A stretch of DNA of 64,000 bases from Candidatus Rokuibacteriota bacterium (GTDB lineage: Bacteria > Methylomirabilota > Methylomirabilia > Rokubacteriales > CSP1-6): NCBI GenBank assembly GCA_016184365.1, contig JACPCW010000075.1:81617-145616 (forward strand), read 5' to 3'. Of this stretch, positions 1-64,000 are shown in pieces (the stretch's first letter is position 1; every line of letters starts with the position of its first letter). The position numbers and the translations under genes were made by a program. Under the pieces are notes generated by a model. It saw only the letters and a list, made by a program, of their open reading frames with translations, was not told where the DNA came from and made no database searches.

Positions 1-293
1 GGCGTGACCGCGCCGCGCGCGAGCTCTTCGAGGATCACCATCGTGGTTCGCATGTCGAGCCCGAGGCCGCCGTACTCCGGTGGCACGAGCGCGCCCAGCA
101 GACCGAGTCCGGCGAGCGTGTCGATCGCCCCGGTCGGATACCGGCGCTCCGATTCCCAGTCCGCGACGCGCGGCGCGAGGTCCTTGTCGACCGCCTGCCG
201 CACGGCGAGCGCGATTGCCTTGACGTCGTCCGGCTCGCTGTCGCGGGACGTCAGCGCGCCGAAGCGCTCGCCGTGGCGCTCGAGCAGGTTGCG
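1..293 (-). CDS. acyl-CoA dehydrogenase N-terminal domain (partial, continues past window start), read in the same frame as the upstream ACAD C-terminus with no intervening stop
   Basis: Reverse-strand translation of 61-300 gives ...ALTSRDSEPDDVKAIALAVRQAVDKDLAPRVADWESERRYPTGAIDTLAGLGLLGALVPPEYGGLG, a typical ACAD N-terminus. There is no start or stop between it and the preceding ACAD C-terminus (…GEGTNEIQRVVITRNLLERHGERFG). Confidence 0.4.
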
Positions 294-1276
294 CGTGATG
301 ACCACGCGCTGAATCTCGTTGGTGCCCTCGCCGATGATCATGAGCGGCGTGTCGCGGTAGTGACGCTCGACCTCGAGACGCTCGAGCTGGCCGGCGGCGC
401 CGTGCAGGCGCAGCGCATCCGTCGCGACCTGCTGCGCGGATTCCGACGCGTAGAGCTTCGCCATGCCGGCTTCGAGGTCGCAGCGGTCGCCGCGGTCCTT
501 CATCGCGCCCGCCCAGTACGTGAGCAGCCGGCCCGCCCAGTACGTGAGCAGCCGTGAGGCGTGCACGCGCGTCGCGATGTCGGCGAGCGCGGGCTCGGGC
601 GCGGCCGTCTCACGCGCGTGCGCGACGCTCGCGTCCAGGGCCGCCTGCGCGACGCCCACGCACCGGGCGGCGATGTTGATCCGGCCGGCCTCGAGCCCGC
701 CCATCACGTGCTTGAAGCCGCGCCCTTCGACGCCGCCGACGAGATTCGCCGCCGGCACGACGAAGTCCTCGAAGACGATCTCGACGGTATCGACGCCCTT
801 GTAGCCGAGCTTCCGGAGACTCTTCATCACGCGGAAGCCCGGATGACCTTTCTCGACGATGAAGCCCGACATGCCGCGGTGGCGCGGGCGCGCGTCCGGA
901 TCCCGTGCGGCTCGGTCAGACACAGTCCCCCGCGGGCCTCGCCCGACGCGAACCGCGGGAGAAACCGGCGGCGCTGCTCCTCGGTCCCGTAGTTCAGCAC
1001 CATCAGCGCGGCCATCGTGTGGCTGTTGATGACGCCGGCGAGCGACATGAACCCGCGGCACAGCTCTTCGATGACGCGCGCGTAGACGCTGACGGACAGA
1101 CCGAGACCGCCGTACTCCGCGGGGACCAGCGAGCCGAACAGGCCGAGCGACTTCATGCGGGCGACGAGCTCGTGCGGATAACGGTCGGCGTGTTCGAGCG
1201 CGGCCGCAGCCGGCCGCACCTCGTCGTCGACGAAGCGCCGGACGACCGAGACGATCGCGTGCTTCGGTGGCCCCAT
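294..1276 (-). pseudogene. acyl-CoA dehydrogenase, disrupted by a frameshift with loss of about 50 aa of the middle beta-domain near 915; carries an in-frame 8-aa tandem duplication
   Basis: ORF 827..1276 encodes an ACAD N-terminus (…VPAEYGGLG…GGLCLTEP) and then leaves frame. A second frame from about 920 down to 300 reads DPDARPRHRGMSGFIVEKGHPGF…HYRDTPLMIIGEGTNEIQRVV, the ACAD middle and C-terminus. The AGSD…TDP segment is absent. Confidence 0.5.
507..554. repeat. perfect 24-bp direct tandem duplication (gcccgcccagtacgtgagcagccg x2) inside the ACAD pseudogene
   Basis: Seen directly in the sequence. It translates to a duplicated RLLTYWAG on the minus strand. Confidence 0.85.
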
Positions 1277-1305
1277 CGGGCCGGATAGTACAATGGAAGG
1301 ACGCG

Positions 1306-2946
1306 ATGCCCCTCGACGATGCCGTCCTGCGCCTGCAATCGCTGATCGATCGGATCGTCCGTCGCCTGCGTCTCGGCCCGCGGCCTGCGCGCGCCTCCCG
1401 CCGTCTGCTGATCGTGCAGATCGACGGGCTGCCGCGGTCGGTGTTCGAGGAAGCGCTCGCGAACGGTCGCATGCCGTTCACGCGACGGCTCCTCGATCGT
1501 CAGGCGTTCCGGACGACGCCGATGAACGTCGGGCTGCCGACGTCGACGCCCGCGTTTCAGATGGCCGCGATGTATGGCGTGCGCCCGGACATCCCGGGCT
1601 TCCACTATCACGACAAGCAGCGGCACGGCGACGTGTACTTTCCGCGCGCCGGCGATGCCGCGCACGTGGAAGCGACGCAGGCGCGCGACCGCTTCGGCAT
1701 CGTCGACGACGGGTCGACCTACGGCTGCGTGTTCACGGGCGGCGCGGCCAGCAACCTGTTCAGCTTTTCCATGTTGAAGCAGCCGAGCGGCGCCGGTGTG
1801 CTGCGGCTCCTATCGACGTTCGTCGTGCTCCTCTGGGTCGTCGTGAAGTGCGTCGGGCTCACGGCGATCGAGCTCCTGCATGCGGTGTTGCGATTGATCG
1901 CCGATCCGGTGAGCGAGGTCTCGCGCGGCTGGAAGTGGCTCGCGATCAAGGTCGGGCTCTCCGTGTGGGTGCGGCAGTTCTTCACGCTCGCCGTCTCCGC
2001 GGACCTCTACCGCGGCGTGCCCGCGATCTACGTGAACTACCTGGACTATGACGTCTTCGCGCATGCGTACGGGCCGCGACACCGGCGGGCCTTCCACGGC
2101 CTCCGGGTCATCGACGCGTCGATGCATCAGCTCTGGAACGTGCTGCGACGCGTGCCCGAGCACGAGTACGACCTGTACATCCTGTCCGATCACGGTCAGG
2201 CGGCGACGATCCCGTACCAGTCGCTCACCGGGGCGCGCATCGAGCGACGGCTCTTCGACGAGTTCTTCGACCCGAGCGGCACGGCGCCCGTCAGCGCGGC
2301 GACGCGTGGCGGCCGCCGGCTGCTCGCCGCCGTCGAGACGCTGCGGGCGCATCGCCGGCACGGCCTGTTCCAGCGGTTCCTCAACTATCTCGAGCGCGAC
2401 TTCATCTCGTGGCTGGGCGACGTGCGCGAAACCCACGAGCGCGCGGGCGTCCGCGTCGTCGCGGCCGGGCCGAACGCCTTCGTGTACTTCATGGAGTCTC
2501 CGGAGCCGCTCACCATCGACGCGATCGATCAGCGGTCGCCGGGGATCGTGGACGAGCTGTCGCGCAGTCGCGGGATCGGGTTCGTGCTCGCGCGCTCGGC
2601 CGCCGGACCCGTCTGCATCTGGCGCGGGAAGCGCTACGGCATCGATGCGCTCGCCGACGGACCGTTCGCGGGCCGGCCCGACCTCGACCTCGTCGCGTCA
2701 GGCATCCGGGATCTGATGGCGATGCGCTGCGCCGGCGATCTCGTCCTCTACGGGCTCGGCGCGACCGACGGCGACGTGTCCTTCATCGGCGAGCAGGGCG
2801 CGCACGCCGGGCCGACGGTCGACGAGATGCAGACGTTCATCGTGCATCCGGCGGATGCGCCGGTGCCGTCGCCGGTCCTTCACCCCATCCAGCTCTACGA
2901 CGTGTTCGTCCGCTATCGGCGGGCTGCGCAGTCGCTCGCCGCGTGA
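1306..2946 (+). CDS. alkaline-phosphatase-superfamily (type I phosphodiesterase/nucleotide pyrophosphatase-like) membrane protein
   Basis: ORF 1267..2946. The N-terminal IDGLPRSVFEEAL… motif resembles metal-dependent phosphodiesterases, with internal hydrophobic segments. The start at M1306 is chosen because 1267 overlaps the divergent ACAD start. Confidence 0.4.
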   Translation: MPLDDAVLRLQSLIDRIVRRLRLGPRPARASRRLLIVQIDGLPRSVFEEALANGRMPFTRRLLDRQAFRTTPMNVGLPTSTPAFQMAAMYGVRPDIPGFHYHDKQRHGDVYFPRAGDAAHVEATQARDRFGIVDDGSTYGCVFTGGAASNLFSFSMLKQPSGAGVLRLLSTFVVLLWVVVKCVGLTAIELLHAVLRLIADPVSEVSRGWKWLAIKVGLSVWVRQFFTLAVSADLYRGVPAIYVNYLDYDVFAHAYGPRHRRAFHGLRVIDASMHQLWNVLRRVPEHEYDLYILSDHGQAATIPYQSLTGARIERRLFDEFFDPSGTAPVSAATRGGRRLLAAVETLRAHRRHGLFQRFLNYLERDFISWLGDVRETHERAGVRVVAAGPNAFVYFMESPEPLTIDAIDQRSPGIVDELSRSRGIGFVLARSAAGPVCIWRGKRYGIDALADGPFAGRPDLDLVASGIRDLMAMRCAGDLVLYGLGATDGDVSFIGEQGAHAGPTVDEMQTFIVHPADAPVPSPVLHPIQLYDVFVRYRRAAQSLAA

Positions 2947-3707
2947 CCCGCCTCGTCATCACCAGCTACAACATCCACCGCGGCGTCGGGCTCGACCGCC
3001 GCCGCGATCTCGACCGCATCGCCGCGGTCATCGCCGAGACGGGCGCCGACGTGATCGGCCTCCAGGAAGTGATCGCCGACAACGGCGCGGACCACCTGAA
3101 CCAGGGCGCGTACATCGCGTCGAAGCTCGGCATGCATGTCGTGATGGGCGAGACGCGCGAGCTGGCCGGCGGCGCGCTGTACGGCAACGCGGTGCTCAGC
3201 CGTCTCCCGGTCCTCGGGTTCTCGCGCTGCGACCTGTCGTGGCGCGCGCGCGAGCCGCGCGGATGCGTGCGCGTCGATCTCGGCATCCACGGCACGTCGG
3301 TCCACGTGTTCAACTGCCACTTCGGACTGGCGCTCCGCGAGCGCCGCGATCAGTTCCACCTCCTCGCGCGCTTCATCAAGGACTCGGCGAGCCTCGCCGG
3401 ACCGCGCGTGTTGATGGGCGACTTCAACGAGTGGCACACGGGGCCGATCACGCGCGGGTTGAAGCGCGAGTTCTCGTCGCCCATGCGCTTCATGCGCCGG
3501 ACGCATCCGTCGTGGTTTCCGCTCTTCGCCCTCGACCGGATCTACTGGGACGTGGAGCTGGAAGGGCAGGAGTTCCACGTGCACCGGAGCAAGCTCGCCC
3601 GCCTCGCCTCCGACCATCTGCCGGTCGTGGTGACGATGCGCGTGCGGCATCCCGTCGCGCACGCCGTGCCGTACCTGGTCGGCGACGCGCTGCCGCCGCC
3701 GGAGTAG
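2943..3707 (+). CDS. endonuclease/exonuclease/phosphatase (EEP) family protein
   Basis: Translation VTRLVITSYNIHRG…GLQEV…GDFNEWH…SDHLPVV carries typical EEP motifs. The GTG start overlaps the upstream TGA (GTGA). Confidence 0.75.
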   Translation: MTRLVITSYNIHRGVGLDRRRDLDRIAAVIAETGADVIGLQEVIADNGADHLNQGAYIASKLGMHVVMGETRELAGGALYGNAVLSRLPVLGFSRCDLSWRAREPRGCVRVDLGIHGTSVHVFNCHFGLALRERRDQFHLLARFIKDSASLAGPRVLMGDFNEWHTGPITRGLKREFSSPMRFMRRTHPSWFPLFALDRIYWDVELEGQEFHVHRSKLARLASDHLPVVVTMRVRHPVAHAVPYLVGDALPPPE

Positions 3708-3734
3708 CCGGGCGCCGCCGCCCTGACCTTCTAC

Positions 3735-4895
3735 ATGGACCGCTACGAGGTGACCGGCGCGCAGTTCGAGCGGTTCGTGCGCGTGACCGGGCATCGGACG
3801 ACTGCGGAGCGCGAGGGGTGGGGGTGGGTGTGGCGGCAAAAGGACGGCGCATGGCAGTCGGTGAAGGTCGATGGGGCCGACTGGGGGAAACCGAACGGTC
3901 CCGGATCCTGGAGCGAAGCGAAGCATCCGGTGGTCCAGGTGTCGTGGCATGACGCGGATGCGTATTGCCGCTGGGCGGGGAAGCGGCTGCCGACCGAGGC
4001 CGAGTGGGAGAAGGCGGCGCGCGGCACGGATGGCCGGCGCTACCCGTGGGGCGACGCGTGGGATGAGACGAGAGTCGGAGACTGGAAGAACGACCGCACC
4101 CATGCCGTCGGCTCAGCGACGCGAGGCGTGAGCCCGTACGACGTGCACGATATGGCGGGGAACGTCTGGGAGTGGGTCGCGGACTGGTTCCACGAGGACT
4201 ATTACACGCATCGCGCGCTCGACCGCTGCCAGGCGCTCATGCGCTGCCATCCGTACGTGCTGAAGTCCGACGTCTCGAAGTTCTTTCCGAGCGTCGACCA
4301 CGAGATCCTCGACGCGCTGCTCACGAAGCGTGTCCGTTGCGCGCGCACGCGGCAGCTGATGCGGTCGATCCTCGCGAGCGGCGCCGGCATTCTTGCCGAC
4401 GAGTACCGGATGACGTGGTTCCCCGGCGACACGCTGCCGAGCCCGCTCGACCGCCCGCGCGGCTTGCCGATCGGCAACCTCACGAGCCAGTTCTGGGCGA
4501 ACGTGTACCTGCACGAGCTGGACGGCTTCGTCGTCCGTCGGCTCGGCCGGGACGCTTACTTGAGATACGTCGACGATTTCCTGGTCTTCGGCCACACCAA
4601 GGCCGAGCTGCACGAGGTGCGAGCCCAGATCGAGGCGTTCCTCGTCGGGCTCCGGCTGACGGTGCATCCGACGAAGACACGCGTCTGCCCCGTCGCCGCC
4701 GGAGTGCCGTTTCTGGGCTTCGTCCTCCGCCCCGGCCGAGTCCGGCTCAAGCGCGAGTCTGTCCGCCGGTTCACCCGCCGGATGCGGCGTGCTCGCCGCG
4801 CGCTCGTCGAGCGCGCGCTGACCGTCGAACGGCTGAGCGCGTCGGTGAGGAGTTGGATCGCGCACGCCGCGTACGGTCAAACCTACCGGCTGTGA
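3735..4895 (+). CDS. chimeric ORF: an FGE/SUMF1-like (C-type lectin fold) fragment fused in frame to a DGR-type reverse transcriptase lacking its N-terminal motifs
   Basis: About 160 N-terminal aa have FGE-fold motifs ([17 protein letters not shown], [34 protein letters not shown], [10 protein letters not shown]). The remainder has RT motifs: [26 protein letters not shown] (the SQ variant typical of DGR RTs), [26 protein letters not shown] and a C-terminal [12 protein letters not shown]. Confidence 0.55.
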
Positions 4896-4942
4896 TCCGC
4901 GGTGATCGGCGAATTCGTGTTCGGCGATGGCCGGTGAGCAGG

Positions 4943-5299
4943 ATGAGCCTGGAGTCGCCGGTCTTCGTCAAGACGTACGACCTCCTGCGGTGGGTGCTGC
5001 CGTCCACGGCGAAGTTTCCGAAGCAGCAGCGCTTCGTCCTCGCGCGCCAGATCGAGGACGCGGCGTTCGCGCTTCATCGCGCGATGCTTCGCGCGGCGCG
5101 GGAGCCCGGGCCGTCGCTGCGCGAGGCCGATCTCGAGCTCGCCGCGCTGCGGACCTACCTGCGGCTGGCGTGCGAGCTGAAGTTCTATTCGGTCAACCAG
5201 TACGAGCACGCCGCGCGTCTCACCGGCGAGATCGGGCGGCTGATCGGCGGCTGGACGCGGTCATTGACGGCACCAACGGCCTCCCGTGGCCGCTCTTGA
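4943..5299 (+). CDS. avd: Avd-like accessory variability determinant (four-helix-bundle protein family)
   Basis: 119 aa: MSLESPVFVKTYDLLRWVLPSTAKFPKQQRFVLARQIEDAA…, resembling the four-helix-bundle (23S rRNA-intervening-sequence protein) family to which DGR Avd proteins belong. It lies directly downstream of the RT. Confidence 0.55.
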   Translation: MSLESPVFVKTYDLLRWVLPSTAKFPKQQRFVLARQIEDAAFALHRAMLRAAREPGPSLREADLELAALRTYLRLACELKFYSVNQYEHAARLTGEIGRLIGGWTRSLTAPTASRGRS

Positions 5300-5334
5300 C
5301 CGAGGTAGCTTCTGGAGGCTACCGTGTGGGCACC

Positions 5335-5646
5335 ATGAGAGCAGTCGGCCTCAAGGTCTTGAAGAACAAGCTGAGCGAGTACGTGCGGCTCGCGCAAGGA
5401 GGCGAAACGATCCTGGTCACCGACCGTGACCGCGTCGTCGCCGAGCTCGTGCCGCCTCGGCCCGGCCGCGGTGAACTGGTCACGGACGCCGTGATCGCGG
5501 AGCTGGTGCGAAACGGCTGGGTGACCCCGGCGTCCGCGCCGCGCGGCGGTCCACCTCCTCGCAGACCGGTGGCGCGGTTCGATGACCTCATGCGGGAACT
5601 CGACGCGGACCGGGCCGACCGGTGGTCTACCTCGACGCCTCGGTAG
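5335..5646 (+). CDS. type II antitoxin, Phd/YefM (prevent-host-death) family
   Basis: MRAVGLKVLKNKLSEYVRLAQGGETILVTDRDRVVAELVP is the antitoxin consensus. It overlaps the downstream PIN gene. Confidence 0.7.
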   Translation: MRAVGLKVLKNKLSEYVRLAQGGETILVTDRDRVVAELVPPRPGRGELVTDAVIAELVRNGWVTPASAPRGGPPPRRPVARFDDLMRELDADRADRWSTSTPR

Positions 5647-6008
5647 CGCTCGCGCACATCTTCGCCGAGGACCGGGTGCCGCCGGGAGCCCTCTGGGACG
5701 AATCGTTGATCGCGAGCCGCCTGATCCAGTACGAGATCTGGACGCGCGTGCATGCTCGCGGAATCGAGCGGTCGCACGGTGACGAGGTCCGGGCGCTGCT
5801 GGAGCGTGTCGCGCTCGTGGAGATGACGCCGCTCGTTCTGGCGAGAGCCGCCGAACCGTTCCCGTTGCCGGTCCGCACGCTCGATGCACTGCACCTCGCC
5901 ACGGTGGAATTCCTCCGCGGCCGCGGCCAGGCGCTCGAGCTGGCGACCTACGACGACCGCATGCTCGCAGGCGCGCGGGCGCTCGGGATTCCCGTCCGGC
6001 CGCTCTGA
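5622..6008 (+). CDS. vapC: PIN-domain toxin VapC
   Basis: VYLDASVALA…RTLDALHLAT…ATYDDRM with a GTG start and a 25-nt overlap with the antitoxin gene. Confidence 0.75.
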   Translation: MVYLDASVALAHIFAEDRVPPGALWDESLIASRLIQYEIWTRVHARGIERSHGDEVRALLERVALVEMTPLVLARAAEPFPLPVRTLDALHLATVEFLRGRGQALELATYDDRMLAGARALGIPVRPL

Positions 6009-6042
6009 CGGATATGGAACCTCGCGAGGCCGACCGGCAGCG

Positions 6043-7266
6043 TCAGGCCAGGCCAGCGAGCTCCAGCGCTGCGCCGAGCAGCGTGTTGGCGCCGTGCTCG
6101 ATTTCGTCCATGCCCGTGAACTCTTCCTCGCAGTGGCTGCGCCCCGCGCGCGACGGCACGAAGATCATGCCGGCCGGCCCGATCGCCGCCATGTACTGGG
6201 CGTCGTGGCCCGCGCCGGACAGGATGCGCCGGTACGGCGCGCCCGTCGCGCGCGCCGCCCGCTCCACGGCCGCGACGACGTCGGCGGCGAACGGCGTGTA
6301 CGGCACGCGCCAGTAGTGCTCGAGCTCGTAGCGCACGCCCTCGCGCCCGCAGGCCTCGGCCACGACGCGGTCGAGCAGCGGCATCGCGCGATCGAGCGTC
6401 GCATCGCGCGGGTCGCGCATGTCGATGGACATCGTCACGCGGCCGGGAATGGCGTTGACGATGTTCGGATGCACGGTGAGGTTGCCGACGGTCGTGACGA
6501 CGTCCCCGCCGATCTCGCGCGCGATCCGCCGCACACCGCTCACGACCTCCGCGGCGGCGACGAGGGCGTCGTGGCGGATGCGCATCGGCGTCGGGCCGGC
6601 GTGGTCTTGCACGCCGTGGATCGTGAGCCGCGACCACGCGATCGCGACGATGCCCTCGACGACCCCGACCGACCGGCCTTCCTCTTCGAGGAACGGCCCC
6701 TGCTCGATGTGGAGCTCGAGATACGCGCGGAACGCCCGGGGGACGCAGGGCTCCGGGCCGAGATAGCCGATGCGCTCCAGCTCGTCGACCAGCCGGATGC
6801 CGTCCTTGTCGCGGGCGTTGTAGGCGTCTTCGAGCGCGATCTTGCCCGCCATGACCCCGCTCGCGATCATCGCGGGCTGGAACCGCGCGCCCTCTTCGTT
6901 GGTGAAGATCCCCAGCACCACGGGGTGCCGGGTCCGCACGTCGTGGTCGTTGAGCGTGCGGACCACTTCGAGCCCGCACATGACGCCGAGCTGGCCGTCG
7001 TACTTGCCGCCGGTCGGCACGGAGTCGATGTGCGAGCCCATCATGACGGGCGCGACGCGCTCCGTGCCGGGACGCTCGCCGAAGATGTTGCCCATCTGGT
7101 CCACCGACACGCGGAGCCCGACCGCGCGCATCCAGGCGACCATCTGGTCGCGGCCGCGCTTGTCCTCATCGGTCAGGGCCACGCGCGTCAGGCCGCCACG
7201 CGGTGTCTCGCCAATCCGGCCCATCTCGTCCATGGTGCGCTCGAGCCGCGTCCGATCGATCTTCAC
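6043..7266 (-). CDS. Zn-dependent amidohydrolase, M20 family (allantoate amidohydrolase / N-carbamoyl-L-amino-acid hydrolase type)
   Basis: The C-terminal 408 aa of ORF 6043..8493 (VKIDRTRLERTMDEMGRIGE…GSHIDSVPTGGKYDG…) match this family. GTG start with GAAGG upstream; the rest of the long ORF is an artefactual extension. Confidence 0.75.
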   Translation of the reverse strand: MKIDRTRLERTMDEMGRIGETPRGGLTRVALTDEDKRGRDQMVAWMRAVGLRVSVDQMGNIFGERPGTERVAPVMMGSHIDSVPTGGKYDGQLGVMCGLEVVRTLNDHDVRTRHPVVLGIFTNEEGARFQPAMIASGVMAGKIALEDAYNARDKDGIRLVDELERIGYLGPEPCVPRAFRAYLELHIEQGPFLEEEGRSVGVVEGIVAIAWSRLTIHGVQDHAGPTPMRIRHDALVAAAEVVSGVRRIAREIGGDVVTTVGNLTVHPNIVNAIPGRVTMSIDMRDPRDATLDRAMPLLDRVVAEACGREGVRYELEHYWRVPYTPFAADVVAAVERAARATGAPYRRILSGAGHDAQYMAAIGPAGMIFVPSRAGRSHCEEEFTGMDEIEHGANTLLGAALELAGLA

Positions 7267-7841
7267 GGTGAGGCGCCTTCGGACGCCGTCTCCGCGCGCC
7301 GGCGCACTGACCTGATCGCGTGCCACCAGTACGCCGCGGCGATGCCGATCATGAGCAGGGCGCAGAACGAGACGAAGACGACGTTGAACGGCCGCGCGAT
7401 GAAGGCGGGCAGCGGCACGGCGATCGGGCCGACGCCGAGCATGGCGGAGTCGCCGGCGTTGCCCGTCGCCAGGACCCACACGAGGAACGCGGCCGTCGAC
7501 GTGACGAAGATCAATCCGGCCGCATAGCCGAGCGCGTTCCAGACCCAGGCGCCGAGACCGAGCGCCGAGAGCAGGATCCCGGCGCCGAGGAGGACGAACG
7601 GAATCACGAGCACGGCGGCCAGGAGCCGCGGCACGTGAATCTCGGAATCCGGCGTCTCGATGACGTTCACGGCCCGAAGAAACGGGACGAGCCCCATGGC
7701 CGTGACGGCGAGACCGATCGCGGCGGCGCCGGCGCGGCCGCGCGACGTGATCGCGACGGGCATCCGATTGCCGGGGCGTGGCAGGCGCGCCCGCGCACCC
7801 TGTGCGAATCTGCGAGCGGAAGATCGTCGCGCGTCGGTCAT
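7263..7841 (-). CDS. hypothetical integral membrane protein
   Basis: ORF with several hydrophobic helices. It overlaps the amidohydrolase start by 4 nt. The start codon is uncertain. Confidence 0.4.
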   Translation of the reverse strand: MTDARRSSARRFAQGARARLPRPGNRMPVAITSRGRAGAAAIGLAVTAMGLVPFLRAVNVIETPDSEIHVPRLLAAVLVIPFVLLGAGILLSALGLGAWVWNALGYAAGLIFVTSTAAFLVWVLATGNAGDSAMLGVGPIAVPLPAFIARPFNVVFVSFCALLMIGIAAAYWWHAIRSVRRRAETASEGASP

Positions 7842-7881
7842 TCGAAATCCCGAGCGAGTCTAGCAGCATAATGAGAGGCCC

Positions 7882-8427
7882 ATGAGCCACGACCACGCGC
7901 CGCGCATCCTCGCGCCCGCCACCATCCGGTTCTGTCCCCTGTGCGGCGCGGCGCTGACGCGGCAGGCGGTGCCGCCCGATCTGCGTGAGCAGGCGGTGTG
8001 CGAACGCTGCGGGTTCGTGTTCTACCTGAACCCGAAAGTCGTCGCCGCGACGATTCCGGAAGACGACGGCCGTGTGCTGCTCACCCGGCGCACGATCGAT
8101 CCCGGCCGCGGCCTCTGGACGTTTCCCGGCGGTTTCGTCGATTTCGGCGAAACGGCGAGCGACGCGGCGGTCCGCGAGACCTTCGAGGAAACGGGCTTGA
8201 GCGTCGAGCTGACGGGCCTGCTGAACGTCTTCACGTACCCGGCCGCGCCGATCATCATCGTGTATCGCGCACGCGTGCGGTCCGGCGTGCTCACGACGTG
8301 CTCGGAGAACGACGCGCTCGAGTGGATGCCGTCGACGGACATCCCGTGGGAGAAGCTCGCGTTCCAGTCGACGCGTGAAGCCCTGCGCGAGTGGATCGCC
8401 GCGCGCGGGGAGATGCCGCGCGGCTGA
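7882..8427 (+). CDS. NUDIX hydrolase with N-terminal zinc ribbon
   Basis: CPLCGA…CERCG followed by the Nudix box GGFVDFGETASDAAVRETFEETGL. Confidence 0.8.
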   Translation: MSHDHAPRILAPATIRFCPLCGAALTRQAVPPDLREQAVCERCGFVFYLNPKVVAATIPEDDGRVLLTRRTIDPGRGLWTFPGGFVDFGETASDAAVRETFEETGLSVELTGLLNVFTYPAAPIIIVYRARVRSGVLTTCSENDALEWMPSTDIPWEKLAFQSTREALREWIAARGEMPRG

Positions 8428-8437
8428 CGCTGTTCGA

Positions 8438-8507
8438 GTCGCGCCCCGGGTGTCCCGGGGCGCGTACGAGCGATGGGGGGTGTGGGGGGCCATGTCGGGG
8501 CCCCCAC
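8438..8507 (+). repeat. REP/MITE-like palindromic element, copy 1
   Basis: gcgccccgggtgtcccggggcg…gggggtgtggggggccatgtcggggccccca. Three stacked hairpins, intergenic. Confidence 0.6.
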
Positions 8508-8509
8508 CT

Positions 8510-8947
8510 TCAACGATCCCTGCTGGGCAGACCGACGGTCGCCCGGCCGGTGACGACCTTCTCGCCGCGCTGGTTCTCGGCCCAGATCTCGAGCTCGACG
8601 GTGTGCGCGCCGTCCTTGGCCACCTTGTCGACGACGCGCCCGCGGCACGTCACCGTGTCCTTCAATCGGACGAGGCCGGTGAAACGCACGCCGATCTTGC
8701 GCACGCTGCCGGCGCCCGCCCAGTCGGTCACGGCCTGCGCGACGAAGCCCATGGTCAGCATGCCGTGCGCGAACACGCCGCCCATGCCCGCGGCCTTCGC
8801 GAACTCGTCGTCCTGGTGGATCGGGTTGAAGTCGCCGGACGCGCCCGCGTACCGCGTGAGCTGAATCTGCTGGATCGGCCCCTTCTGGAGCGACGTGATC
8901 TCGGCGCCCACGACGACGTCTTCGAAGTAGACCTTGCCGTATTTCAC
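8510..8947 (-). CDS. MaoC-like (R)-hydratase/dehydratase, hot-dog fold (HadB-like)
   Basis: VKYGKVYFEDVVVGAEI…YAGASGDFNPIHQDDEFA…; GTG start preceded by AGGA. Confidence 0.7.
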   Translation of the reverse strand: MKYGKVYFEDVVVGAEITSLQKGPIQQIQLTRYAGASGDFNPIHQDDEFAKAAGMGGVFAHGMLTMGFVAQAVTDWAGAGSVRKIGVRFTGLVRLKDTVTCRGRVVDKVAKDGAHTVELEIWAENQRGEKVVTGRATVGLPSRDR

Positions 8948-8966
8948 CGGCGCCGTCCTCGCGGCG

Positions 8967-9419
8967 TCATAGCCGGACCACCGTGATGTGCCGCATCGTG
9001 GCCACGATCTCGTTCGCGTCGTCGGTCGCGACCGTCTCGCGCACGACGAACGCCATCGACCCCGTACGGCCGCTCTTCTCGTAGATGTCGATGACCTTGC
9101 TCCGGCACAGGTACGTTTCGCCCGGCCGCATCTGCCGGTGGATCTCGAATTCCTGCTCACCGTGGAGCACGCGCGAGATGTCGATGCCGAGGTCGCGGAG
9201 CGCCTGCGCCGCGATGGCCTCGTCGCGGAACGTGGTCGCGAAGGTCGGCGGCGCGACGACGTCGCCCCACTCGCTCGCGCGCCCGACGGCGTCGTCGAGG
9301 TAGAACGGGTTCAGATCGCCGATCGCGCGCGCGAACTCCTTGATCTTTCCGCGCTCGACCGTCACCGTGTACGGCGGATACTCCTTGCCGATCACACCGC
9401 GGTTCACCTGGATCGCCAT
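8967..9419 (-). CDS. hot-dog fold dehydratase subunit (HadA-like, MaoC N-terminal type)
   Basis: MAIQVNRGVIGKEYPPYTVTVERGKIKEFARAIGD…APPTFATTF…; adjacent to the MaoC-like gene, as in hadAB pairs. Confidence 0.6.
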   Translation of the reverse strand: MAIQVNRGVIGKEYPPYTVTVERGKIKEFARAIGDLNPFYLDDAVGRASEWGDVVAPPTFATTFRDEAIAAQALRDLGIDISRVLHGEQEFEIHRQMRPGETYLCRSKVIDIYEKSGRTGSMAFVVRETVATDDANEIVATMRHITVVRL

Positions 9420-9430
9420 GGCCCCGCCTT

Positions 9431-10162
9431 TTACCGCGGGTAGAGGAGGAAGTGCAAGCCCATCACGATCAGCAGCGCCTCGATCACGTGGAGGAAGACG
9501 CGGTCGCTCATGCGGTCGAGCAGCCGTCGGCCGAGCCACGAGCCCGCGAACATGGTGCCGCCGAGCACGCATCCGATCGCGATCGTGTCCCACGTGAGCA
9601 GCGCGTAGCGGGTCAGCACGACGCCGCGCGTGAGGTGCATGCCGAACGCGCAGACCGCCTCGGTCGCGATGTAGGCGCCGCGCCGGAGGCCGTAGGCGAG
9701 AAAGAACGGTGTCACCACGGGGCCCGTGGCCACGACGAGCGACGACAGGAACCCGAAGACCGCGCCGATGATCGGGAAGTGGCGCAGCCGGACCTGCACG
9801 ATCGGCGTGAACAGAAATCGGCGCAGCGGCACCGACGCGAGCAGGAAGGCGCCGATCACGAGCGACAGCGCGGTGGTCGGCGTGCCGGCGTAGAGCACCG
9901 CCCCGAGCGCCGTCGCGGGAACCGCGCCGGCGAGGAAGCGGACGCTCGCCGCGCGATCGACCTCGCCGCGGCTCCACCAGAGGCGCGAGAGATTCCCGAC
10001 GAGCATCGTGACCGTCAGAACGGGAACCGCGGCGCGCAGCCCGAGCGTCCAGGCGACGACCGGCAGCAGCACGACACCGGCGCCGAACCCGGCGACCCCG
10101 CCCAGGATCGACGCGGCGAGCGCCGTGCCGAGCAGGACCAGCCAGCCGAACGTGTCAGGCAC
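9431..10162 (-). CDS. TauE/SafE family sulfite/anion exporter (DUF81) membrane protein
   Basis: Polytopic membrane protein with glycine-rich helices typical of TauE/SafE. Confidence 0.65.
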   Translation of the reverse strand: MPDTFGWLVLLGTALAASILGGVAGFGAGVVLLPVVAWTLGLRAAVPVLTVTMLVGNLSRLWWSRGEVDRAASVRFLAGAVPATALGAVLYAGTPTTALSLVIGAFLLASVPLRRFLFTPIVQVRLRHFPIIGAVFGFLSSLVVATGPVVTPFFLAYGLRRGAYIATEAVCAFGMHLTRGVVLTRYALLTWDTIAIGCVLGGTMFAGSWLGRRLLDRMSDRVFLHVIEALLIVMGLHFLLYPR

Positions 10163-10506
10163 CGGCGACGTGCCTGGCGGAACGTCGGCAACGGGTCAGG
10201 CGGCGACGTTGTGATCCGAACCGGGGTCTTTGGGACGCGAGAGACCGGCGGCGTCCCGCAGAGCGGAGTCGAGCGCCGCGGCGGCGCGCCGCAACGCAGA
10301 CAGCGTGTCGACGAGCATCTGATTCGGTCCATCCTGATCCGCGGTCGTGCCCGAGGTCGTCTCGGCTTCTGGCTTCACGACCGCTGTCGAAGTGCAAGGC
10401 ACTCGCCGCACCGACCTGGGAAAACGAGTTCACATTCCGTCGCACGATCCAGCACGCAACTGATTGATTTCTCGGGTGCCCGACGGACGTCCCGACGAGT
10501 CCTTCA

Positions 10507-11742
10507 ATGAGGGGTGCGCGGCAGAACGCCCGGGCGGCCGGGCGTTCCACCGGTCGGGATGGCGGGACGGCGACGCGCCGGATCGCCGCCGCCGGCGTCT
10601 TCGTCATCTCGCTCGACTCGATGGTCAACGTCGCGTTTCCCGCGATGGCCGCGTGGTTCGAGCGGCCGCCGGAAGACATGCGCTGGGTGATCATTCCGTA
10701 CGTTCTCTCGTACTCGATCATGTCCTTCGTCGGCGGCATCGCCGCCGACGCTCTCGGGTACCCGCGCGTCTTCCGCGTGGGCGTGCTCGTCAGCACGGTG
10801 GCGTTCGCCGCGGCCGCGGCCGCGCCGGCGTTCGGATGGCTGGTCGCCGCCCGCATCCTACAGGGTCTGAGCGGCGGGCTCGTGTACGGGACGGCGCCGG
10901 GCTGGATGACCGCGACGGCGCCGCCTGCCGAACGCGGCCGCGTGCTCGGATTCCTCAATGCCGTGATCGGGTTGGCGTTCGCCGTCGGGCCGATCATCGC
11001 GGGGGCGCTCATCGACACGTTCGGCTGGCAGGCGATCTTCGCGGTGCGCGCGCCGATGGCGCTCGGGGCCTTGGCCTGGGCCTGGACCGCGGCGACGGAC
11101 TCCGCGGTCCGCGTGCGCACGCCGGCGGTCGGCGCGCGCGACATCCTGCGCGTCCCCGTGCTGCTGCCGGCCTCGCTGACGTTCCTCGCCAACGCCGGCA
11201 TGTTCGCCATCTGGCTGCTCGCGCCGTTCTACCTCGTGCAGGGGCTCGGTCTCGGCACGTTCGCCGCCGGAGCGCTGTTCACGCTCACCCCGCTCGGCAC
11301 CGCCGTCGCCGCGCCGCTCGCCGGCCGCGTCGCCGACCGGATCGGGCCGCGCGGCCCCATGGTCGCGGGTCTCGCGCTCGAGTCCGGTGCGCTGCTCCTG
11401 CTGTCCGGCGCCGGAGCGGCGACGTCCGTCGTCGTCGTCGCCGCGGCGCTGTTCGCGGCCGGCTTCGGGCTCGGCATGTTCCAGCCGCCGAACATGAGTC
11501 TCGTGATGGGCGAGTTTCCCGCGGGGCAACAGGGCGCGGCCGGCGGGTTTTCGTTCATGGCGCGCACGCTCGGCGTCGTGAGCGGCGTCGCGGCGCTGTC
11601 CGCGATTTTCGCCGCGCGCCGTGCGACCGCGGGATTCGAGCCGGCGTTCGCGACGGCGTTCACGGTCGCCGCGTCCACCGTCGCCGTCGCGGCCGTGGCC
11701 GGACTCGTGCGCGTGCGTCGCCGTGGGCGCCTCGAACCGTGA
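10507..11742 (+). CDS. MFS transporter
   Basis: 12-TMS-like hydrophobicity and MFS loop motifs. Confidence 0.7.
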   Translation: MRGARQNARAAGRSTGRDGGTATRRIAAAGVFVISLDSMVNVAFPAMAAWFERPPEDMRWVIIPYVLSYSIMSFVGGIAADALGYPRVFRVGVLVSTVAFAAAAAAPAFGWLVAARILQGLSGGLVYGTAPGWMTATAPPAERGRVLGFLNAVIGLAFAVGPIIAGALIDTFGWQAIFAVRAPMALGALAWAWTAATDSAVRVRTPAVGARDILRVPVLLPASLTFLANAGMFAIWLLAPFYLVQGLGLGTFAAGALFTLTPLGTAVAAPLAGRVADRIGPRGPMVAGLALESGALLLLSGAGAATSVVVVAAALFAAGFGLGMFQPPNMSLVMGEFPAGQQGAAGGFSFMARTLGVVSGVAALSAIFAARRATAGFEPAFATAFTVAASTVAVAAVAGLVRVRRRGRLEP

Positions 11743-12926
11743 CCGCGTCCTACCGGTGGGTGATCCTCGCGCTCACCATCGTCGCCTTCATGCAGACCCA
11801 CGTGCATCGGCTCGCGTTCGCTCCGCTGATTCCGACCTTCGTCGCCGACATGGGCCTCGGGTACACCGCGGCCGGCACGATCCAGACGGCGTACTTCTGG
11901 ACCTACATGACGGCGCAGCTGCCGATCGGCCTCGCGACCGATCGCTGGGGCGCGCGCCGCGTGATGCTGACGTGCTTCGTGATCCTGATCGTCGGCGGCG
12001 CGTGGTTCGCGGCGAGCGCCAGCTACGCGGCCAGCCTCGTCGCGCGCATGCTCGTCGGCCTCGGCGCCGCGGCGGTGTGGGTGCCCGGCATGCGCCTCAT
12101 GGCGGAATGGTTTCCCGCCGCCGAGCGCGGACGCGCGACGGGCATGATGTCCGCAGGCGGCGGCATCGGCGGGACCGTCGGACTGGTCCTCGTGCCCTGG
12201 CTCGCGACGTTCTGGGGGTGGCGGCTCGCCTACGGCGTGCTCGTCGTTCCCGCCGTGCTGACGTTCGTCCTCATCGCCGTGTTCCTGCGCGGAGGCGAGG
12301 CCACCACAGCGGCGGCCGTGCGACCCGGAGCGCTCCGGCGCGTGCTCGCGTCGCACGCGTTGTGGCCGTTCAACCTGAGCGTGATCTTTTCGTACGGCGC
12401 GTACTTCAGCTTCCTCACGTTCCTGCCGGCGTACCTCGTGAAGTCGCTCGGATTTGGCGCGACGCAGGCGGGGCTCGTCACCGGCCTCATCACCGCCGGC
12501 ACGATCATTTCCTGGCCCGCGGCCGGAGTGCTGAGCGACCGGCTCGGCCGGCGGAAGGCGCTCTTCCTCGCGAGCCAGGGCGTGAGCGTCCTCGTGCCGC
12601 TCGCCTTTGCGTTCGTCGCGCCGCAGGTCGGCATGCCGGCGACGATGGCGATCGCGTTCATCTCGGGCCTGCTCGTGGGCGGCTTGATCCTGCCGTTCGT
12701 GATGATCGTGGAGCTCTTTCCGCGGGAGGACGCGGCCACCGCCTCGGGCGTGGCCAACTCCGCGTGCTTCGTCGGCGGCATCGTCCTGCCGATCGTCTTC
12801 GGCCGCATCGTGGACGTCACCGGAAGCTTCACGATCGCGTTCGTCGTCGCCGCGGCGCTGCAGGCGATCGCGTTCGTCTTCGCCCTCGGCGTGAAGGAAG
12901 CGACGCCGGTGGCGCTCCAACGGTGA
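11739..12926 (+). CDS. MFS transporter (second, tandem)
   Basis: GTG start overlaps the upstream TGA (GTGA). The MFS motifs GRRKALF/DRWGRR and hydrophobic helices are present. Confidence 0.7.
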   Translation: MTASYRWVILALTIVAFMQTHVHRLAFAPLIPTFVADMGLGYTAAGTIQTAYFWTYMTAQLPIGLATDRWGARRVMLTCFVILIVGGAWFAASASYAASLVARMLVGLGAAAVWVPGMRLMAEWFPAAERGRATGMMSAGGGIGGTVGLVLVPWLATFWGWRLAYGVLVVPAVLTFVLIAVFLRGGEATTAAAVRPGALRRVLASHALWPFNLSVIFSYGAYFSFLTFLPAYLVKSLGFGATQAGLVTGLITAGTIISWPAAGVLSDRLGRRKALFLASQGVSVLVPLAFAFVAPQVGMPATMAIAFISGLLVGGLILPFVMIVELFPREDAATASGVANSACFVGGIVLPIVFGRIVDVTGSFTIAFVVAAALQAIAFVFALGVKEATPVALQR

Positions 12927-12997
12927 GCGCGTGGTTGCGCCGGGCGATGGGGCGGTGGTAGCGTGACGTCGCGCCGCCCACATTCACGGAGGAGCCC

Positions 12998-14035
12998 ATG
13001 CCCGCCACGCTGAGCTCGAAGCGCCACCGCGTCGAAGACACCGCCGACCTGATCGAGTTCTGCTTCCAGCAGGGCTGGAGCGACGGCCTGCCGGTCGTGC
13101 CGCCGACGGAAGGTCGCGTGCGCGCGATGCTCGACGCCGTCGAGCTCGCGCCCGAGCGGCAGGTCGGCTACATCGACCACCGCGCTGTCGCGATCACGGC
13201 CGAGAAAGTCGCGATCAACGCCGTCATGGCCGGCTGCACGCCGGAACACATGCCCGTCGTGATCGCGGGCGTCGAGGCGATCGCCGACCCGAAGTGGAGC
13301 TACCACGGTCCCGGCACGTCGACGGGCGGGGCGGGCGTGCTCATGATCGTCAACGGCCCGATCGCCCGCGAGCTCGACATCAACGCCGGAGACAACCTCT
13401 TCGGACCGGGCTGGCGGGCGAACCTGACGATCGGCCGCGCCGTCCGACTGGTGATGCGCAACGTGTGCGGCTCGATGCCGGGTCTGCTCGACCGCGGCAC
13501 GCTCGGTCATCCCGGCAAGCTGTCGTACGTGATCGCGGAGAACGAAGTGGACAGCCCGTGGACGCCGCTGCACGTCGAGCGCGGCTTCCGTCCCGATCAG
13601 AGCGCGGTCACGGTCGTCGCCGCGAACGGCCCGCATCAGTTCTACAACCAGCTGTCGAGCAGCGCCGAGGGCGTGCTGACGACGCTCGCGGACGACATGC
13701 GCATCTCGGGCGGCGTGATGGGGCAGCCGACGTACACGGTCGTGCTCGCCGGCGAGCACATGAACACGATCGCGAAGGACGGCTGGGACAAGAAGCGCAT
13801 CCGCCAGTTCCTCTTCGACCACACGAAGAACACGCACGCGCATCTCAAGCGCACCGGACGGATGTCCGGCGCGATGAAGCCCGGCGACGACGCGGCGATG
13901 CGGCCGCTCGTCGAGACACCGGACGACATCCTCGTCGTGGCGGCCGGAGGGCGCGCCGGAGCGTTCAGCGCCTACATCCCCGGCTGGGGCAGCCGACGAA
14001 ATTCGGAAGCGGTGACAAAGGAGATCAAGCGATGA
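12998..14035 (+). CDS. conserved hypothetical protein, translationally coupled to the UGSC selenoprotein gene
   Basis: 345-aa ORF with an ATGA overlap with the downstream gene. No family recognised by eye. Confidence 0.5.
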   Translation: MPATLSSKRHRVEDTADLIEFCFQQGWSDGLPVVPPTEGRVRAMLDAVELAPERQVGYIDHRAVAITAEKVAINAVMAGCTPEHMPVVIAGVEAIADPKWSYHGPGTSTGGAGVLMIVNGPIARELDINAGDNLFGPGWRANLTIGRAVRLVMRNVCGSMPGLLDRGTLGHPGKLSYVIAENEVDSPWTPLHVERGFRPDQSAVTVVAANGPHQFYNQLSSSAEGVLTTLADDMRISGGVMGQPTYTVVLAGEHMNTIAKDGWDKKRIRQFLFDHTKNTHAHLKRTGRMSGAMKPGDDAAMRPLVETPDDILVVAAGGRAGAFSAYIPGWGSRRNSEAVTKEIKR

Positions 14036-14562
14036 CCGAACTGCTGGATCCCACCACCGGAGCGGCGACGCAGACGATTGCGTTCGCGCCCCGGCCGCAG
14101 GCCCTCGCGGGCAAGCGGATCGCCCTGATCGAGAACACGAAGTTCAACTCGGACCGGCTGCTCGAGAAGATCGGCGCGCTGCTGCGGTCCGAGTACGGCG
14201 CGGCCGACGCGCGGCTCTGGCGGAAGAGGAACGCCAGCGTGCCCGCGCACCAGGAGATCATCGAGGAGGTGCGCAAGACCTGCGACGTCATGGTCGCAGG
14301 CATCGGAGACTGAGGGAGCTGCTCGTCGGGCAGTGTGCTCGACGGAATCCTGCTGGAGAAGGCCGGTGTTCCCTCCGCGTCGATCATCACGGACGTCTTC
14401 GAGGCGACCGGCCGCGCGATGGCCGAGCAGTGGGGACTGCCGTACTACAAGTTCCTGATGATGCCGCACCCGATCGCGAACCTGACCGAGAAGGAGCTCG
14501 ACCAGCGGGCGCGTGAGATCACGCCCGAAGTGGTCAAGCTGATCCTCCAGGGTCAGGCGTAA
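14032..14562 (+). CDS. UGSC-family selenoprotein (in-frame TGA at 14311-14313 read as Sec)
   Basis: ORFs 13294..14313 (C-terminal part MTELLDPTTG…MVAGIGD) and 14335..14562 are in one frame, separated only by TGA plus 7 codons. This gives …GIGD-U-GSCSSG…, the U-G-S-C motif. AAAGGAG lies 8 nt before the ATG, and a hairpin follows the TGA. Confidence 0.6.
14314..14340 (+). other. candidate bacterial SECIS hairpin immediately 3' of the UGA of the UGSC gene
   Basis: GAGCUGC-UCGUCGG-GCAG…GCUC stem-loop with a G-containing apical loop, starting 3 nt after the TGA. Confidence 0.3.
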
Positions 14563-14569
14563 CGCTCGC

Positions 14570-14602
14570 TCGCCGGGGCGCTCTCGCCGAGCGCCCCGGC
14601 GC
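14570..14602 (+). terminator. GC-rich hairpin after the UGSC gene (gccggggcgctc-tcgcc-gagcgccccggc)
   Basis: 12-bp perfect inverted repeat 10 nt after the stop. There is no T-tract; it resembles the middle hairpin of the REP family. Confidence 0.35.
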
Positions 14603-14618
14603 CCGTCACCCCTCCTGG

Positions 14619-15593
14619 ATGTCCTGGCAACCCGCATGGTGGTGTCGCAACCCGCATCTCCAGACGATGTGGGGCCCGATCGTCCGGCGCTCGCGGGTCG
14701 CGCTGCGCCGTGAGCGCTTCGCGATGCGCGACGGCGACTTCGTCGATCTCGACTGGCTGGACGGCCGCGCCGGCGCGCCGCTGCTGCTCGTGCTCCACGG
14801 TCTCGAAGGCTCCTCGCGCTCGCATTACGCCGGCGGCCTCGTGGGGCTCGCCGCGGCTCGCGGCTGGCGGGGCGTCGTGCTGAACTTCCGGTCCTGCTCA
14901 GGCGAGCCGAATCGGCTGCCGCGCTTCTACCACGGCGGCGAGACCGGAGACCTCGACGAGGTCGTGACGGCGCTCGTCGCGCGCGAGCCGGCTGCGGCCA
15001 TCGGCGCCGCCGGCGTGTCGATCGGCGGGAACGTCCTGTTGAAGTGGCTCGGCGAGCGCGGGACGGACGCGCCGAAGTCGCTCGTCGCCGCGGTCGGGAT
15101 CTCCGTGCCGTTCGATCTCGGCGCGTGCGCCCGCGCGCTCGACCGCGGGTTCTCTCGCGTGGTGTACACAGCGAATTTTCTCCGGACGTGCCGCGCGAAG
15201 ATCCGCGAGAAGGCGGTCCGGTATCCGGGATTCGTCGACGTCGCCGCCGCGCTGCGCGCGCGCACGTTCGAGGAATACGACCGCGCCGTCACCGCGCCGC
15301 TGCATGGCTTCGCGGACGAGATCGACTACTGGACGCGCTCGTCGAGCGGGCCATGGCTCGCGCGCATCCGCCGGCCGACGCTGCTGCTCGCGGCGCTCGA
15401 CGACCCGTTCGTGCCCGCCGAGACGCTGCCCGACGTCGCGCGGCTGCCCGAGGACGTGCGGGCGGAGTTCGTGCCGCACGGCGGCCACGCGGGGTTCATC
15501 GACGGGCCGCCATGGCGAGCGTCGTCGTGGGCCGAGCGGCGCGCGACCGCTTTTCTTGCCGAGCGCTTCGCCGCTGTATGCTCACCGGCATGA
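14619..15593 (+). CDS. alpha/beta hydrolase (YheT/ABHD-type)
   Basis: LVLHGLEGSS…GVSIGGN (nucleophile elbow)…HGGHAGF. Confidence 0.7.
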   Translation: MSWQPAWWCRNPHLQTMWGPIVRRSRVALRRERFAMRDGDFVDLDWLDGRAGAPLLLVLHGLEGSSRSHYAGGLVGLAAARGWRGVVLNFRSCSGEPNRLPRFYHGGETGDLDEVVTALVAREPAAAIGAAGVSIGGNVLLKWLGERGTDAPKSLVAAVGISVPFDLGACARALDRGFSRVVYTANFLRTCRAKIREKAVRYPGFVDVAAALRARTFEEYDRAVTAPLHGFADEIDYWTRSSSGPWLARIRRPTLLLAALDDPFVPAETLPDVARLPEDVRAEFVPHGGHAGFIDGPPWRASSWAERRATAFLAERFAAVCSPA

Positions 15594-16873
15594 CGACTGA
15601 CGCCTACGGGCTCCCGGTCACCACGACGTCCGATGTCGCGCTCGAGGCCTACAACCGCGGCGTCGAGGCCGCACTCGGCTGGAAAGCCGACGCGCTCGAG
15701 CTGTTCCAGGCCGCGACGCGCCAGGACCCCAATCTCGCGGTGGCGTACGCCGGCGCGGCCGCGTGCCTCTTCCTCGAAGAGCGCTTCGCGGAGACGAAGG
15801 CCGCGAGCGATGCGGCCCGCGCCATGGCGTCGCCGGCCGTCAGCGACCGCGAGCGCAGCTACGTCGAGGCGGTGACGCTCTGGACGTCCGGCAAGGTGCC
15901 GGAGGCCGAGCGCCAGATGCGCGAGCACCTGCGACGGTTTCCGCGTGATCTCGCGATCGTCCAGCGCCTGTACTTCGTCTTCTTCTGGCTCGGCAAGTTC
16001 CCGGAGATGCTGGCGGCGACGACCGAGCAGGTGCGCTCGCTCGGCGACACCTCGTACATGCTCGGCATGCATGCCTTCGCGCTCGAGGAGGCGGGGCAGT
16101 GCGCCGACGCGATGCGGATCGCCGAATCGGCGGTGGCGAAGAACCCGGAAGACGCGTGGTCGATCCACGCGCTGGCGCATGCGCTGTACGAGTCGTCGGC
16201 GTTCGACGAAGGCGTCGCGCGACTGCCGGGCGTCATCGAATCGGTCCACGGGCTCAACTGGTTTCAGAATCATCTGTGGTGGCACCTCGTCCTCATGCAT
16301 CTCGCGCGTGGAGAGTACGACCACGTGTCGACGCTGTCGCGCGACCTGTTCGAGCGCGAGCCGTCGTCGATCGCCGGCGACCTGCACGATTCGATCTCGC
16401 TGATGTGGCGGCTCGAGCTCGCCGGGAAGCCGGTCGGCGACCGATGGGCGCCGTTCGCCGACATCGCGCGCGAGCGGGTGAGCCGCACCGGTTTGTACTT
16501 CCACGTCGCGCACGTTGCGATGGCGCTCGCCGCGGTCGGCGACTCGGCGACGACACAGAAGCAGCTTGGCGTCCTGCGTGATCGCGCCGCCAGGGACGCG
16601 ACGGGGTTGTTGGGCGAGGTGCTCGTGCCGCTCGTCGAAGGCATCCACGCCTTCGGCGGCCGCGATTACGCGACGACGATCGCGAAGATCGAGCCGCTGC
16701 GGTCACGCATCGTGCATCTCGGCGGCAGTCGCGCGCAGCGTGACGTGTTTCACGACACGCTGCTCGAAGCCTGTTTCCGGGCGGGTGACATGGACCGGGC
16801 GGAGCGCCTGCTGACCGAACGCCTCGGGCGCCGGCCGGATCACTACTGGAAGAATCGGCGCGGGGTGGGGTAG
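15590..16873 (+). CDS. TTC38-like tetratricopeptide/helical-repeat protein
   Basis: YGLPVTTTSDVALEAYNRG…QDPNLAVAYAGAA… resembles the TTC38 family. ATGA overlap with the hydrolase stop; an alternative ATG exists at 15578. Confidence 0.55.
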   Translation: MTTDAYGLPVTTTSDVALEAYNRGVEAALGWKADALELFQAATRQDPNLAVAYAGAAACLFLEERFAETKAASDAARAMASPAVSDRERSYVEAVTLWTSGKVPEAERQMREHLRRFPRDLAIVQRLYFVFFWLGKFPEMLAATTEQVRSLGDTSYMLGMHAFALEEAGQCADAMRIAESAVAKNPEDAWSIHALAHALYESSAFDEGVARLPGVIESVHGLNWFQNHLWWHLVLMHLARGEYDHVSTLSRDLFEREPSSIAGDLHDSISLMWRLELAGKPVGDRWAPFADIARERVSRTGLYFHVAHVAMALAAVGDSATTQKQLGVLRDRAARDATGLLGEVLVPLVEGIHAFGGRDYATTIAKIEPLRSRIVHLGGSRAQRDVFHDTLLEACFRAGDMDRAERLLTERLGRRPDHYWKNRRGVG

Positions 16874-17256
16874 TTCACTCCACAGGGACGTTCCAGCTGG
16901 AACGCGCGCTCCCCGAGCGCATCGAAATGGTGCGGATCGGGATGAAAGAGCATCGTGCCTGGCCGGTACTCGCGGCCACCGATCCGAAACGTTCCCTCGA
17001 GGATGTACCAGATCTGCGCGAAGTCGTGGTAGTGCAGCGGATGATGCGCGCCCGGCTCAAGGCGCAGGATGCCCGCGTTGGGCTCGGTCGGCCGCTCCGG
17101 CCGAGGATGAAAGAGCATCTTTCCGGTCTCTCCCGGCCAGCGAATCGTCTCCCATTCCAACTCGTCGCGGTGACGTGCTTCCATCGGCTGATGTTCCGCG
17201 AATTTTGGATCGGTGGCCACGGTGACCTCCTCGTGCAGGGATGGGGACCGTAGCAT
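16843..17256 (-). CDS. cupin domain protein
   Basis: GAHHPLHYHDFAQIWYILEGTFRIGG is a cupin motif; GGGAG lies 5 nt upstream of the ATG. It overlaps the convergent TTC38 gene by 31 nt. Confidence 0.55.
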   Translation of the reverse strand: MLRSPSLHEEVTVATDPKFAEHQPMEARHRDELEWETIRWPGETGKMLFHPRPERPTEPNAGILRLEPGAHHPLHYHDFAQIWYILEGTFRIGGREYRPGTMLFHPDPHHFDALGERAFQLERPCGVNYPTPRRFFQ

Positions 17257-17390
17257 CACTCCCGGTGGCGCGTGGTGACAGCCGAACTCCGTCGCGAATG
17301 CTCTCTGACGCCGAACGCCGCCGTTCACCTGCGCGCGGCGCTCTGGCCGCGCGTCCGCTGAACGCCGAAGTTGGACCGCTGACAGGCCTC

Positions 17391-17615
17391 TCAGCGACGA
17401 TCAAGCAGTTCCTCGACGGTAATCCCGATGTCGCGCGCGATCTTCCGCAGCAACGTCGGTGAGATGTCGCGTCCAGGATGGAAGGGGACAGTCGTTCCGC
17501 GCCCGTCAGGATGCCTGAACTGTCGATGCGACCCGCGCTGGCGCACGCCGACGAACCCCAGCCGCTCAAGCAGCGCGGCGACTTCGCGCGGCTTGAGGAC
17601 TGGGATCGCCCCCAC
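17391..17615 (-). CDS. hicA: HicA toxin (mRNA interferase)
   Basis: KPREVAALLERLGFVGVRQRGSHRQFRHPDGRGTTVPFH is the HicA consensus. Confidence 0.75.
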   Translation of the reverse strand: MGAIPVLKPREVAALLERLGFVGVRQRGSHRQFRHPDGRGTTVPFHPGRDISPTLLRKIARDIGITVEELLDRR

Positions 17616-17618
17616 CCG

Positions 17619-17828
17619 CTACGCCACCTGGATCGTCTGGATGCCGACGAACTCGGACTCGAGTTTTGGCTCGCCATCCTCGAGGAGCATCTCGACAACC
17701 TCCTGAAGATTCCGCCGCAACTCGTCAAGACCTTCGCCTTGACTGTGAGCACCCGGCCAGCCCGGGACGTAGCCGACGTACATGCCCGTGTCGGGGTCTC
17801 GCTCAACTACGATGTTGAAGGTGCGCAT
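17619..17828 (-). CDS. hicB: HicB-like antitoxin (UPF0150)
   Basis: MRTFNIVVERDPDTGMYVGYVPGWPGAHSQGEGLDELRRNLQEVVEMLLEDG, immediately upstream of hicA. Confidence 0.65.
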   Translation of the reverse strand: MRTFNIVVERDPDTGMYVGYVPGWPGAHSQGEGLDELRRNLQEVVEMLLEDGEPKLESEFVGIQTIQVA

Positions 17829-17895
17829 CGTTCGGACTCCTTCCGTCGATCCTACTCTGAAGCTCGCATCCGTTGTCGGCCCAACACCCGGTCGG

Positions 17896-18438
17896 TCATT
17901 TCGGAACCCCCGGGGCACGCATCACGCTTTCGATCTGCTGCCGATGGAGGTCAAGGTGGAATCGCACAAACGCTAACCACTGACGCGCATCCCAGGGGCC
18001 GGAGATTGGATGCGGCGTGATTACTTCAACTGGGTCGAGGCCCGCGAGCGCGACCGGCAGCGCCTCAAGCAACGGCTGATTGCATTGGATAGCGACGACC
18101 CAGTAATCGAGTGGCCCACGGCGCCTGGGAGTCGCGATGTCGGGGGCCTGCTGCCGTGGCACCCACGTCTCGGCTACGATCTGCTCGATCGACTTCCCGC
18201 GATGAATCGGTTCGTCAGTCCAGACCGGCTGCCCTCGACGCAGACCCTCGGCCGCAGCCCAAACACGGTTGATCGATCCCTGTTCCGCGAGTACCAAGTG
18301 CTCGACGTTCTCAGCGATTGACCACTCCCCGGGGTCAGGGTTGAAGGCGCCCTGCACCGACGACAGGGCACGGATTCGGTCGCGCAGCCGGGCGCGCGCA
18401 TCGGTCGCTGCGGAAATCAGTTCAGCGATGTCTCCCAT
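17896..18438 (-). CDS. DinB/YfiT-like (DinB_2) four-helix-bundle metalloenzyme family protein
   Basis: SIAENVEHLVLAE…WVVAIQCNQ…HLDLHRQQI pattern. The start is chosen at MGDIAEL. Confidence 0.5.
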   Translation of the reverse strand: MGDIAELISAATDARARLRDRIRALSSVQGAFNPDPGEWSIAENVEHLVLAEQGSINRVWAAAEGLRRGQPVWTDEPIHRGKSIEQIVAETWVPRQQAPDIATPRRRGPLDYWVVAIQCNQPLLEALPVALAGLDPVEVITPHPISGPWDARQWLAFVRFHLDLHRQQIESVMRAPGVPK

Positions 18439-18479
18439 GATCTCCTCGCCACGGCGCCCAAGCTGCCGAACGCCCGCGG

Positions 18480-18809
18480 TCACCGGCCGGAGCGAGCAAC
18501 GCGAGCCCCGGCCCGGTGCACTGCGTGGTTCGGCGATCGCCGCCTCACGCGGCGCTTGGTCGTGGGTTTCGTCTCGGGTGGCAGCTTGTACAGCGTCTCA
18601 GGGGCAATGTCCGCGCCGTTCGGCCATGCGACCGTTCCCGCGACGGGATCGAGCATGACGCGCGCGAAAACGGCGGGATCACGAAGAGGCTCGAAGACGG
18701 GACCTTCGAGCAAGGGAAGAAGGTTCACCTGTTTCCGCTTCCCGTCCTTGAACTTGACGGTCAGCGAATACGGTCCAACGACTTCAATCCCGACAACTCG
18801 CCATTTCAT
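18480..18809 (-). CDS. DUF2442 domain protein
   Basis: MKWRVVGIEVVGPYSLTVKFKDGKRKQVNLLPLLEGPVFEPLRDPAVFARV; AGGAG RBS before the ATG. Confidence 0.6.
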   Translation of the reverse strand: MKWRVVGIEVVGPYSLTVKFKDGKRKQVNLLPLLEGPVFEPLRDPAVFARVMLDPVAGTVAWPNGADIAPETLYKLPPETKPTTKRRVRRRSPNHAVHRAGARVARSGR

Positions 18810-18820
18810 GGTGTCGCTCC

Positions 18821-19081
18821 TCACGCCAGCGGCCGAATCCTCTGCAAAGGACGATTGGTGCGCGCCAGTTCCCAATCGTGTTCAAGCGCGTCTCGATGGA
18901 GCTTGCCCCACGTCCTGACGAGCGCAAGAGCCCGCGGTGGCAAGCGACCTTCCAGGACCCGGAGGCTCTGAATCGAGATCACCGCCTCCTGTCCGCCGTA
19001 GATCGCGTGGAAGTGCGGAACCCCGTGATCCCGGTAGTACATGTAGATCACGATGCCGTAGAACTCCGAGATCCTTGGCAT
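18821..19081 (-). CDS. DUF4160 domain protein (partner of DUF2442)
   Basis: MPRISEFYGIVIYMYYRDHGVPHFHAIYGGQEAVISI; adjacent to and upstream of the DUF2442 gene. Confidence 0.6.
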   Translation of the reverse strand: MPRISEFYGIVIYMYYRDHGVPHFHAIYGGQEAVISIQSLRVLEGRLPPRALALVRTWGKLHRDALEHDWELARTNRPLQRIRPLA

Positions 19082-19434
19082 TCGTCCTCACGACTCGTGA
19101 GAGGGTTGAAGTCCGGTCGCCCACTGGGATAGCGTCGCCGAACTAGAAGTCGGTCGTGAGATTGACCGGTCAATGTATCGAGGCACAACCTGCGCGGCAG
19201 TGTCGCTCATCCGCTGGTGTGCACGCCGGCTTGCCTCAGCATATGTCCTTGTTTCGCCGGTGATTTCATGCGATCCGAGTGCCTCGACGGCCTGAGCGCT
19301 CGCCGAAGGGTGGTGCGGGATATCCGGTCGGCCTATTTCGTCGCACTTCCGGGGATTATGCGGCCCCACGCGTTTCCGGCGCGCGGCCGAGCTGGCCGGC
19401 CCCGCTTGCGCAGGACTGGCCGCGCTCCTCGAAT

Positions 19435-20586
19435 TCACGGCCCCTCGTCCTCGATGGTCGGCAGGGTACGGCGCGGGAACTCGCGGTACGCGTGCCGCGC
19501 GAGCGCGGCTTCGTCGAGCTCGAGTCCCAGGCCCGGCGCGGTCGGCAGACGGATGTAGCCGTCTTCGACGACGAACGGCTCGGCCGCGATCGCGTTTCCC
19601 ACCGACTCGAAGTTCACGAAGTACTCCGTGATCAGGAAGTTCGGGATCGCGGCCGACACCTGCAGCGTCGCGGCGAGGCCGATGGTCGTCGAATTGTAGT
19701 TGTGCGGTGACACGACGACGTGATGCGGCTCGGCCATCTGCGCGATCGCGCGGAGCTCGCCGATGCCGCCGCAGTTGCAGACGTCCGGGTTGATGATGTC
19801 GGCGGCGCGCGCTTCGAAGACCGGGCGGAACTCGGCGCGCGTGTACAGCTCTTCGCCGGTCACGACCGGTAAACGGATCGCGCGGCGCACTTCGGCCAGC
19901 GCGTCGATGTCGCGCGACGACACCGGTTCCTCGTACCAGAACGGCCGGAACGTTTCGAGCCGCTCCGCGATGCGGATGGCGTGCATCGGTGCCAGGCGCC
20001 GATGGACTTCGACGAGCACGTCGACGTCTGGACCGACGGCGGCGCGCACTGCGCGGACGTTCTCGACGGCATAGTCTTCCATCACACGAGAGATGTGGGT
20101 GCGCCACGGCCCCGGAAACGGATCGAACTTCAGCGCAGTGAACCCGCGCGCGACCATCTCCTGCGCCTTCGCCGCGAGCGCGTCCGGCGTCTTCGCGGTG
20201 CCGTACCAGCCGTTCGCATACACGCGGATGCGTCGCCGGCACGGCCCGCCGAGCAGATCGTAGACGGGCACGCCGAGCGACTTGCCGCGGATGTCCCAGA
20301 GCGCCTGCTCCAGGCCCGACACCGCGCTCCAGAAATCCATCGCGCCGCGCTTGGCGCCGAAGTCGTGATACGCGACGTGGACGAAGTGGGTGATCTGCGC
20401 CGCATCGCGCCCGACGAGATACCGTCCGAGCGCTTCGACGTGCGCGACGATCGCGCGATCGCGGTCGGCCTGCGTGTAGCACTCGCCCCAGCCATGCACG
20501 CCGGCGTCGGTCTGAACCTTGACGAAGACCCAGTTCTTGCCGGTGCCGGGATGCACGAGGAACGGCGTGACGCCGGTGACTTTCAT
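19435..20586 (-). CDS. mandelate racemase/muconate-lactonizing enzyme (enolase superfamily) protein
   Basis: MKVTGVTPFLV…KFDPF…EEPV… with an MR/MLE-type N-terminal capping domain and barrel. Confidence 0.75.
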   Translation of the reverse strand: MKVTGVTPFLVHPGTGKNWVFVKVQTDAGVHGWGECYTQADRDRAIVAHVEALGRYLVGRDAAQITHFVHVAYHDFGAKRGAMDFWSAVSGLEQALWDIRGKSLGVPVYDLLGGPCRRRIRVYANGWYGTAKTPDALAAKAQEMVARGFTALKFDPFPGPWRTHISRVMEDYAVENVRAVRAAVGPDVDVLVEVHRRLAPMHAIRIAERLETFRPFWYEEPVSSRDIDALAEVRRAIRLPVVTGEELYTRAEFRPVFEARAADIINPDVCNCGGIGELRAIAQMAEPHHVVVSPHNYNSTTIGLAATLQVSAAIPNFLITEYFVNFESVGNAIAAEPFVVEDGYIRLPTAPGLGLELDEAALARHAYREFPRRTLPTIEDEGP

Positions 20587-20602
20587 CGCCGCGGGGTTCG
20601 CC

Positions 20603-22015
20603 TCAGACCGCCGGCGGACGTCGATGCGCCCACGGCTGCGCCGCCTCGAACGCGGCCGCGACACGCAGCACGCCGGCCTCGTCGCGCGCGCGTCCCGCGA
20701 TCTGCAGGCCGACCGGCAGCCCGTCGCGCGTGAAGCCGCACGGCACCGAGATCGCCGGCGAGCCGACGACCGTGAACGCGTACGTCAGCAGCGCCCACTG
20801 GATGTAGTTCTCCATGGGCTTGCCGTTGATCTCCGTCGGATAGATCGTCTCGACCGGGAACGGCGGCACCGCGGCGGTCGGCGTCAGGATCGCGTCGTAG
20901 CGATCGAAGAACTCGCGCACGCGGTGCAGCAGGGCGGTGCGCAGCCGTTCCGCGCGTCCGATCTGCGGCGCGGCCAGGGTCAGGCCGTACTCGATGTTCT
21001 TGACCAGGTTCGCCTGCATCACGTCGCGCCACTTCGGCAGCTTCTCGGCATGCACGGCCGCCATGCGCGCGCCGCGACTCACCTGGACGATCTCGACGAG
21101 ATCGGCGAAGTCCGGATGCGCGCGCTCCACGCGCGCGCCGAGCCGCCGGAATACCGACGTCGCCTCGGTCACGACACGCTCGACCTCCGCGTCGACCGGC
21201 GTGACGCCGAGATCCGCCGACCACGCGATCCGGAGACCCTTGACGCTCGCGCGCTTCACCGCCGCGGTGAACGTACGCGGGTCGACCGGATAGGCGATGG
21301 GCGAGCGCGGATCATGCCCCGCGATCGTCGCGAGCATCAACGCGACGTCGGCGACCGTGCGCGCCATCGGGCCCTGGACGCTGTACGTGTCCCACGCGAG
21401 GTCGGTCGGCCAGATGGGAACGAGGCCGGGCGACGGACGGAGGCCGACGACGCCGCAGAACGCCGCGGGCAGGCGCAGCGAGCCCCCGAGATCGGACCCC
21501 TGCGCGAGCGGCCCCATCCCGGTCGCGAGCGCGACGGCGCCGCCGCCGGTCGAGCCGGCGGGCGTGAGCTTCGGGTTCCACGGATTGCGGGTGATCCCGA
21601 AGACGGCGTTGAACGTGTTCGCGCCCGCGCCGAACTCGGGCGTGTTCGTCTTGCCGATGACGATCGCCCCGGCCGCTTGCAGACGCTCGACGACGAGCGC
21701 GTCGACCTCGGGCACGTGATGCTCGTAGATCTTCGACCCCCACGTCGTGCGAATGCCCTTCGTCGGCGTGAGGTCCTTGATCGAGACGGGAACGCCGTGG
21801 AGAGGCGGCAGCGTGCCGCGCCGCCTGAGCGCGGCGGTCGCCGCGCGTGCCGCGCGAAGCGCCTGGTCGGCCGCGACGGTGCAGTACGCGGTGAGCCTCG
21901 GATTGACGCGCTCGATCTGCGCGAGCACCGCCTCCGTGACTTCGAGCGGCGAGACCCTGCGCCGGCGGTAGAGCGAGAGCAGCTCGACCGCCGGCGTGAA
22001 GCAGAGGTCCGGCAC
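20603..22015 (-). CDS. amidase (amidase-signature family)
   Basis: GVPVSIKD…GGSTGGGAVALATGMGPLAQGSDLGGSLRLPAAFCGVVGLRPS is the AS-family signature. GTG start 2 nt after the stop of the substrate-binding-protein gene. Confidence 0.75.
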   Translation of the reverse strand: MPDLCFTPAVELLSLYRRRRVSPLEVTEAVLAQIERVNPRLTAYCTVAADQALRAARAATAALRRRGTLPPLHGVPVSIKDLTPTKGIRTTWGSKIYEHHVPEVDALVVERLQAAGAIVIGKTNTPEFGAGANTFNAVFGITRNPWNPKLTPAGSTGGGAVALATGMGPLAQGSDLGGSLRLPAAFCGVVGLRPSPGLVPIWPTDLAWDTYSVQGPMARTVADVALMLATIAGHDPRSPIAYPVDPRTFTAAVKRASVKGLRIAWSADLGVTPVDAEVERVVTEATSVFRRLGARVERAHPDFADLVEIVQVSRGARMAAVHAEKLPKWRDVMQANLVKNIEYGLTLAAPQIGRAERLRTALLHRVREFFDRYDAILTPTAAVPPFPVETIYPTEINGKPMENYIQWALLTYAFTVVGSPAISVPCGFTRDGLPVGLQIAGRARDEAGVLRVAAAFEAAQPWAHRRPPAV

Positions 22016-22016
22016 G

Positions 22017-23813
22017 TCAGGCCTTGTGCCAGTAGGGCAGATGCCACAGCGTCGAGTCCCACCCCGTGAGATCCATGCCGCGGAGCTTCGCCGTCGCGGC
22101 GCCGACACCGCTGCGCCAGAGCACCGGGATGACGACGACGTTCTGGATCAGGATGTCGTTGATGCGGATGAACATCGCGGCGCGCTTGACGGGATCCATC
22201 TCCGTCGTCGCGGACTTCCACAGCCGGTCGCACTCTTCGTTGCGATAGCGGGTGATGTTGCGGCTCGCCCACTTGTTGTCTTTCGACGCGACCTGCCACG
22301 TCGTGAACTGCTCCATGTAAAGCTGGGCGTCCGGCGCTCCGGGGCCATTCGTGTACATCTGCAAATCGGTGTAGAAGTGCGAGTAGGTGTCCGGGTTGGC
22401 GGGGTCCGACGAGAAGTACACCGAGGCCACCACGGACTTGATCTCGATGTCGATGCCGGCCTTGGCGCACGCCTGCTTCACGATCGCCTGCGTCTTCTGG
22501 CGGGGCGCGTTGATCGACGTCTGGTAGACGAACTTCAGCCGCTTGCCGTCCTTCGCGCGGATGCCGTCGGCGCCGCGCTTCCAGCCGGCCTGGTCGAGGG
22601 TCTGGTTCGCCTTGTCGACGTTGAACTCCCACTTCGTGTTCGGCGACCGGAAGCGGCTCGGCGCGTTCAGGTAGTTCGCGGTCGTCTGGCCCTGCCGGCC
22701 GTAGATCTGCTCCTGGACCGAAGCCCGGTCGACCAGCAGGTTCAGCGCCTGGCGCACCGCGGGGTCGGAGAGCGTCGGATGCGTCGTCTTCGCGCTCGAG
22801 CGCTCGCCGTCGACCTCCTTCCACGGGTCGGTGAAATTCACCTGGATGTGCTCGCAGGCGCCGGTGGACCAGATCTCGACGCGCCCTTTGCCGGCCTGCT
22901 CGAGCCGGCGGAGGATCTCGTCCTCGACCTGCATGTTCCACGCGTAGTCGTATTCGCCGGTCTGCAGCACCGCGCGCGCCGCCGAGGCGGCGTCACCGCC
23001 GCCCTTCATCTCGACCGCGTCGAAGAACGGGCGGTTCGGCACGTGATAGTTCGGGTTGATCTCGGCGCGGAGCGTGTCACCGGGCTTGAAGTCCACGAAG
23101 CGATAACCGCCCGTGCCGACGGGCTTGACGTTCGCCGGCGCCTCGCGCGACTTCGCGCCCTTGTACGGCTCGAAGACGTGTTTCGGGATCAGCTGCCCGC
23201 GGTTGCCGCAGAAGGCGTCGTACCAGAACGGGGTCGGCTTCTTGAAGACGACCTTGACGGTGTGACTGTCGACCTTCTCGACGCGGTCGAGGTCGCGGTA
23301 CGAGCCGACCGACACCGTCGCCGTCGCGGGATCCGCGGCGTACTCCCAGTTGAAGACGACGTCGTCGGCGGTGAACGGCTTGCCGTCGTGCCACGTCACG
23401 CCCTTCTTGAGACGCCAGGTGACGGACAGGCCGTCCCTGGCGAGATCGCCGTTCTCGAGGCTCGGCGTCCGCTCGGCCAGGATCGGGATCACGTTCCCGT
23501 CGGGATCGAACGCCGCGAGCGGCTCGTAGAAGATGCGGGAGCCGTCCTGGTCCTTCGTTCCCGTCGCGAAGTGCGGGTTCAGCAGCGTGGGCGCCTGCCA
23601 CCACAGCACCCGCAGCGGGCCGCCGCCGCCGCGCCGCGTCGGCGTGAACGCGGGCGCCTTGGGCTGCGCGTGCGCGACGCCCGCCGAGGCGAGCATCTGC
23701 GCGGCCATGGGGGCGGTGAGACCGACGGCGACCATCGTCTGCACGAATGCCCGGCGTGACAGCCGGCCCGACGTGACGTCGTTGAGGAGCCCGCGAATGT
23801 CCCGTTCGTCCAT
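22017..23813 (-). CDS. ABC transporter substrate-binding protein, family 5 (peptide/nickel/opine type), Tat signal
   Basis: MDERDIRGLLNDVTSGRLSRRAFVQTM (twin-arginine) followed by a DppA/OppA-like body. GGGAGGA RBS. Confidence 0.8.
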   Translation of the reverse strand: MDERDIRGLLNDVTSGRLSRRAFVQTMVAVGLTAPMAAQMLASAGVAHAQPKAPAFTPTRRGGGGPLRVLWWQAPTLLNPHFATGTKDQDGSRIFYEPLAAFDPDGNVIPILAERTPSLENGDLARDGLSVTWRLKKGVTWHDGKPFTADDVVFNWEYAADPATATVSVGSYRDLDRVEKVDSHTVKVVFKKPTPFWYDAFCGNRGQLIPKHVFEPYKGAKSREAPANVKPVGTGGYRFVDFKPGDTLRAEINPNYHVPNRPFFDAVEMKGGGDAASAARAVLQTGEYDYAWNMQVEDEILRRLEQAGKGRVEIWSTGACEHIQVNFTDPWKEVDGERSSAKTTHPTLSDPAVRQALNLLVDRASVQEQIYGRQGQTTANYLNAPSRFRSPNTKWEFNVDKANQTLDQAGWKRGADGIRAKDGKRLKFVYQTSINAPRQKTQAIVKQACAKAGIDIEIKSVVASVYFSSDPANPDTYSHFYTDLQMYTNGPGAPDAQLYMEQFTTWQVASKDNKWASRNITRYRNEECDRLWKSATTEMDPVKRAAMFIRINDILIQNVVVIPVLWRSGVGAATAKLRGMDLTGWDSTLWHLPYWHKA

Positions 23814-23839
23814 GAGTCGTCCTCCCTCGGACTGCAGCG

Positions 23840-24778
23840 TTACTTCTGGAGCACCTTGCGCGGATCGAGCGCGTCGCGGAGACCGTCGCCGATGTAGTTG
23901 ATGGACAGCACGGTGAGGAAGATCGCGGCGCCGGGAAAGAGCGCCCAGTGCGGCGCGAAGTCCAGGTTGTCCTTGGCGTCGAAGAGAATGCGGCCCCACG
24001 TCGGAATGTCCGGCGGAAATCCGAGCCCGAGGAACGAGAGCGACGACTCGGCGATGATCGCGGCGGCCACGTCGATCGTCCCGGCCACGAGCACCGGTCC
24101 CATGGCGTTCGGGAGGATGTGCCGGACCACCTGACGAAGCGGCGGCGCGCCCAGACCCCTGGCCGCCTCGACGAATTCCTTTTCCCGCAGCGACAGGAAC
24201 TGGGCGCGCACGAGCCGGGCGACCGGCATCCAGCGGAGACCGCCGATGACCGCGACGACGAGGAGGAAGACGCCCATTTCGGGCCCGACCCACGTCTTCA
24301 GCGAATCACGGAAGAGGTAGACGATCAGCAGCAGCAACGGCAGGCCGGGCAGCGACAGGAACAGGTCGGTGACGCGCATCAGCGTGTGATCGGTCGGTCC
24401 CCCCACGTAGCCGGCGGTCGCGCCGATGAGCGTGCCGATGCTGATCGCAATCAGCATCGACGTCACGCCGACGGCCATCGAGATGCGGCCGCCATACAGC
24501 ATGCGCGCGAGCAGATCCTGGCCGAGGTCGTCCGTGCCGAGCGGGTGAGCGCGCGACGGACCCTTCAGCTTGTCCTTGAAGTCGATCTCGTTGATCGGCA
24601 CGCGATAGAAGAACGGGCCGGCGAGCACCGCCACCACCATGACGCCGAGGATGGCGACGCCGACCATGGCCAGGCGGTGGCGCCGGAACCGCCGCCCGGC
24701 GTCGCGCCAGAGCGAAATGGGCGCTTCGTGCGACCTGTGCAGAGCGTGCAGCGCCTTGGACTCGGACACCGTGCTCAT
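23840..24778 (-). CDS. ABC transporter permease (DppC/OppC-like)
   Basis: Permease with the EAA-loop region and six hydrophobic helices. Confidence 0.8.
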   Translation of the reverse strand: MSTVSESKALHALHRSHEAPISLWRDAGRRFRRHRLAMVGVAILGVMVVAVLAGPFFYRVPINEIDFKDKLKGPSRAHPLGTDDLGQDLLARMLYGGRISMAVGVTSMLIAISIGTLIGATAGYVGGPTDHTLMRVTDLFLSLPGLPLLLLIVYLFRDSLKTWVGPEMGVFLLVVAVIGGLRWMPVARLVRAQFLSLREKEFVEAARGLGAPPLRQVVRHILPNAMGPVLVAGTIDVAAAIIAESSLSFLGLGFPPDIPTWGRILFDAKDNLDFAPHWALFPGAAIFLTVLSINYIGDGLRDALDPRKVLQK

Positions 24779-24791
24779 GGGTGGTCGAGGA

Positions 24792-24857
24792 GCGCCACGG
24801 GTGTCCCGGGGCGCTCCGAGGGCTGGGGGGTTTGGGGGGCCATGTCGGGGCCCCCCA
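24792..24857 (+). repeat. REP/MITE-like palindromic element, copy 2
   Basis: gcgccacgggtgtcccggggcgctccgagggctggggggtttggggggccatgtcggggcccccca, between the two permease genes. Confidence 0.6.
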
Positions 24858-24869
24858 TGTCATCGATCG

Positions 24870-25829
24870 TCACCGGTAGCTGATCCTCGGGTCGAGCCAG
24901 CCGTACAGCAGGTCGGCGATGAGGTTCGAAAGCACCACGAGGCACGAGAAGACGAACGTGATCGCCATGATGACCGGTGTGTCGTTGGCGAGGATGGACG
25001 AGATCAGGAGCGACCCGATGCCCGGGACGCGGAAGATCTGCTCGGTGATGATGGCGCCGCCGAAGATCGTCGGGACCTGCAGGGCGAGCAGCGTCACCAC
25101 CGGGATCAGCGCGTTGCGGATGACGTGCTTCACGACGGTGATCCACTCGGAGAGTCCCTTGGCGCGGGCGGTGTTGACGAAATCGAGCCGGGCGACGTCG
25201 AGCACGGCGGAGCGCACGAAGCGCGTGAGCGTCGCGCCCTGGAAGAGTCCGAGCACCGCGACGGGCATGATCGACTGCCGCAGGTGCTCCCACCACCACC
25301 GCCAGCCGGTCGCGTCGATGTCGGCGCGGTAGATGAAGGGCAGCCAGTCGAGATAGATCGAGAAGAGGAGGATGAAGACGAGACCGGTGAAGAACGTCGG
25401 GAGCGAGAAGCCGATGAACGCGAACGTCGTGGCGATCTGATCGAAGATCGAATACGGCCGCAGCGCCGACAGCGTGCCGATCGGGAGCGCGACCGCGACC
25501 CCCAGCAGCAGGGCCGCGCCGAGCACGATGATCGTCGTCGGCAGCCGCTGGAGGATGAGCGTGTCGACGTCCACGCGCGACACGAAGGAGAAGCCCCAGT
25601 TGCCCCGGATCATCGACGCGAGCCACTGCACGTAGCGCACGGGCAGGGGATCGTCGAGGCCGAACTGCGCTCGAAGGTTGGCGCGGACTTCGGGCGGGAC
25701 GTTCGGATTGGTCGCGAGCTCCTCGAACGGGTCGCCCGGCGCCAGCGCCAGGATCGTGAACAGGACGATGCTGATCCCGAAGATGACCGGGATCGCGATC
25801 AGGATGCGGCGGATGAAGTAGCGGTACAC
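24870..25829 (-). CDS. ABC transporter permease (DppB/OppB-like)
   Basis: MYRYFIRRILIAIPVIFGISIVLF… is a typical DppB N-terminus. Confidence 0.8.
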   Translation of the reverse strand: MYRYFIRRILIAIPVIFGISIVLFTILALAPGDPFEELATNPNVPPEVRANLRAQFGLDDPLPVRYVQWLASMIRGNWGFSFVSRVDVDTLILQRLPTTIIVLGAALLLGVAVALPIGTLSALRPYSIFDQIATTFAFIGFSLPTFFTGLVFILLFSIYLDWLPFIYRADIDATGWRWWWEHLRQSIMPVAVLGLFQGATLTRFVRSAVLDVARLDFVNTARAKGLSEWITVVKHVIRNALIPVVTLLALQVPTIFGGAIITEQIFRVPGIGSLLISSILANDTPVIMAITFVFSCLVVLSNLIADLLYGWLDPRISYR

Positions 25830-25869
25830 GCGGAAACGGGGCCGGGCCGTCAGGCCCGGCCCCGGCGGG

Positions 25870-27660
25870 CTATCCCTCGCGGTACCAGCTGGCCAGGTTC
25901 CAGAAGTTGGAATCCCAACCCGACACGTCGGTGCCCTTCAGCTTGTTCGACACGGCCGAGACGACCATGCGCCACAGCACGGGGATCACGACCACGTTCT
26001 GGATCGTGAGGTCGTTCATCTTGATGAACAGCGCGGCGCGCTTCACGGCGTCGAGCTCGACCTCGGCCGTCTTGAAGAGCTTGTCGTACTCCTCGCTGCG
26101 CCAGCGCGTGATGTTGCGTCCCTGCCACTTGTTCGCCTTGGACGCGACCTCGGTGGTCGTGAACTGGTTCATGAACGTCTGCGGGTCCGGCGCGCCCATC
26201 GTCGTCGTGTACATCTGGATGTCGGTGTAGAACTTCGTGTAGGTGTCGGGATTGCCGACGTCCGACGAGAAGTACTGGGCGGCCGGTACCGCCTTGATCT
26301 CGATCTCGACGCCCGCCTTCGCCGCCGCCTGCTTGATGATCTGCTGCGTCTTCTGGCGCTCGGCGTTGATCGACGTCTGGAACACCATCTTGAGCTTCTT
26401 GCCGTCCTTGGCGCGGATCCCGTCCGGTCCCTTCTTCCAGCCGGCCTGCTCCAGGATCTGGTTCGCCTTGTCGACGTTGAACGCCCACTTCATGTTCGCC
26501 GAGCGATACCGCGACGGCGCGTTCAGGAAGTTCGCCGTCGCCATGCCGAGCCGGCCATAGATCTGCTCGTGGATGGACGAGCGGTCGACGAGGAGGTTCA
26601 GCGCCTGCCGGACGGCGGGATCGAGCAGGAACGGGTGCTTCGTCTTGGCGGACGAGCGCTCGCCCTCGACGTCCGTCCACGGGTCGGTCTGGTTGCACTG
26701 GATGTGCTCGATGTTGCCGGCCTGCGCGATGTCGACCTTGCCGCGGCCGCCGGCCTCGAGGCGCTTCAGGATCTCGTCGGCGACCTGCATGTTCCAGGCG
26801 AAGTCGAACTCGCCCGTCTGGAGCACCGCGCGCGCCGCCGACGGCGCGTCGCCGCCGCCCTTCATCTCGATGCTGTCGAAGAACGGCCGGTTCGGCATGT
26901 GGTAGTTCGGGTTGCGCTCGCCGCGGACGATGTCCCCCGGCTTGAAGTCGACGAACTTGTACGGTCCCGTTCCGACCGGCTTGAGGTTCGTCGGCGCCTC
27001 GCGCGACTTCGCGCCCTTGAAGTTCTCGAACAGGTGCTTGGGGATGATCTGCCCGCGGGACGCCGTGAACGGCTCCGCCCAGAACGGCGTCGGGTTCTTG
27101 AAGAGGATCTTGATCGTGTGCGAGTCGACCTTTTCGACCTTGTCGATGTCCTTCACGGTGCCGGTCGTCGTCGCCGCCGTCGCGGGGTCGGCGGCGTACT
27201 CCCAGTTGAAGATGACGTCGTCCGCCGTGAACGGCTTGCCGTCGTGCCAGCTCACGCCCTTCTTGAGACGCCACGTGACGCTACGACCGTCCTTCGCGAC
27301 GCCGCCGTTCTGCGTCGACGGGATCTCGGCCGCGAGGATCGGCATCAGGTTGCCGTCCGGATCGAACGCCGCGAGCGGCTCGTAGAAGACCCGCGAGCCG
27401 TCCTGATCCTTCGTGCCGACCGCGAAGTGCGGGTTGAGCAGCGTGGCCGCCTGCCACCAGAGCACCTTGAGCTGTCCGCCGCCGCGCTTGGCGGGGTACG
27501 TGCCCCGCGCCTGGGCGTGCGCGACGCCCGCGGAGGCCAGCATCTGGGTCGCGAGCGGTGCGGTCAGCCCGAGGCCGACCATCGTCTGGATGAACGACCG
27601 GCGCGTGAGGCGCCCGGCCTCGACGTCGTTGATGAGACTGCGGAGTTCTCGCTCGTCCAT
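25870..27660 (-). CDS. ABC transporter substrate-binding protein, family 5 (paralogue of 22017..23813), Tat signal
   Basis: MDERELRSLINDVEAGRLTRRSFIQTM…; roughly three-quarters identical to the other substrate-binding protein by eye. Confidence 0.8.
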   Translation of the reverse strand: MDERELRSLINDVEAGRLTRRSFIQTMVGLGLTAPLATQMLASAGVAHAQARGTYPAKRGGGQLKVLWWQAATLLNPHFAVGTKDQDGSRVFYEPLAAFDPDGNLMPILAAEIPSTQNGGVAKDGRSVTWRLKKGVSWHDGKPFTADDVIFNWEYAADPATAATTTGTVKDIDKVEKVDSHTIKILFKNPTPFWAEPFTASRGQIIPKHLFENFKGAKSREAPTNLKPVGTGPYKFVDFKPGDIVRGERNPNYHMPNRPFFDSIEMKGGGDAPSAARAVLQTGEFDFAWNMQVADEILKRLEAGGRGKVDIAQAGNIEHIQCNQTDPWTDVEGERSSAKTKHPFLLDPAVRQALNLLVDRSSIHEQIYGRLGMATANFLNAPSRYRSANMKWAFNVDKANQILEQAGWKKGPDGIRAKDGKKLKMVFQTSINAERQKTQQIIKQAAAKAGVEIEIKAVPAAQYFSSDVGNPDTYTKFYTDIQMYTTTMGAPDPQTFMNQFTTTEVASKANKWQGRNITRWRSEEYDKLFKTAEVELDAVKRAALFIKMNDLTIQNVVVIPVLWRMVVSAVSNKLKGTDVSGWDSNFWNLASWYREG

Positions 27661-27741
27661 GTGTCCTCCTCGGAGCAGCTGATCGCGTCCGGCCATCGGG
27701 GCGGGCCACACTATAGAGGTATACTTTACGAGGTTTCAAGC

Positions 27742-28413
27742 TTGGACCGGACAAGACGTCTTCTTCTCGTCGGTGTCTTCGTAGTGATGCTCGGAGCGGG
27801 GGCAGGTTTGCTCGCTTACTGGTCATTGGCCCCGATGTCGCCAGCCGACTTGCCCGCTCGTGACGCGGCGCGCACGCCGACGGCTGCGCCTATGGCACCC
27901 GTCATTACTCTGCCTACCCGACCGAGCGTGCCGCCTGAGCGCCGATTTTCCGTCGACGACGCGATGAAGGAGCTAGACCTGATCCGCCCGTCGCGGCCGA
28001 AACTTGCACACGATTTCGCGCTACCCACGCCAGCGGGGCGGACGTTCCGGCTGTCCGAACATCGCGGGAAGACCGTGTTCGTGAACTTCTGGGCGACGTG
28101 GTGCCCGCCGTGCCGCGAGGAGATGCCCGCGATGGAGCGTCTGTGGAAGCAGCACCGCGAGCGCGGCTTCGTGATCGTCGCCGTGTCCGTGGACTCCGAT
28201 ACGAAGCTCGTCGTGCCGTTCGTGAACAAGGGCCGGTTCACGTTTCCGATCGTGCTCGATCCGAAGCTCGAGGCCGCGAATGCCTATGGCGTCCGCGCGC
28301 TGCCGTCGAGCTTCATCGTGGATCGCCAGGGGAACATGACGGCGCTCGCGCTCGGGCCGCGCCAGTGGGACAACAACGCGGCCCACTCGCTGATCGAAGC
28401 GCTGGTGCGCTGA
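27742..28413 (+). CDS. TlpA/ResA-family thiol:disulfide oxidoreductase (thioredoxin fold, membrane-anchored)
   Basis: VFVNFWATWCPPCREEMP. Proposed TTG start before the N-terminal anchor helix; ATG 27787 is an alternative. Confidence 0.7.
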   Translation: MDRTRRLLLVGVFVVMLGAGAGLLAYWSLAPMSPADLPARDAARTPTAAPMAPVITLPTRPSVPPERRFSVDDAMKELDLIRPSRPKLAHDFALPTPAGRTFRLSEHRGKTVFVNFWATWCPPCREEMPAMERLWKQHRERGFVIVAVSVDSDTKLVVPFVNKGRFTFPIVLDPKLEAANAYGVRALPSSFIVDRQGNMTALALGPRQWDNNAAHSLIEALVR

Positions 28414-28414
28414 C

Positions 28415-29152
28415 GTGGGCCAGCCCGTCGGCGTCCTCGTCGCGTTCACCGCGGGACTCTTCTCGTTCCTGTCGCCGTGCGTGCTCCCGCTGTTCCCGTC
28501 CTATCTCTCGTTCGTGACCGGCATGTCGGTGTCGGATCTGTCCGCCGACCTCACGAGCGCGACGCGCCGCCGGGTCGTGCTGCACTCGCTCGCGTTCATC
28601 TTCGGCTTCTCGGTCGTCTTCGTGTCGCTCGGCGCGTCGTTCAGCGTCGCCGGACAGTTCCTGCTCGACTACCGCGAGTGGATCCGACGCATCGGCGGCA
28701 TCCTGATCATCGTCTTCGGTCTCTACATCGCCGGAGTCCTCAGAATCGGATTCCTCGCCCGTACGCAGCAGTGGCAGCTGCGCGAGAAGCCCGCGGGCTA
28801 CCTCGGCTCGCTCGCCGTCGGCCTCACGTTCGCGATCGGCTGGACGCCGTGTGTCGGACCGATCCTCGGCGCGATCCTATCGCTCGCGAGCACCGCCGAC
28901 AACGTCGGCCGCGGCATCGGGCTGCTCATCGCGTATTCCGCGGGACTCGGCGTGCCGTTCCTGCTGTCGTCGCTCGCGCTCGGGTCGTTCCTGAAGTTCT
29001 TCCGCCGGTACCGGCCGTTCATCCCGATCGTGGAGCGCGGCGCGGGCGTGCTGCTCGTGATCGTCGGCGTGCTCGTCTTCACGAACTACTACCTCGTGCT
29101 GAACGCCTGGGCGATCTCGTTGACGCCCGAGTGGCTGCTGAAGCGTCTGTGA
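28415..29152 (+). CDS. ccdA: cytochrome c-type biogenesis protein CcdA (DsbD-like electron transporter)
   Basis: FLSPCVLPLFP…GWTPCVGPILG, the two conserved Cys motifs. GTG start 2 nt after the tlpA stop. Confidence 0.8.
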   Translation: MGQPVGVLVAFTAGLFSFLSPCVLPLFPSYLSFVTGMSVSDLSADLTSATRRRVVLHSLAFIFGFSVVFVSLGASFSVAGQFLLDYREWIRRIGGILIIVFGLYIAGVLRIGFLARTQQWQLREKPAGYLGSLAVGLTFAIGWTPCVGPILGAILSLASTADNVGRGIGLLIAYSAGLGVPFLLSSLALGSFLKFFRRYRPFIPIVERGAGVLLVIVGVLVFTNYYLVLNAWAISLTPEWLLKRL

Positions 29153-29174
29153 TCAGCAGCGCGACGGCGAGGAG

Positions 29175-29287
29175 CGTCCCGGGTCGAGACGGGCCCGGGG
29201 TTTCCCCGGGACCGTCGAGCGATCGGGGGTCGAGGGGGCCCTTCGAGGCCCCCTCGATGATCGGACGGGCCATGTCGGGGCCCCCCA
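29175..29287 (+). repeat. composite palindromic repeat carrying the REP core (gggccatgtcggggcccccca) plus two extra perfect hairpins
   Basis: cccggggtttccccggg and tcgagggggcccttcgaggccccctcga precede the core hairpin. Confidence 0.5.
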
Positions 29288-29288
29288 C

Positions 29289-30188
29289 GTGATGATTCAC
29301 GTCCGTATTCCGGCGACGAGCGCGAATCTCGGGCCGGGATTCGACGCCCTCGGTCTGGCCCTCGCGCTCTACAACGAGGTCGAGGCGCGCGACGCCGATG
29401 CCGTGAGCGTCGCGATCGAAGGCCACGGCGCCGGCGACCTCGCGACGGACGCGCGCAACGTCGTCGTGCGCGGCGTGCGGCTCGCGCACGAGGCGGCGGG
29501 CCGCCCGTTCAAGGGCGTGGCGCTCCGATGCGTGAACCGCATTCCGGCGTCGCGGGGGCTCGGGTCGAGCGCGGCGGCGTGGGTCGGCGGCCTGGTCGCC
29601 GGCAACGCGCTCCTCGGCGGAACGCTCGACCGCGACGCGCTGCTGGCGCTCGCGACACGAAGCGAAGGTCACCCGGACAACGTCGCCGCGGCGCTCCACG
29701 GTGGACTCACCGTGTCGTGCCTCGAGGGCGACGCCGTGCGCGCGATCGCGTTGCCGGTGCCGCCGGCGCTCACGTGGGTCGCGCTGATTCCCGAAGTGCG
29801 GAGCGCGACGGCGGAGGCGCGCGCGGTGCTGCCGGCCACCGTTCCGCGCAGCGACGCGATCTTCAACGTGCAGCGTGTCGCGCTGCTGCTCGCGTCCTTG
29901 AGCGCCGGCCGGTTCGAGATGCTCGCGACGGCGCTCGACGACCGGCTGCACCAGCCATATCGGCTGAAGCTCTTTCCGTGGATGCCCGCGGTGGCCGACG
30001 CGGCGCGCGCGGCCGGCGCGGCCGGCTGCGTGCTGAGCGGCGCGGGACCATCGCTGCTCGCCGTGGTTGCCGGCGACGGCACCGCCGTGGCCCGCGCGAT
30101 GGAAGCGGCGCTCGGGGCCGCGCGGATCCAGGGCTCGGCGCACGCGTTCGACGTCGACACCGCGGGGGCAACGGTGAGGGAGGTATGA
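29289..30188 (+). CDS. thrB: homoserine kinase
   Basis: IPATSANLGPGFDALGLAL…PASRGLGSSAAA are GHMP-kinase and ThrB motifs. Confidence 0.8.
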   Translation: MMIHVRIPATSANLGPGFDALGLALALYNEVEARDADAVSVAIEGHGAGDLATDARNVVVRGVRLAHEAAGRPFKGVALRCVNRIPASRGLGSSAAAWVGGLVAGNALLGGTLDRDALLALATRSEGHPDNVAAALHGGLTVSCLEGDAVRAIALPVPPALTWVALIPEVRSATAEARAVLPATVPRSDAIFNVQRVALLLASLSAGRFEMLATALDDRLHQPYRLKLFPWMPAVADAARAAGAAGCVLSGAGPSLLAVVAGDGTAVARAMEAALGAARIQGSAHAFDVDTAGATVREV

Positions 30189-31321
30189 CGGCGACGCGCG
30201 GCGTGCTCGCCTACCAGGAGCTCAAGGCGGCGGTCGCGCAGGGCTGGCTCGTGGCCGGCGCGCCGATCGACGAGCGCCAGTTCCAGCCCGCGAGCCTCGA
30301 TCTCCGGCTCGGCCCCGTCGCGTATCAGCTGCGCGCGAGCTTCCTGCCGTTCCGCGAGACGGTCGAGCGTCGGCTCGTCCATCCCGACGCCGTCGACGTG
30401 GACCTCGTGATCGACCGGCTTTCGCTCGACACGGGCGCGACGCTGCAGCGGCGCTCCGTGTATCTCATCCCGCTCATGGAATCGCTCGCGCTGCCGCCCC
30501 ACGTGCGCGGCCGGACGAATCCGAAATCGACGACCGGCCGGCTCGACATCTTCACGCGCGTGATCACCGACGGCACGCCGCGGTTCGACGAGATTCGCGC
30601 CGGCTATCACGGGCCGCTCTATCTCGAGGTGTCGCCGCAGTCGTTCCCCGTGCGCGTGCACGCCGGCCTGTCGCTGAACCAGCTGCGCCTGTCCTCAGGT
30701 ACGGCCGCGATGTCGGACGCCGACCTCGCCGCGCTGTATCGCGAGTCCCCGCTGCTCTACGACGACGACGATCAGCCGGTCCCGCTCGATCGCGTGGCGT
30801 TCAACGACGGGCTCGGCATGGGCGTCGATCTCTCGGGACGGACGAGCGACGGCATCATCGGGTACCGCGCGCAGCCGAATCCGCCCCTCGTCGACCTGGC
30901 GCGCGTGGGCTTCTATGCGGTCGACGAGTTCTGGGAACCGATCAAGCGGCCGGCGCGCGACTCGTACATCCTCGAAGCGGATCGGTTTTACATCCTCGCG
31001 TCGAAGGAACGAATCCGGGTGCCCCCCGATTACGCTGCTGAGATGGTGGTCTACGATGCGGGCGCCGGCGAGATCCGAACGCACTACGCCGGGTTCTTCG
31101 ATCCCGGGTTCGGGTACGGCGACGGCAGCGTGCTGGGCACGAAAATCGTGATGGAGGTGCGTGCGCGCGAGGTGCCGTTCATGCTCTACGACGGTCAGAC
31201 GTCGTTCAAGGTCTGGTTCGAGCGTCTGTCGAGCCGACCCGAGCGCCTGTACGGGGAGGGGCTCGGATCGTCTTATCAATATCAGACGCTCACGCTATCC
31301 AAACAGTTCAAGCGGACGTGA
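30185..31321 (+). CDS. 2'-deoxycytidine 5'-triphosphate deaminase-like protein (long-form dCTP deaminase/dUTPase fold)
   Basis: 378 aa; SLDLRLG…GRTNPKSTTGRLDIFTR. GAGGGAGG RBS and ATGA overlap with thrB. Confidence 0.6.
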   Translation: MTATRGVLAYQELKAAVAQGWLVAGAPIDERQFQPASLDLRLGPVAYQLRASFLPFRETVERRLVHPDAVDVDLVIDRLSLDTGATLQRRSVYLIPLMESLALPPHVRGRTNPKSTTGRLDIFTRVITDGTPRFDEIRAGYHGPLYLEVSPQSFPVRVHAGLSLNQLRLSSGTAAMSDADLAALYRESPLLYDDDDQPVPLDRVAFNDGLGMGVDLSGRTSDGIIGYRAQPNPPLVDLARVGFYAVDEFWEPIKRPARDSYILEADRFYILASKERIRVPPDYAAEMVVYDAGAGEIRTHYAGFFDPGFGYGDGSVLGTKIVMEVRAREVPFMLYDGQTSFKVWFERLSSRPERLYGEGLGSSYQYQTLTLSKQFKRT

Positions 31322-31482
31322 CGGCGTGCCATAACGTCGCGGTATCCCGACATTGCGAACCGGCAACCGTCTTGCACGATGATAGACTTCGGATAGGGGC
31401 GGCAGAACGAAGCCGCGAGGCGAGTCTGTGAGGGTGGCGACAACCGCCGCACCACACGGTCCGGTGCCCGATGGAGGGCAAG

Positions 31483-31683
31483 ATGGCTGAGCAGAAGCGT
31501 AAAGAGACGCGACCCACGAAGCCCGCCGAAGGCGGAGACGCCGCCGCCGGCAACGCCGAGATCGCCAAGAAGGGCAAGAAGATCAAGGAAGACATCGACA
31601 AGCTGCTGGACGAAATCGACGACATCCTCGAGGAGAACGCCGAGGAATTCGTCAAGAGCTACGTCCAGCGAGGTGGCGAGTAG
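31483..31683 (+). CDS. pup: prokaryotic ubiquitin-like protein Pup (C-terminal GGE)
   Basis: …DIDKLLDEIDDILEENAEEFVKSYVQRGGE is near-identical in pattern to the actinobacterial Pup C-terminal half. GGAGGG lies 5 nt before the ATG; an alternative ATG is at 31471. Confidence 0.75.
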   Translation: MAEQKRKETRPTKPAEGGDAAAGNAEIAKKGKKIKEDIDKLLDEIDDILEENAEEFVKSYVQRGGE

Positions 31684-31686
31684 TCG

Positions 31687-31902
31687 ATGCCGATCTACGA
31701 ATATCGTTGCCGCAGCTGTCAGGGTGATTTCGAGAAGTACGTGCACACGACCGGGACGGCCGTCGCCTGTCCGTCCTGCGCGAGCGACAACGTAATGCGC
31801 AAGCTCTCGGTGTTCGGCCTTCGCAGCGACGGCGGCTCCGTCGCGTCCATGCCCATGGGCGGAGGCGGCGGGTGCTGCGGCGGCGGGTGCGGCTGCCACT
31901 GA
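31687..31902 (+). CDS. FmdB-family zinc-ribbon protein
   Basis: MPIYEYRCRSCQGDFE…CPSCAS… with a Gly/Cys-rich tail. Confidence 0.65.
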   Translation: MPIYEYRCRSCQGDFEKYVHTTGTAVACPSCASDNVMRKLSVFGLRSDGGSVASMPMGGGGGCCGGGCGCH

Positions 31903-31928
31903 TCGTCATCGTCGACCGGTGACCGTGT

Positions 31929-31964
31929 CGCCACGGGCCCCCCGCGGGGCCCGTGGCATTTTCA
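31929..31964 (+). terminator. rho-independent terminator after the FmdB-family gene
   Basis: gccacgggcccc-ccgc-ggggcccgtggc hairpin followed by ATTTTC. Confidence 0.5.
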
Positions 31965-32047
31965 GGCGTACAATCCGCCCCGATGGATGGGCGAAGCCGC
32001 AGCACGACGCGTAGCCGCAGGCGGAGCGGGTGCGAGGCGAGTCTGTG

Positions 32048-32965
32048 ATGGACCTGCGCCGACTCGAAATCTTCGCCAAGGTCGCCGAGCTCGGCAGTTT
32101 CTCGCGCGCGGCCGAAGCGCTGTATCTCACGCAGCCGACCGTCTCCGAACACATCCGCGCGCTCGAAGACGAGCTCGGCGTGCAGCTGCTCGACCGGCTC
32201 GGGCGCGGCGCCGCGCCGACGCGCGCCGGCCAGCTCTTCCTCGGCTACGCGCACCGTCTGCTCGGTCTCGCCCGCGAAGCGCGTCAGGCGATCGACCAGT
32301 TCCAGGGCCGCATGAGCGGCGAGCTCGTCGTCGGCGGCAGCACGATTCCCGGTGAGTACGTGCTGCCGGCCCTGATCGGCGAGTTCAAGGGCAAGTACCC
32401 CGACATCCTCATCACGCTGGTGATCGGCGACAGCCGCCAGGTGATCGACTGGGTCGAGGAAGGCCGCGTCGAAGTCGGCGTCGTCGGCGCCCGCCCGACC
32501 GCCCGCACGCTCGAGTCACGGGAGCTCATGTCCGACGAGCTCGTCGTCGTCGTGCCGGCCGCGCACCCGTGGGCCGAGCGGGACGACGTCACGCTCGCCG
32601 AGCTGCAGGAACAGCCGCTCATCGTGCGCGAGCACGGGTCCGGCTCGCGCGACGCGATGGAGCGCGCGCTCGCCGAGGCCGGGCTCGATCTCGACGCGTT
32701 CCGCATCGCCGGCGAGATCGGCTCGACGCAGGCGATCAAGCAGGGCGTGCGCGCCGGCGTCGGTGTCGCGCTCATCTCGAAGCGCGCGGTGGAGGACGAG
32801 TGCCGCGCGCGGCTCCTCCGCTGCGTGAAGATCCGCGATTTCCGGGTGTCGCGCGCGTTCCATCTCGTCACGCATCGCGACCGCAGCCGGTCGCCGCTGG
32901 CGGTCGCGTTCCTCGAGTTCATCGAATCCCGGCTGCCGGGCGCGGCATCCCAATCAGCACGATGA
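32048..32965 (+). CDS. LysR-family transcriptional regulator
   Basis: MDLRRLEIFAKVAELGSFSRAAEALYLTQPTVSEHIRALE is an HTH LysR N-terminus. Confidence 0.8.
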   Translation: MDLRRLEIFAKVAELGSFSRAAEALYLTQPTVSEHIRALEDELGVQLLDRLGRGAAPTRAGQLFLGYAHRLLGLAREARQAIDQFQGRMSGELVVGGSTIPGEYVLPALIGEFKGKYPDILITLVIGDSRQVIDWVEEGRVEVGVVGARPTARTLESRELMSDELVVVVPAAHPWAERDDVTLAELQEQPLIVREHGSGSRDAMERALAEAGLDLDAFRIAGEIGSTQAIKQGVRAGVGVALISKRAVEDECRARLLRCVKIRDFRVSRAFHLVTHRDRSRSPLAVAFLEFIESRLPGAASQSAR

Positions 32966-34020
32966 CGGGAAAGGACATCCGCCTCACGTCGTACGCGTCC
33001 TGCGCCGGCTGAGCGTCCAAGATGGCTCCTGGAGATCTCCAGGAGGTGCTCGCGGTGCTCAAGCCGGCGGACCCCGCCGCGCATGAAGCATTGCTCGTCG
33101 GGCTCGGCCGCGCGGACGACGCGGCGGTGTATCGGCTGGCGCCCGATCTCGCGATCGTCGAAACGGTGGACTTCTTTCCGCCGGTCGTCGACGACGCGTA
33201 CACGTGGGGCGCGATCGCGGCGGCCAACGCGATGTCGGACGTCTACGCGATGGGCGGGCAGGTGCTCTTCGCCCTCGCGATCGCCGGCTTTCCGCGTGAG
33301 CTGCCGAAGGCCGTCATCAGGGAAGTCTTCCGCGGCGGCGCGGAGAAGGTCGCCGAGGCCGGCGGCGTCATCGCCGGCGGTCACACCGTCGTCGACAACG
33401 AGCCGAAGTACGGTCTCTGCGTCACCGGGCGCGTGCATCCCGACCGCGTGCTGACGAAGGGCGGCCTGCGGGCCGGCGACCGGTTGTTCCTGTCGAAGCC
33501 GCTCGGCACGGGGGTCATCACGACGGGCGCGAAGAACGACGTCGCGAGCGCCGACGTCCTCGACGGCGCCGTGCAGAGCATGCTGCGGCTCAACCGCGTG
33601 GCGGCGGAGGTTGCGTGCGAACGCGGCGCGCATGGCGCGACGGACATCACCGGCTTCGGTCTGCTCGGCCATCTCGGCGAGATGGTGGAAGCCTCGGGTG
33701 TCGGCGCCATCATCCGAGCCTCGCGGCTGCCCGTTCTGCCAGGCGCGCTCGCGCTCGCGGAGCAGGGGCAGTTCAGCGGCGGGATGAAACGGAACCGGCG
33801 CCACGTCGATGCGGTGTTCGGTCCGCGGCTCACCGTCGACGCGTCGGTGCCCGAGGTCGTCGCCTCGCTGGCCGCCGAATCCGAGACGTCGGGCGGGCTG
33901 CTGTTTTCCGTCGCGCCCGCCGAAGCGTCACGGGTGCTCGACGACTTCGCGAAACGCGGCGAGGAGTGCTTCGAGATCGGCGAAGTCATCGCCGATCGCG
34001 CCATCCGCCTCCTCGCCTGA
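32962..34020 (+). CDS. selD: selenide, water dikinase (selenophosphate synthetase), Sec-containing form with UGA at codon 17
   Basis: From ATG 32962 the frame reads MTGKDIRLTSYASCAG-TGA-ASK and continues, with no frame change, into ORF 33022..34020, which has a SelD/AIR-synthase-like body. The TGA falls in the conserved Cys/Sec position. ATGA overlap with the lysR stop. Confidence 0.7.
33025..33044 (+). other. candidate SECIS hairpin for selD (perfect palindrome CTCCTGGA-GATC-TCCAGGAG)
   Basis: 8-bp stem and 4-nt GAUC loop, 12 nt downstream of the in-frame UGA. Confidence 0.4.
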
Positions 34021-34077
34021 CGCCTTCCCTTTCGCACAGTCGGGCGCCGGCCTATCAGCAGCGGGGATGAGCATCGG

Positions 34078-34110
34078 GAATCCCGATCGTTCGCAGCGGA
34101 GAATCCCGAT
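34078..34110 (+). promoter_or_regulatory. direct repeat GAATCCCGAT x2 (23-bp spacing) upstream of phnD; candidate response-regulator (Pho-type) box
   Basis: Two identical 10-mers about 60-90 nt upstream of the phnD start. Confidence 0.3.
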
Positions 34111-34166
34111 ACGCTTGGCCCGTATCTAAAGGCACATTGCGCAATCCACTGTCCTGGGGGCATCGA

Positions 34167-35027
34167 ATGCGTCGCCTTCTTGCGCTGGTCCTGGTGTTCT
34201 GTGCGGTCGCAGCTCCGGCCGTCGTCTCCGCGGACAAGCCGGACGTGCTCCGGATCTCCGCCATTCCGGACGAGAACCCGAACGAGCTGATGCGGATCTA
34301 CACGCCGTTCGCCGAGTACCTCGCGAAGGAGCTCGGCATGAAGGTGCAGTTCACGCCTGTCGTCGATTACGCGGCGACCGTCGAAGGGCTCGCCGCGAAG
34401 AAGCTCGACCTCGTGTGGTACGGCGGGTTCACGTCGGTTCAGGCGGTGAAGCGCACGAGCGGCAGCGCGAAGCGGCTCATCCTTCGTCAGGAAGACGCCG
34501 AGTTCAAATCGGTCTTCGTGGCGAAGCCGGGCTCCGGCATCAGGACGCTCGCCGACCTGAAGGGCAAGAGCTTCGCGTTCGGCTCGGTGTCCTCGACGTC
34601 GGGACACCTGATGCCGCGCTACTTCCTGCTGAAGTCCGGTGTCGCGCCCGATCGTGAATTCAAGCGGATCGCGTTCTCCGGCGCGCACGACGCGACGGCG
34701 CTCTGGGTGGAATCCGGAAAGGTGGACGCCGGCGCGCTCAACTTCCTCGTGTGGGAGAAGCTCGTCCAGCAGAAGAAGGTCGACGTCGGCAAGGTCGACG
34801 TGTTCTACACCACGCCGCCGTACGTCGACTACGTCTGGACCGCGCGTGGCGATCTGGACCGCGGCGTTACCGACAAGCTCGTCGCCGCGTTCCTGAAGCT
34901 CGACTACGCGAATGCCGAGCATCGGAGGCTCCTCGACCTCCACCGGACGAAGAAGTACATCCGCGCCAACGATGCCGACTGGAAGAGCATCGAAGAGGCG
35001 GCCGTCGAGGCCGGACTCCTGAAGTAA
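34167..35027 (+). CDS. phnD: phosphonate ABC transporter substrate-binding protein
   Basis: Signal peptide MRRLLALVLVFCAVAAPAVVSA followed by a PhnD-like body (…YGGFTSVQA…SGH…). The ORF reports an in-frame TTG at 34137. Confidence 0.75.
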   Translation: MRRLLALVLVFCAVAAPAVVSADKPDVLRISAIPDENPNELMRIYTPFAEYLAKELGMKVQFTPVVDYAATVEGLAAKKLDLVWYGGFTSVQAVKRTSGSAKRLILRQEDAEFKSVFVAKPGSGIRTLADLKGKSFAFGSVSSTSGHLMPRYFLLKSGVAPDREFKRIAFSGAHDATALWVESGKVDAGALNFLVWEKLVQQKKVDVGKVDVFYTTPPYVDYVWTARGDLDRGVTDKLVAAFLKLDYANAEHRRLLDLHRTKKYIRANDADWKSIEEAAVEAGLLK

Positions 35028-35036
35028 GGGTTCGCG

Positions 35037-35861
35037 GTGTACCGGCTTCGCGAGATCACGAAGGTCTTCGGCCGCGAGACGTCCGCCCTCGACGGCGTCA
35101 CGCTGCACGTGGCCCCGGGCGAGCACGTCGCGGTCATCGGCCCGAGCGGGGCGGGGAAGACCACGCTGTTCCGGCTGCTGAACCTGGCGCTGCGGCCGAC
35201 GTCCGGCTCGCTGCGCTTCGAAGGCGCCGACGTCGCGACCCTGTCCGACGCCGCGCTGCGGCAGGCACGGACGCGCATCGGCACGATCTACCAGCAGCAG
35301 AACCTCGTCGGCCGCCTGCGTGTCGTCCACAACGTGCTCGCCGGCCATCTCGGCCGGTGGTCGACGGCGGCGGCGCTCGCGTCGCTCGTCCGGCCGCGCG
35401 AGGTCGAGACGGCGAGCGCCGCGCTCGCGCGCGTGGGCATCGGCGAGAAGCTCTACGCGCGAACCGACGAGCTCTCCGGCGGCCAGCAGCAGCGGGTCGC
35501 GATCGCGCGGGTGCTCGTGCAGGATCCGGACGTCGTGCTCGCCGACGAGCCGGTGTCGTCGGTCGATCCCTCGCTCGCGGTGACGCTCATCACGCTCCTC
35601 CGCGATCTCTCGGACGAATCGCGGAAGACGCTGCTCGTGAACCTGCACAGCGTCGACCTGGCGCTGTCGTTCTTCCCTCGCATCGTCGGGGTGCGCGCCG
35701 GCCGTGTCGCGTTCGATCTCCCGCCGGACCGCGTCACGGTGGATCTGCTCGAAGCGCTGTATGCCGGCGATCGCGACGACGAGGCGCAGCTCGAACGCCT
35801 GAGAGATGGCTACGATCCCTTCGGACGCGCCTGTCGCCCGCTCACTGGCTTCCGACCGTAA
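35037..35861 (+). CDS. phnC: phosphonate ABC transporter ATP-binding protein
   Basis: Walker A GPSGAGKTT, signature LSGGQQQRV, Walker B VVLADEP. Confidence 0.8.
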   Translation: MYRLREITKVFGRETSALDGVTLHVAPGEHVAVIGPSGAGKTTLFRLLNLALRPTSGSLRFEGADVATLSDAALRQARTRIGTIYQQQNLVGRLRVVHNVLAGHLGRWSTAAALASLVRPREVETASAALARVGIGEKLYARTDELSGGQQQRVAIARVLVQDPDVVLADEPVSSVDPSLAVTLITLLRDLSDESRKTLLVNLHSVDLALSFFPRIVGVRAGRVAFDLPPDRVTVDLLEALYAGDRDDEAQLERLRDGYDPFGRACRPLTGFRP

Positions 35862-36672
35862 GTCGGGTTTTCCCTGGCTGCTCGCGGTTGCGTTCGCGCT
35901 GACGCTCGTCGGCTCGCTGCGCGTCGCGGAGGTCGATCCGCGGCTGCTCGTCGAGCGTGACGCGCTCGCCAACGTCGGCCGGTTCGTGGCCGGCGCGTGG
36001 CCGCCGCGCGTCTCCGCCGAGTTCCTCGGTCTCATGGCGCGTCCCGTCGCCGAGACGATCCAGATCTCCGTCACCGGAACGCTCTTCGCCGTCCTGATCG
36101 GGTTCCCGCTCGGGATCCTCGCGACGTCGACGCTCATGTGGCGCGGCGTGCTGCACGAGCGCCGCGTGCAGCGCCGGCGCTGGCTGCTCGGGCTGCCGGT
36201 CTACGCGGTCGCGCGCGCCCTGCTGTCGGTGTTCCGTGCGATCCCCGAATACGTCTGGGCCTTCATGTTCGTGCGCGCCGTCGGGCTGGGTCCGTTTCCC
36301 GGGGTCCTCGCGATCGGCATCGCGTACGGCGGCATGCTCGGCAAGGTCTATTCCGAGATTCTCGAGAGCGTCGACCCGCGACCGCTCGAGACGTTGCAGG
36401 CCGCGGGCGCCTCGCGCATGGCCGTCGTGTTCTATGGCCTCGTCCCGCAGGCGCTGCCGACGTTCGTGTCGTACACGCTGTACCGCTGGGAGTGCGCGAT
36501 CCGTGCCTCGGCGATCCTCGGCTTCGTCGGCGCCGGCGGGCTCGGGCAGCAGATCGAGCTGTCGATGCGGATGTTCCAGTTCGACGAGGTCCTGACGCTG
36601 CTCGCGACGCTCTTCGTCCTGGTCGCGCTCGTGGATTTCATCAGCGGTCGCCTGCGCGCGAGGCTCCTGTGA
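35806..36672 (+). CDS. phnE: phosphonate ABC transporter permease
   Basis: PhnE-like membrane protein. The start is uncertain because it overlaps the phnC 3' end. Confidence 0.7.
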   Translation: MATIPSDAPVARSLASDRKSGFPWLLAVAFALTLVGSLRVAEVDPRLLVERDALANVGRFVAGAWPPRVSAEFLGLMARPVAETIQISVTGTLFAVLIGFPLGILATSTLMWRGVLHERRVQRRRWLLGLPVYAVARALLSVFRAIPEYVWAFMFVRAVGLGPFPGVLAIGIAYGGMLGKVYSEILESVDPRPLETLQAAGASRMAVVFYGLVPQALPTFVSYTLYRWECAIRASAILGFVGAGGLGQQIELSMRMFQFDEVLTLLATLFVLVALVDFISGRLRARLL

Positions 36673-37523
36673 GTCGCCCGCCGGCCGCGATGACCGTCCG
36701 CCCGGCGCGCGCGCCGGCGTCGTGGGCCATCGCCGCCGCCGCCGTGGCGCTCGTCGTCTGGTCCGCGCATGGCGCGGGCGTCGACTTCGTCACGCTGTTC
36801 GGCGGCGAAGCCATCCGACAGATCGGGCTGTATGTCGCCAGGCTGTTCCCGCCGGATCTCTCGCCCGTCGCGCTGCGCGCGGCGGCGGTCGGCGCGGTCG
36901 AGACGTTTGCGATCTCGTTCGTCGGCTCGCTGCTGTCCGTCATGATCGCGCTGCCGCTCGCGATCGCGACGATGCGGACGCTGCTCTATCGCGGCGCGCT
37001 CTACGAAGGCCAGCAGCTCCATGCGTCACGGCGGCTGGCCGGCGTCGCGGTGTACGCGGCCGCGAAGGCGATCCTGAACGTGCTTCGCACGATCCCGGAG
37101 ATCGTCTGGGCGCTCATCTTCGTGTTCATGGTCGGGCTCGGACCGTTCCCCGGGGTCCTGGCACTCGGCCTCCACACGGGCGGGGTGCTCGGCAAACTCT
37201 TCGGCGAAGTGCTCGAAGACGTCGATCCGCGTCCGCTCGAGGCGTTACAGGCGACCGGTGCGACGCGGCGGCAGATCCTGCTCTATGGTGTCCTGCCGCA
37301 GGCGGCCCCGCAGTTCCTGTCCTACGCGCTCTATCGATGGGAAGTGAACATCCGCGCGGCCGCGATCATGGGCTTCGTCGGGGCGGGCGGCCTCGGTTCT
37401 CAGATTCACATCGCGATCAGCCTCTTCCTCGAACAGCAGCTCCTGACGCTGATCCTCGCGGTCTACGTGATCGTGACGCTGGTGGACGCGCTGAGCGCGT
37501 GGCTGCGCTCGCGGCTGGTCTGA
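36669..37523 (+). CDS. phnE: phosphonate ABC transporter permease (second)
   Basis: GTGA overlap. Paralogous to the upstream phnE (…GLGPFPGVLA…). Confidence 0.7.
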   Translation: MSRPPAAMTVRPARAPASWAIAAAAVALVVWSAHGAGVDFVTLFGGEAIRQIGLYVARLFPPDLSPVALRAAAVGAVETFAISFVGSLLSVMIALPLAIATMRTLLYRGALYEGQQLHASRRLAGVAVYAAAKAILNVLRTIPEIVWALIFVFMVGLGPFPGVLALGLHTGGVLGKLFGEVLEDVDPRPLEALQATGATRRQILLYGVLPQAAPQFLSYALYRWEVNIRAAAIMGFVGAGGLGSQIHIAISLFLEQQLLTLILAVYVIVTLVDALSAWLRSRLV

Positions 37524-37530
37524 TCGAGGC

Positions 37531-37596
37531 GCGCCACGGCTTCGCCGGGGCGCGTCCGAGCGTCCGGGGGGTATGGGGGCCATATCGGGGCCCCCA
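37531..37596 (+). repeat. REP/MITE-like palindromic element, copy 4 (core variant ccatAtcg)
   Basis: gcgccacggcttcgccggggcgcgtccgagcgtccggggggtatgggggccatatcggggccccca. Confidence 0.6.
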
Positions 37597-37599
37597 TGT

Positions 37600-37860
37600 T
37601 CAACCGGTCTGGCGGAGGACGGCGATGAGCCGCTGCTTGAGCTCGGCGGGGATCTCGGTGTCGCGGAGCTTCGTCGCGGCGTCGACGGTACCGCGATAGG
37701 TGTTCACGAACGCGACGCACGGTTGACAGCCCTCGATGTGCCACTCGAGCAGCTCCCGCGTTCGTTTGGGGAGCGTTCCGTCGAGATAGTCACCGAGCAG
37801 CTCGGCCAGCTGCCGGCATTCGACCGTTCCGGGCTCGGACGGCTCCGCCATCACCACCAT
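37600..37860 (-). CDS. zf-HC2 anti-sigma factor-like protein (RsrA-type), no adjacent sigma gene
   Basis: 86 aa with Cys…H-x3-C-x2-C (EWHIEGCQPCVAF). Confidence 0.5.
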   Translation of the reverse strand: MVVMAEPSEPGTVECRQLAELLGDYLDGTLPKRTRELLEWHIEGCQPCVAFVNTYRGTVDAATKLRDTEIPAELKQRLIAVLRQTG

Positions 37861-37911
37861 TATATGTAGACGTCCAAACGCGACCGTCAGATTCGCGTAT
37901 TCTGCGGTTGG

Positions 37912-38964
37912 ATGGCTCCCTCTGTGGCGCTGCTGACGCCGTTCGCATTTCCGTCGCTTCGGGGGAATGCGGTGACGGTGGAGCGCATCGCCCGCGGCCT
38001 CGCCGAGCGTGGCGTCGCGCTGCGCGTGTGGGACCTGTCGGCGACGGGGGAGTCGCGCGTCGCCGAGGAGGTCGATGCCGGGCGCCCGGCGCTCATTCAC
38101 GCGTTCCACGCCTGGCGCGTCGGGCCGCTCGCGCTGCGCGTGGCGCGACGGCTCGAGGTCCCGCTGATCGTGACGCTGACCGGCACCGACGCGAACCACG
38201 ATCTCTTCGATCCGGACCGCGCCGCCGTCGTCCGCCGCGTGCTCGAGGGGGCGGCGGCCATCGTCGTCTTTCACGACTCGGTCGGCGCGCGCGTCGCGGC
38301 CGCGCTGCCGGACGTCGCCGCGCGCCTCGTCGTCATCCCGCAGGCCGCCACGCTCCGGACGGAACCGTACGAGCTCGCCGCGCGTTGGGACCTGCCGGAG
38401 GACCGCGTCCTGTTCCTGTTCGCGGGAGGCATCCGACCGGTCAAGCGTCCGCGCTTTCCGTTGCGGCCGTTCGCGCAGCTCGTGGAACGCCACCCGCGCG
38501 CGCGTCTCGCGTACGCCGGACCGGTGCTCGATCGGATCGAGGGCGAGGCGCTGATGCGCGAGCTGGAGGGCCGCGGATGGGCGCGATACCTCGGCGCCGT
38601 GCCGCACGGGCAGATGGCGTCATTGTTGCGGGCAGCCGACGTCGTCGTGAACTGCTCCGAGTCGGAAGGTGGGATGGCGAACGCAATTCTCGAGGCGTTC
38701 GCCGTCGGTCGCGCCATGCTGGCCGCCGATATCCCCGGCAATCGCTCACTCGTTCAGCACGACGTGACGGGCCTGCTGTTTTCTGATGCAGGAACTTTCT
38801 TGGCCGGCGCCGAGCGGCTGACGACGGATTCCGCGCTGCGGGACCGTCTGGGACGCGCCGGACGTCAGCGTGTGGAGCGGGATCACCCACCCGGGCGCGA
38901 AATCGACGACTATCTGGCCCTGTATCGCCGTTTCGTTGCCGTGCCGGCGGGCCGCGCGTGTTGA
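37912..38964 (+). CDS. glycosyltransferase family 4 (GT-B)
   Basis: A C-terminal EGGMANAILEAFAVGRAMLAADIPG (E-x7-E type) motif. Confidence 0.75.
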   Translation: MAPSVALLTPFAFPSLRGNAVTVERIARGLAERGVALRVWDLSATGESRVAEEVDAGRPALIHAFHAWRVGPLALRVARRLEVPLIVTLTGTDANHDLFDPDRAAVVRRVLEGAAAIVVFHDSVGARVAAALPDVAARLVVIPQAATLRTEPYELAARWDLPEDRVLFLFAGGIRPVKRPRFPLRPFAQLVERHPRARLAYAGPVLDRIEGEALMRELEGRGWARYLGAVPHGQMASLLRAADVVVNCSESEGGMANAILEAFAVGRAMLAADIPGNRSLVQHDVTGLLFSDAGTFLAGAERLTTDSALRDRLGRAGRQRVERDHPPGREIDDYLALYRRFVAVPAGRAC

Positions 38965-39046
38965 CGCATGTACGGGTGGGTTCGATAATGCGAATGACAG
39001 TGACGTCTCGTTCATCGTTCGCCAGCCTCGGCGAGAGGAGACCCGG

Positions 39047-40060
<1,014 letters not shown>

Positions 40061-40074
40061 CCCGGGAGGGTCCG

Positions 40075-41520
40075 ATGTCGCACACCGAAGCGCTTGACCG
40101 GCTCGTACGCCAGGTCGTGAGCCAGGTGCGGTGGCGGCGGGCGGAGCACTACGCGCTCCGCGGGCTCTTCTGGGGCCTCGTCGTCGCCGTCGTGCTGCTG
40201 CTCGTGAAAGGACCGCTCGCCGTCTGGGCGGCTCCGTTCGGCATCGCGGCGATCGCCGCCGGTGCGCTCGGCGGTCTGCTCTACGGCTTCGTCCGGCGCG
40301 TCGGTCCGCTCGACGCCGCGCGCCTCGCGGACCGCGCGTTCGGCCTCGCCGACCGCGTGACGACGGCGCTCGAGTGCGCGAAGCGACCCGAGGCCGGTCC
40401 GATGATCCAGTCCCTGCTCGCGGATGCGGGCGCGCGCGTCGGGCAGCTGAAGATCAGGCAGATCGTCCGGCGCGTCGTGCCGCGCGAGGCGAAGCTGCTG
40501 CCGGTACCGCTGATCGCCGCGGTCGTGCTCGCGCTCGCGCCGCCGGTGCCGATGCCGTCCGGCCGGCTGTTCGACACCACGGCGTCGACGGCGGAAGACG
40601 AGACCAAGGAGCGGGTCGCGTCGACGATGCTCGAAGACCGGGCGCGGCCGATGCCGCGCGACCCGATGCGGCGGCCGTCGTTCGAGGAGCGGGACTACAT
40701 GCAGCGCGGCGCGTCCGGCGCGCCGTCCGCGCAGGGCGACCTCGCCGCGATCTTCAAGGACACGTCGCTCGCGAGCCAGCGGCCGGACTTCAACAGCTTC
40801 CTCAAGAAGGGCGACGAGCGTCTCAAGATGCTCGAGCAGGTCGACCGTCTGCCGGACCTCCAGTCCGACTTCACCCAGAGCCAGTACAAGATGGTCTTCC
40901 GCAAGTCGAAGGCGCTCCGCGGCGGCATGCGTCCGGATCAGATCTCGCCCGACAAGCTGCGCGAGCTGCTGCAGGAGATGGAGCGGCTCGGGCGCAAGGG
41001 CAATCAGAACTGGTCGCAGGACGCGATGGAAGGCATGGACGCGCTCGAGGGCGGCAACCAGGACAAGGCGCTCGAGGCGATGGAGAAGGCGCTCAACAAG
41101 ATGCGCGCCTCCGAGGAAGCGAGGCGCTCGGGCAAGAACCTGCGCGGCGGGAAAGACGATCGCGCGAGCCGCGGCGACGGGACGCGCGGCAGCGGCGGCC
41201 CCGAGGACCAGGACTTCGGCGAGGGCGAAGGCATGATGCCCGGCAAGGGCCGCAGCCCGTCACCGAAGGGCGACGCCACGCAGCGCCTGCGCGCGAATCC
41301 GTTCGACGCCGGCGTCGAAGGCGAATCGCGCCGCGGTCGCAAGGACGGCTACGACACGAACATGACCGGCCGCGGCGGCAAGATGGAATCGCGGATGCAG
41401 TACCTCGGCGTCATCGGCCAGTACCGCAAGATGATGGAGGACTCGATCGCGCGCGAGCAGGTGCCTCGCGACTTCCACGGCCAGATCAAGGACTACTTCC
41501 AGTCGCTGGACGAGCGCTAG
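40075..41520 (+). CDS. hypothetical membrane-anchored, charged/coiled-coil protein in the MoxR operon
   Basis: N-terminal TM helices followed by a low-complexity, K/E/R-rich region. Confidence 0.45.
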   Translation: MSHTEALDRLVRQVVSQVRWRRAEHYALRGLFWGLVVAVVLLLVKGPLAVWAAPFGIAAIAAGALGGLLYGFVRRVGPLDAARLADRAFGLADRVTTALECAKRPEAGPMIQSLLADAGARVGQLKIRQIVRRVVPREAKLLPVPLIAAVVLALAPPVPMPSGRLFDTTASTAEDETKERVASTMLEDRARPMPRDPMRRPSFEERDYMQRGASGAPSAQGDLAAIFKDTSLASQRPDFNSFLKKGDERLKMLEQVDRLPDLQSDFTQSQYKMVFRKSKALRGGMRPDQISPDKLRELLQEMERLGRKGNQNWSQDAMEGMDALEGGNQDKALEAMEKALNKMRASEEARRSGKNLRGGKDDRASRGDGTRGSGGPEDQDFGEGEGMMPGKGRSPSPKGDATQRLRANPFDAGVEGESRRGRKDGYDTNMTGRGGKMESRMQYLGVIGQYRKMMEDSIAREQVPRDFHGQIKDYFQSLDER

Positions 41521-41522
41521 AC

Positions 41523-42413
41523 GTGCCCGCCCTCGACCGTCAGACGCTGTTCGCGCCAGAGTTCCTGGCGCAGCTCGAGCGCCTGTCGCTCGCCTCGCGG
41601 CGCGTGTTCCGCGGCCGGGTGAAAGGCGAGCGCAAGAGCCCGCGGCGCGGGCACAGCGTCGAGTTCTGCGACTACCGCGCGTATGGCGTGGGCGACGACC
41701 TGCGCTACGTCGACTGGAACATCTACGGGCGCCTCGATCGCCTCCACGTGAAGGTGTTCGTCGACGAGGAAGACCTCTGCCAGCACCTGCTCGTCGATGC
41801 GTCGGCCTCGATGGACTTCGGGCGCCCGACGAAGTTCGAGTACGCCGCGAAGCTCGCGGCCGCGCTCGGCTTCATCGGCCTCGTGAACCTCGAGCGCGTC
41901 GGCGTCGGCATCCTGAAGGAGCGCGGCGGGGAGGGCTGGGCGCCCACGCGCGGCCGGAACCAGTTCGGTCCGCTGGTCGATTTCCTCGCGCGCGTGAAGC
42001 CCGACGGCGCCACGCGGCTGAACGACGCGATCACCGGCTACGCGATGCGCTCGCGCGAGCCCGGCCTGGCCGTCGTCGTGTCGGATCTGCTCGATCCGCT
42101 CGGCTTCGAAGCCGGCATCCGCGCGCTGCTCGAGCGGCGCTTCGACGTGCACGTCATCCATCTCCTCGATCCGCAGGAGGTCAATCCCGAGTTCGGCGGT
42201 GACCTGCGCCTGATCGACGCCGAGACCGGCGAGCCCCGGGAGATCACCGTCGACGGGGAGGCCATCCGCGCCTACCGCGAGCGTCTCCACCAGTTCCTCG
42301 AGCGCGTCGAGACGTTCTGCCGTACGCGTGAGCTCGGCTACCACCGCGTCATCACGGACACGCCGGCCGAGGAATTCGTGCTGGCGCAGCTGAAGGGCCT
42401 CGTCCTGACATGA
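41523..42413 (+). CDS. DUF58 (vWA-like) protein of MoxR operons
   Basis: …RRGHSVEFCDYRAYGVGDDLRYVDWN… is the DUF58 hallmark. GTG start. Confidence 0.75.
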   Translation: MPALDRQTLFAPEFLAQLERLSLASRRVFRGRVKGERKSPRRGHSVEFCDYRAYGVGDDLRYVDWNIYGRLDRLHVKVFVDEEDLCQHLLVDASASMDFGRPTKFEYAAKLAAALGFIGLVNLERVGVGILKERGGEGWAPTRGRNQFGPLVDFLARVKPDGATRLNDAITGYAMRSREPGLAVVVSDLLDPLGFEAGIRALLERRFDVHVIHLLDPQEVNPEFGGDLRLIDAETGEPREITVDGEAIRAYRERLHQFLERVETFCRTRELGYHRVITDTPAEEFVLAQLKGLVLT

Positions 42414-45400
42414 GTTTCCTGTCACCGATCGCCTTCGCGGTCTTCGCGCTCTCGCTGCCGCTCGTGCTGCTGTACTTCCTCAAGGTGCGGCGGCGCGAAC
42501 GGCGCGTGCCGAGCCTGTTCCTCTGGGGCTCGGAGCTGCGCGACCGCGAGGCCTCCGCGTTCTTCCAGCGCCTGCAGCGCGACCCGCTGCTGCTCCTCCA
42601 GGTGCTCGCGCTGCTGATGCTGTCGCTCGCGCTCGCGCGGCCGGCGCTCACGGTCATGGGGGTCGGCGCGCAGAAGGTCGTCGTCGTGCTCGACGCGTCG
42701 GCGTCGATGAAATCCCGCGACGTCGCGCCGTCGCGATTCGCCGTCGCGCGGAGCGAGGCGGTGTCGCTCGTGTCGCGGCTCGGCGAGGGCGCCGAGGTGA
42801 TGGTCATCGAGGCGGGCGTGCAGCCGCGCGTGATCGTCCCGCTCGGCCGCGACCGCGACCGCGCGATCGCCGGGATCCGTGCCATGCACGCGCGCGACCT
42901 GCCGAACCGGCTGACCGAGGCCGTGCGCACGGCCCGCGCGCTGGTCGGCGACGATCCGCGCGCGCAGATCCACGTCTTCACGGACGGCGCCTACACGCTG
43001 GCCGAGTCGCCGGAGACGTCGGACGGCCGGATCCGCTGGGTCGGCATCGGACGCGGCGGCCACAACGTCGGCATCACGAATCTCGCCGTCCGGAAGACGT
43101 ATTACGGGACGTTCGACCACCAGGCCTTCGTCTCGCTCGTGAACTACACGGCGGAGACGCAGACCTTCAGCTTCAAGATCGAGGTCGGCGACGGCGTCAT
43201 CGCGGAGAAGTCCGTGACCCTCGAGCCGAGCGTCCGGCGCTCGGTCGTCGTTCCGTTCAGCCACAACGGTGGCGGCACGGTGACGGCGCGTCTCAGCGTG
43301 TCGGACGACCTCGAGGCCGACAACGTCGCGTGGGCCGTGCTGCCGCCGACGCGGAAGATCAAGGTTCACCTCGTCAGTCCGGGCAACCTGTTCCTCGAAA
43401 AAGTCCTCAAGACGGACCCGCAGGTCGAGTACGAGGTGAAGACGCCCGAGGAGTACCAGGGCGGGATGGGCGAGGCCGACGTCGTCATCATCGACTCCGT
43501 CAACCCGACGCGCGTGGGCCCCGGCCGGTTCGTGTTCGTGAACGGCGTGCCGTCCGACGTGCCCCTCGAGCTCCTCGGCCGCATGGAGCGTCCGACGATC
43601 ATGGACTGGGACCGGAAGCATCCGGTCATGCGCCACGTCGAGTTCGCCAAGGTCGCCATCGAGGAAGCGGTGCGCATGCGGCCGCTCGCCGCCGGCCGCT
43701 CGCTCGTCGAGGCCGTTGGCGGCCCGCTGATCTACGCGCTCGAGGAAGCCGACCGCAAGGCCGTGTTCGTCGGCTTCGATCTGTTCAAGACGGACTTCCC
43801 GCTGCGCGTGGCGTTCCCGCTGATCCTGTCGAACTCGCTGCGCTGGCTGCATCCAGCCGGTCTCGACCAGACGAGCCTGCAGCTCGCGTCGGGCCAGCCG
43901 ATCCTGGTGCCCGTCGAGCACGGCGTGAGCACGGTGACCGTCAGCACCCCGCGCGGGCGCTCCGTGAAGGGACAGGTCACGCGGGGCGTGGTGTCCTTCA
44001 CGGAGACCGACGAGGTCGGCGTCTACACGCTCGCGACGGCCAAGGGCGACATCCGCATCGCCGTCAACCTGATGGACGCCGACGAATCCAACGTCGCGCC
44101 GCGGCCGTTGCCGGCGCACGCCCAGGCGACGCCGGCGGCGTCCGCGCCCCTGCCGATCCAGCGTGAGCTGTGGCCCCTGTTCGTGATGCTCGCCGCCGCG
44201 CTCCTCGCGCTCGAGGGCTTCCTCTACTGGCGGCGGCAGGCCGGCGGCCGGCTCCGCGTGCCGGCGAACATGTCGGACCGCTGGGCCCTCGGTCTGCGCA
44301 CGGCGCTGGTCGTGATCCTGCTCGCCACGCTGGCGCGTCCGACCGTGCCGCGCTGGGTCGACCGCATGAACGTGATGTTCCTGCTCGACGTGTCGGACAG
44401 CGTGAGCCTCGCCGCCCGCGAGCGCGCGTGGCGGTTCGTGAACGAAGCCGCGAAGCACATGAAGCCCGGTGACAAGAACGGCGTGGTCGTCTTCGGCGAG
44501 CACGCCGTGGTCGATCAGTCGCTCGCGAATCGCGGCGCGCCGGACCGGCCGAAGGCGGAGATCGGCGGCCGCGGCACCAACCTCTTCCAGGGGCTGCAGC
44601 TGGCGCTCGCGAGTCTCGCGCCGGGGCAGGCGAACCGCATCGTCATGCTGACGGACGGTCGCCAGAACGCCGGGAACGCACTCTCCGCGGCGCAGGCGGC
44701 GAAGAACGCGGCGATCGACGTCCATTACGTCGCCGCGCCGCTGACGTTCTCCCAGGAAGTCGTCGCCGAGGCGATGGTCCTGCCGCAGGAAGTGAAGTTC
44801 GGCGAGCCGTTCCAGGCGAAGGTCGTCGCCTGGAGCCTCAAGGACACGCAGGGGCGCCTGTCGCTCTTCCGGAACGGCGAGTTCCTCGGATCGCAGGTCG
44901 TCCGCCTGTCGGCCGGCAAGAACGTCTTCAGCTATCGGCAGTCGCTCGACTCGAGCGGCATCCACGTCTACCAGGCGGCGCTCGAGATCGAGGGCGACAC
45001 GATCGAGGACAACAACCGCGCGGTCGGTACCGTCGTCGTGCGCGGCCGGCCGCAGGTGCTGATCGCGGACAAGGACAAGAGCCACGCCGGCTCGCTGGCG
45101 GCTGCGCTTCGCTCGCAGAACATCGACGTGACGGTCGTCGAGCCGTCCGGGATTCCGCAAGACCTCGCCGGCCTGCAGAAGTACGACGGGCTGATCCTGT
45201 CGAACGTCTCGTCGCTGAAGCTGACGCGTCCGCAGATGGGCCACATCCGCGACTACGTCCGCGAGCACGGCGGTGGACTGATGATGCTCGGCGGCGAGGA
45301 GAGCTTCGGTCTCGGCGGCTACTACCGCACGCCGATCGAGGAAGCGCTGCCCGTCACGATGGAGGTCAAGCAAAAGGTCGAGATCCCGAGCCTCGCGGTC

Positions 45401-46790
45401 GTGCTGTCGATCGACCGGTCCGGCTCGATGGCGATGTCGACGGACGAGAAGATCACGAAGCTCGATCTCGCGAAGGAGGCCGCGCACCTCGTCGTCGATC
45501 TGCTCGACGAGCGCAACGAGGTCGGCGTCCAGAGCTGGGACACCGAGTTCCTCTGGGACGTCGGGATCCGGTCCGCGCGCGACAAGCAGGCGATCCATCA
45601 CGCGATCGCGACGGTGAAGGCCGGCGGCGGTACCGACGGCTATCCGGCGCTGAAGGACTCGTACGCGCAGCTGTTCGAGCGCCCGGCGCTGCTCAAGCAC
45701 GTGATCTTCCTGTCCGACGGCCAGATGACGCGCGGTGATTTCGCCGGGCTCCTGCGCCGCATGGTGAAGGACAAGATCACCGTCTCGAGCGTCGCGATCG
45801 GCAAGGACGCGGACGTGCCGCTGATGGTCGACATCGCGAAGTGGGGGCGCCTACTACACGGAAGACTCGCAGACGATTCCGCGCATCTTCACGCTGGAGA
45901 CGCAGCTCGCGTCCAAGGCGTCGCTGATCGAGCAGCCGTTCAAGCCGCAGCTCACCGCACCCGGGCACGAGGCGATGCAGGATATCGACTGGAAAGCCGT
46001 GCCGCCGCTCGGCGGCTACGTCGCGGCGACCGTGAAGTCGACCGCGGAGCTCGTGCTGATGAGCCACCAGGAAGACCCCGTCCTGGCGACCTGGCGCTAC
46101 GGCCTCGGCCGCACCGTCGCGTTCACGTCCGACGCGAAAGCGAAGTGGGGCGTGCTCTGGCTCCGGTGGCGCGACTTCAACAAGTTCTGGGCGCAGCTGA
46201 CGCGGTGGACGCTCCGCAGCGGCACCCGGAGTGACACCGTCGCGCGCGTGGATCGCCGCGACGAGGTCGGCGAGGTCATCGTCGACGCGGTCGACGGCAA
46301 GGGCGATTTCATCAACTTCCTCGACTCCCAGGTCGGGGTCGTCGCGCCGGACCGCGAGCGCACGGTGATCGATCTGGAGCAGGTGGGACCCGGCCGGTAT
46401 CGCGGGCGGTTCCCGGCGCCGAAGGAAGGCGTGTACCTCGTGGGCATGGCGCAGCGCCGCGGCGAGCGGGTCGTCGGCTCGCAGCTCGCGGGGCTGGTGG
46501 TACCGTATGCGCAGGAACTCCGGGACCTCGGCGTGGACGAGGTCCTCCTGAAGGAGATGGCGGACCTGACGGGCGGCACCGCGGTGGCGGACCCGAAGGA
46601 CGTCTTCCTCAAGGCGCGGCGGCAGTCGAGGATCGCGGTCGAGATCTGGCCGTGGCTCGTCGGGCTGGTCGCGCTCATGATGCTCCCCGAGATCGCGATT
46701 CGACGCCTCGGCGGCGGCGTGATCAGCTCCCTGATCGCACGCTTCGGCAGCCGACGTGGCGGCGAGCCCGGACGGGAGGAACGCGCATGA
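42410..46790 (+). CDS. giant BatA/BatB-like protein with three vWA domains; reading frame broken at poly-G 45843-45847 (sequencing error or authentic frameshift/pseudogene)
   Basis: ORF 42410..46234 encodes N-terminal TM helices (BatA-like) and vWA domains (VVVLDASASM, MFLLDVSDSV, VVLSIDRSGSM). After …DIAKWG the protein continues in ORF 45975..46790's frame (…YYTEDSQTIPRIFTLETQL…). Confidence 0.55.
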
Positions 46791-48127
46791 TCGGTCGTCA
46801 CGCTCGGCCTGCGCTCCTGGCGGTGGCGCTCGTGCTCGTCTTCGTCGCGGCGGCCGACGCCGCGGCCAAGCCGCGGACGGTGCTGGTGCTGCCGTTCGAC
46901 GCCTCCACGCTCGCGAGGGAGCAGCAGTGGCTCGGCGAAGGGGCGGCGCAGGTCGTCGGCCTCGCCCTCGCGCAACATCCGTCGTTCGTGCAGATCGAGC
47001 GGTCACGGCTGGCCTCGTTCGGCTCGCCGGAGGTGTGGGGCGACGACGTCGTCGTCCAGGCGATGCGCGGCGTTCGCGCCGAGGCCGCGCTCTTCGGTCG
47101 CATCCACCGCACGAACACCGACATCGTCGTGCAGCCCCGTCTGGCCGAGATGAAAGGCGCCAACGTCGAGACGGTCGCGCTCGAGCCGATCACGGTCACC
47201 GAGAGCGACCTGATCACGCGGCTCGGCACGCTGCCGACGGCATTCGCCCGGACGCTCCGCGTGACGATCAGCGAGGGCGAGGCCGGCCGCATGGAAAAGG
47301 CGGCGCGGCCGACGCGCTCGATGCGCGCGTTCGAGCTCTTCACGCGCGGCCAGATCGAGCTCTACCGCGCGAAGCAGGAGAGCCGCGAGGCGGCCGCGGA
47401 GCTGCTGTCGCGCGCCATCGAGGCCGATCCGAATTTCGTGGTCGCGCAGTACACGCTCGGCACCGTGCATCAGGCGCTCGGGAACCGGTGGAAGGCGGCG
47501 GCGCAATTCCGGGCCGCGACGCAGCTCGATCCCTTGCTGCCGGAGCCGCTGAAGGCGCTCGGCGACCTCTTCCTCGCCGCACCGCGCCGCCTGTTCGACC
47601 AGGCGGTGGAGGCGTATACGAAGGCGATCGAGCTGCGGCCCTTCTACGCCGAAGCGCACGTCGGCCTGGGCGACGCGCGCGCGGCGAAGGGCGAGGTGGA
47701 CGCGGCGATCGGCGCGTATCAGAAGGCGCTCGTGTACAACCCGGTGAATCCGCGCGTGCACCTGTCGCTCGGCAAGATCTACTATTCCGAGAAGGGCCTG
47801 TACTACGAGGCCGTGAACGCCTACAAGAAAGCGATCGAGCTCGATCCGGCGTCGGTCGACGCGCGGATGGGGCTCGGCGAGGTCTACGAGGAGAAGGGCC
47901 TCTACAAGGAAGCTCTCGACGAATACCGGCGCGTCATCGACCTGGATTCGAAGCACACGGGCGCCCTGTACAATCTCGCGCTCGTGTACGAGAAGGTCGA
48001 TCCGCGCGAGGCGATCGTGCAGTGGGAACGCTACATTGCGCTCGCCGCGCAGCTGCCGTCCGAGAAGGACTGGGTGGACGTCGCGCGGCAGCACCTCCGC
48101 AAATTGCGGAACCAGCTCAAGGAGTAG
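46787..48127 (+). CDS. TPR-repeat protein (BatC-like), signal peptide
   Basis: MIGRHARPALLAVALVLVFVAAADA followed by several TPR units (…AYTKAIELRP…AYQKALVYNP…AYKKAIELDP…). ATGA overlap; GGGAGGA RBS. Confidence 0.65.
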   Translation: MIGRHARPALLAVALVLVFVAAADAAAKPRTVLVLPFDASTLAREQQWLGEGAAQVVGLALAQHPSFVQIERSRLASFGSPEVWGDDVVVQAMRGVRAEAALFGRIHRTNTDIVVQPRLAEMKGANVETVALEPITVTESDLITRLGTLPTAFARTLRVTISEGEAGRMEKAARPTRSMRAFELFTRGQIELYRAKQESREAAAELLSRAIEADPNFVVAQYTLGTVHQALGNRWKAAAQFRAATQLDPLLPEPLKALGDLFLAAPRRLFDQAVEAYTKAIELRPFYAEAHVGLGDARAAKGEVDAAIGAYQKALVYNPVNPRVHLSLGKIYYSEKGLYYEAVNAYKKAIELDPASVDARMGLGEVYEEKGLYKEALDEYRRVIDLDSKHTGALYNLALVYEKVDPREAIVQWERYIALAAQLPSEKDWVDVARQHLRKLRNQLKE

Positions 48128-48188
48128 ACACGCGGCCCCGACCGGGGCGCCCCGCGGGGCGCCCGTTCTCCGCCCCGTTCGACATTTC

Positions 48189-49175
48189 GTGGACGAGCTC
48201 AGAAAAGATCCGACGCGTGGCAACTGGGTCCTGATCCGGCCGAAGGCCGGCTCGGAGCCGTCTGCCGACTGTCCCTACTGTCCGGGCGGCGAGGCGGCCA
48301 CCGCGCCGGAGATCGCCGCCTACCGCAAGGACGGCTCGGCGCCGAACACCGGTGGCTGGAGTGTCCGCGTCGTGCCCGAATCCGATCCCTACTTCCGCGT
48401 CGAGAGCGAGCTCGTGCGTGAAGGGGTCGGGATGTACGACATGATCACGCCCCGCGGCGCCTCGGAACTGATCCTGGAATCGCCGCGGCACGACGACACG
48501 CTCGCCACCATGACCGTCGATCAGATCGAATCGGCGTTGTGGATGTACCGCGACCGGCTCGTCGATCTGAAGCGCGACGGACAGATCCGCGACATCCTGA
48601 TTTCGCGGCGCCACAAGAAACCGGGCGTCGCGCCGCATCACCCGTATTCGCGGCTGACGGCGATCCCGATCGTGTTCGCGGCGACGCGGCGCGAGCTGCG
48701 CGAGGCGCGCGAGTACTACCAGTACAAGCGCCGGTGCCTCTACTGCGACCTGATGCGGCAGGAGATCGCGGCGGGCGAGCGCATCGTGAAGCTCACGCCG
48801 GCGTTCGCGGTGATCGTGCCGTACGCGGCGCGGACGCCGCTCGAGACGTGGATCCTGCCGCGCCGCCATTCCTGCTCGTACGAAGACGCGCTGACCGCCG
48901 AGGCCGCCGCCGAGCTCGCGGCCTTGTACCGCAGCTATTTCCGCGCGCTCGCCGAGCGCTTCGGCGATCCGGGATACGAGATCCAGATGCACAACGCGCC
49001 GAACCTCCGGTCGCGGATCCTCCAGGGTGAGTGGGCGACGCTTCGCGACGACTACCACTGGCACATCGAGATCCAGGTGGAGCCCGAGCGCGCGAACCGT
49101 GTCGGGGGGATTTACGTCACGGAGAAGGCGCCCGAGGACAGCGCCGCGGAGCTGCGCAAGGCCTGGGTCGACTGA
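48189..49175 (+). CDS. galactose-1-phosphate uridylyltransferase-like (HIT-superfamily) protein
   Basis: CPYCPG zinc motif and an HHPY… segment resembling the GalT HPH site. The start is uncertain (in-frame GTG at 48189). Confidence 0.45.
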   Translation: MDELRKDPTRGNWVLIRPKAGSEPSADCPYCPGGEAATAPEIAAYRKDGSAPNTGGWSVRVVPESDPYFRVESELVREGVGMYDMITPRGASELILESPRHDDTLATMTVDQIESALWMYRDRLVDLKRDGQIRDILISRRHKKPGVAPHHPYSRLTAIPIVFAATRRELREAREYYQYKRRCLYCDLMRQEIAAGERIVKLTPAFAVIVPYAARTPLETWILPRRHSCSYEDALTAEAAAELAALYRSYFRALAERFGDPGYEIQMHNAPNLRSRILQGEWATLRDDYHWHIEIQVEPERANRVGGIYVTEKAPEDSAAELRKAWVD

Positions 49176-49182
49176 TCAATTG

Positions 49183-49248
49183 GGGGGCCCCGATATGGCC
49201 CCCACCCCCCCCAACGCTCGGGCCGCCCCGGGAAACCCGGGGCGCCCC
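49183..49248 (-). repeat. REP/MITE-like palindromic element, copy 5 (reverse orientation)
   Basis: Reverse complement reads ggcgccccgggtttcccggggcggcccgagcgttgggggggtgggggccatatcggggccccca. Confidence 0.6.
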
Positions 49249-49257
49249 TCGACCTCG

Positions 49258-50520
49258 CTACGGGTACAGGCCCCGGATCTTGTAGCCCTCCGCGACTCGC
49301 CGGATGCCCTCCATCAGTGCTGCCGTGCGCAGGTCCACGCCCTCTTTCGTCCCCAACGCCCACACGCGATTGAACGCGCGCGTCATCACTTCCTGCAGCC
49401 GCGCGGTGATCTCGCTCTCGCGCCAGAAGTAGTACTGCAGCCCCTGCACCCACTCGAAGTACGACACGACCACGCCGCCGGCATTCGCGAGCACGTCGGG
49501 AATGACCGTGACGCCGCGGTCCTTCAGGATGCGGTCGGCCTCCGGCGTCGTCGGCCCGTTGGCGCCCTCGGCGATGATCGACGCCTTGATGCGATCGGCG
49601 TTGTCCTCGCGGATCTGCGAGCCGATCGCGGCGGGGATGAGGATGTCGCACGGCTGTTCCAGGATCTCGGCGTTGTTCAGCACGTCGGCGCCGGGAAAGC
49701 CGACGACCGTGCCGGATGCCGCGACGTGGCGCTCGAGCTCACCGACGTCGAGTCCGTTGGGATTCCACACGGCGCCCTTGTAGTCGGCGACGCCGGCGAG
49801 GATCGCGCCTTCGCGCCAGAGGAGACGCGCGGCGACGCTGCCGACGTTGCCGAAGCCCTGAACGACGACCTTGCGACCGCGGATCTCCTGGCCGAGGTGG
49901 CGCGCCGCCTGGTAGAGCACGTACACGATCCCGCGCCCGGTCGCCTCGCGGCGTCCCGCGGAGCCGCCGACGAGGAGCGGCTTGCCGGTCACGACGCCGG
50001 GCACCGTGCGGCCCTGCGTCATCGAGTAGGTGTCCATCATCCACGCCATCGTCTGCTCGTCGGTGCCGAGATCCGGCGCGGGGATATCGAGGTCGGGACC
50101 GATCAGTAGAATGATCTCGGCGGTGTAGCGCCGCGTCAGGTGCTCGAGCTCGGTGCGCGACAGATCGCGCGGCGTGCACCGGACACCGCCCTTCGCGCCG
50201 CCGTACGGCAGACCCATCAGCGAGCATTTCCAGCTCATCAGCATCGCGAGCGCCGTGACCTCGCCGAGGTTGACGTCGGGCGCGTATCGCAGCCCGCCCT
50301 TCGTCGGACCGAGCACCGTGTTGTGGTGCACCCGGTAGCCGGTGAAGACCGCGGTCTTGCCGCTGTCCATGCGGATGGGAACGGAGACGACGAGCGCCCG
50401 GCGCGGATAGCGCAGGCGCTCATGGATATCGTCGTCGAGGTTCAGCCGTGCGGCGACCTGATCGAGCTGCTGGATCGTCGTCCGGAACAGGTCGGACTCG
50501 AAGTCGAGATGGTCGGTCAT
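49258..50520 (-). CDS. gdhA: NAD(P)-dependent glutamate dehydrogenase
   Basis: …KGGLRYAPDVNLGEVTALAMLMSWKCSLMGLPYGGAKGGV… is the Glu/Leu/Phe/Val dehydrogenase signature. Confidence 0.85.
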   Translation of the reverse strand: MTDHLDFESDLFRTTIQQLDQVAARLNLDDDIHERLRYPRRALVVSVPIRMDSGKTAVFTGYRVHHNTVLGPTKGGLRYAPDVNLGEVTALAMLMSWKCSLMGLPYGGAKGGVRCTPRDLSRTELEHLTRRYTAEIILLIGPDLDIPAPDLGTDEQTMAWMMDTYSMTQGRTVPGVVTGKPLLVGGSAGRREATGRGIVYVLYQAARHLGQEIRGRKVVVQGFGNVGSVAARLLWREGAILAGVADYKGAVWNPNGLDVGELERHVAASGTVVGFPGADVLNNAEILEQPCDILIPAAIGSQIREDNADRIKASIIAEGANGPTTPEADRILKDRGVTVIPDVLANAGGVVVSYFEWVQGLQYYFWRESEITARLQEVMTRAFNRVWALGTKEGVDLRTAALMEGIRRVAEGYKIRGLYP

Positions 50521-50555
50521 TGGCTCACCCTTGACAGGAACGGGTCCCGGCAGGA

Positions 50556-50580
50556 GACTCCGACTAAATTAGTCGCCGAT
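50556..50580 (+). promoter_or_regulatory. candidate IscR type-1 binding site (GACTAAATTAGTC core) upstream of iscR
   Basis: Matches the GACTRwwwYAGTC core of the type-1 IscR motif about 95 nt upstream of the iscR start. A TTGACA hexamer lies nearby at 50531. Confidence 0.4.
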
Positions 50581-50671
50581 CAAAAGCGTCGGGTATACTC
50601 TCTTATCGGGCGCGGCGTCGTGCCGTACCGGTGCGGGTTCGCAGCCCATGGGGAAAGGGACAAGGCGTTAG

Positions 50672-51106
50672 ATGCTCCGATTCACGAAGCGTGCCGACTA
50701 CGGGCTGATGGCGATTCATTATATCGCCGTCAACGAGAACCTCGGCGCGGTGAGCACCAAGCGCATCGCCGACGAGTTCCGGATTCCGCCGGAACTGCTC
50801 GCGAAAATTTTGCAACGCCTGGCGAAGGAAGGGCTGATCACGAGCCAGAACGGGCCGAAGGGCGGGTACGCGCTCGCCCGGCGCGCGACCGCGATCACCG
50901 TGGGCGAGGTGATCCGCGCGCTCGAGGGCCCGATCCGCATCGTCGACTGCTACGAGGCGACGAGCGAATGCCCGCAGATGGAGCGCTGTAATCTCCGTCG
51001 GCCGGCGCAGAAGATCCAGGCCGCAATCAGCCAGATGCTGGACACGATGAGCCTCAGCGAGCTCACGGCCGACGACGTGCCGGAGCTGCTGTCGATCAGG
51101 GCGTGA
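50672..51106 (+). CDS. iscR: Rrf2-family Fe-S cluster regulator IscR
   Basis: MLRFTKRADYGLMAIHYIA… HTH and the C-x5-C-x5-C cluster ligands (CYEATSECPQMERC). Confidence 0.8.
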   Translation: MLRFTKRADYGLMAIHYIAVNENLGAVSTKRIADEFRIPPELLAKILQRLAKEGLITSQNGPKGGYALARRATAITVGEVIRALEGPIRIVDCYEATSECPQMERCNLRRPAQKIQAAISQMLDTMSLSELTADDVPELLSIRA

Positions 51107-51147
51107 GAGCGGGATGTGACGCACATCCTGTCGAGGAGACCGATGCG

Positions 51148-52374
<1,227 letters not shown>

Positions 52375-52388
52375 GGGGCAAGGGGGCC

Positions 52389-52787
52389 ATGGCCTACAGC
52401 GAGAAGGTCGTCGATCACTACAACAACCCACGGAACGTCGGGTCCTTCACGAAGGACACGCCCGGAATCGGGACCGGCCTGGTCGGCGCGCCGGAGTGCG
52501 GCGACGTCATGAAGCTCCAGATCAAGGTCAATCTCGAGACCGGGGTGATCGAGGACGCGAAGTTCAAGACGTTCGGGTGCGGCAGCGCGATCGCGTCGTC
52601 GAGCCTCGCCACCGAGTGGCTGAAGGGCAGGACGATCGACGAGGCGGCCAAGATCAAGAACACCGACATCGTGAACGAGCTGAAGCTGCCGCCGGTGAAG
52701 ATCCACTGCTCGGTGCTGGCGGAAGACGCGATCAAGGCCGCGCTCGCGGATTACAAGACCAAGAACGCCGAGACGGCGGCGCGGTGA
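52389..52787 (+). CDS. iscU: Fe-S cluster scaffold IscU
   Basis: GAPECGDVMKLQIKV…FKTFGCGSAIASSS…IHCSVLAEDAIK. Confidence 0.85.
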   Translation: MAYSEKVVDHYNNPRNVGSFTKDTPGIGTGLVGAPECGDVMKLQIKVNLETGVIEDAKFKTFGCGSAIASSSLATEWLKGRTIDEAAKIKNTDIVNELKLPPVKIHCSVLAEDAIKAALADYKTKNAETAAR

Positions 52788-52809
52788 GAAAAGGGAGGAC
52801 GTCCGTTCC

Positions 52810-53136
52810 ATGGTCAATCTGACGGAGACGGCAGTCAAACAGGTCCACGAGCTCAGGCGCGCCCAGAACCTGGGGGACAACGTGTTCCTCCGCATGGGAG
52901 TCAAGGGCGGCGGCTGCTCGGGTCTCAGCTACCTGCTCGAGTTCGACTCGGAGGTGGGCCCGCACGACAAGGAGTTCGACGTCGAGGGCGTGAAGGTCGT
53001 CGTGGACAAGAAGAGCTACCTCTATCTGAACGGCACGACGCTCGACTACGTGCAGCAGGGACTCACGGGCGGCTTCACCTTCGTGAATCCCCAGGCCAAG
53101 TCGAGCTGCGGCTGCGGGACGTCCTTCTCCGCCTGA
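52810..53136 (+). CDS. iscA: Fe-S cluster insertion protein IscA (HesB family)
   Basis: …GGGCSGLSY… and C-terminal SCGCGTSF. Confidence 0.8.
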   Translation: MVNLTETAVKQVHELRRAQNLGDNVFLRMGVKGGGCSGLSYLLEFDSEVGPHDKEFDVEGVKVVVDKKSYLYLNGTTLDYVQQGLTGGFTFVNPQAKSSCGCGTSFSA

Positions 53137-53210
53137 CCGGGGTCGTCCGAACTGACGCGGGCGGGCCCGAACCTCGGGCCCGTTCCTATTTTCGGGGACG
53201 CATAGAGCAG

Positions 53211-53801
53211 ATGAACTATTTCGAAGTGTTCGGGCTCGACCGCAAGCTCGGGATCGACCAGGCTGCGCTGCAAGCGCGCTTCTACGAGCTGTCGCGCCGC
53301 TGGCATCCCGACTACCAGCACGCGGCGCCGCCGGACGAGCAGGCGCGCGCGCTCGAGCAGTCGGCGCTCGTGAACGCGGCGTACCGCGCGCTGCGCGATC
53401 CGATCGCGCGCATCGAGTACCTGATCCGGCTCGAGGAGGGGCGCGAGACGAAGGAAGGCGCGGCGGTGAAGCCGCAGGCGCCGCCTGAGCTGCTGGAGGA
53501 GATCTTCGAGCTCCAGGAAATGCTGCAGGACGCAAAGGCCGGCGGACTCGACCAGGCGTCACGGGCGCGGCTCGTGGCCGAGCGCGATGCGCTGGCCGCG
53601 CGGCAGCGCGAGGAATCCGCGCGTCTGACCGGCCCGCTGTCCGCGCGCTGGGACGACGCCGGGCCGGCGGATCGGCGGCAGGCCCTCGACGCGCTGAAGC
53701 GGTCGCTCGCGACGCGCGCCTATCTGCGCACCGTGATCGACGACCTGAACGCCGCGCTCGAGGAAACGCAGGAGGACCATGTCCCGCATCATCGGCATTG
53801 A
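53211..53801 (+). CDS. hscB: co-chaperone HscB (J-domain)
   Basis: MNYFEVFGL…RRWHPDY is a J-domain. Confidence 0.75.
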   Translation: MNYFEVFGLDRKLGIDQAALQARFYELSRRWHPDYQHAAPPDEQARALEQSALVNAAYRALRDPIARIEYLIRLEEGRETKEGAAVKPQAPPELLEEIFELQEMLQDAKAGGLDQASRARLVAERDALAARQREESARLTGPLSARWDDAGPADRRQALDALKRSLATRAYLRTVIDDLNAALEETQEDHVPHHRH

Positions 53802-55632
53802 CCTCGGGACGACGAACAGCCTCGTCGCGTACGTCGACGAGAAGACGAATCTGCCGCGCGTCATCCCGGACGAGCGCGGGCGCGCGCTGCTGCCGTCGAT
53901 CGTGGCGTTCACGCCCGAAGGCATCCTCGTCGGCGAGGCCGCGCGCCGCCAGCTCGTGCGCCGGCCGCGCGCCACGGTCTACTCGGTGAAGCGGCTGATG
54001 GGCCGCGGCTTCGACGACGTGAAGGGTGAGCTGCGCTACCTGCCGTTCGCCATCGCGCCCGCCGACGGGATCGTCAAGATCCAGGTCGAGGGGCGCGAGG
54101 TCACGCCGCCGGAGGTGTCCGCGGTCGTGCTGCGGGCGCTCAAGGAGCGCGCCGAGCGGCATTTCGGCGAGGCGATCGAGCAGGCGGTCATCACCGTGCC
54201 CGCGTACTTCAACGACAGCCAGCGCCAGGCGACGCGCGACGCCGGCCGCATCGCGGGCCTCGACGTCGTCCGCATCGTGAACGAGCCGACGGCGGCGTCG
54301 CTCGCCTACGGCCTCGACCGTCTCAAGCGCGGCGTCGTCGCGGTCTACGACCTCGGCGGCGGCACGTTCGACATCTCCATCCTGCGCGTCAACGAGGGGA
54401 TCTTCGAGGTCCTCGCGACGAACGGCGACACGCACCTCGGCGGTGACGATTTCGATCGCGTGCTGATGTTGTGGCTGGCCGAAGACATCCAGTCCCATCA
54501 TCATCGCGAGCTCGCGCAGGCCGGCGTCGATCTGGTGCGCGATGCCGACGCCGCCCAGGAGCTGCGGCTCGCCGCCGAGGCGGCCAAGATGCGGCTCTCG
54601 ACCGTGGAGCGGACGACGCTGACGATCCCGTTCGCCGATTTCACGTATCACCGCGACATCCCGCGTGACGACATCGAGCGGCTGATTGCGCCGCTCGTGG
54701 CCAAGACGCTCGGCCCGTGCCGGCAGGCGCTGAAGGACGCCGGGCTCGGCGCGTCCGAGATCGACGAGGTCGTGCTCGTCGGCGGCTCGACGCGTGTCCC
54801 GCTCGTGCGCCGTCGCGTGCAGGAGCTGTTTGGCCGCGTGCCGCACAGCCAGCTGAATCCCGACGAGGTCGTCGCGCTCGGCGCCGCCGTCCAGGCCCAC
54901 ATCCTCGCGGGCGGCATCACCGACATGCTGCTGCTCGACGTCACGCCGCTGTCGCTCGGGATCGAAACGCTCGGCGGCATCGTGAGCGTGCTGATTCCGC
55001 GCAACACGACCATCCCGACGAGCGCACGGGAGATGTTCACGACGTCCGTGGACGGGCAGACCGTCGTCGACATGCACGTCCTGCAGGGTGAGCGCGAGCT
55101 GGCGAAAGATTGCCGATCGCTCGCGCGGTTCGAGCTCTCCGGGATCGATCCGATGCCGGCGGGCATGCCTCGGATCGAGGTCACGTTCCTGATCGACGCC
55201 AACGGCCTGCTCACGACGACGGCGAAAGAGCTCCGAACGGGGAAGGCGGCGGCGATCGAGGTGAAGCCGACCTACGGTCTGAGCGAGACGGAAGTCCAGC
55301 GCATGGTCGAGGACTCGTTCACGTACGCCGAAGCCGACGTCGAGACGCGCCTGCTGATCGAGGCGCGGAACGAGGCCGACACGGTGATCACGCACGTGGA
55401 GCGCGCGCTGCGGCAGGGCGCGCATCTCGCGACGGACGCAGAGCGGCGCGCGATCGAGGCCGCCCTCGCGAAGCTCCGGCAGGCACGTGGCGGGGACGAT
55501 CGCCACGTGATCATCGAGACGACGACCGCGTTGAACCGGGCGACGGAACACCTCGCCGAGGTGATGATGGACGCGGCGCTGAGGGGCGCCATCCAGAGCC
55601 GCCGCGCCGACGAGATCATGGAGTCGCAGTGA
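53779..55632 (+). CDS. hscA: Fe-S assembly chaperone HscA (Hsp70)
   Basis: IIGIDLGTTNSLVA…DLGGGTFDIS… are Hsp70 motifs. Confidence 0.85.
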   Translation: MSRIIGIDLGTTNSLVAYVDEKTNLPRVIPDERGRALLPSIVAFTPEGILVGEAARRQLVRRPRATVYSVKRLMGRGFDDVKGELRYLPFAIAPADGIVKIQVEGREVTPPEVSAVVLRALKERAERHFGEAIEQAVITVPAYFNDSQRQATRDAGRIAGLDVVRIVNEPTAASLAYGLDRLKRGVVAVYDLGGGTFDISILRVNEGIFEVLATNGDTHLGGDDFDRVLMLWLAEDIQSHHHRELAQAGVDLVRDADAAQELRLAAEAAKMRLSTVERTTLTIPFADFTYHRDIPRDDIERLIAPLVAKTLGPCRQALKDAGLGASEIDEVVLVGGSTRVPLVRRRVQELFGRVPHSQLNPDEVVALGAAVQAHILAGGITDMLLLDVTPLSLGIETLGGIVSVLIPRNTTIPTSAREMFTTSVDGQTVVDMHVLQGERELAKDCRSLARFELSGIDPMPAGMPRIEVTFLIDANGLLTTTAKELRTGKAAAIEVKPTYGLSETEVQRMVEDSFTYAEADVETRLLIEARNEADTVITHVERALRQGAHLATDAERRAIEAALAKLRQARGGDDRHVIIETTTALNRATEHLAEVMMDAALRGAIQSRRADEIMESQ

Positions 55633-55955
55633 TGGCTGTACACCGCGTGACGTTTCTCCCCCTCAACCAGACGGTCGAGGTGGACGATACGAAGTACCCG
55701 TTCGGCGACCACGGCAAGCCGGGCTCGGTGCTCGACATCGCGCTCGCCAACGACATCGAACTCGAGCACAACTGCGGCGGCAGCTGCGCCTGTACGACGT
55801 GCCACGTCGTCGTGCGCGAAGGCAAGGAGAACCTGTCCGAGATGCAGGAGGACGAGGAGGACCGGCTCGACATGGCGGAAGGCCTCACCATCCACTCGCG
55901 CCTCGGCTGCCAGGCGGTCGTGCGCGGCGACGTCGTCGTGGAGATCCCGAAGTGA
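55632..55955 (+). CDS. fdx: [2Fe-2S] ferredoxin of the ISC system
   Basis: CGGSCACTTCHV…LGCQ cysteine pattern. ATGA overlap with hscA. Confidence 0.8.
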   Translation: MAVHRVTFLPLNQTVEVDDTKYPFGDHGKPGSVLDIALANDIELEHNCGGSCACTTCHVVVREGKENLSEMQEDEEDRLDMAEGLTIHSRLGCQAVVRGDVVVEIPK

Positions 55956-56158
55956 GCCTGCGCTGGCGCGACGCCGAGGACATCGCCATCGCGCTCGCCG
56001 AGAAGTTTCCCGACACGGACCCGCTCACCGTGCGATTCACGGATCTGCACCGCTGGGTGACCGAGCTCGACGGGTTCTCCGACGACGTGAAGGCGTCGAA
56101 CGAAGGGATGCTCGAGAAGATCCAGATGGCGTGGCTGGAGGAGCACCGCGGCCGCTGA
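55952..56158 (+). CDS. iscX: Fe-S assembly protein IscX
   Basis: SLRWRDAEDIAIALAEKFPDTDPLTVRFTDLHRWVTELDGFSDD resembles IscX/YfhJ. GTGA overlap. Confidence 0.7.
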   Translation: MSLRWRDAEDIAIALAEKFPDTDPLTVRFTDLHRWVTELDGFSDDVKASNEGMLEKIQMAWLEEHRGR

Positions 56159-56171
56159 GGCGGACGAGCGG

Positions 56172-56396
56172 TTACCACGCGATGACGCGCTCGGCTTCGA
56201 ACACGAGGTCCAGGAGTTGCGAGTAGGACACGTCCTCGGGAACGCGAACCCGCCGGACGCCGGCGGGCACGCCGGCCGACGCGGCGCCGTCGAGCAGCGC
56301 GACCGTGACGCGGTCGCCGGCGGCGACTTCCCGCCGCATCGTCTCGTCGGCCAGCGGATGGCCGCCCGCCTTGAGCAGGTGCAGGACGGTCGCCAT
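56172..56396 (-). CDS. DsrH/TusB-like sulfur-relay protein
   Basis: 74-aa protein, last gene of a DsrE-DsrF-DsrH-like trio. TGATG overlap with the preceding gene. Confidence 0.45.
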   Translation of the reverse strand: MATVLHLLKAGGHPLADETMRREVAAGDRVTVALLDGAASAGVPAGVRRVRVPEDVSYSQLLDLVFEAERVIAW

Positions 56397-56758
56397 CAGA
56401 ACACGATGAAGCGGCGGCCGCGCGTCACGAGGGCGGCGAGCTCATCGCGCGAGAGCGGCACGACGGGATGGCCGTCGGCGTTCCAGTCCGGATCGTCGGG
56501 AATCGCATCGCGATCGACGTGGAAGGGGATGTCGAGCGCTTTGAGATTCGCGCGGAACTTCGCGATGTCGTCGCCGTCGACGAGGTCGTCGGTGTCGCCG
56601 TCGAGCAGATGGACGCCGTGGCCGGTGAGCACGAACGTCACCTCGTTTTCGCCGGCGATGATGCCGAGGCCGATCCGCATGCCCTCGTTGGCGCGGTGCG
56701 ACTGGCGGGCGTCGCTGGAGATGACGACGAGCACAGGCGCTTGCTCAGACGGTGGCAT
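56396..56758 (-). CDS. DsrF/TusC-like sulfur-relay protein
   Basis: DsrE/DsrF-fold pattern (…LVVISSDARQ…VTFVLTGHGV…). Confidence 0.5.
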   Translation of the reverse strand: MPPSEQAPVLVVISSDARQSHRANEGMRIGLGIIAGENEVTFVLTGHGVHLLDGDTDDLVDGDDIAKFRANLKALDIPFHVDRDAIPDDPDWNADGHPVVPLSRDELAALVTRGRRFIVF

Positions 56759-56785
56759 CGTGGTCCTTCCCGCGTGTTCGAGGCC

Positions 56786-56847
56786 GGCGCCGGGTTCCCC
56801 GGCGCCGGCCGAGCGCTGGGGGTCTGGGGGCCATGTCGGGGCCCCCA
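56786..56847 (+). repeat. REP/MITE-like palindromic element, copy 6 (between dsrE-like and dsrF-like genes)
   Basis: ggcgccgggttccccggcgccggccgagcgctgggggtctgggggccatgtcggggccccca. The 5' hairpin here is GCCGGCGCCGGG-tt-CCCCGGCGCCGGC. Confidence 0.6.
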
Positions 56848-56849
56848 GG

Positions 56850-57170
56850 TCAATTGAGCGCGATGAAGCGATCCGTGCCGTTGATCAGGTCGGTGAGCAC
56901 GACGAGACCGCAGTACGTGACGGTGTCGGCGTCCTCGAGCGCGATGCGCCGCTTCTGACAGCCGTACGCGCAGACGAACAGCTTCGCGCCGCGGTCCGCG
57001 AGCGGTCGCACGTCGCGCAGCGCCCGCACGCCGTCGTCGATGAGGTAGAGGTAGACGGACGCGCCGCGATCGAGCGCGGCGTCCGCGAGACCGCGCGCGG
57101 CGCGCAGATTCGTCGCGTGATCCGGTCCGGTCGACAGCATGAGGCCGAGTTTTTTCTTCGCGAGCTCCAT
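56850..57170 (-). CDS. DsrE/TusD-like sulfur-relay protein
   Basis: …LFVCAYGCQKR… carries the conserved DsrE Cys motif. Confidence 0.55.
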   Translation of the reverse strand: MELAKKKLGLMLSTGPDHATNLRAARGLADAALDRGASVYLYLIDDGVRALRDVRPLADRGAKLFVCAYGCQKRRIALEDADTVTYCGLVVLTDLINGTDRFIALN

Positions 57171-57211
57171 CGCGAAGCGAGCGTAACACCCGCACCCGGA
57201 GGGGGCAATCG

Positions 57212-58366
57212 ATGAGCCGCCGCGTCTACCTCGATCACAACGCGTCGACGCCCGTGCATCCCGACGTCGTCGCCGAGATGCTGCCGTTCTTCAGCGAGAC
57301 GTTCGGCAACCCGTCCAGCGTGCACGGCTTCGGCCGCGAAGCGCGCGACGGCATGGACCAGGCGCGGGCGCGGATGGCCGCGTTCATGCGCACGAGTCCC
57401 GACGAGCTCGTGTTCACGTCCGGCGGGACGGAGTCGGACAACCTCGCCATCAAGGGCGTCGCGTACGCCGCGAAGCGCGGCCACCTGATCACGTCGAAGA
57501 TCGAGCACCACGCGGTGCTCCGCACGTGTCAGTGGCTCGAGACGCAGGGCTTCGCGGTCACGTATCTCGACGTCGACGAGTACGGCATGGTCGATCCGGA
57601 CGACGTCAAGCACGCGATGCGCCCGGACACGATCGCGATCAGCATCATGCACGCGAACAGCGAAGTCGGGACGATCCAGCCCATCGCCGCGATCGGCGCG
57701 CTCGCGCGCGAGCGTGGTGTGCCGCTCCACGTCGACGCCGTCCAGACGTTCGGCAAGGTGCCGATCGACGTCGACGCCATGGGCATCAGTCTGCTCAGCG
57801 CCTCCAGCCACAAGATCTACGGGCCGAAGGGCGTGGCGCTGCTCTGGATCCGCAAGGGGACCCGGATGGTCTCGGTCCAGCACGGCGGCGAGCACGAGCG
57901 GCGGCGGCGCGCCGGCACCGAGAACGTCGCCGGCATCGTCGGGTTCGGCAAGGCCCTGGAGATTCGCGGGCGCGACATGGCCGCCGAGGCGACGCGGCTG
58001 ACCGCGCTGCGCGATCGGCTCTGGGACGGCATTCGCGCGGCGGTGCCGGACGTGAAGCTGAACGGCCATCCGACCGAGCGCCTGCCGGGGACGGCGAACC
58101 TGTCGTACCGCAACGTCGAGTCCGAATCCATCGTGCTCGGCCTGGATCTCAAGGGGGTGGGGGTGTCCGCGGGCTCGGCGTGCACGTCGGGCAGCGTGGA
58201 GCCCTCGTACGTGCTGGTCGCGATGGGGGTGTCGCTCGACTGGGCGATGGGCGCCGTGCGGCATTCGCTCGGGCGGTCCACGACGGCGGAGGACATCGAT
58301 TACGTCGTCGCGTCCGTCGAGCCGATCGTCCGGAGGCTTCGCGAGAAGATGCCGGTCACTGCGTGA
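57212..58366 (+). CDS. nifS: cysteine desulfurase (NifS-like, second copy)
   Basis: RVYLDHNASTP…FTSGGTESDNLAIKG…SSHKIYGPKG…SAGSACTSG. Confidence 0.8.
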   Translation: MSRRVYLDHNASTPVHPDVVAEMLPFFSETFGNPSSVHGFGREARDGMDQARARMAAFMRTSPDELVFTSGGTESDNLAIKGVAYAAKRGHLITSKIEHHAVLRTCQWLETQGFAVTYLDVDEYGMVDPDDVKHAMRPDTIAISIMHANSEVGTIQPIAAIGALARERGVPLHVDAVQTFGKVPIDVDAMGISLLSASSHKIYGPKGVALLWIRKGTRMVSVQHGGEHERRRRAGTENVAGIVGFGKALEIRGRDMAAEATRLTALRDRLWDGIRAAVPDVKLNGHPTERLPGTANLSYRNVESESIVLGLDLKGVGVSAGSACTSGSVEPSYVLVAMGVSLDWAMGAVRHSLGRSTTAEDIDYVVASVEPIVRRLREKMPVTA

Positions 58367-58734
58367 GGTACAGCCGCACCCTCGTCGACCATTTCCTCAA
58401 CCCGCGCAACGCCGGGATGATGCGGGAGCCCGACGGCGTCGGCGAGGATCGGTACGAGGGATGCGGCGACCTCGCGCGGTTCTTTCTGCGCGCGCCGGAC
58501 GGCGTCGTGGTGGAGGCGCGGTTCCAGACATGGGGCTGCGGACCGACGATCGCCGCGGCCAGCGCCGCCAGCGAGCTCGTCGCGGGGCGGCGGCTCGACG
58601 ACGTGGCGCGGCTCGAGCCGGTCGAAGTCGAGCGCGCGCTCGACGGGTTGCCGGAGGACCGGAAACACGCGGCCGACGTGGTCGCCGGCGCGCTTCGCGC
58701 GGCGGCGCGCGCGTGCCTCGGACGGGATGGATGA
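58363..58734 (+). CDS. NifU/SufU-like Fe-S scaffold-type protein
   Basis: [18 protein letters not shown]…GCGDLARFF…[16 protein letters not shown] overlap with nifS. Confidence 0.6.
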
Positions 58735-59407
58735 CGTGTTCGACGACCTGAAGCGTGACATCCGCGTCGTACGCGAGCGCGACCCGGCCGCGCGCTCGTC
58801 GCTGGAGGTCCTCGTCTGCTACCCCGGCGTTCATGCGCTCGCGCTGCATCGCGTCGGGCATCGCCTGTGGAACGCCGGCTGGACGACGCTCGCCCGGCTG
58901 GTGTCCCACGTGTCGCGGTTCGTGACGGGCATCGAGATCCACCCGGCGGCCAGGATCGGGCGCGGCTGCTTCATCGACCACGGCATGGGCATCGTCATCG
59001 GCGAGACGGCCGAGATCGGCGACAACGTGAGCCTCCTGCAGGGCGTGACGCTCGGCGGAACGAGCACGAAGCGCGAGAAGCGCCACCCGACGCTCGGCAA
59101 CAACGTCACCGTCGGCGCGGGCGCGAAGATCATCGGCGCATTCCGCATCGGCGACGGCAGCCGCATCGGCGCCGGCTCGGTGGTCGTGCGCGAGGTGCCG
59201 CCGAATTCGGTCGTCGTCGGCGTGCCCGGACGGGTCACGTTCCGCGACGGCCAGCGCGTGACCGACGGCATCGATCTCAACCAGACGGACCTGCCGGATC
59301 CCGTCGCCAACGCGCTCGAGCAGCTGCTGGAGCGTATCCGCGCGCTCGAAGCGGAGCTCGAGGCGATGCGCAAGACCGTCGAGCGCGACGAGCGGTCGGC
59401 GCGGTGA
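58727..59407 (+). CDS. cysE: serine O-acetyltransferase
   Basis: …[41 protein letters not shown]… hexapeptide repeats. Confidence 0.8.
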
Positions 59408-59432
59408 GCGATCCGCTGCGCGAGGTCGAGGA

Positions 59433-59495
59433 GCGCCACGGGTTCCCCGGGGCGCTCCGAGCGCCGGGGGTCTGGGGGCCATGTCGGGGCCCCCA
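59433..59495 (+). repeat. REP/MITE-like palindromic element, copy 7
   Basis: gcgccacgggttccccggggcgctccgagcgccgggggtctgggggccatgtcggggccccca, followed by agcacgatcgat. Confidence 0.6.
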
Positions 59496-59555
59496 GCACG
59501 ATCGATGAGGGCGCACGCCGTGATCGAGCCGGGCGACGGCTTTGCCGGCGGCCGG

Positions 59556-59595
59556 CGAGCGGTGGGGGTCTGGGGGCCATGTCGGGGCCCCCAGC
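59556..59595 (+). repeat. REP-like element, copy 8 (3' half only, tandem to copy 7)
   Basis: ggcgagcggtgggggtctgggggccatgtcggggccccca followed again by agcacgatcgat; a local tandem duplication. Confidence 0.55.
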
Positions 59596-60161
59596 ACGAT
59601 CGATTCGACCGCGCGCAGGCGTGGTCGCTGCTGACCGAGTTCACGAAGGGCGAGTCACTGCGGAAGCACGCGCGCGCGGTCGAGGCGTCGATGCGCGCGT
59701 ACGCGGCGCGATACGACGCCGACGCCGACCGCTGGGGCGTCGCCGGGATGCTCCACGACTTCGACTACGAGATGCACCCGCGCGCGCCGCATCATCCGAT
59801 GAAGGGCGCGGAAATCCTGCGTGCCCGCGGCGTGCCCGACGACGTCGTGTACGCGATCCTCGCGCACGCCGACTATTCCGGGATGCCGCGCACGTCGCTG
59901 CTGGATCGGGCGCTCTACGCGTGCGACGAGCTCACGGGCTTCGTGCACGCGTGCGCGCTCGTCCGGCCCGGCAAGGTCGTGACGGGTCTCGATCCGTCGT
60001 CGGTCAGGAAGAAGCTCAAGGACAAGGCGTTCGCGCGGACGGTGAACCGGGACGACGTGTATCGCGGAGCCACCGAGCTCGGGGTCGACCTGGACGCGCA
60101 CATCGCGTTCGTCGTTTCCGCGCTCACCGACGTCGCGCCGGACGTCGGTCTCTCACGCTAG
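59562..60161 (+). CDS. HD-domain phosphohydrolase (YqeK-like); N-terminus and start codon embedded in REP copy 8
   Basis: …AWSLLTEFTKGESLRKHARAVEASMR…GMLHDFDY has the H…HD motifs. There is no conventional start between the REP and the domain. The in-frame candidates are GTG 59562 and ATG 59505/59481, all inside or between the repeats. Confidence 0.5.
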   Translation: MGVWGPCRGPQHDRFDRAQAWSLLTEFTKGESLRKHARAVEASMRAYAARYDADADRWGVAGMLHDFDYEMHPRAPHHPMKGAEILRARGVPDDVVYAILAHADYSGMPRTSLLDRALYACDELTGFVHACALVRPGKVVTGLDPSSVRKKLKDKAFARTVNRDDVYRGATELGVDLDAHIAFVVSALTDVAPDVGLSR

Positions 60162-60217
60162 ACCGCGCGTTCCGCCCGGCCAGCGCGCCGGACGCCGCGC
60201 CGACGGGAGGGCATAGC

Positions 60218-61396
60218 GTGGTGGAGCGGCATCGCGCGATCGCGCACGTCGACATGGACGCGTTCTACGCGTCCGTCGAGCAGCGGGACCGCCCGGAGCT
60301 GCGCGGTCGCCCGGTGGTCGTCGGCGCCGATCCGGGTGGACGTGGCGTGGTGTCCGCCGCGTCCTACGAGGCGCGCGTCTTCGGCGTCCGCTCCGCGATG
60401 CCGATCTCGAAGGCGGTGCGGCTCTGCCCGCAGGCCGCCTTCGTTCCGGTCGACATGCCGAAGTACCAGGCCGTCTCGGCGGAGATCATGGCGATCCTGG
60501 CCGACTTCTCGCCCGTCGTCGAGCCGCTGTCCGTCGACGAGGCGTTCGTGGATCTCACGGGAACGGATCGCCTCCACGGCACGCCGGTGGACGCCGTCGC
60601 GGCCATGAAGACACGCATCCGGTGCGAGACGGGGCTGACCGCGTCGGCCGGCCTCGCGCCGAACAAGTTCCTCGCGAAGGTGGCGTCGGACCTCCGGAAG
60701 CCCGATGGCCTCGTCGTCGTTGCGCCGGGCGAGGAAGCCGCGTTCCTCGCACCGCTCGGCGTCGAGCGTATCTGGGGCGTCGGCAAGGTGACGGCCGCGG
60801 AGCTGGCGACGCTCGGGATCCGGACGGTCGGTCAGCTGCAGCGCCTGTCGCCGGCGGTGCTGACGCGGCGGTTCGGCGCCGCTCACGGCGCACACCTCGC
60901 GGACCTCGCGGTCGGACGCGACGATCGTCCGGTGGAGCCGTTCTCGCCGCCGAAGTCGATGGGCGCCGAGACGACGTTCGACGTCGACACCCGCGACCGC
61001 AGCCGGCTCGAAGTCGAGCTGCGCGCACAGGCCGAGCGTGTGGCGCGGGAGCTCAGATCGGAGGCTCTCGCGGGCGCGTGCATCACGCTGAAGCTTCGTC
61101 TCGTGCCGTGGCAGACGCTGACGCGGAGTCACACCGCCGACCCGACGCAGGACGGCCTGGAGATCTACCGGCGCGCGCAGACGCTGCTGTCGAGAGAACC
61201 GCTCGACCGGCCGGTTCGCCTCATCGGTGTGTCGGTCTCGCACCTCGGGCCGGCGGCCGCAGGCCAGCTGGACCTTCTCGATCCCGCCGCCCTCCGGCGC
61301 GAGCGGCTCGCGCACGTCGTCGATCGTCTCGCACGGCGCTTCGGCGACGGCGTCGTCAAGCCGGCGAGCCTGCTCGACCCCGAACACCCGTCGTAA
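60218..61396 (+). CDS. dinB: DNA polymerase IV
   Basis: IAHVDMDAFYASVEQRDRPEL…SIDEAFLDL-like and …GVGKVTAAELATLGIRTVGQL. GGGAGGG RBS and GTG start. Confidence 0.8.
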   Translation: MVERHRAIAHVDMDAFYASVEQRDRPELRGRPVVVGADPGGRGVVSAASYEARVFGVRSAMPISKAVRLCPQAAFVPVDMPKYQAVSAEIMAILADFSPVVEPLSVDEAFVDLTGTDRLHGTPVDAVAAMKTRIRCETGLTASAGLAPNKFLAKVASDLRKPDGLVVVAPGEEAAFLAPLGVERIWGVGKVTAAELATLGIRTVGQLQRLSPAVLTRRFGAAHGAHLADLAVGRDDRPVEPFSPPKSMGAETTFDVDTRDRSRLEVELRAQAERVARELRSEALAGACITLKLRLVPWQTLTRSHTADPTQDGLEIYRRAQTLLSREPLDRPVRLIGVSVSHLGPAAAGQLDLLDPAALRRERLAHVVDRLARRFGDGVVKPASLLDPEHPS

Positions 61397-61483
61397 GCGC
61401 GCGAAATCGCGGGCGCGGTTTGCGCGCCTCGGGAGCATCGGCTACACTCGGCCGCGCACGACATTTCGTCGCCCGGAGCGTCC

Positions 61484-62239
61484 ATGGATCGGCCGATCGC
61501 CTACGACAAGCTCGCACGTGAAAATCGCTTCGTCCGCATGCGGGCTCGCGACGTCGGCGAGCTGCGCGTGGAGCAGGGGCTCGCGCCGTTCCCCGATCTG
61601 GCCTCGCCGGAATCGATCCGCGAGCGCGTGCACGGCATCATGGTCGGCGAGCTGCAGGCCATGGAAGGCGCCGGACGCAGCGTCTACGATTTCCCGGACG
61701 CGCCGTGGGAGTTCACCATGGACATGGCGCGCCAGGTCTGGGACGAGTCGCGCCACGTCGAGATCTACCTCGCGCTGATCGATCACCTGGGCGGCTACGC
61801 CGGGGAGTTCCCGGAGACGACGATCCTGTGGCGCTGCGCCTGCGCCGAGGACGCCGCGGCGCGCGTCGCGGGCGTCAACCGCGGGCTCGAAGGCCTGGCG
61901 TGCGACGTCTTCGCCCAGCTGATCCACATCGCGAAGAAGATCGGCGACCCCGTGATCGAGCGTGCCGTCGACTTCGTGCTCGCCGACGAGATCACGCACG
62001 TCCGCATGGGCTCGCGCTGGCTCAACGAGCTGACGCGCGACGATCCCGAGCGCCGCCGCCGCGCCGTCGAGTTCCAGGATTCGATCGACGAGCGCTTCAA
62101 CCTCGGCGGCGCGCGGCGCGACGGCGCGCCGGAAGAGGTCGGCATCTCGATCGCGAAGGACGCCCGCCGTCTCGCCGGATTCACGGACGAGGAAATCGAG
62201 CGCCTGATCAAGTCCACGCAACGCTCGCCGGTTTATTAG
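61484..62239 (+). CDS. ferritin-like di-iron domain protein (DUF455-like)
   Basis: Two ExxH motifs (DESRHVE…, DEITHV…). Confidence 0.45.
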   Translation: MDRPIAYDKLARENRFVRMRARDVGELRVEQGLAPFPDLASPESIRERVHGIMVGELQAMEGAGRSVYDFPDAPWEFTMDMARQVWDESRHVEIYLALIDHLGGYAGEFPETTILWRCACAEDAAARVAGVNRGLEGLACDVFAQLIHIAKKIGDPVIERAVDFVLADEITHVRMGSRWLNELTRDDPERRRRAVEFQDSIDERFNLGGARRDGAPEEVGISIAKDARRLAGFTDEEIERLIKSTQRSPVY

Positions 62240-62241
62240 AT

Positions 62242-62305
62242 GGGGGGCCCCGACATGGCCCCCCATACCCCCCGTCGCTCGGAACGCCCGCGGCGAAGCC
62301 GCGGT
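62242..62305 (-). repeat. REP/MITE-like palindromic element, copy 9 (reverse orientation)
   Basis: Reverse complement reads …ccgcggcttcgccgcgggcgttccgagcgacggggggtatggggggccatgtcggggccccca. Confidence 0.6.
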
Positions 62306-62336
62306 CGTCCTCGAACTCCGTGGCCGTGATTCGCTC

Positions 62337-63293
62337 GTGACCTCGTCCCCGCTCGCCGGCGAGTTCTCGGTCGAGCTCTCGGGGCGGGTCATCCGCCATT
62401 ACCGGTACGCCGAGGAGCGGATGATGCGCACGATGGGCGGGTGGATCGCGCTCACTGCCGAGCTGCCCGCCAAGCTCGTGCTCGGCCGCCACGTCTGGGA
62501 CTGCGCGCAGCACGCCGATCTCTGGGGGCGCCGGTTACCGGAGCTTCGCGCAGCGGCGCAGAAATCCGAGCCGCCGAACGAGGCCTTCGTCCGCTTCATG
62601 GATCTGCTCGAGCGTCCGGAGGACCGGGACCAGACCGTCGAGCGCCTCGTCGGCGTCTATCGCGTGCTCAAGCCGCATCTCGTCGCGGCGTACGAGCGGC
62701 ATCTCGAGCGCGCCAATCCGGTGTACGAGCCGCCGACGCGCCGGATCCTCGAGCGCGTCATTCCGGAGGAACGGCGTCACGTCGCCGCCGGTCTCCAGGT
62801 GATCGCGCGTCTCGGTGAATCGCCGCGCGTCGCCGAGTGGACGCGCCGGCTGGCGGACGCGCTCGCCGAGGCGGGCGGTGTCACCGGTGACGGCACCTCG
62901 CCCGCGCTCGTGACCATCGACGTCGACGGTGTGAACACCGCCGGCGACCTCGTCGCGCTCGATTCCGCGTTCGACGTCACGAAGGTGGAACCGGACCTGC
63001 GCGGCCGTGTCGAAGCGCACGGCCGCGCGCTGATCGAGGGCGACGCCGCCGGGATTGCGGCCGACGTCGCGCCGGACGCTCGGGATGCGGTGCTCGGCGC
63101 GTACGCGCGCCTGCCGCGCGGGGCGAACGCCACGGAGATCGTCGGCTGTGCGCGCCTCGGCGCCCAGCGAGTGGTGAAGACGCGGCTGTCGGGCCCGCCC
63201 GGAAGCGTCGTCATCCAGCAGCGCTGGCAGCGTGACGGCGCCGCCTGGCGGGTCGTGGCGGCCGATGTCGTCGGCGCCGAGCGCCCCGCGTAG
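62337..63293 (+). CDS. ferritin-like domain protein with an extra C-terminal domain (paralogue of the upstream gene)
   Basis: AEER…CAQHADLW…EERRH are di-iron-type motifs. The C-terminal 120 aa are unassigned. Confidence 0.4.
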   Translation: MTSSPLAGEFSVELSGRVIRHYRYAEERMMRTMGGWIALTAELPAKLVLGRHVWDCAQHADLWGRRLPELRAAAQKSEPPNEAFVRFMDLLERPEDRDQTVERLVGVYRVLKPHLVAAYERHLERANPVYEPPTRRILERVIPEERRHVAAGLQVIARLGESPRVAEWTRRLADALAEAGGVTGDGTSPALVTIDVDGVNTAGDLVALDSAFDVTKVEPDLRGRVEAHGRALIEGDAAGIAADVAPDARDAVLGAYARLPRGANATEIVGCARLGAQRVVKTRLSGPPGSVVIQQRWQRDGAAWRVVAADVVGAERPA

Positions 63294-64000
63294 TGTTCCG
63301 TGCCGTTCTCGTTGCGAACCGGGGCGAGATCGCCCGTCGGATCATCCGCGGCTGCCACGCGGTCGGCGTCCGCGCGATCGCGGTGTACTCGGAAGCGGAT
63401 CGCGACGCGCCGCACGTGCGCGATGCCGATGACGCCGTCGCCATCGGCCCGGCGCCCGCACGCGACAGCTATCTGAGCGGCGCCGCGATTCTCGACGCCG
63501 CGCGCGGCGCCGGCGCCGACGCGATCCATCCGGGCTACGGATTTCTCAGCGAGAACTGGCAATTCGCCGAGGCGTGCGGCAAGGCCGGCTTCGTCTTCAT
63601 CGGGCCGCCCCCGGACGCGATCCGCCAGATGGGCGACAAGACCGAGGCGCGCCGGGCGATGGCCGCGGCCGGTGTGCCCGTGCTTCCGGGCAGCGACGGC
63701 CCGTCGGCCGACGTCGCGCAGGCGCTCGGCGTCGCCGAGCGTGTCGGATTTCCGGTGATGCTCAAGGCGGCCGCCGGCGGGGGTGGCATCGGCATGGCGC
63801 GCGCAGCGGACCCCGCGGAGCTCGAGCGCTCGTTCGCGTCGGCGAGCCGGCGCGCGCAGTCCGCGTTCGGTGTCGGCGCGCTCTACGTGGAGCGTTATCT
63901 CGCCCGGCCGCGACACGTCGAGGTCCAGATCTTCGGCGACGGGCGCGGCGACGTCGTGCATCTGCACGAGCGCGAGTGCTCGGTGCAGCGCCGCCACCAG
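63293..64000 (+). CDS. biotin carboxylase / acyl-CoA carboxylase alpha subunit (N-terminal part, continues beyond window)
   Basis: VFRAVLVANRGEIARRIIR…GYGFLSEN…MLKAAAGGGGIGM are the biotin-carboxylase N-domain and ATP-grasp motifs. Confidence 0.75.
   Translation, partial: MFRAVLVANRGEIARRIIRGCHAVGVRAIAVYSEADRDAPHVRDADDAVAIGPAPARDSYLSGAAILDAARGAGADAIHPGYGFLSENWQFAEACGKAGFVFIGPPPDAIRQMGDKTEARRAMAAAGVPVLPGSDGPSADVAQALGVAERVGFPVMLKAAAGGGGIGMARAADPAELERSFASASRRAQSAFGVGALYVERYLARPRHVEVQIFGDGRGDVVHLHERECSVQRRHQ

Follow-up and report, generated by a model that had tools for sequence, protein, structure and literature searches.

The window, a stretch of 64,000 nt analysed as a whole, holds a gene for selenide, water dikinase (selD) at 32962..34020 of the forward strand, with 352 codons and a stop, and with an in-frame UGA for a predicted selenocysteine (Sec) as its codon 17. 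Directly upstream lies the gene of a LysR-family regulator (32030..32965, forward strand; likely true start ATG 32048), whose product has the HTH_1 and LysR_substrate domains and scores 309.3 bits against the selenium-metabolism-associated family NF040786 (LysR_Sec_metab; cutoff 250). Related loci numbering 40 likewise have the LysR gene directly before selD and in the same orientation. Downstream, also on the forward strand, come the genes of an apparent ABC importer: a periplasmic binding protein with a Phosphonate-bd domain (34137..35027, start may be ATG 34167; 334.7 bits to TIGR04553, ABC_peri_selen, cutoff 250), a PhnC-like ATPase (35037..35861; 253.2 bits to TIGR02315, just under the cutoff of 266.1) and two PhnE-type permeases (35806-36672 and 36690-37523; 234.3 and 245.1 bits to TIGR01097, cutoff 216.7). 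In 7 related loci the binding-protein gene occupies the same position downstream of selD; the ATPase gene follows it in 7 loci, and the two permease genes are conserved in 7. Selenate as the substrate of the transporter and the regulatory role of the LysR protein are putative, at the level of annotation. A glycosyltransferase farther on (37912-38964) was considered as the selenosugar synthase SenB and rejected, at 108 bits against a cutoff of 300.

Read from ATG 32962-32964, the selD frame runs MTGKDIRLTSYASCAG-TGA-ASKMAPGDLQEVL and is then open until the stop TGA at 34018-34020. The read-through protein scores 355.1 bits against TIGR00476 (cutoff 125), with residues 7-321 covering profile positions 1-310 of 311, and 315.5 bits against NF002098 (cutoff 299). 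By these curated equivalog cutoffs the product is a full-length member of the SelD family. It has the two-domain, AIR-synthase-related (PurM-like) architecture (PF00586 AIRS, residues 52-158; PF02769 AIRS_C, residues 170-349), and its predicted activity is the ATP-dependent synthesis of selenophosphate from selenide. Escherichia coli SelD (3u0o) aligns with residues 3-349 (E=1.7e-65), and the motifs DDAAVY, DFF..VDD, NA.SD..AMGG and TD.TGFG are conserved between the two. Residue by residue, Lys20 of the E. coli enzyme is retained and Cys17 is matched by the UGA codon (IRLTQYSHGAGCGCK of 3u0o vs IRLTSYASCAG[U]ASK). Cys17 of E. coli SelD binds selenide, and its replacement in the mutant C17S abolishes catalysis (PMC3956282). 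Position 1 of TIGR00476 falls on residue 7, within the segment upstream of the UGA; therefore the catalytic loop is encoded here and nowhere else in selD. The refuting case named in the earlier note, a catalytic loop encoded elsewhere in the gene, is thus not borne out.

Gene callers see a different protein. Mechanical ORF calling starts selD at ATG 33022 and yields 332 aa, and public SelD entries of the closest relatives are 321-333 aa long. The N-terminus with the catalytic site is thus missing from SelD in about 120 of about 120 closest database entries, as it is from the window's own ORF list. The earlier note had read ATG 32962 in frame into the annotated selD body, had put an in-frame UGA at codon 17 on the conserved Cys/Sec position of the family, and had seen the start overlap the lysR stop. 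Direct reading and alignment bear out each point: the UGA stands at 33010-33012, and the LysR stop TGA at 32963-32965 shares the letters ATGA with the selD start. Its further claim that gene callers lose the N-terminus holds because the relatives' public entries begin with MAPGDLQEVL or later. A start reading MTGK[D/E]IRLT is common to six related loci (L001, L004, L010, L016, L019 and L021). Motif scanning found no Shine-Dalgarno sequence before ATG 32962 or ATG 33022, and scans for Shine-Dalgarno motifs, promoters and terminators did not discriminate between the two starts.

The UGA and the hairpin that follows it owe their significance to comparative evidence, which is very strong, the window sequence by itself giving weak support. 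The comparison set comprised 80 related genomic loci of Rokubacteria/Methylomirabilota and Chloroflexota. Codon 17 is TGA in 78 of them and TGC (Cys) in the other two (L065 and L075), so that Sec or Cys holds the position in 81 of 81 related sequences; Lys at Sec+3 is equally invariant (81/81). The 11 codons upstream of the UGA vary as coding sequence does: first codon positions account for 4 variable columns, second positions for 1 and third positions for 11, and pairwise comparison of codons gives 3120 synonymous and 1426 nonsynonymous differences. Over the 15 codons upstream, the coding score is 0.31 in frame vs -0.79 and -0.33 in the other frames, and an in-frame coding score is found on both sides of the UGA. 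The codon is therefore one that aligns with Cys in homologues and, judged by these alignments, has coding conservation on both sides.

Could the TGA be a nonsense mutation in a pseudogene, or a sequencing or assembly error in a TGC or TGG codon? A single-base change would suffice to turn TGC into TGA. The identical TGA, however, recurs in 78 genomes, assembled independently in many studies, and selD is otherwise intact, with the profile score of a full SelD. Because the TGA is conserved across related loci, this reading is effectively refuted, and we give it a negligible probability.

The same comparison bears on the public annotation, by which TGA 33010 would be a true stop, SelD a 332-residue protein from ATG 33022, and the upstream 16 codons untranslated or a separate short peptide. 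That start or a later one is indeed used in the ORF lists and in every database entry for a relative, and the Rokubacteria-type clade conserves an ATG four codons past the UGA. But a SelD beginning at 33022 would have neither Cys/Sec17 nor Lys20, and Cys17 is required for catalysis, as the C17S mutant attests. Purifying selection acts in the selD frame on the codons that precede the UGA, and these match the SelD profile from its first position. In many Sec-type relatives the xxK motif is followed by Ala, Leu, Arg or Val, not Met, so that there is no such start to use; the two TGC loci read straight through codon 17; and ATG 33022 itself is without a Shine-Dalgarno motif. We regard the annotated start as highly improbable.

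Downstream of the UGA lies a 20-nt palindrome, CTCCTGGAGATCTCCAGGAG, at 33026..33045 of the forward strand. It can form a perfect 8-bp stem (CUCCUGGA/UCCAGGAG) closed by a GAUC loop (-12.6 kcal/mol), the upper stem-loop of a candidate SECIS. The stem is separated from the TGA by 13 nt (GCGTCCAAGATGG, 33013-33025), and the loop begins 21 nt after the UGA. The palindromic hairpin described earlier is thus present as claimed, with its distance corrected from 12 nt to 13, and its proposed fit to a bacterial SECIS is upheld both by published limits and by the RNA-level selection described below. Those limits (PMC13188914, Fig. 2) call for an apical loop of 3-9 nt that has G in its first two positions, an upper stem of 4-16 bp, a distance of 16-37 nt between UGA and loop, and an MFE of at most -7.5 kcal/mol. 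The selD hairpin falls within all of them, with its 4-nt loop, 8 bp, G at loop position 1, distance of 21 nt and -12.6 kcal/mol. Bacterial SECIS loops mostly follow N(0-1)G[G|U]N..., a pattern that is typical and not defining (PMC13188914); in the selD loop G is followed by A, so the commoner G[G/U] is not seen. A lower helix is possible (33012..33050, forward strand), in which 33012-33014 (the A of the UGA plus GC) would pair with GCU 33048-33050, and G33024 with U33047. RNAalifold gives it the consensus pairs 3/41, 4/40 (GC in 38, GU in 7), 5/39 and 15/38, and the single-sequence MFE extends it further, to 33061. Having no double changes, the lower helix is more weakly supported than the upper stem. 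A search of Rfam, with the whole window at the gathering threshold and 32900-33200 at E up to 10, returned no SECIS or other relevant family and only two matches at chance level. Rfam covers bacterial SECIS elements only to a limited extent, and absence of a match is not defining.

Judged from the window sequence alone, the hairpin stands only weakly beyond chance. The rarity of the palindrome was rejected as an argument: perfect 8-bp hairpins are common in a window of 69% GC, where 6 have a loop of 4 nt, and where loops of 3-9 nt allow 76 placements vs about 35 in simulated sequence. Nor is fold thermodynamics convincing as proof by itself, the 61-nt fold having a z-score of -1.8, with 9 of 200 shuffles folding as well.

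Conservation among relatives is another matter. The palindrome is nearly invariant in nucleotide sequence in about 40 species, and it is spelled with codons that are rare in a genome of GC3 = 0.90: GCT accounts for 1.7-2.7% of the codons for Ala, and CCT and GGA each for 4-6% of those for Pro and Gly, respectively. Across 39 loci (39 species) these stem codons are nonetheless fixed (GCT 39/39, CCT 39/39, GGA 38/39). The loop U is under selection as well, with GAT in 38 of 39 loci vs 21-25% of Asp codons. Stem cells are paired across loci in 97.8% of cases, vs at most 60.6% in slid controls, and RNAalifold independently predicts the same upper helix. Double changes occur at three stem pairs, and two of those events lie securely within the clade. 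One is a compensatory C-G to G-C change at pair 17/36 in L034, L037 and L039, at the cost of Ala to Gly and Glu to Asp; the same change is found in L041, where the hairpin is otherwise degraded. The other is a U-A to C-G change at pair 21/32 in L039, at the cost of Gln to Arg. A G-C to C-G change at pair 23/30 was not counted as support, its source, L043, carrying the other hairpin type. Given conservation beyond protein constraint together with covariation, the hairpin is, on the evidence of the alignment, under selection at the RNA level.

Is Sec decoded elsewhere in this DNA? The window has a second candidate, a UGSC family (seleno)protein gene at 14032-14562 (NF041046, 142.8 bits, cutoff 125), with an in-frame UGA at 14311 and, after it, a 10-bp hairpin with a GUG loop 19 nt downstream. 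This hairpin is unrelated to that of selD and contains G-U pairs. The gene came from a GC3-based scan of the window for Sec-UGA genes, along with about 15 antisense-frame artefacts. A whole-window scan at strict thresholds recovered nothing, neither selD nor the UGSC gene, and a recalibrated one returned selD and one antisense artefact at 32518. A rough gene call, with Pfam/NCBIfam applied to candidates, found no selA or selB in the 64-kb window; tRNA-Sec was found neither in the window nor in the Rokubacteria-type loci. In two Chloroflexota loci (L053 and L054) tRNA-Sec adjoins a Sec-type selD. A Methylomirabilota MAG with 63 predicted selenoprotein genes has been described (PMC13188914). The second Sec-UGA gene in the window and the selenoprotein-rich phylum support the view that the organism decodes Sec; together with the tRNA-Sec of L053 and L054 they also speak, indirectly, for Sec-decoding machinery in its genome.

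A perfect palindrome could also act as DNA and not as an RNA SECIS, for example as the operator of a regulator that binds as a dimer; the neighbouring LysR protein would be one candidate. It contains AGATCT and hardly varies among its many hosts; moreover, the clade has only Watson-Crick pairs in it, so that covariation fits DNA symmetry as well as it fits RNA pairing. What argues for RNA is context. The palindrome sits inside a coding region at a SECIS-like spacing from a UGA. Other Sec-type SelD genes have different hairpins in the same zone downstream of the UGA, such as GGGUCC-NNN-GGACC in Chloroflexota relatives, in L042 and L043, and in the BSepDB example discussed below. The two Cys-type loci have no hairpin within the limits given above, whereas their nearest Sec-type relatives (L061, L072 and L079) have one. 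The UGSC gene, finally, has its unrelated, G-U-containing hairpin at the same spacing. That the element is solely a DNA site thus seems as improbable as the annotated start; it may have a dual role, as DNA operator and RNA SECIS.

It can also be asked whether the UGA, though read through, mainly receives a residue other than Sec: Cys via tRNA-Sec under selenium limitation, or Trp via near-cognate decoding. Cys is functional at this position in E. coli SelD and is encoded in the two TGC loci, and the circular dependence of a Sec-containing SelD on its own product would make a selenium-independent bootstrap route attractive. Against this, keeping TGA with a dedicated downstream hairpin is what marks Sec decoding that depends on SelB, and leaky read-through does not have this signature. 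TGA is an ordinary stop elsewhere, ending the LysR gene, selD itself and both permease genes, and the window's other Sec-family gene is built in the same way. As the main route, non-Sec read-through is very unlikely, if slightly less so than the annotated start; it is tenable at most as a minor route or as one taken under certain conditions.

We therefore prefer the view that selD at 32962-34020 is very probably a genuine selenoprotein gene, with hairpin-directed Sec at codon 17, the insertion of Sec being our inference from comparative data. Translation would start at ATG 32962, over the stop of the selenium-associated LysR gene. By analogy with characterised bacteria, SelB with Sec-tRNA(Sec) would bind the stem-loop at 33026-33045 and deliver Sec as the UGA arrives in the A site of the ribosome. 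The resulting protein would be a selenophosphate synthetase of 352 residues, with Sec17 and Lys20 in a flexible N-terminal loop and Sec17 in the place where the E. coli enzyme has its selenide-binding Cys17. Sec synthesis draws its selenium donor from SelD, so the enzyme's need for its own product would amount to positive feedback. The gene lies in one unit with the selenium-type LysR regulator and the putative selenate importer, an arrangement that suggests a regulatory logic.

Sec-type SelD has been known since the 1990s, and the window gene belongs to this long-known and widespread class. The enzyme of Haemophilus influenzae and Sec-type SelD generally have, as here, Sec at the E. coli Cys17 position in the N-terminal loop, a coding-region hairpin directly 3' of the UGA and a self-dependence on selenophosphate, while the present host belongs to an uncultured Rokubacteria/Methylomirabilota lineage. 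The motif also differs: S-C-A-G-U-A-S-K has Cys at Sec-3 and none at Sec+2, unlike the E. coli type G-A-G-C/U-G-C-K, which Haemophilus SelD presumably shares. E. coli SelD conserves the Asp/Asn motifs of the AIR-synthase-like fold but has Cys instead of Sec, and hence no recoding signal; we take its gene not to be preceded by a LysR_Sec_metab gene. Native Aquifex aeolicus SelD is, we assume, Sec-type and was crystallised as a Cys mutant. Its motif in the structures (PDB 2yye, 2zod; E=4.7e-59), SSGCAAKVGPGDLQEIL, is very close to SCAG[U]ASKMAPGDLQEVL but has no Cys at Sec-3. The SECIS of E. coli fdhF, which serves as the bacterial reference, is like the window hairpin a coding-region stem-loop directly 3' of the UGA, with G and U in its apical loop and a possible lower helix that takes in part of the UGA codon. 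The window hairpin has a GAUC loop and a perfect stem, whereas the fdhF element presumably has a GGUC loop and a bulged U. In the literature, SelD and FdhA are the two most widespread bacterial selenoprotein families (PMC1794560), a Sec-containing SelD of H. influenzae is on record (Lacourciere and Stadtman 1999, as cited in PMC3266270), and Sec-type SelD is frequently misannotated, a systematic error (PMC13326102). The BSepDB example, the Sec-type SelD of Acetomicrobium mobile (LRLTELARTSGUAAKLGPADL), has a predicted canonical SECIS (PMC13326102). It lies, as in the window, over the Gly-Pro...Asp-Leu codons; the hairpin of the window clade is longer (8 bp), centred about 4 nt further downstream, and has the loop GAUC, not GGC or similar.

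The mildly new points are just the clade-specific GAUC-loop hairpin and the conserved CxxU motif. A bolder reading, which we offer tentatively and think rather unlikely, is that both the recoding element and the active-site chemistry of SelD are evolutionary inventions of the Rokubacteria-type clade. The near-invariant 20-nt palindrome, with its non-canonical tetraloop and its shift relative to other phyla, would then imply a co-evolved SelB specificity. On the catalytic loop, Cys-x-x-Sec could serve as a redox switch by way of a selenenylsulfide, and the overlapping LysR gene and selenate importer would complete a circuit that senses selenium and reinforces itself, in a phylum whose selenoproteomes are unusually large.

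In closing, the understanding of Sec recoding or of SelD function is unchanged by this locus. Its main value is for annotation: SelD sequences deposited without the catalytic N-terminus represent an inactive fragment, whether used for inference or for expression. The gene also marks the organism as a probable Sec user, which fits the reports of very large selenoproteomes in Methylomirabilota.

The selD gene at 32962-34020 (+) is a full-length SelD gene that carries UGA at the catalytic Cys/Sec position, is followed by a conserved stem-loop under RNA-level selection, and sits in a selenium-related operon context. Its frame runs from ATG 32962 through MTGKDIRLTSYASCAG, TGA 33010-33012 (codon 17) and ASKMAPGDLQEVL... 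to the terminal TGA at 34018-34020. The ATG overlaps the LysR stop (32963-32965) as ATGA; start, in-frame TGA and overlap are all present as the earlier note had read them. That note had also held that gene callers cut the N-terminus. The mechanical ORF list starts selD at ATG 33022 (332 aa), and the nearest ~120 database proteins are 321-333 aa long, the entries retrieved beginning MAPGDLQEVL or later. Gene callers thus do cut the gene short, and they do so systematically.

For matching, the UGA was written as Cys in the 352-residue product. It matches TIGR00476 (SelD equivalog) at 355 bits (cutoff 125), with profile position 1 falling on residue 7, within the segment 5' of the UGA, and NF002098 at 315.5 bits (cutoff 299); AIRS and AIRS_C domains are also found. 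Residues 3-349 align with the E. coli SelD structure 3u0o (E=1.7e-65), where IRLTQYSHGAGCGCK stands opposite IRLTSYASCAG[U]ASK, placing the UGA on Cys17, the conserved Cys/Sec position proposed earlier, with Lys20 kept. In E. coli, Cys17 binds selenide, and its replacement by Ser (C17S) abolishes catalysis (PMC3956282). Taken together, the alignment, the start of the profile and the role of Cys17 indicate that the catalytic loop is encoded at the UGA segment and nowhere else in the gene. The earlier note would have been undone by a loop encoded elsewhere; the alignment found the opposite.

A scan of species-representative genomes yielded 80 related loci, from Rokubacteria/Methylomirabilota MAGs (~66-79% identity) and from Chloroflexota (~48-58%). 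Translation in frame upstream of each match shows conservation of the motif [IV]RLTxYAxCAG-stop-A[SAG]K. At the Sec position, 78 of the 80 have TGA and two (L065 and L075) have TGC (Cys); TAA and TAG do not occur there. The gene might be suspected of being a pseudogene or of carrying a sequencing error, and the recurrence of TGA in 78 independent assemblies excludes both. The Lys at Sec+3 is present in all 81 sequences. The segment upstream of the UGA evolves as coding DNA: in the 45-sequence Rokubacteria-type set, variable columns in the 11 codons 5' of the UGA number 4, 1 and 11 at codon positions 1, 2 and 3, and pairwise codon differences over those codons are 3120 synonymous vs. 1426 nonsynonymous. 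In the window, the 15 codons 5' of the UGA score 0.31 in frame vs. -0.79 and -0.33 in the other frames. This coding conservation contradicts translation of a truncated SelD from ATG 33022, a product that would be without both catalytic residues; some relatives, moreover, have no Met at the equivalent position.

Three residues before Sec, a Cys (Cys14, 33001-33003) makes a CxxU motif in 74 of the 81 sequences, with Ala in the other 7; the two Cys-type loci have C-x-x-C there. The E. coli-type Cys at Sec+2 is absent from all 81. Cys14 could be a resolving cysteine, forming a selenenylsulfide with Sec. It should be noted that TGA is the ordinary stop of LysR, of selD itself and of both permease genes in the window; UGA is therefore not globally reassigned in this genome.

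The palindrome CTCCTGGAGATCTCCAGGAG (33026-33045) forms the perfect 8-bp stem with GAUC loop that the earlier note described, beginning 13 nt after the TGA rather than 12, with its loop at 21 nt. Single-sequence evidence for it is weak, because the 61-nt fold has z = -1.8 for the window sequence alone and perfect 8-bp hairpins are frequent across a window of 69% GC. The published bacterial SECIS model allows loops of 3-9 nt on stems of 4-16 bp, asks for a G among the first two loop nucleotides, and sets the UGA-to-loop distance at 16-37 nt and the MFE at <= -7.5 kcal/mol (PMC13188914). The hairpin agrees with that model on all four counts, in line with the earlier suggestion of a SECIS: its stem has 8 bp and its loop 4 nt with G at the front, the spacing is 21 nt and the MFE is -12.6 kcal/mol. 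The loop begins GA.. where G[G/U] is commoner, and Rfam gave no match.

The evolutionary evidence, as read from the alignments, is strong. In a genome with GC3 of 0.90, the 5' arm of the stem uses GCT (1.7-2.7% of Ala), CCT (4-6% of Pro) and GGA (4-6% of Gly); among the loci encoding MAPGDLQE these are fixed in 39/39, 39/39 and 38/39, and the loop U (Asp GAT, usage 21-25%) in 38/39. Standard pairs fill 97.8% of pair cells in the 45-sequence alignment; shifting the 3' partner by 1-3 columns lowers this to 38-61%. None of 500 shuffles matched the observed covariation score. Two compensatory events can be securely read within the Rokubacteria-type clade: the outer pair changes from C-G to G-C in L034, L037 and L039, which replaces Ala by Gly and Glu by Asp in the protein, and a U-A pair turns into C-G in L039, which replaces Gln by Arg. 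L041 also has the outer-pair change, with the rest of its hairpin degraded. A third double change, counted from L043, was discounted because that hairpin is of a different type. RNAalifold independently predicts the same helix, plus a short lower helix in which the A of the UGA and the following GC pair with a downstream GCU.

All pairs of the palindrome are Watson-Crick within the clade, as they would be if it were a DNA-level operator. Such a role is disfavoured by where the hairpin lies, and also by the fact that other Sec-type selD genes have different hairpins there, which the Cys-type genes have lost. Within the first 60 nt after the Sec codon, other Sec-type loci (L044-L080, Chloroflexota and others) have GGGUCC-NNN-GGACC, with its loop ~17 nt from the UGA and of the same type as the Acetomicrobium SelD SECIS in BSepDB, or GGCGCAG-GUN-CUGCGCC, with its loop at 33 nt; some have both. 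The Cys-type L065 and L075 have no hairpin that fits the model, theirs being lost or degraded, whereas their nearest Sec-type relatives (L061, L072 and L079) have one. This loss matches the reported decay of SECIS after Sec-to-Cys conversion (PMC1794560).

A second Sec-UGA gene lies at 14032-14562 (+), a UGSC family (seleno)protein (NF041046, 142.8 bits, cutoff 125) with UGA 14311-14313 in frame in VAGIGD-U-GSCSSG and a 10-bp hairpin (GUG loop) that begins 9 nt after the UGA, its loop at 19 nt. In the window, codon scores drop directly 3' of each of the two Sec-UGAs, which is what RNA structure taking precedence over codon preference would produce. ORF callers divide the UGSC gene at its UGA; its ATG overlaps the stop of an upstream 345-aa ORF (ATGA), for which Pfam and NCBIfam gave no match.

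Upstream of selD is a selenium metabolism-associated LysR regulator (NF040786, 309 bits, cutoff 250), and downstream a putative selenate ABC transporter binding protein (TIGR04553, 335 bits, cutoff 250), then a PhnC-like ATPase and two PhnE-type permeases. LysR is directly upstream in 40 related loci and the transporter downstream in 7. The order dCTP deaminase-LysR-selD is kept in 35; here genes for Pup (prokaryotic ubiquitin-like protein; 31471-31683, +, TIGR03687, 63 bits) and, directly after it, an FmdB-family zinc ribbon (31687-31902, +) sit between the dCTP deaminase gene (30185-31321) and LysR. Directly downstream of the transporter genes is a family 4 glycosyltransferase (37912-38964, +). 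Its similarity to the selenoneine selenosugar synthase SenB is weak, and at 108 bits (cutoff 300) the curated test rejects it as SenB; GPMC-system GT4 matches it best (374 bits, cutoff 400).

Elsewhere in the window, an iron-sulfur cluster assembly region (50672-58734; IscR/IscS/IscU/IscA/HscB/HscA/Fdx-like, by eye from N-terminal sequences) lies 23 kb from selD. Its Isc-like genes are followed by three small minus-strand DsrE/TusB-like ORFs (also by eye), then by a second class-V aminotransferase, cysteine desulfurase-like (57212-58366, Pfam Aminotran_5, 275 bits), accompanied by a NifU-like gene. In E. coli, SelD is known to receive selenium from NifS-like enzymes. At 40075-41520 (+), an ORF of 481 aa scores strongly as coding and matches nothing in Pfam or NCBIfam; its neighbours are a gene for a MoxR-type AAA ATPase (39065-40060) and a large gene of 1274 aa (42410-46234) whose product has a double-transmembrane domain at its N-terminus and a vWA-like region. 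A rough codon-usage gene caller placed no gene at 16873-19435 (GC 0.59-0.67 vs. a window average of 0.69).

Sec-type SelD is already known and widespread: PMC3266270 cites a 1999 biochemical comparison of the H. influenzae Sec enzyme with E. coli SelD, and among bacterial selenoprotein families none are more widespread than FdhA and SelD (PMC1794560). The window selD is therefore a correct re-annotation and no discovery. Mildly new are the Cys at Sec-3 (CxxU) and the clade-specific GAUC-loop hairpin, which is displaced from the position usual for a SelD SECIS.

The established bacterial Sec pathway comprises SelA, SelB, tRNA-Sec and SECIS, and the largest predicted bacterial selenoproteome, 63 genes, is reported for a Methylomirabilota MAG (PMC13188914). 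No tRNA, selA or selB was found within the 64-kb window; in two Chloroflexota, a tRNA-SeC gene (anticodon TCA) lies ~110-125 nt upstream of a Sec-type selD (L053, 1831-1927; L054, 5782-5878). By analogy with that pathway, SelB with GTP and Sec-tRNA(Sec) would bind the selD hairpin, and Sec would be delivered as the UGA reaches the A site, giving SelD with Sec17. Non-Sec read-through of the UGA is conceivable as a minor or conditional route only. Since Sec synthesis draws on the selenium donor that SelD makes, the enzyme would depend on its own product. We speculate that SelD, the LysR regulator and the importer plausibly form a selenium-responsive, self-reinforcing unit.
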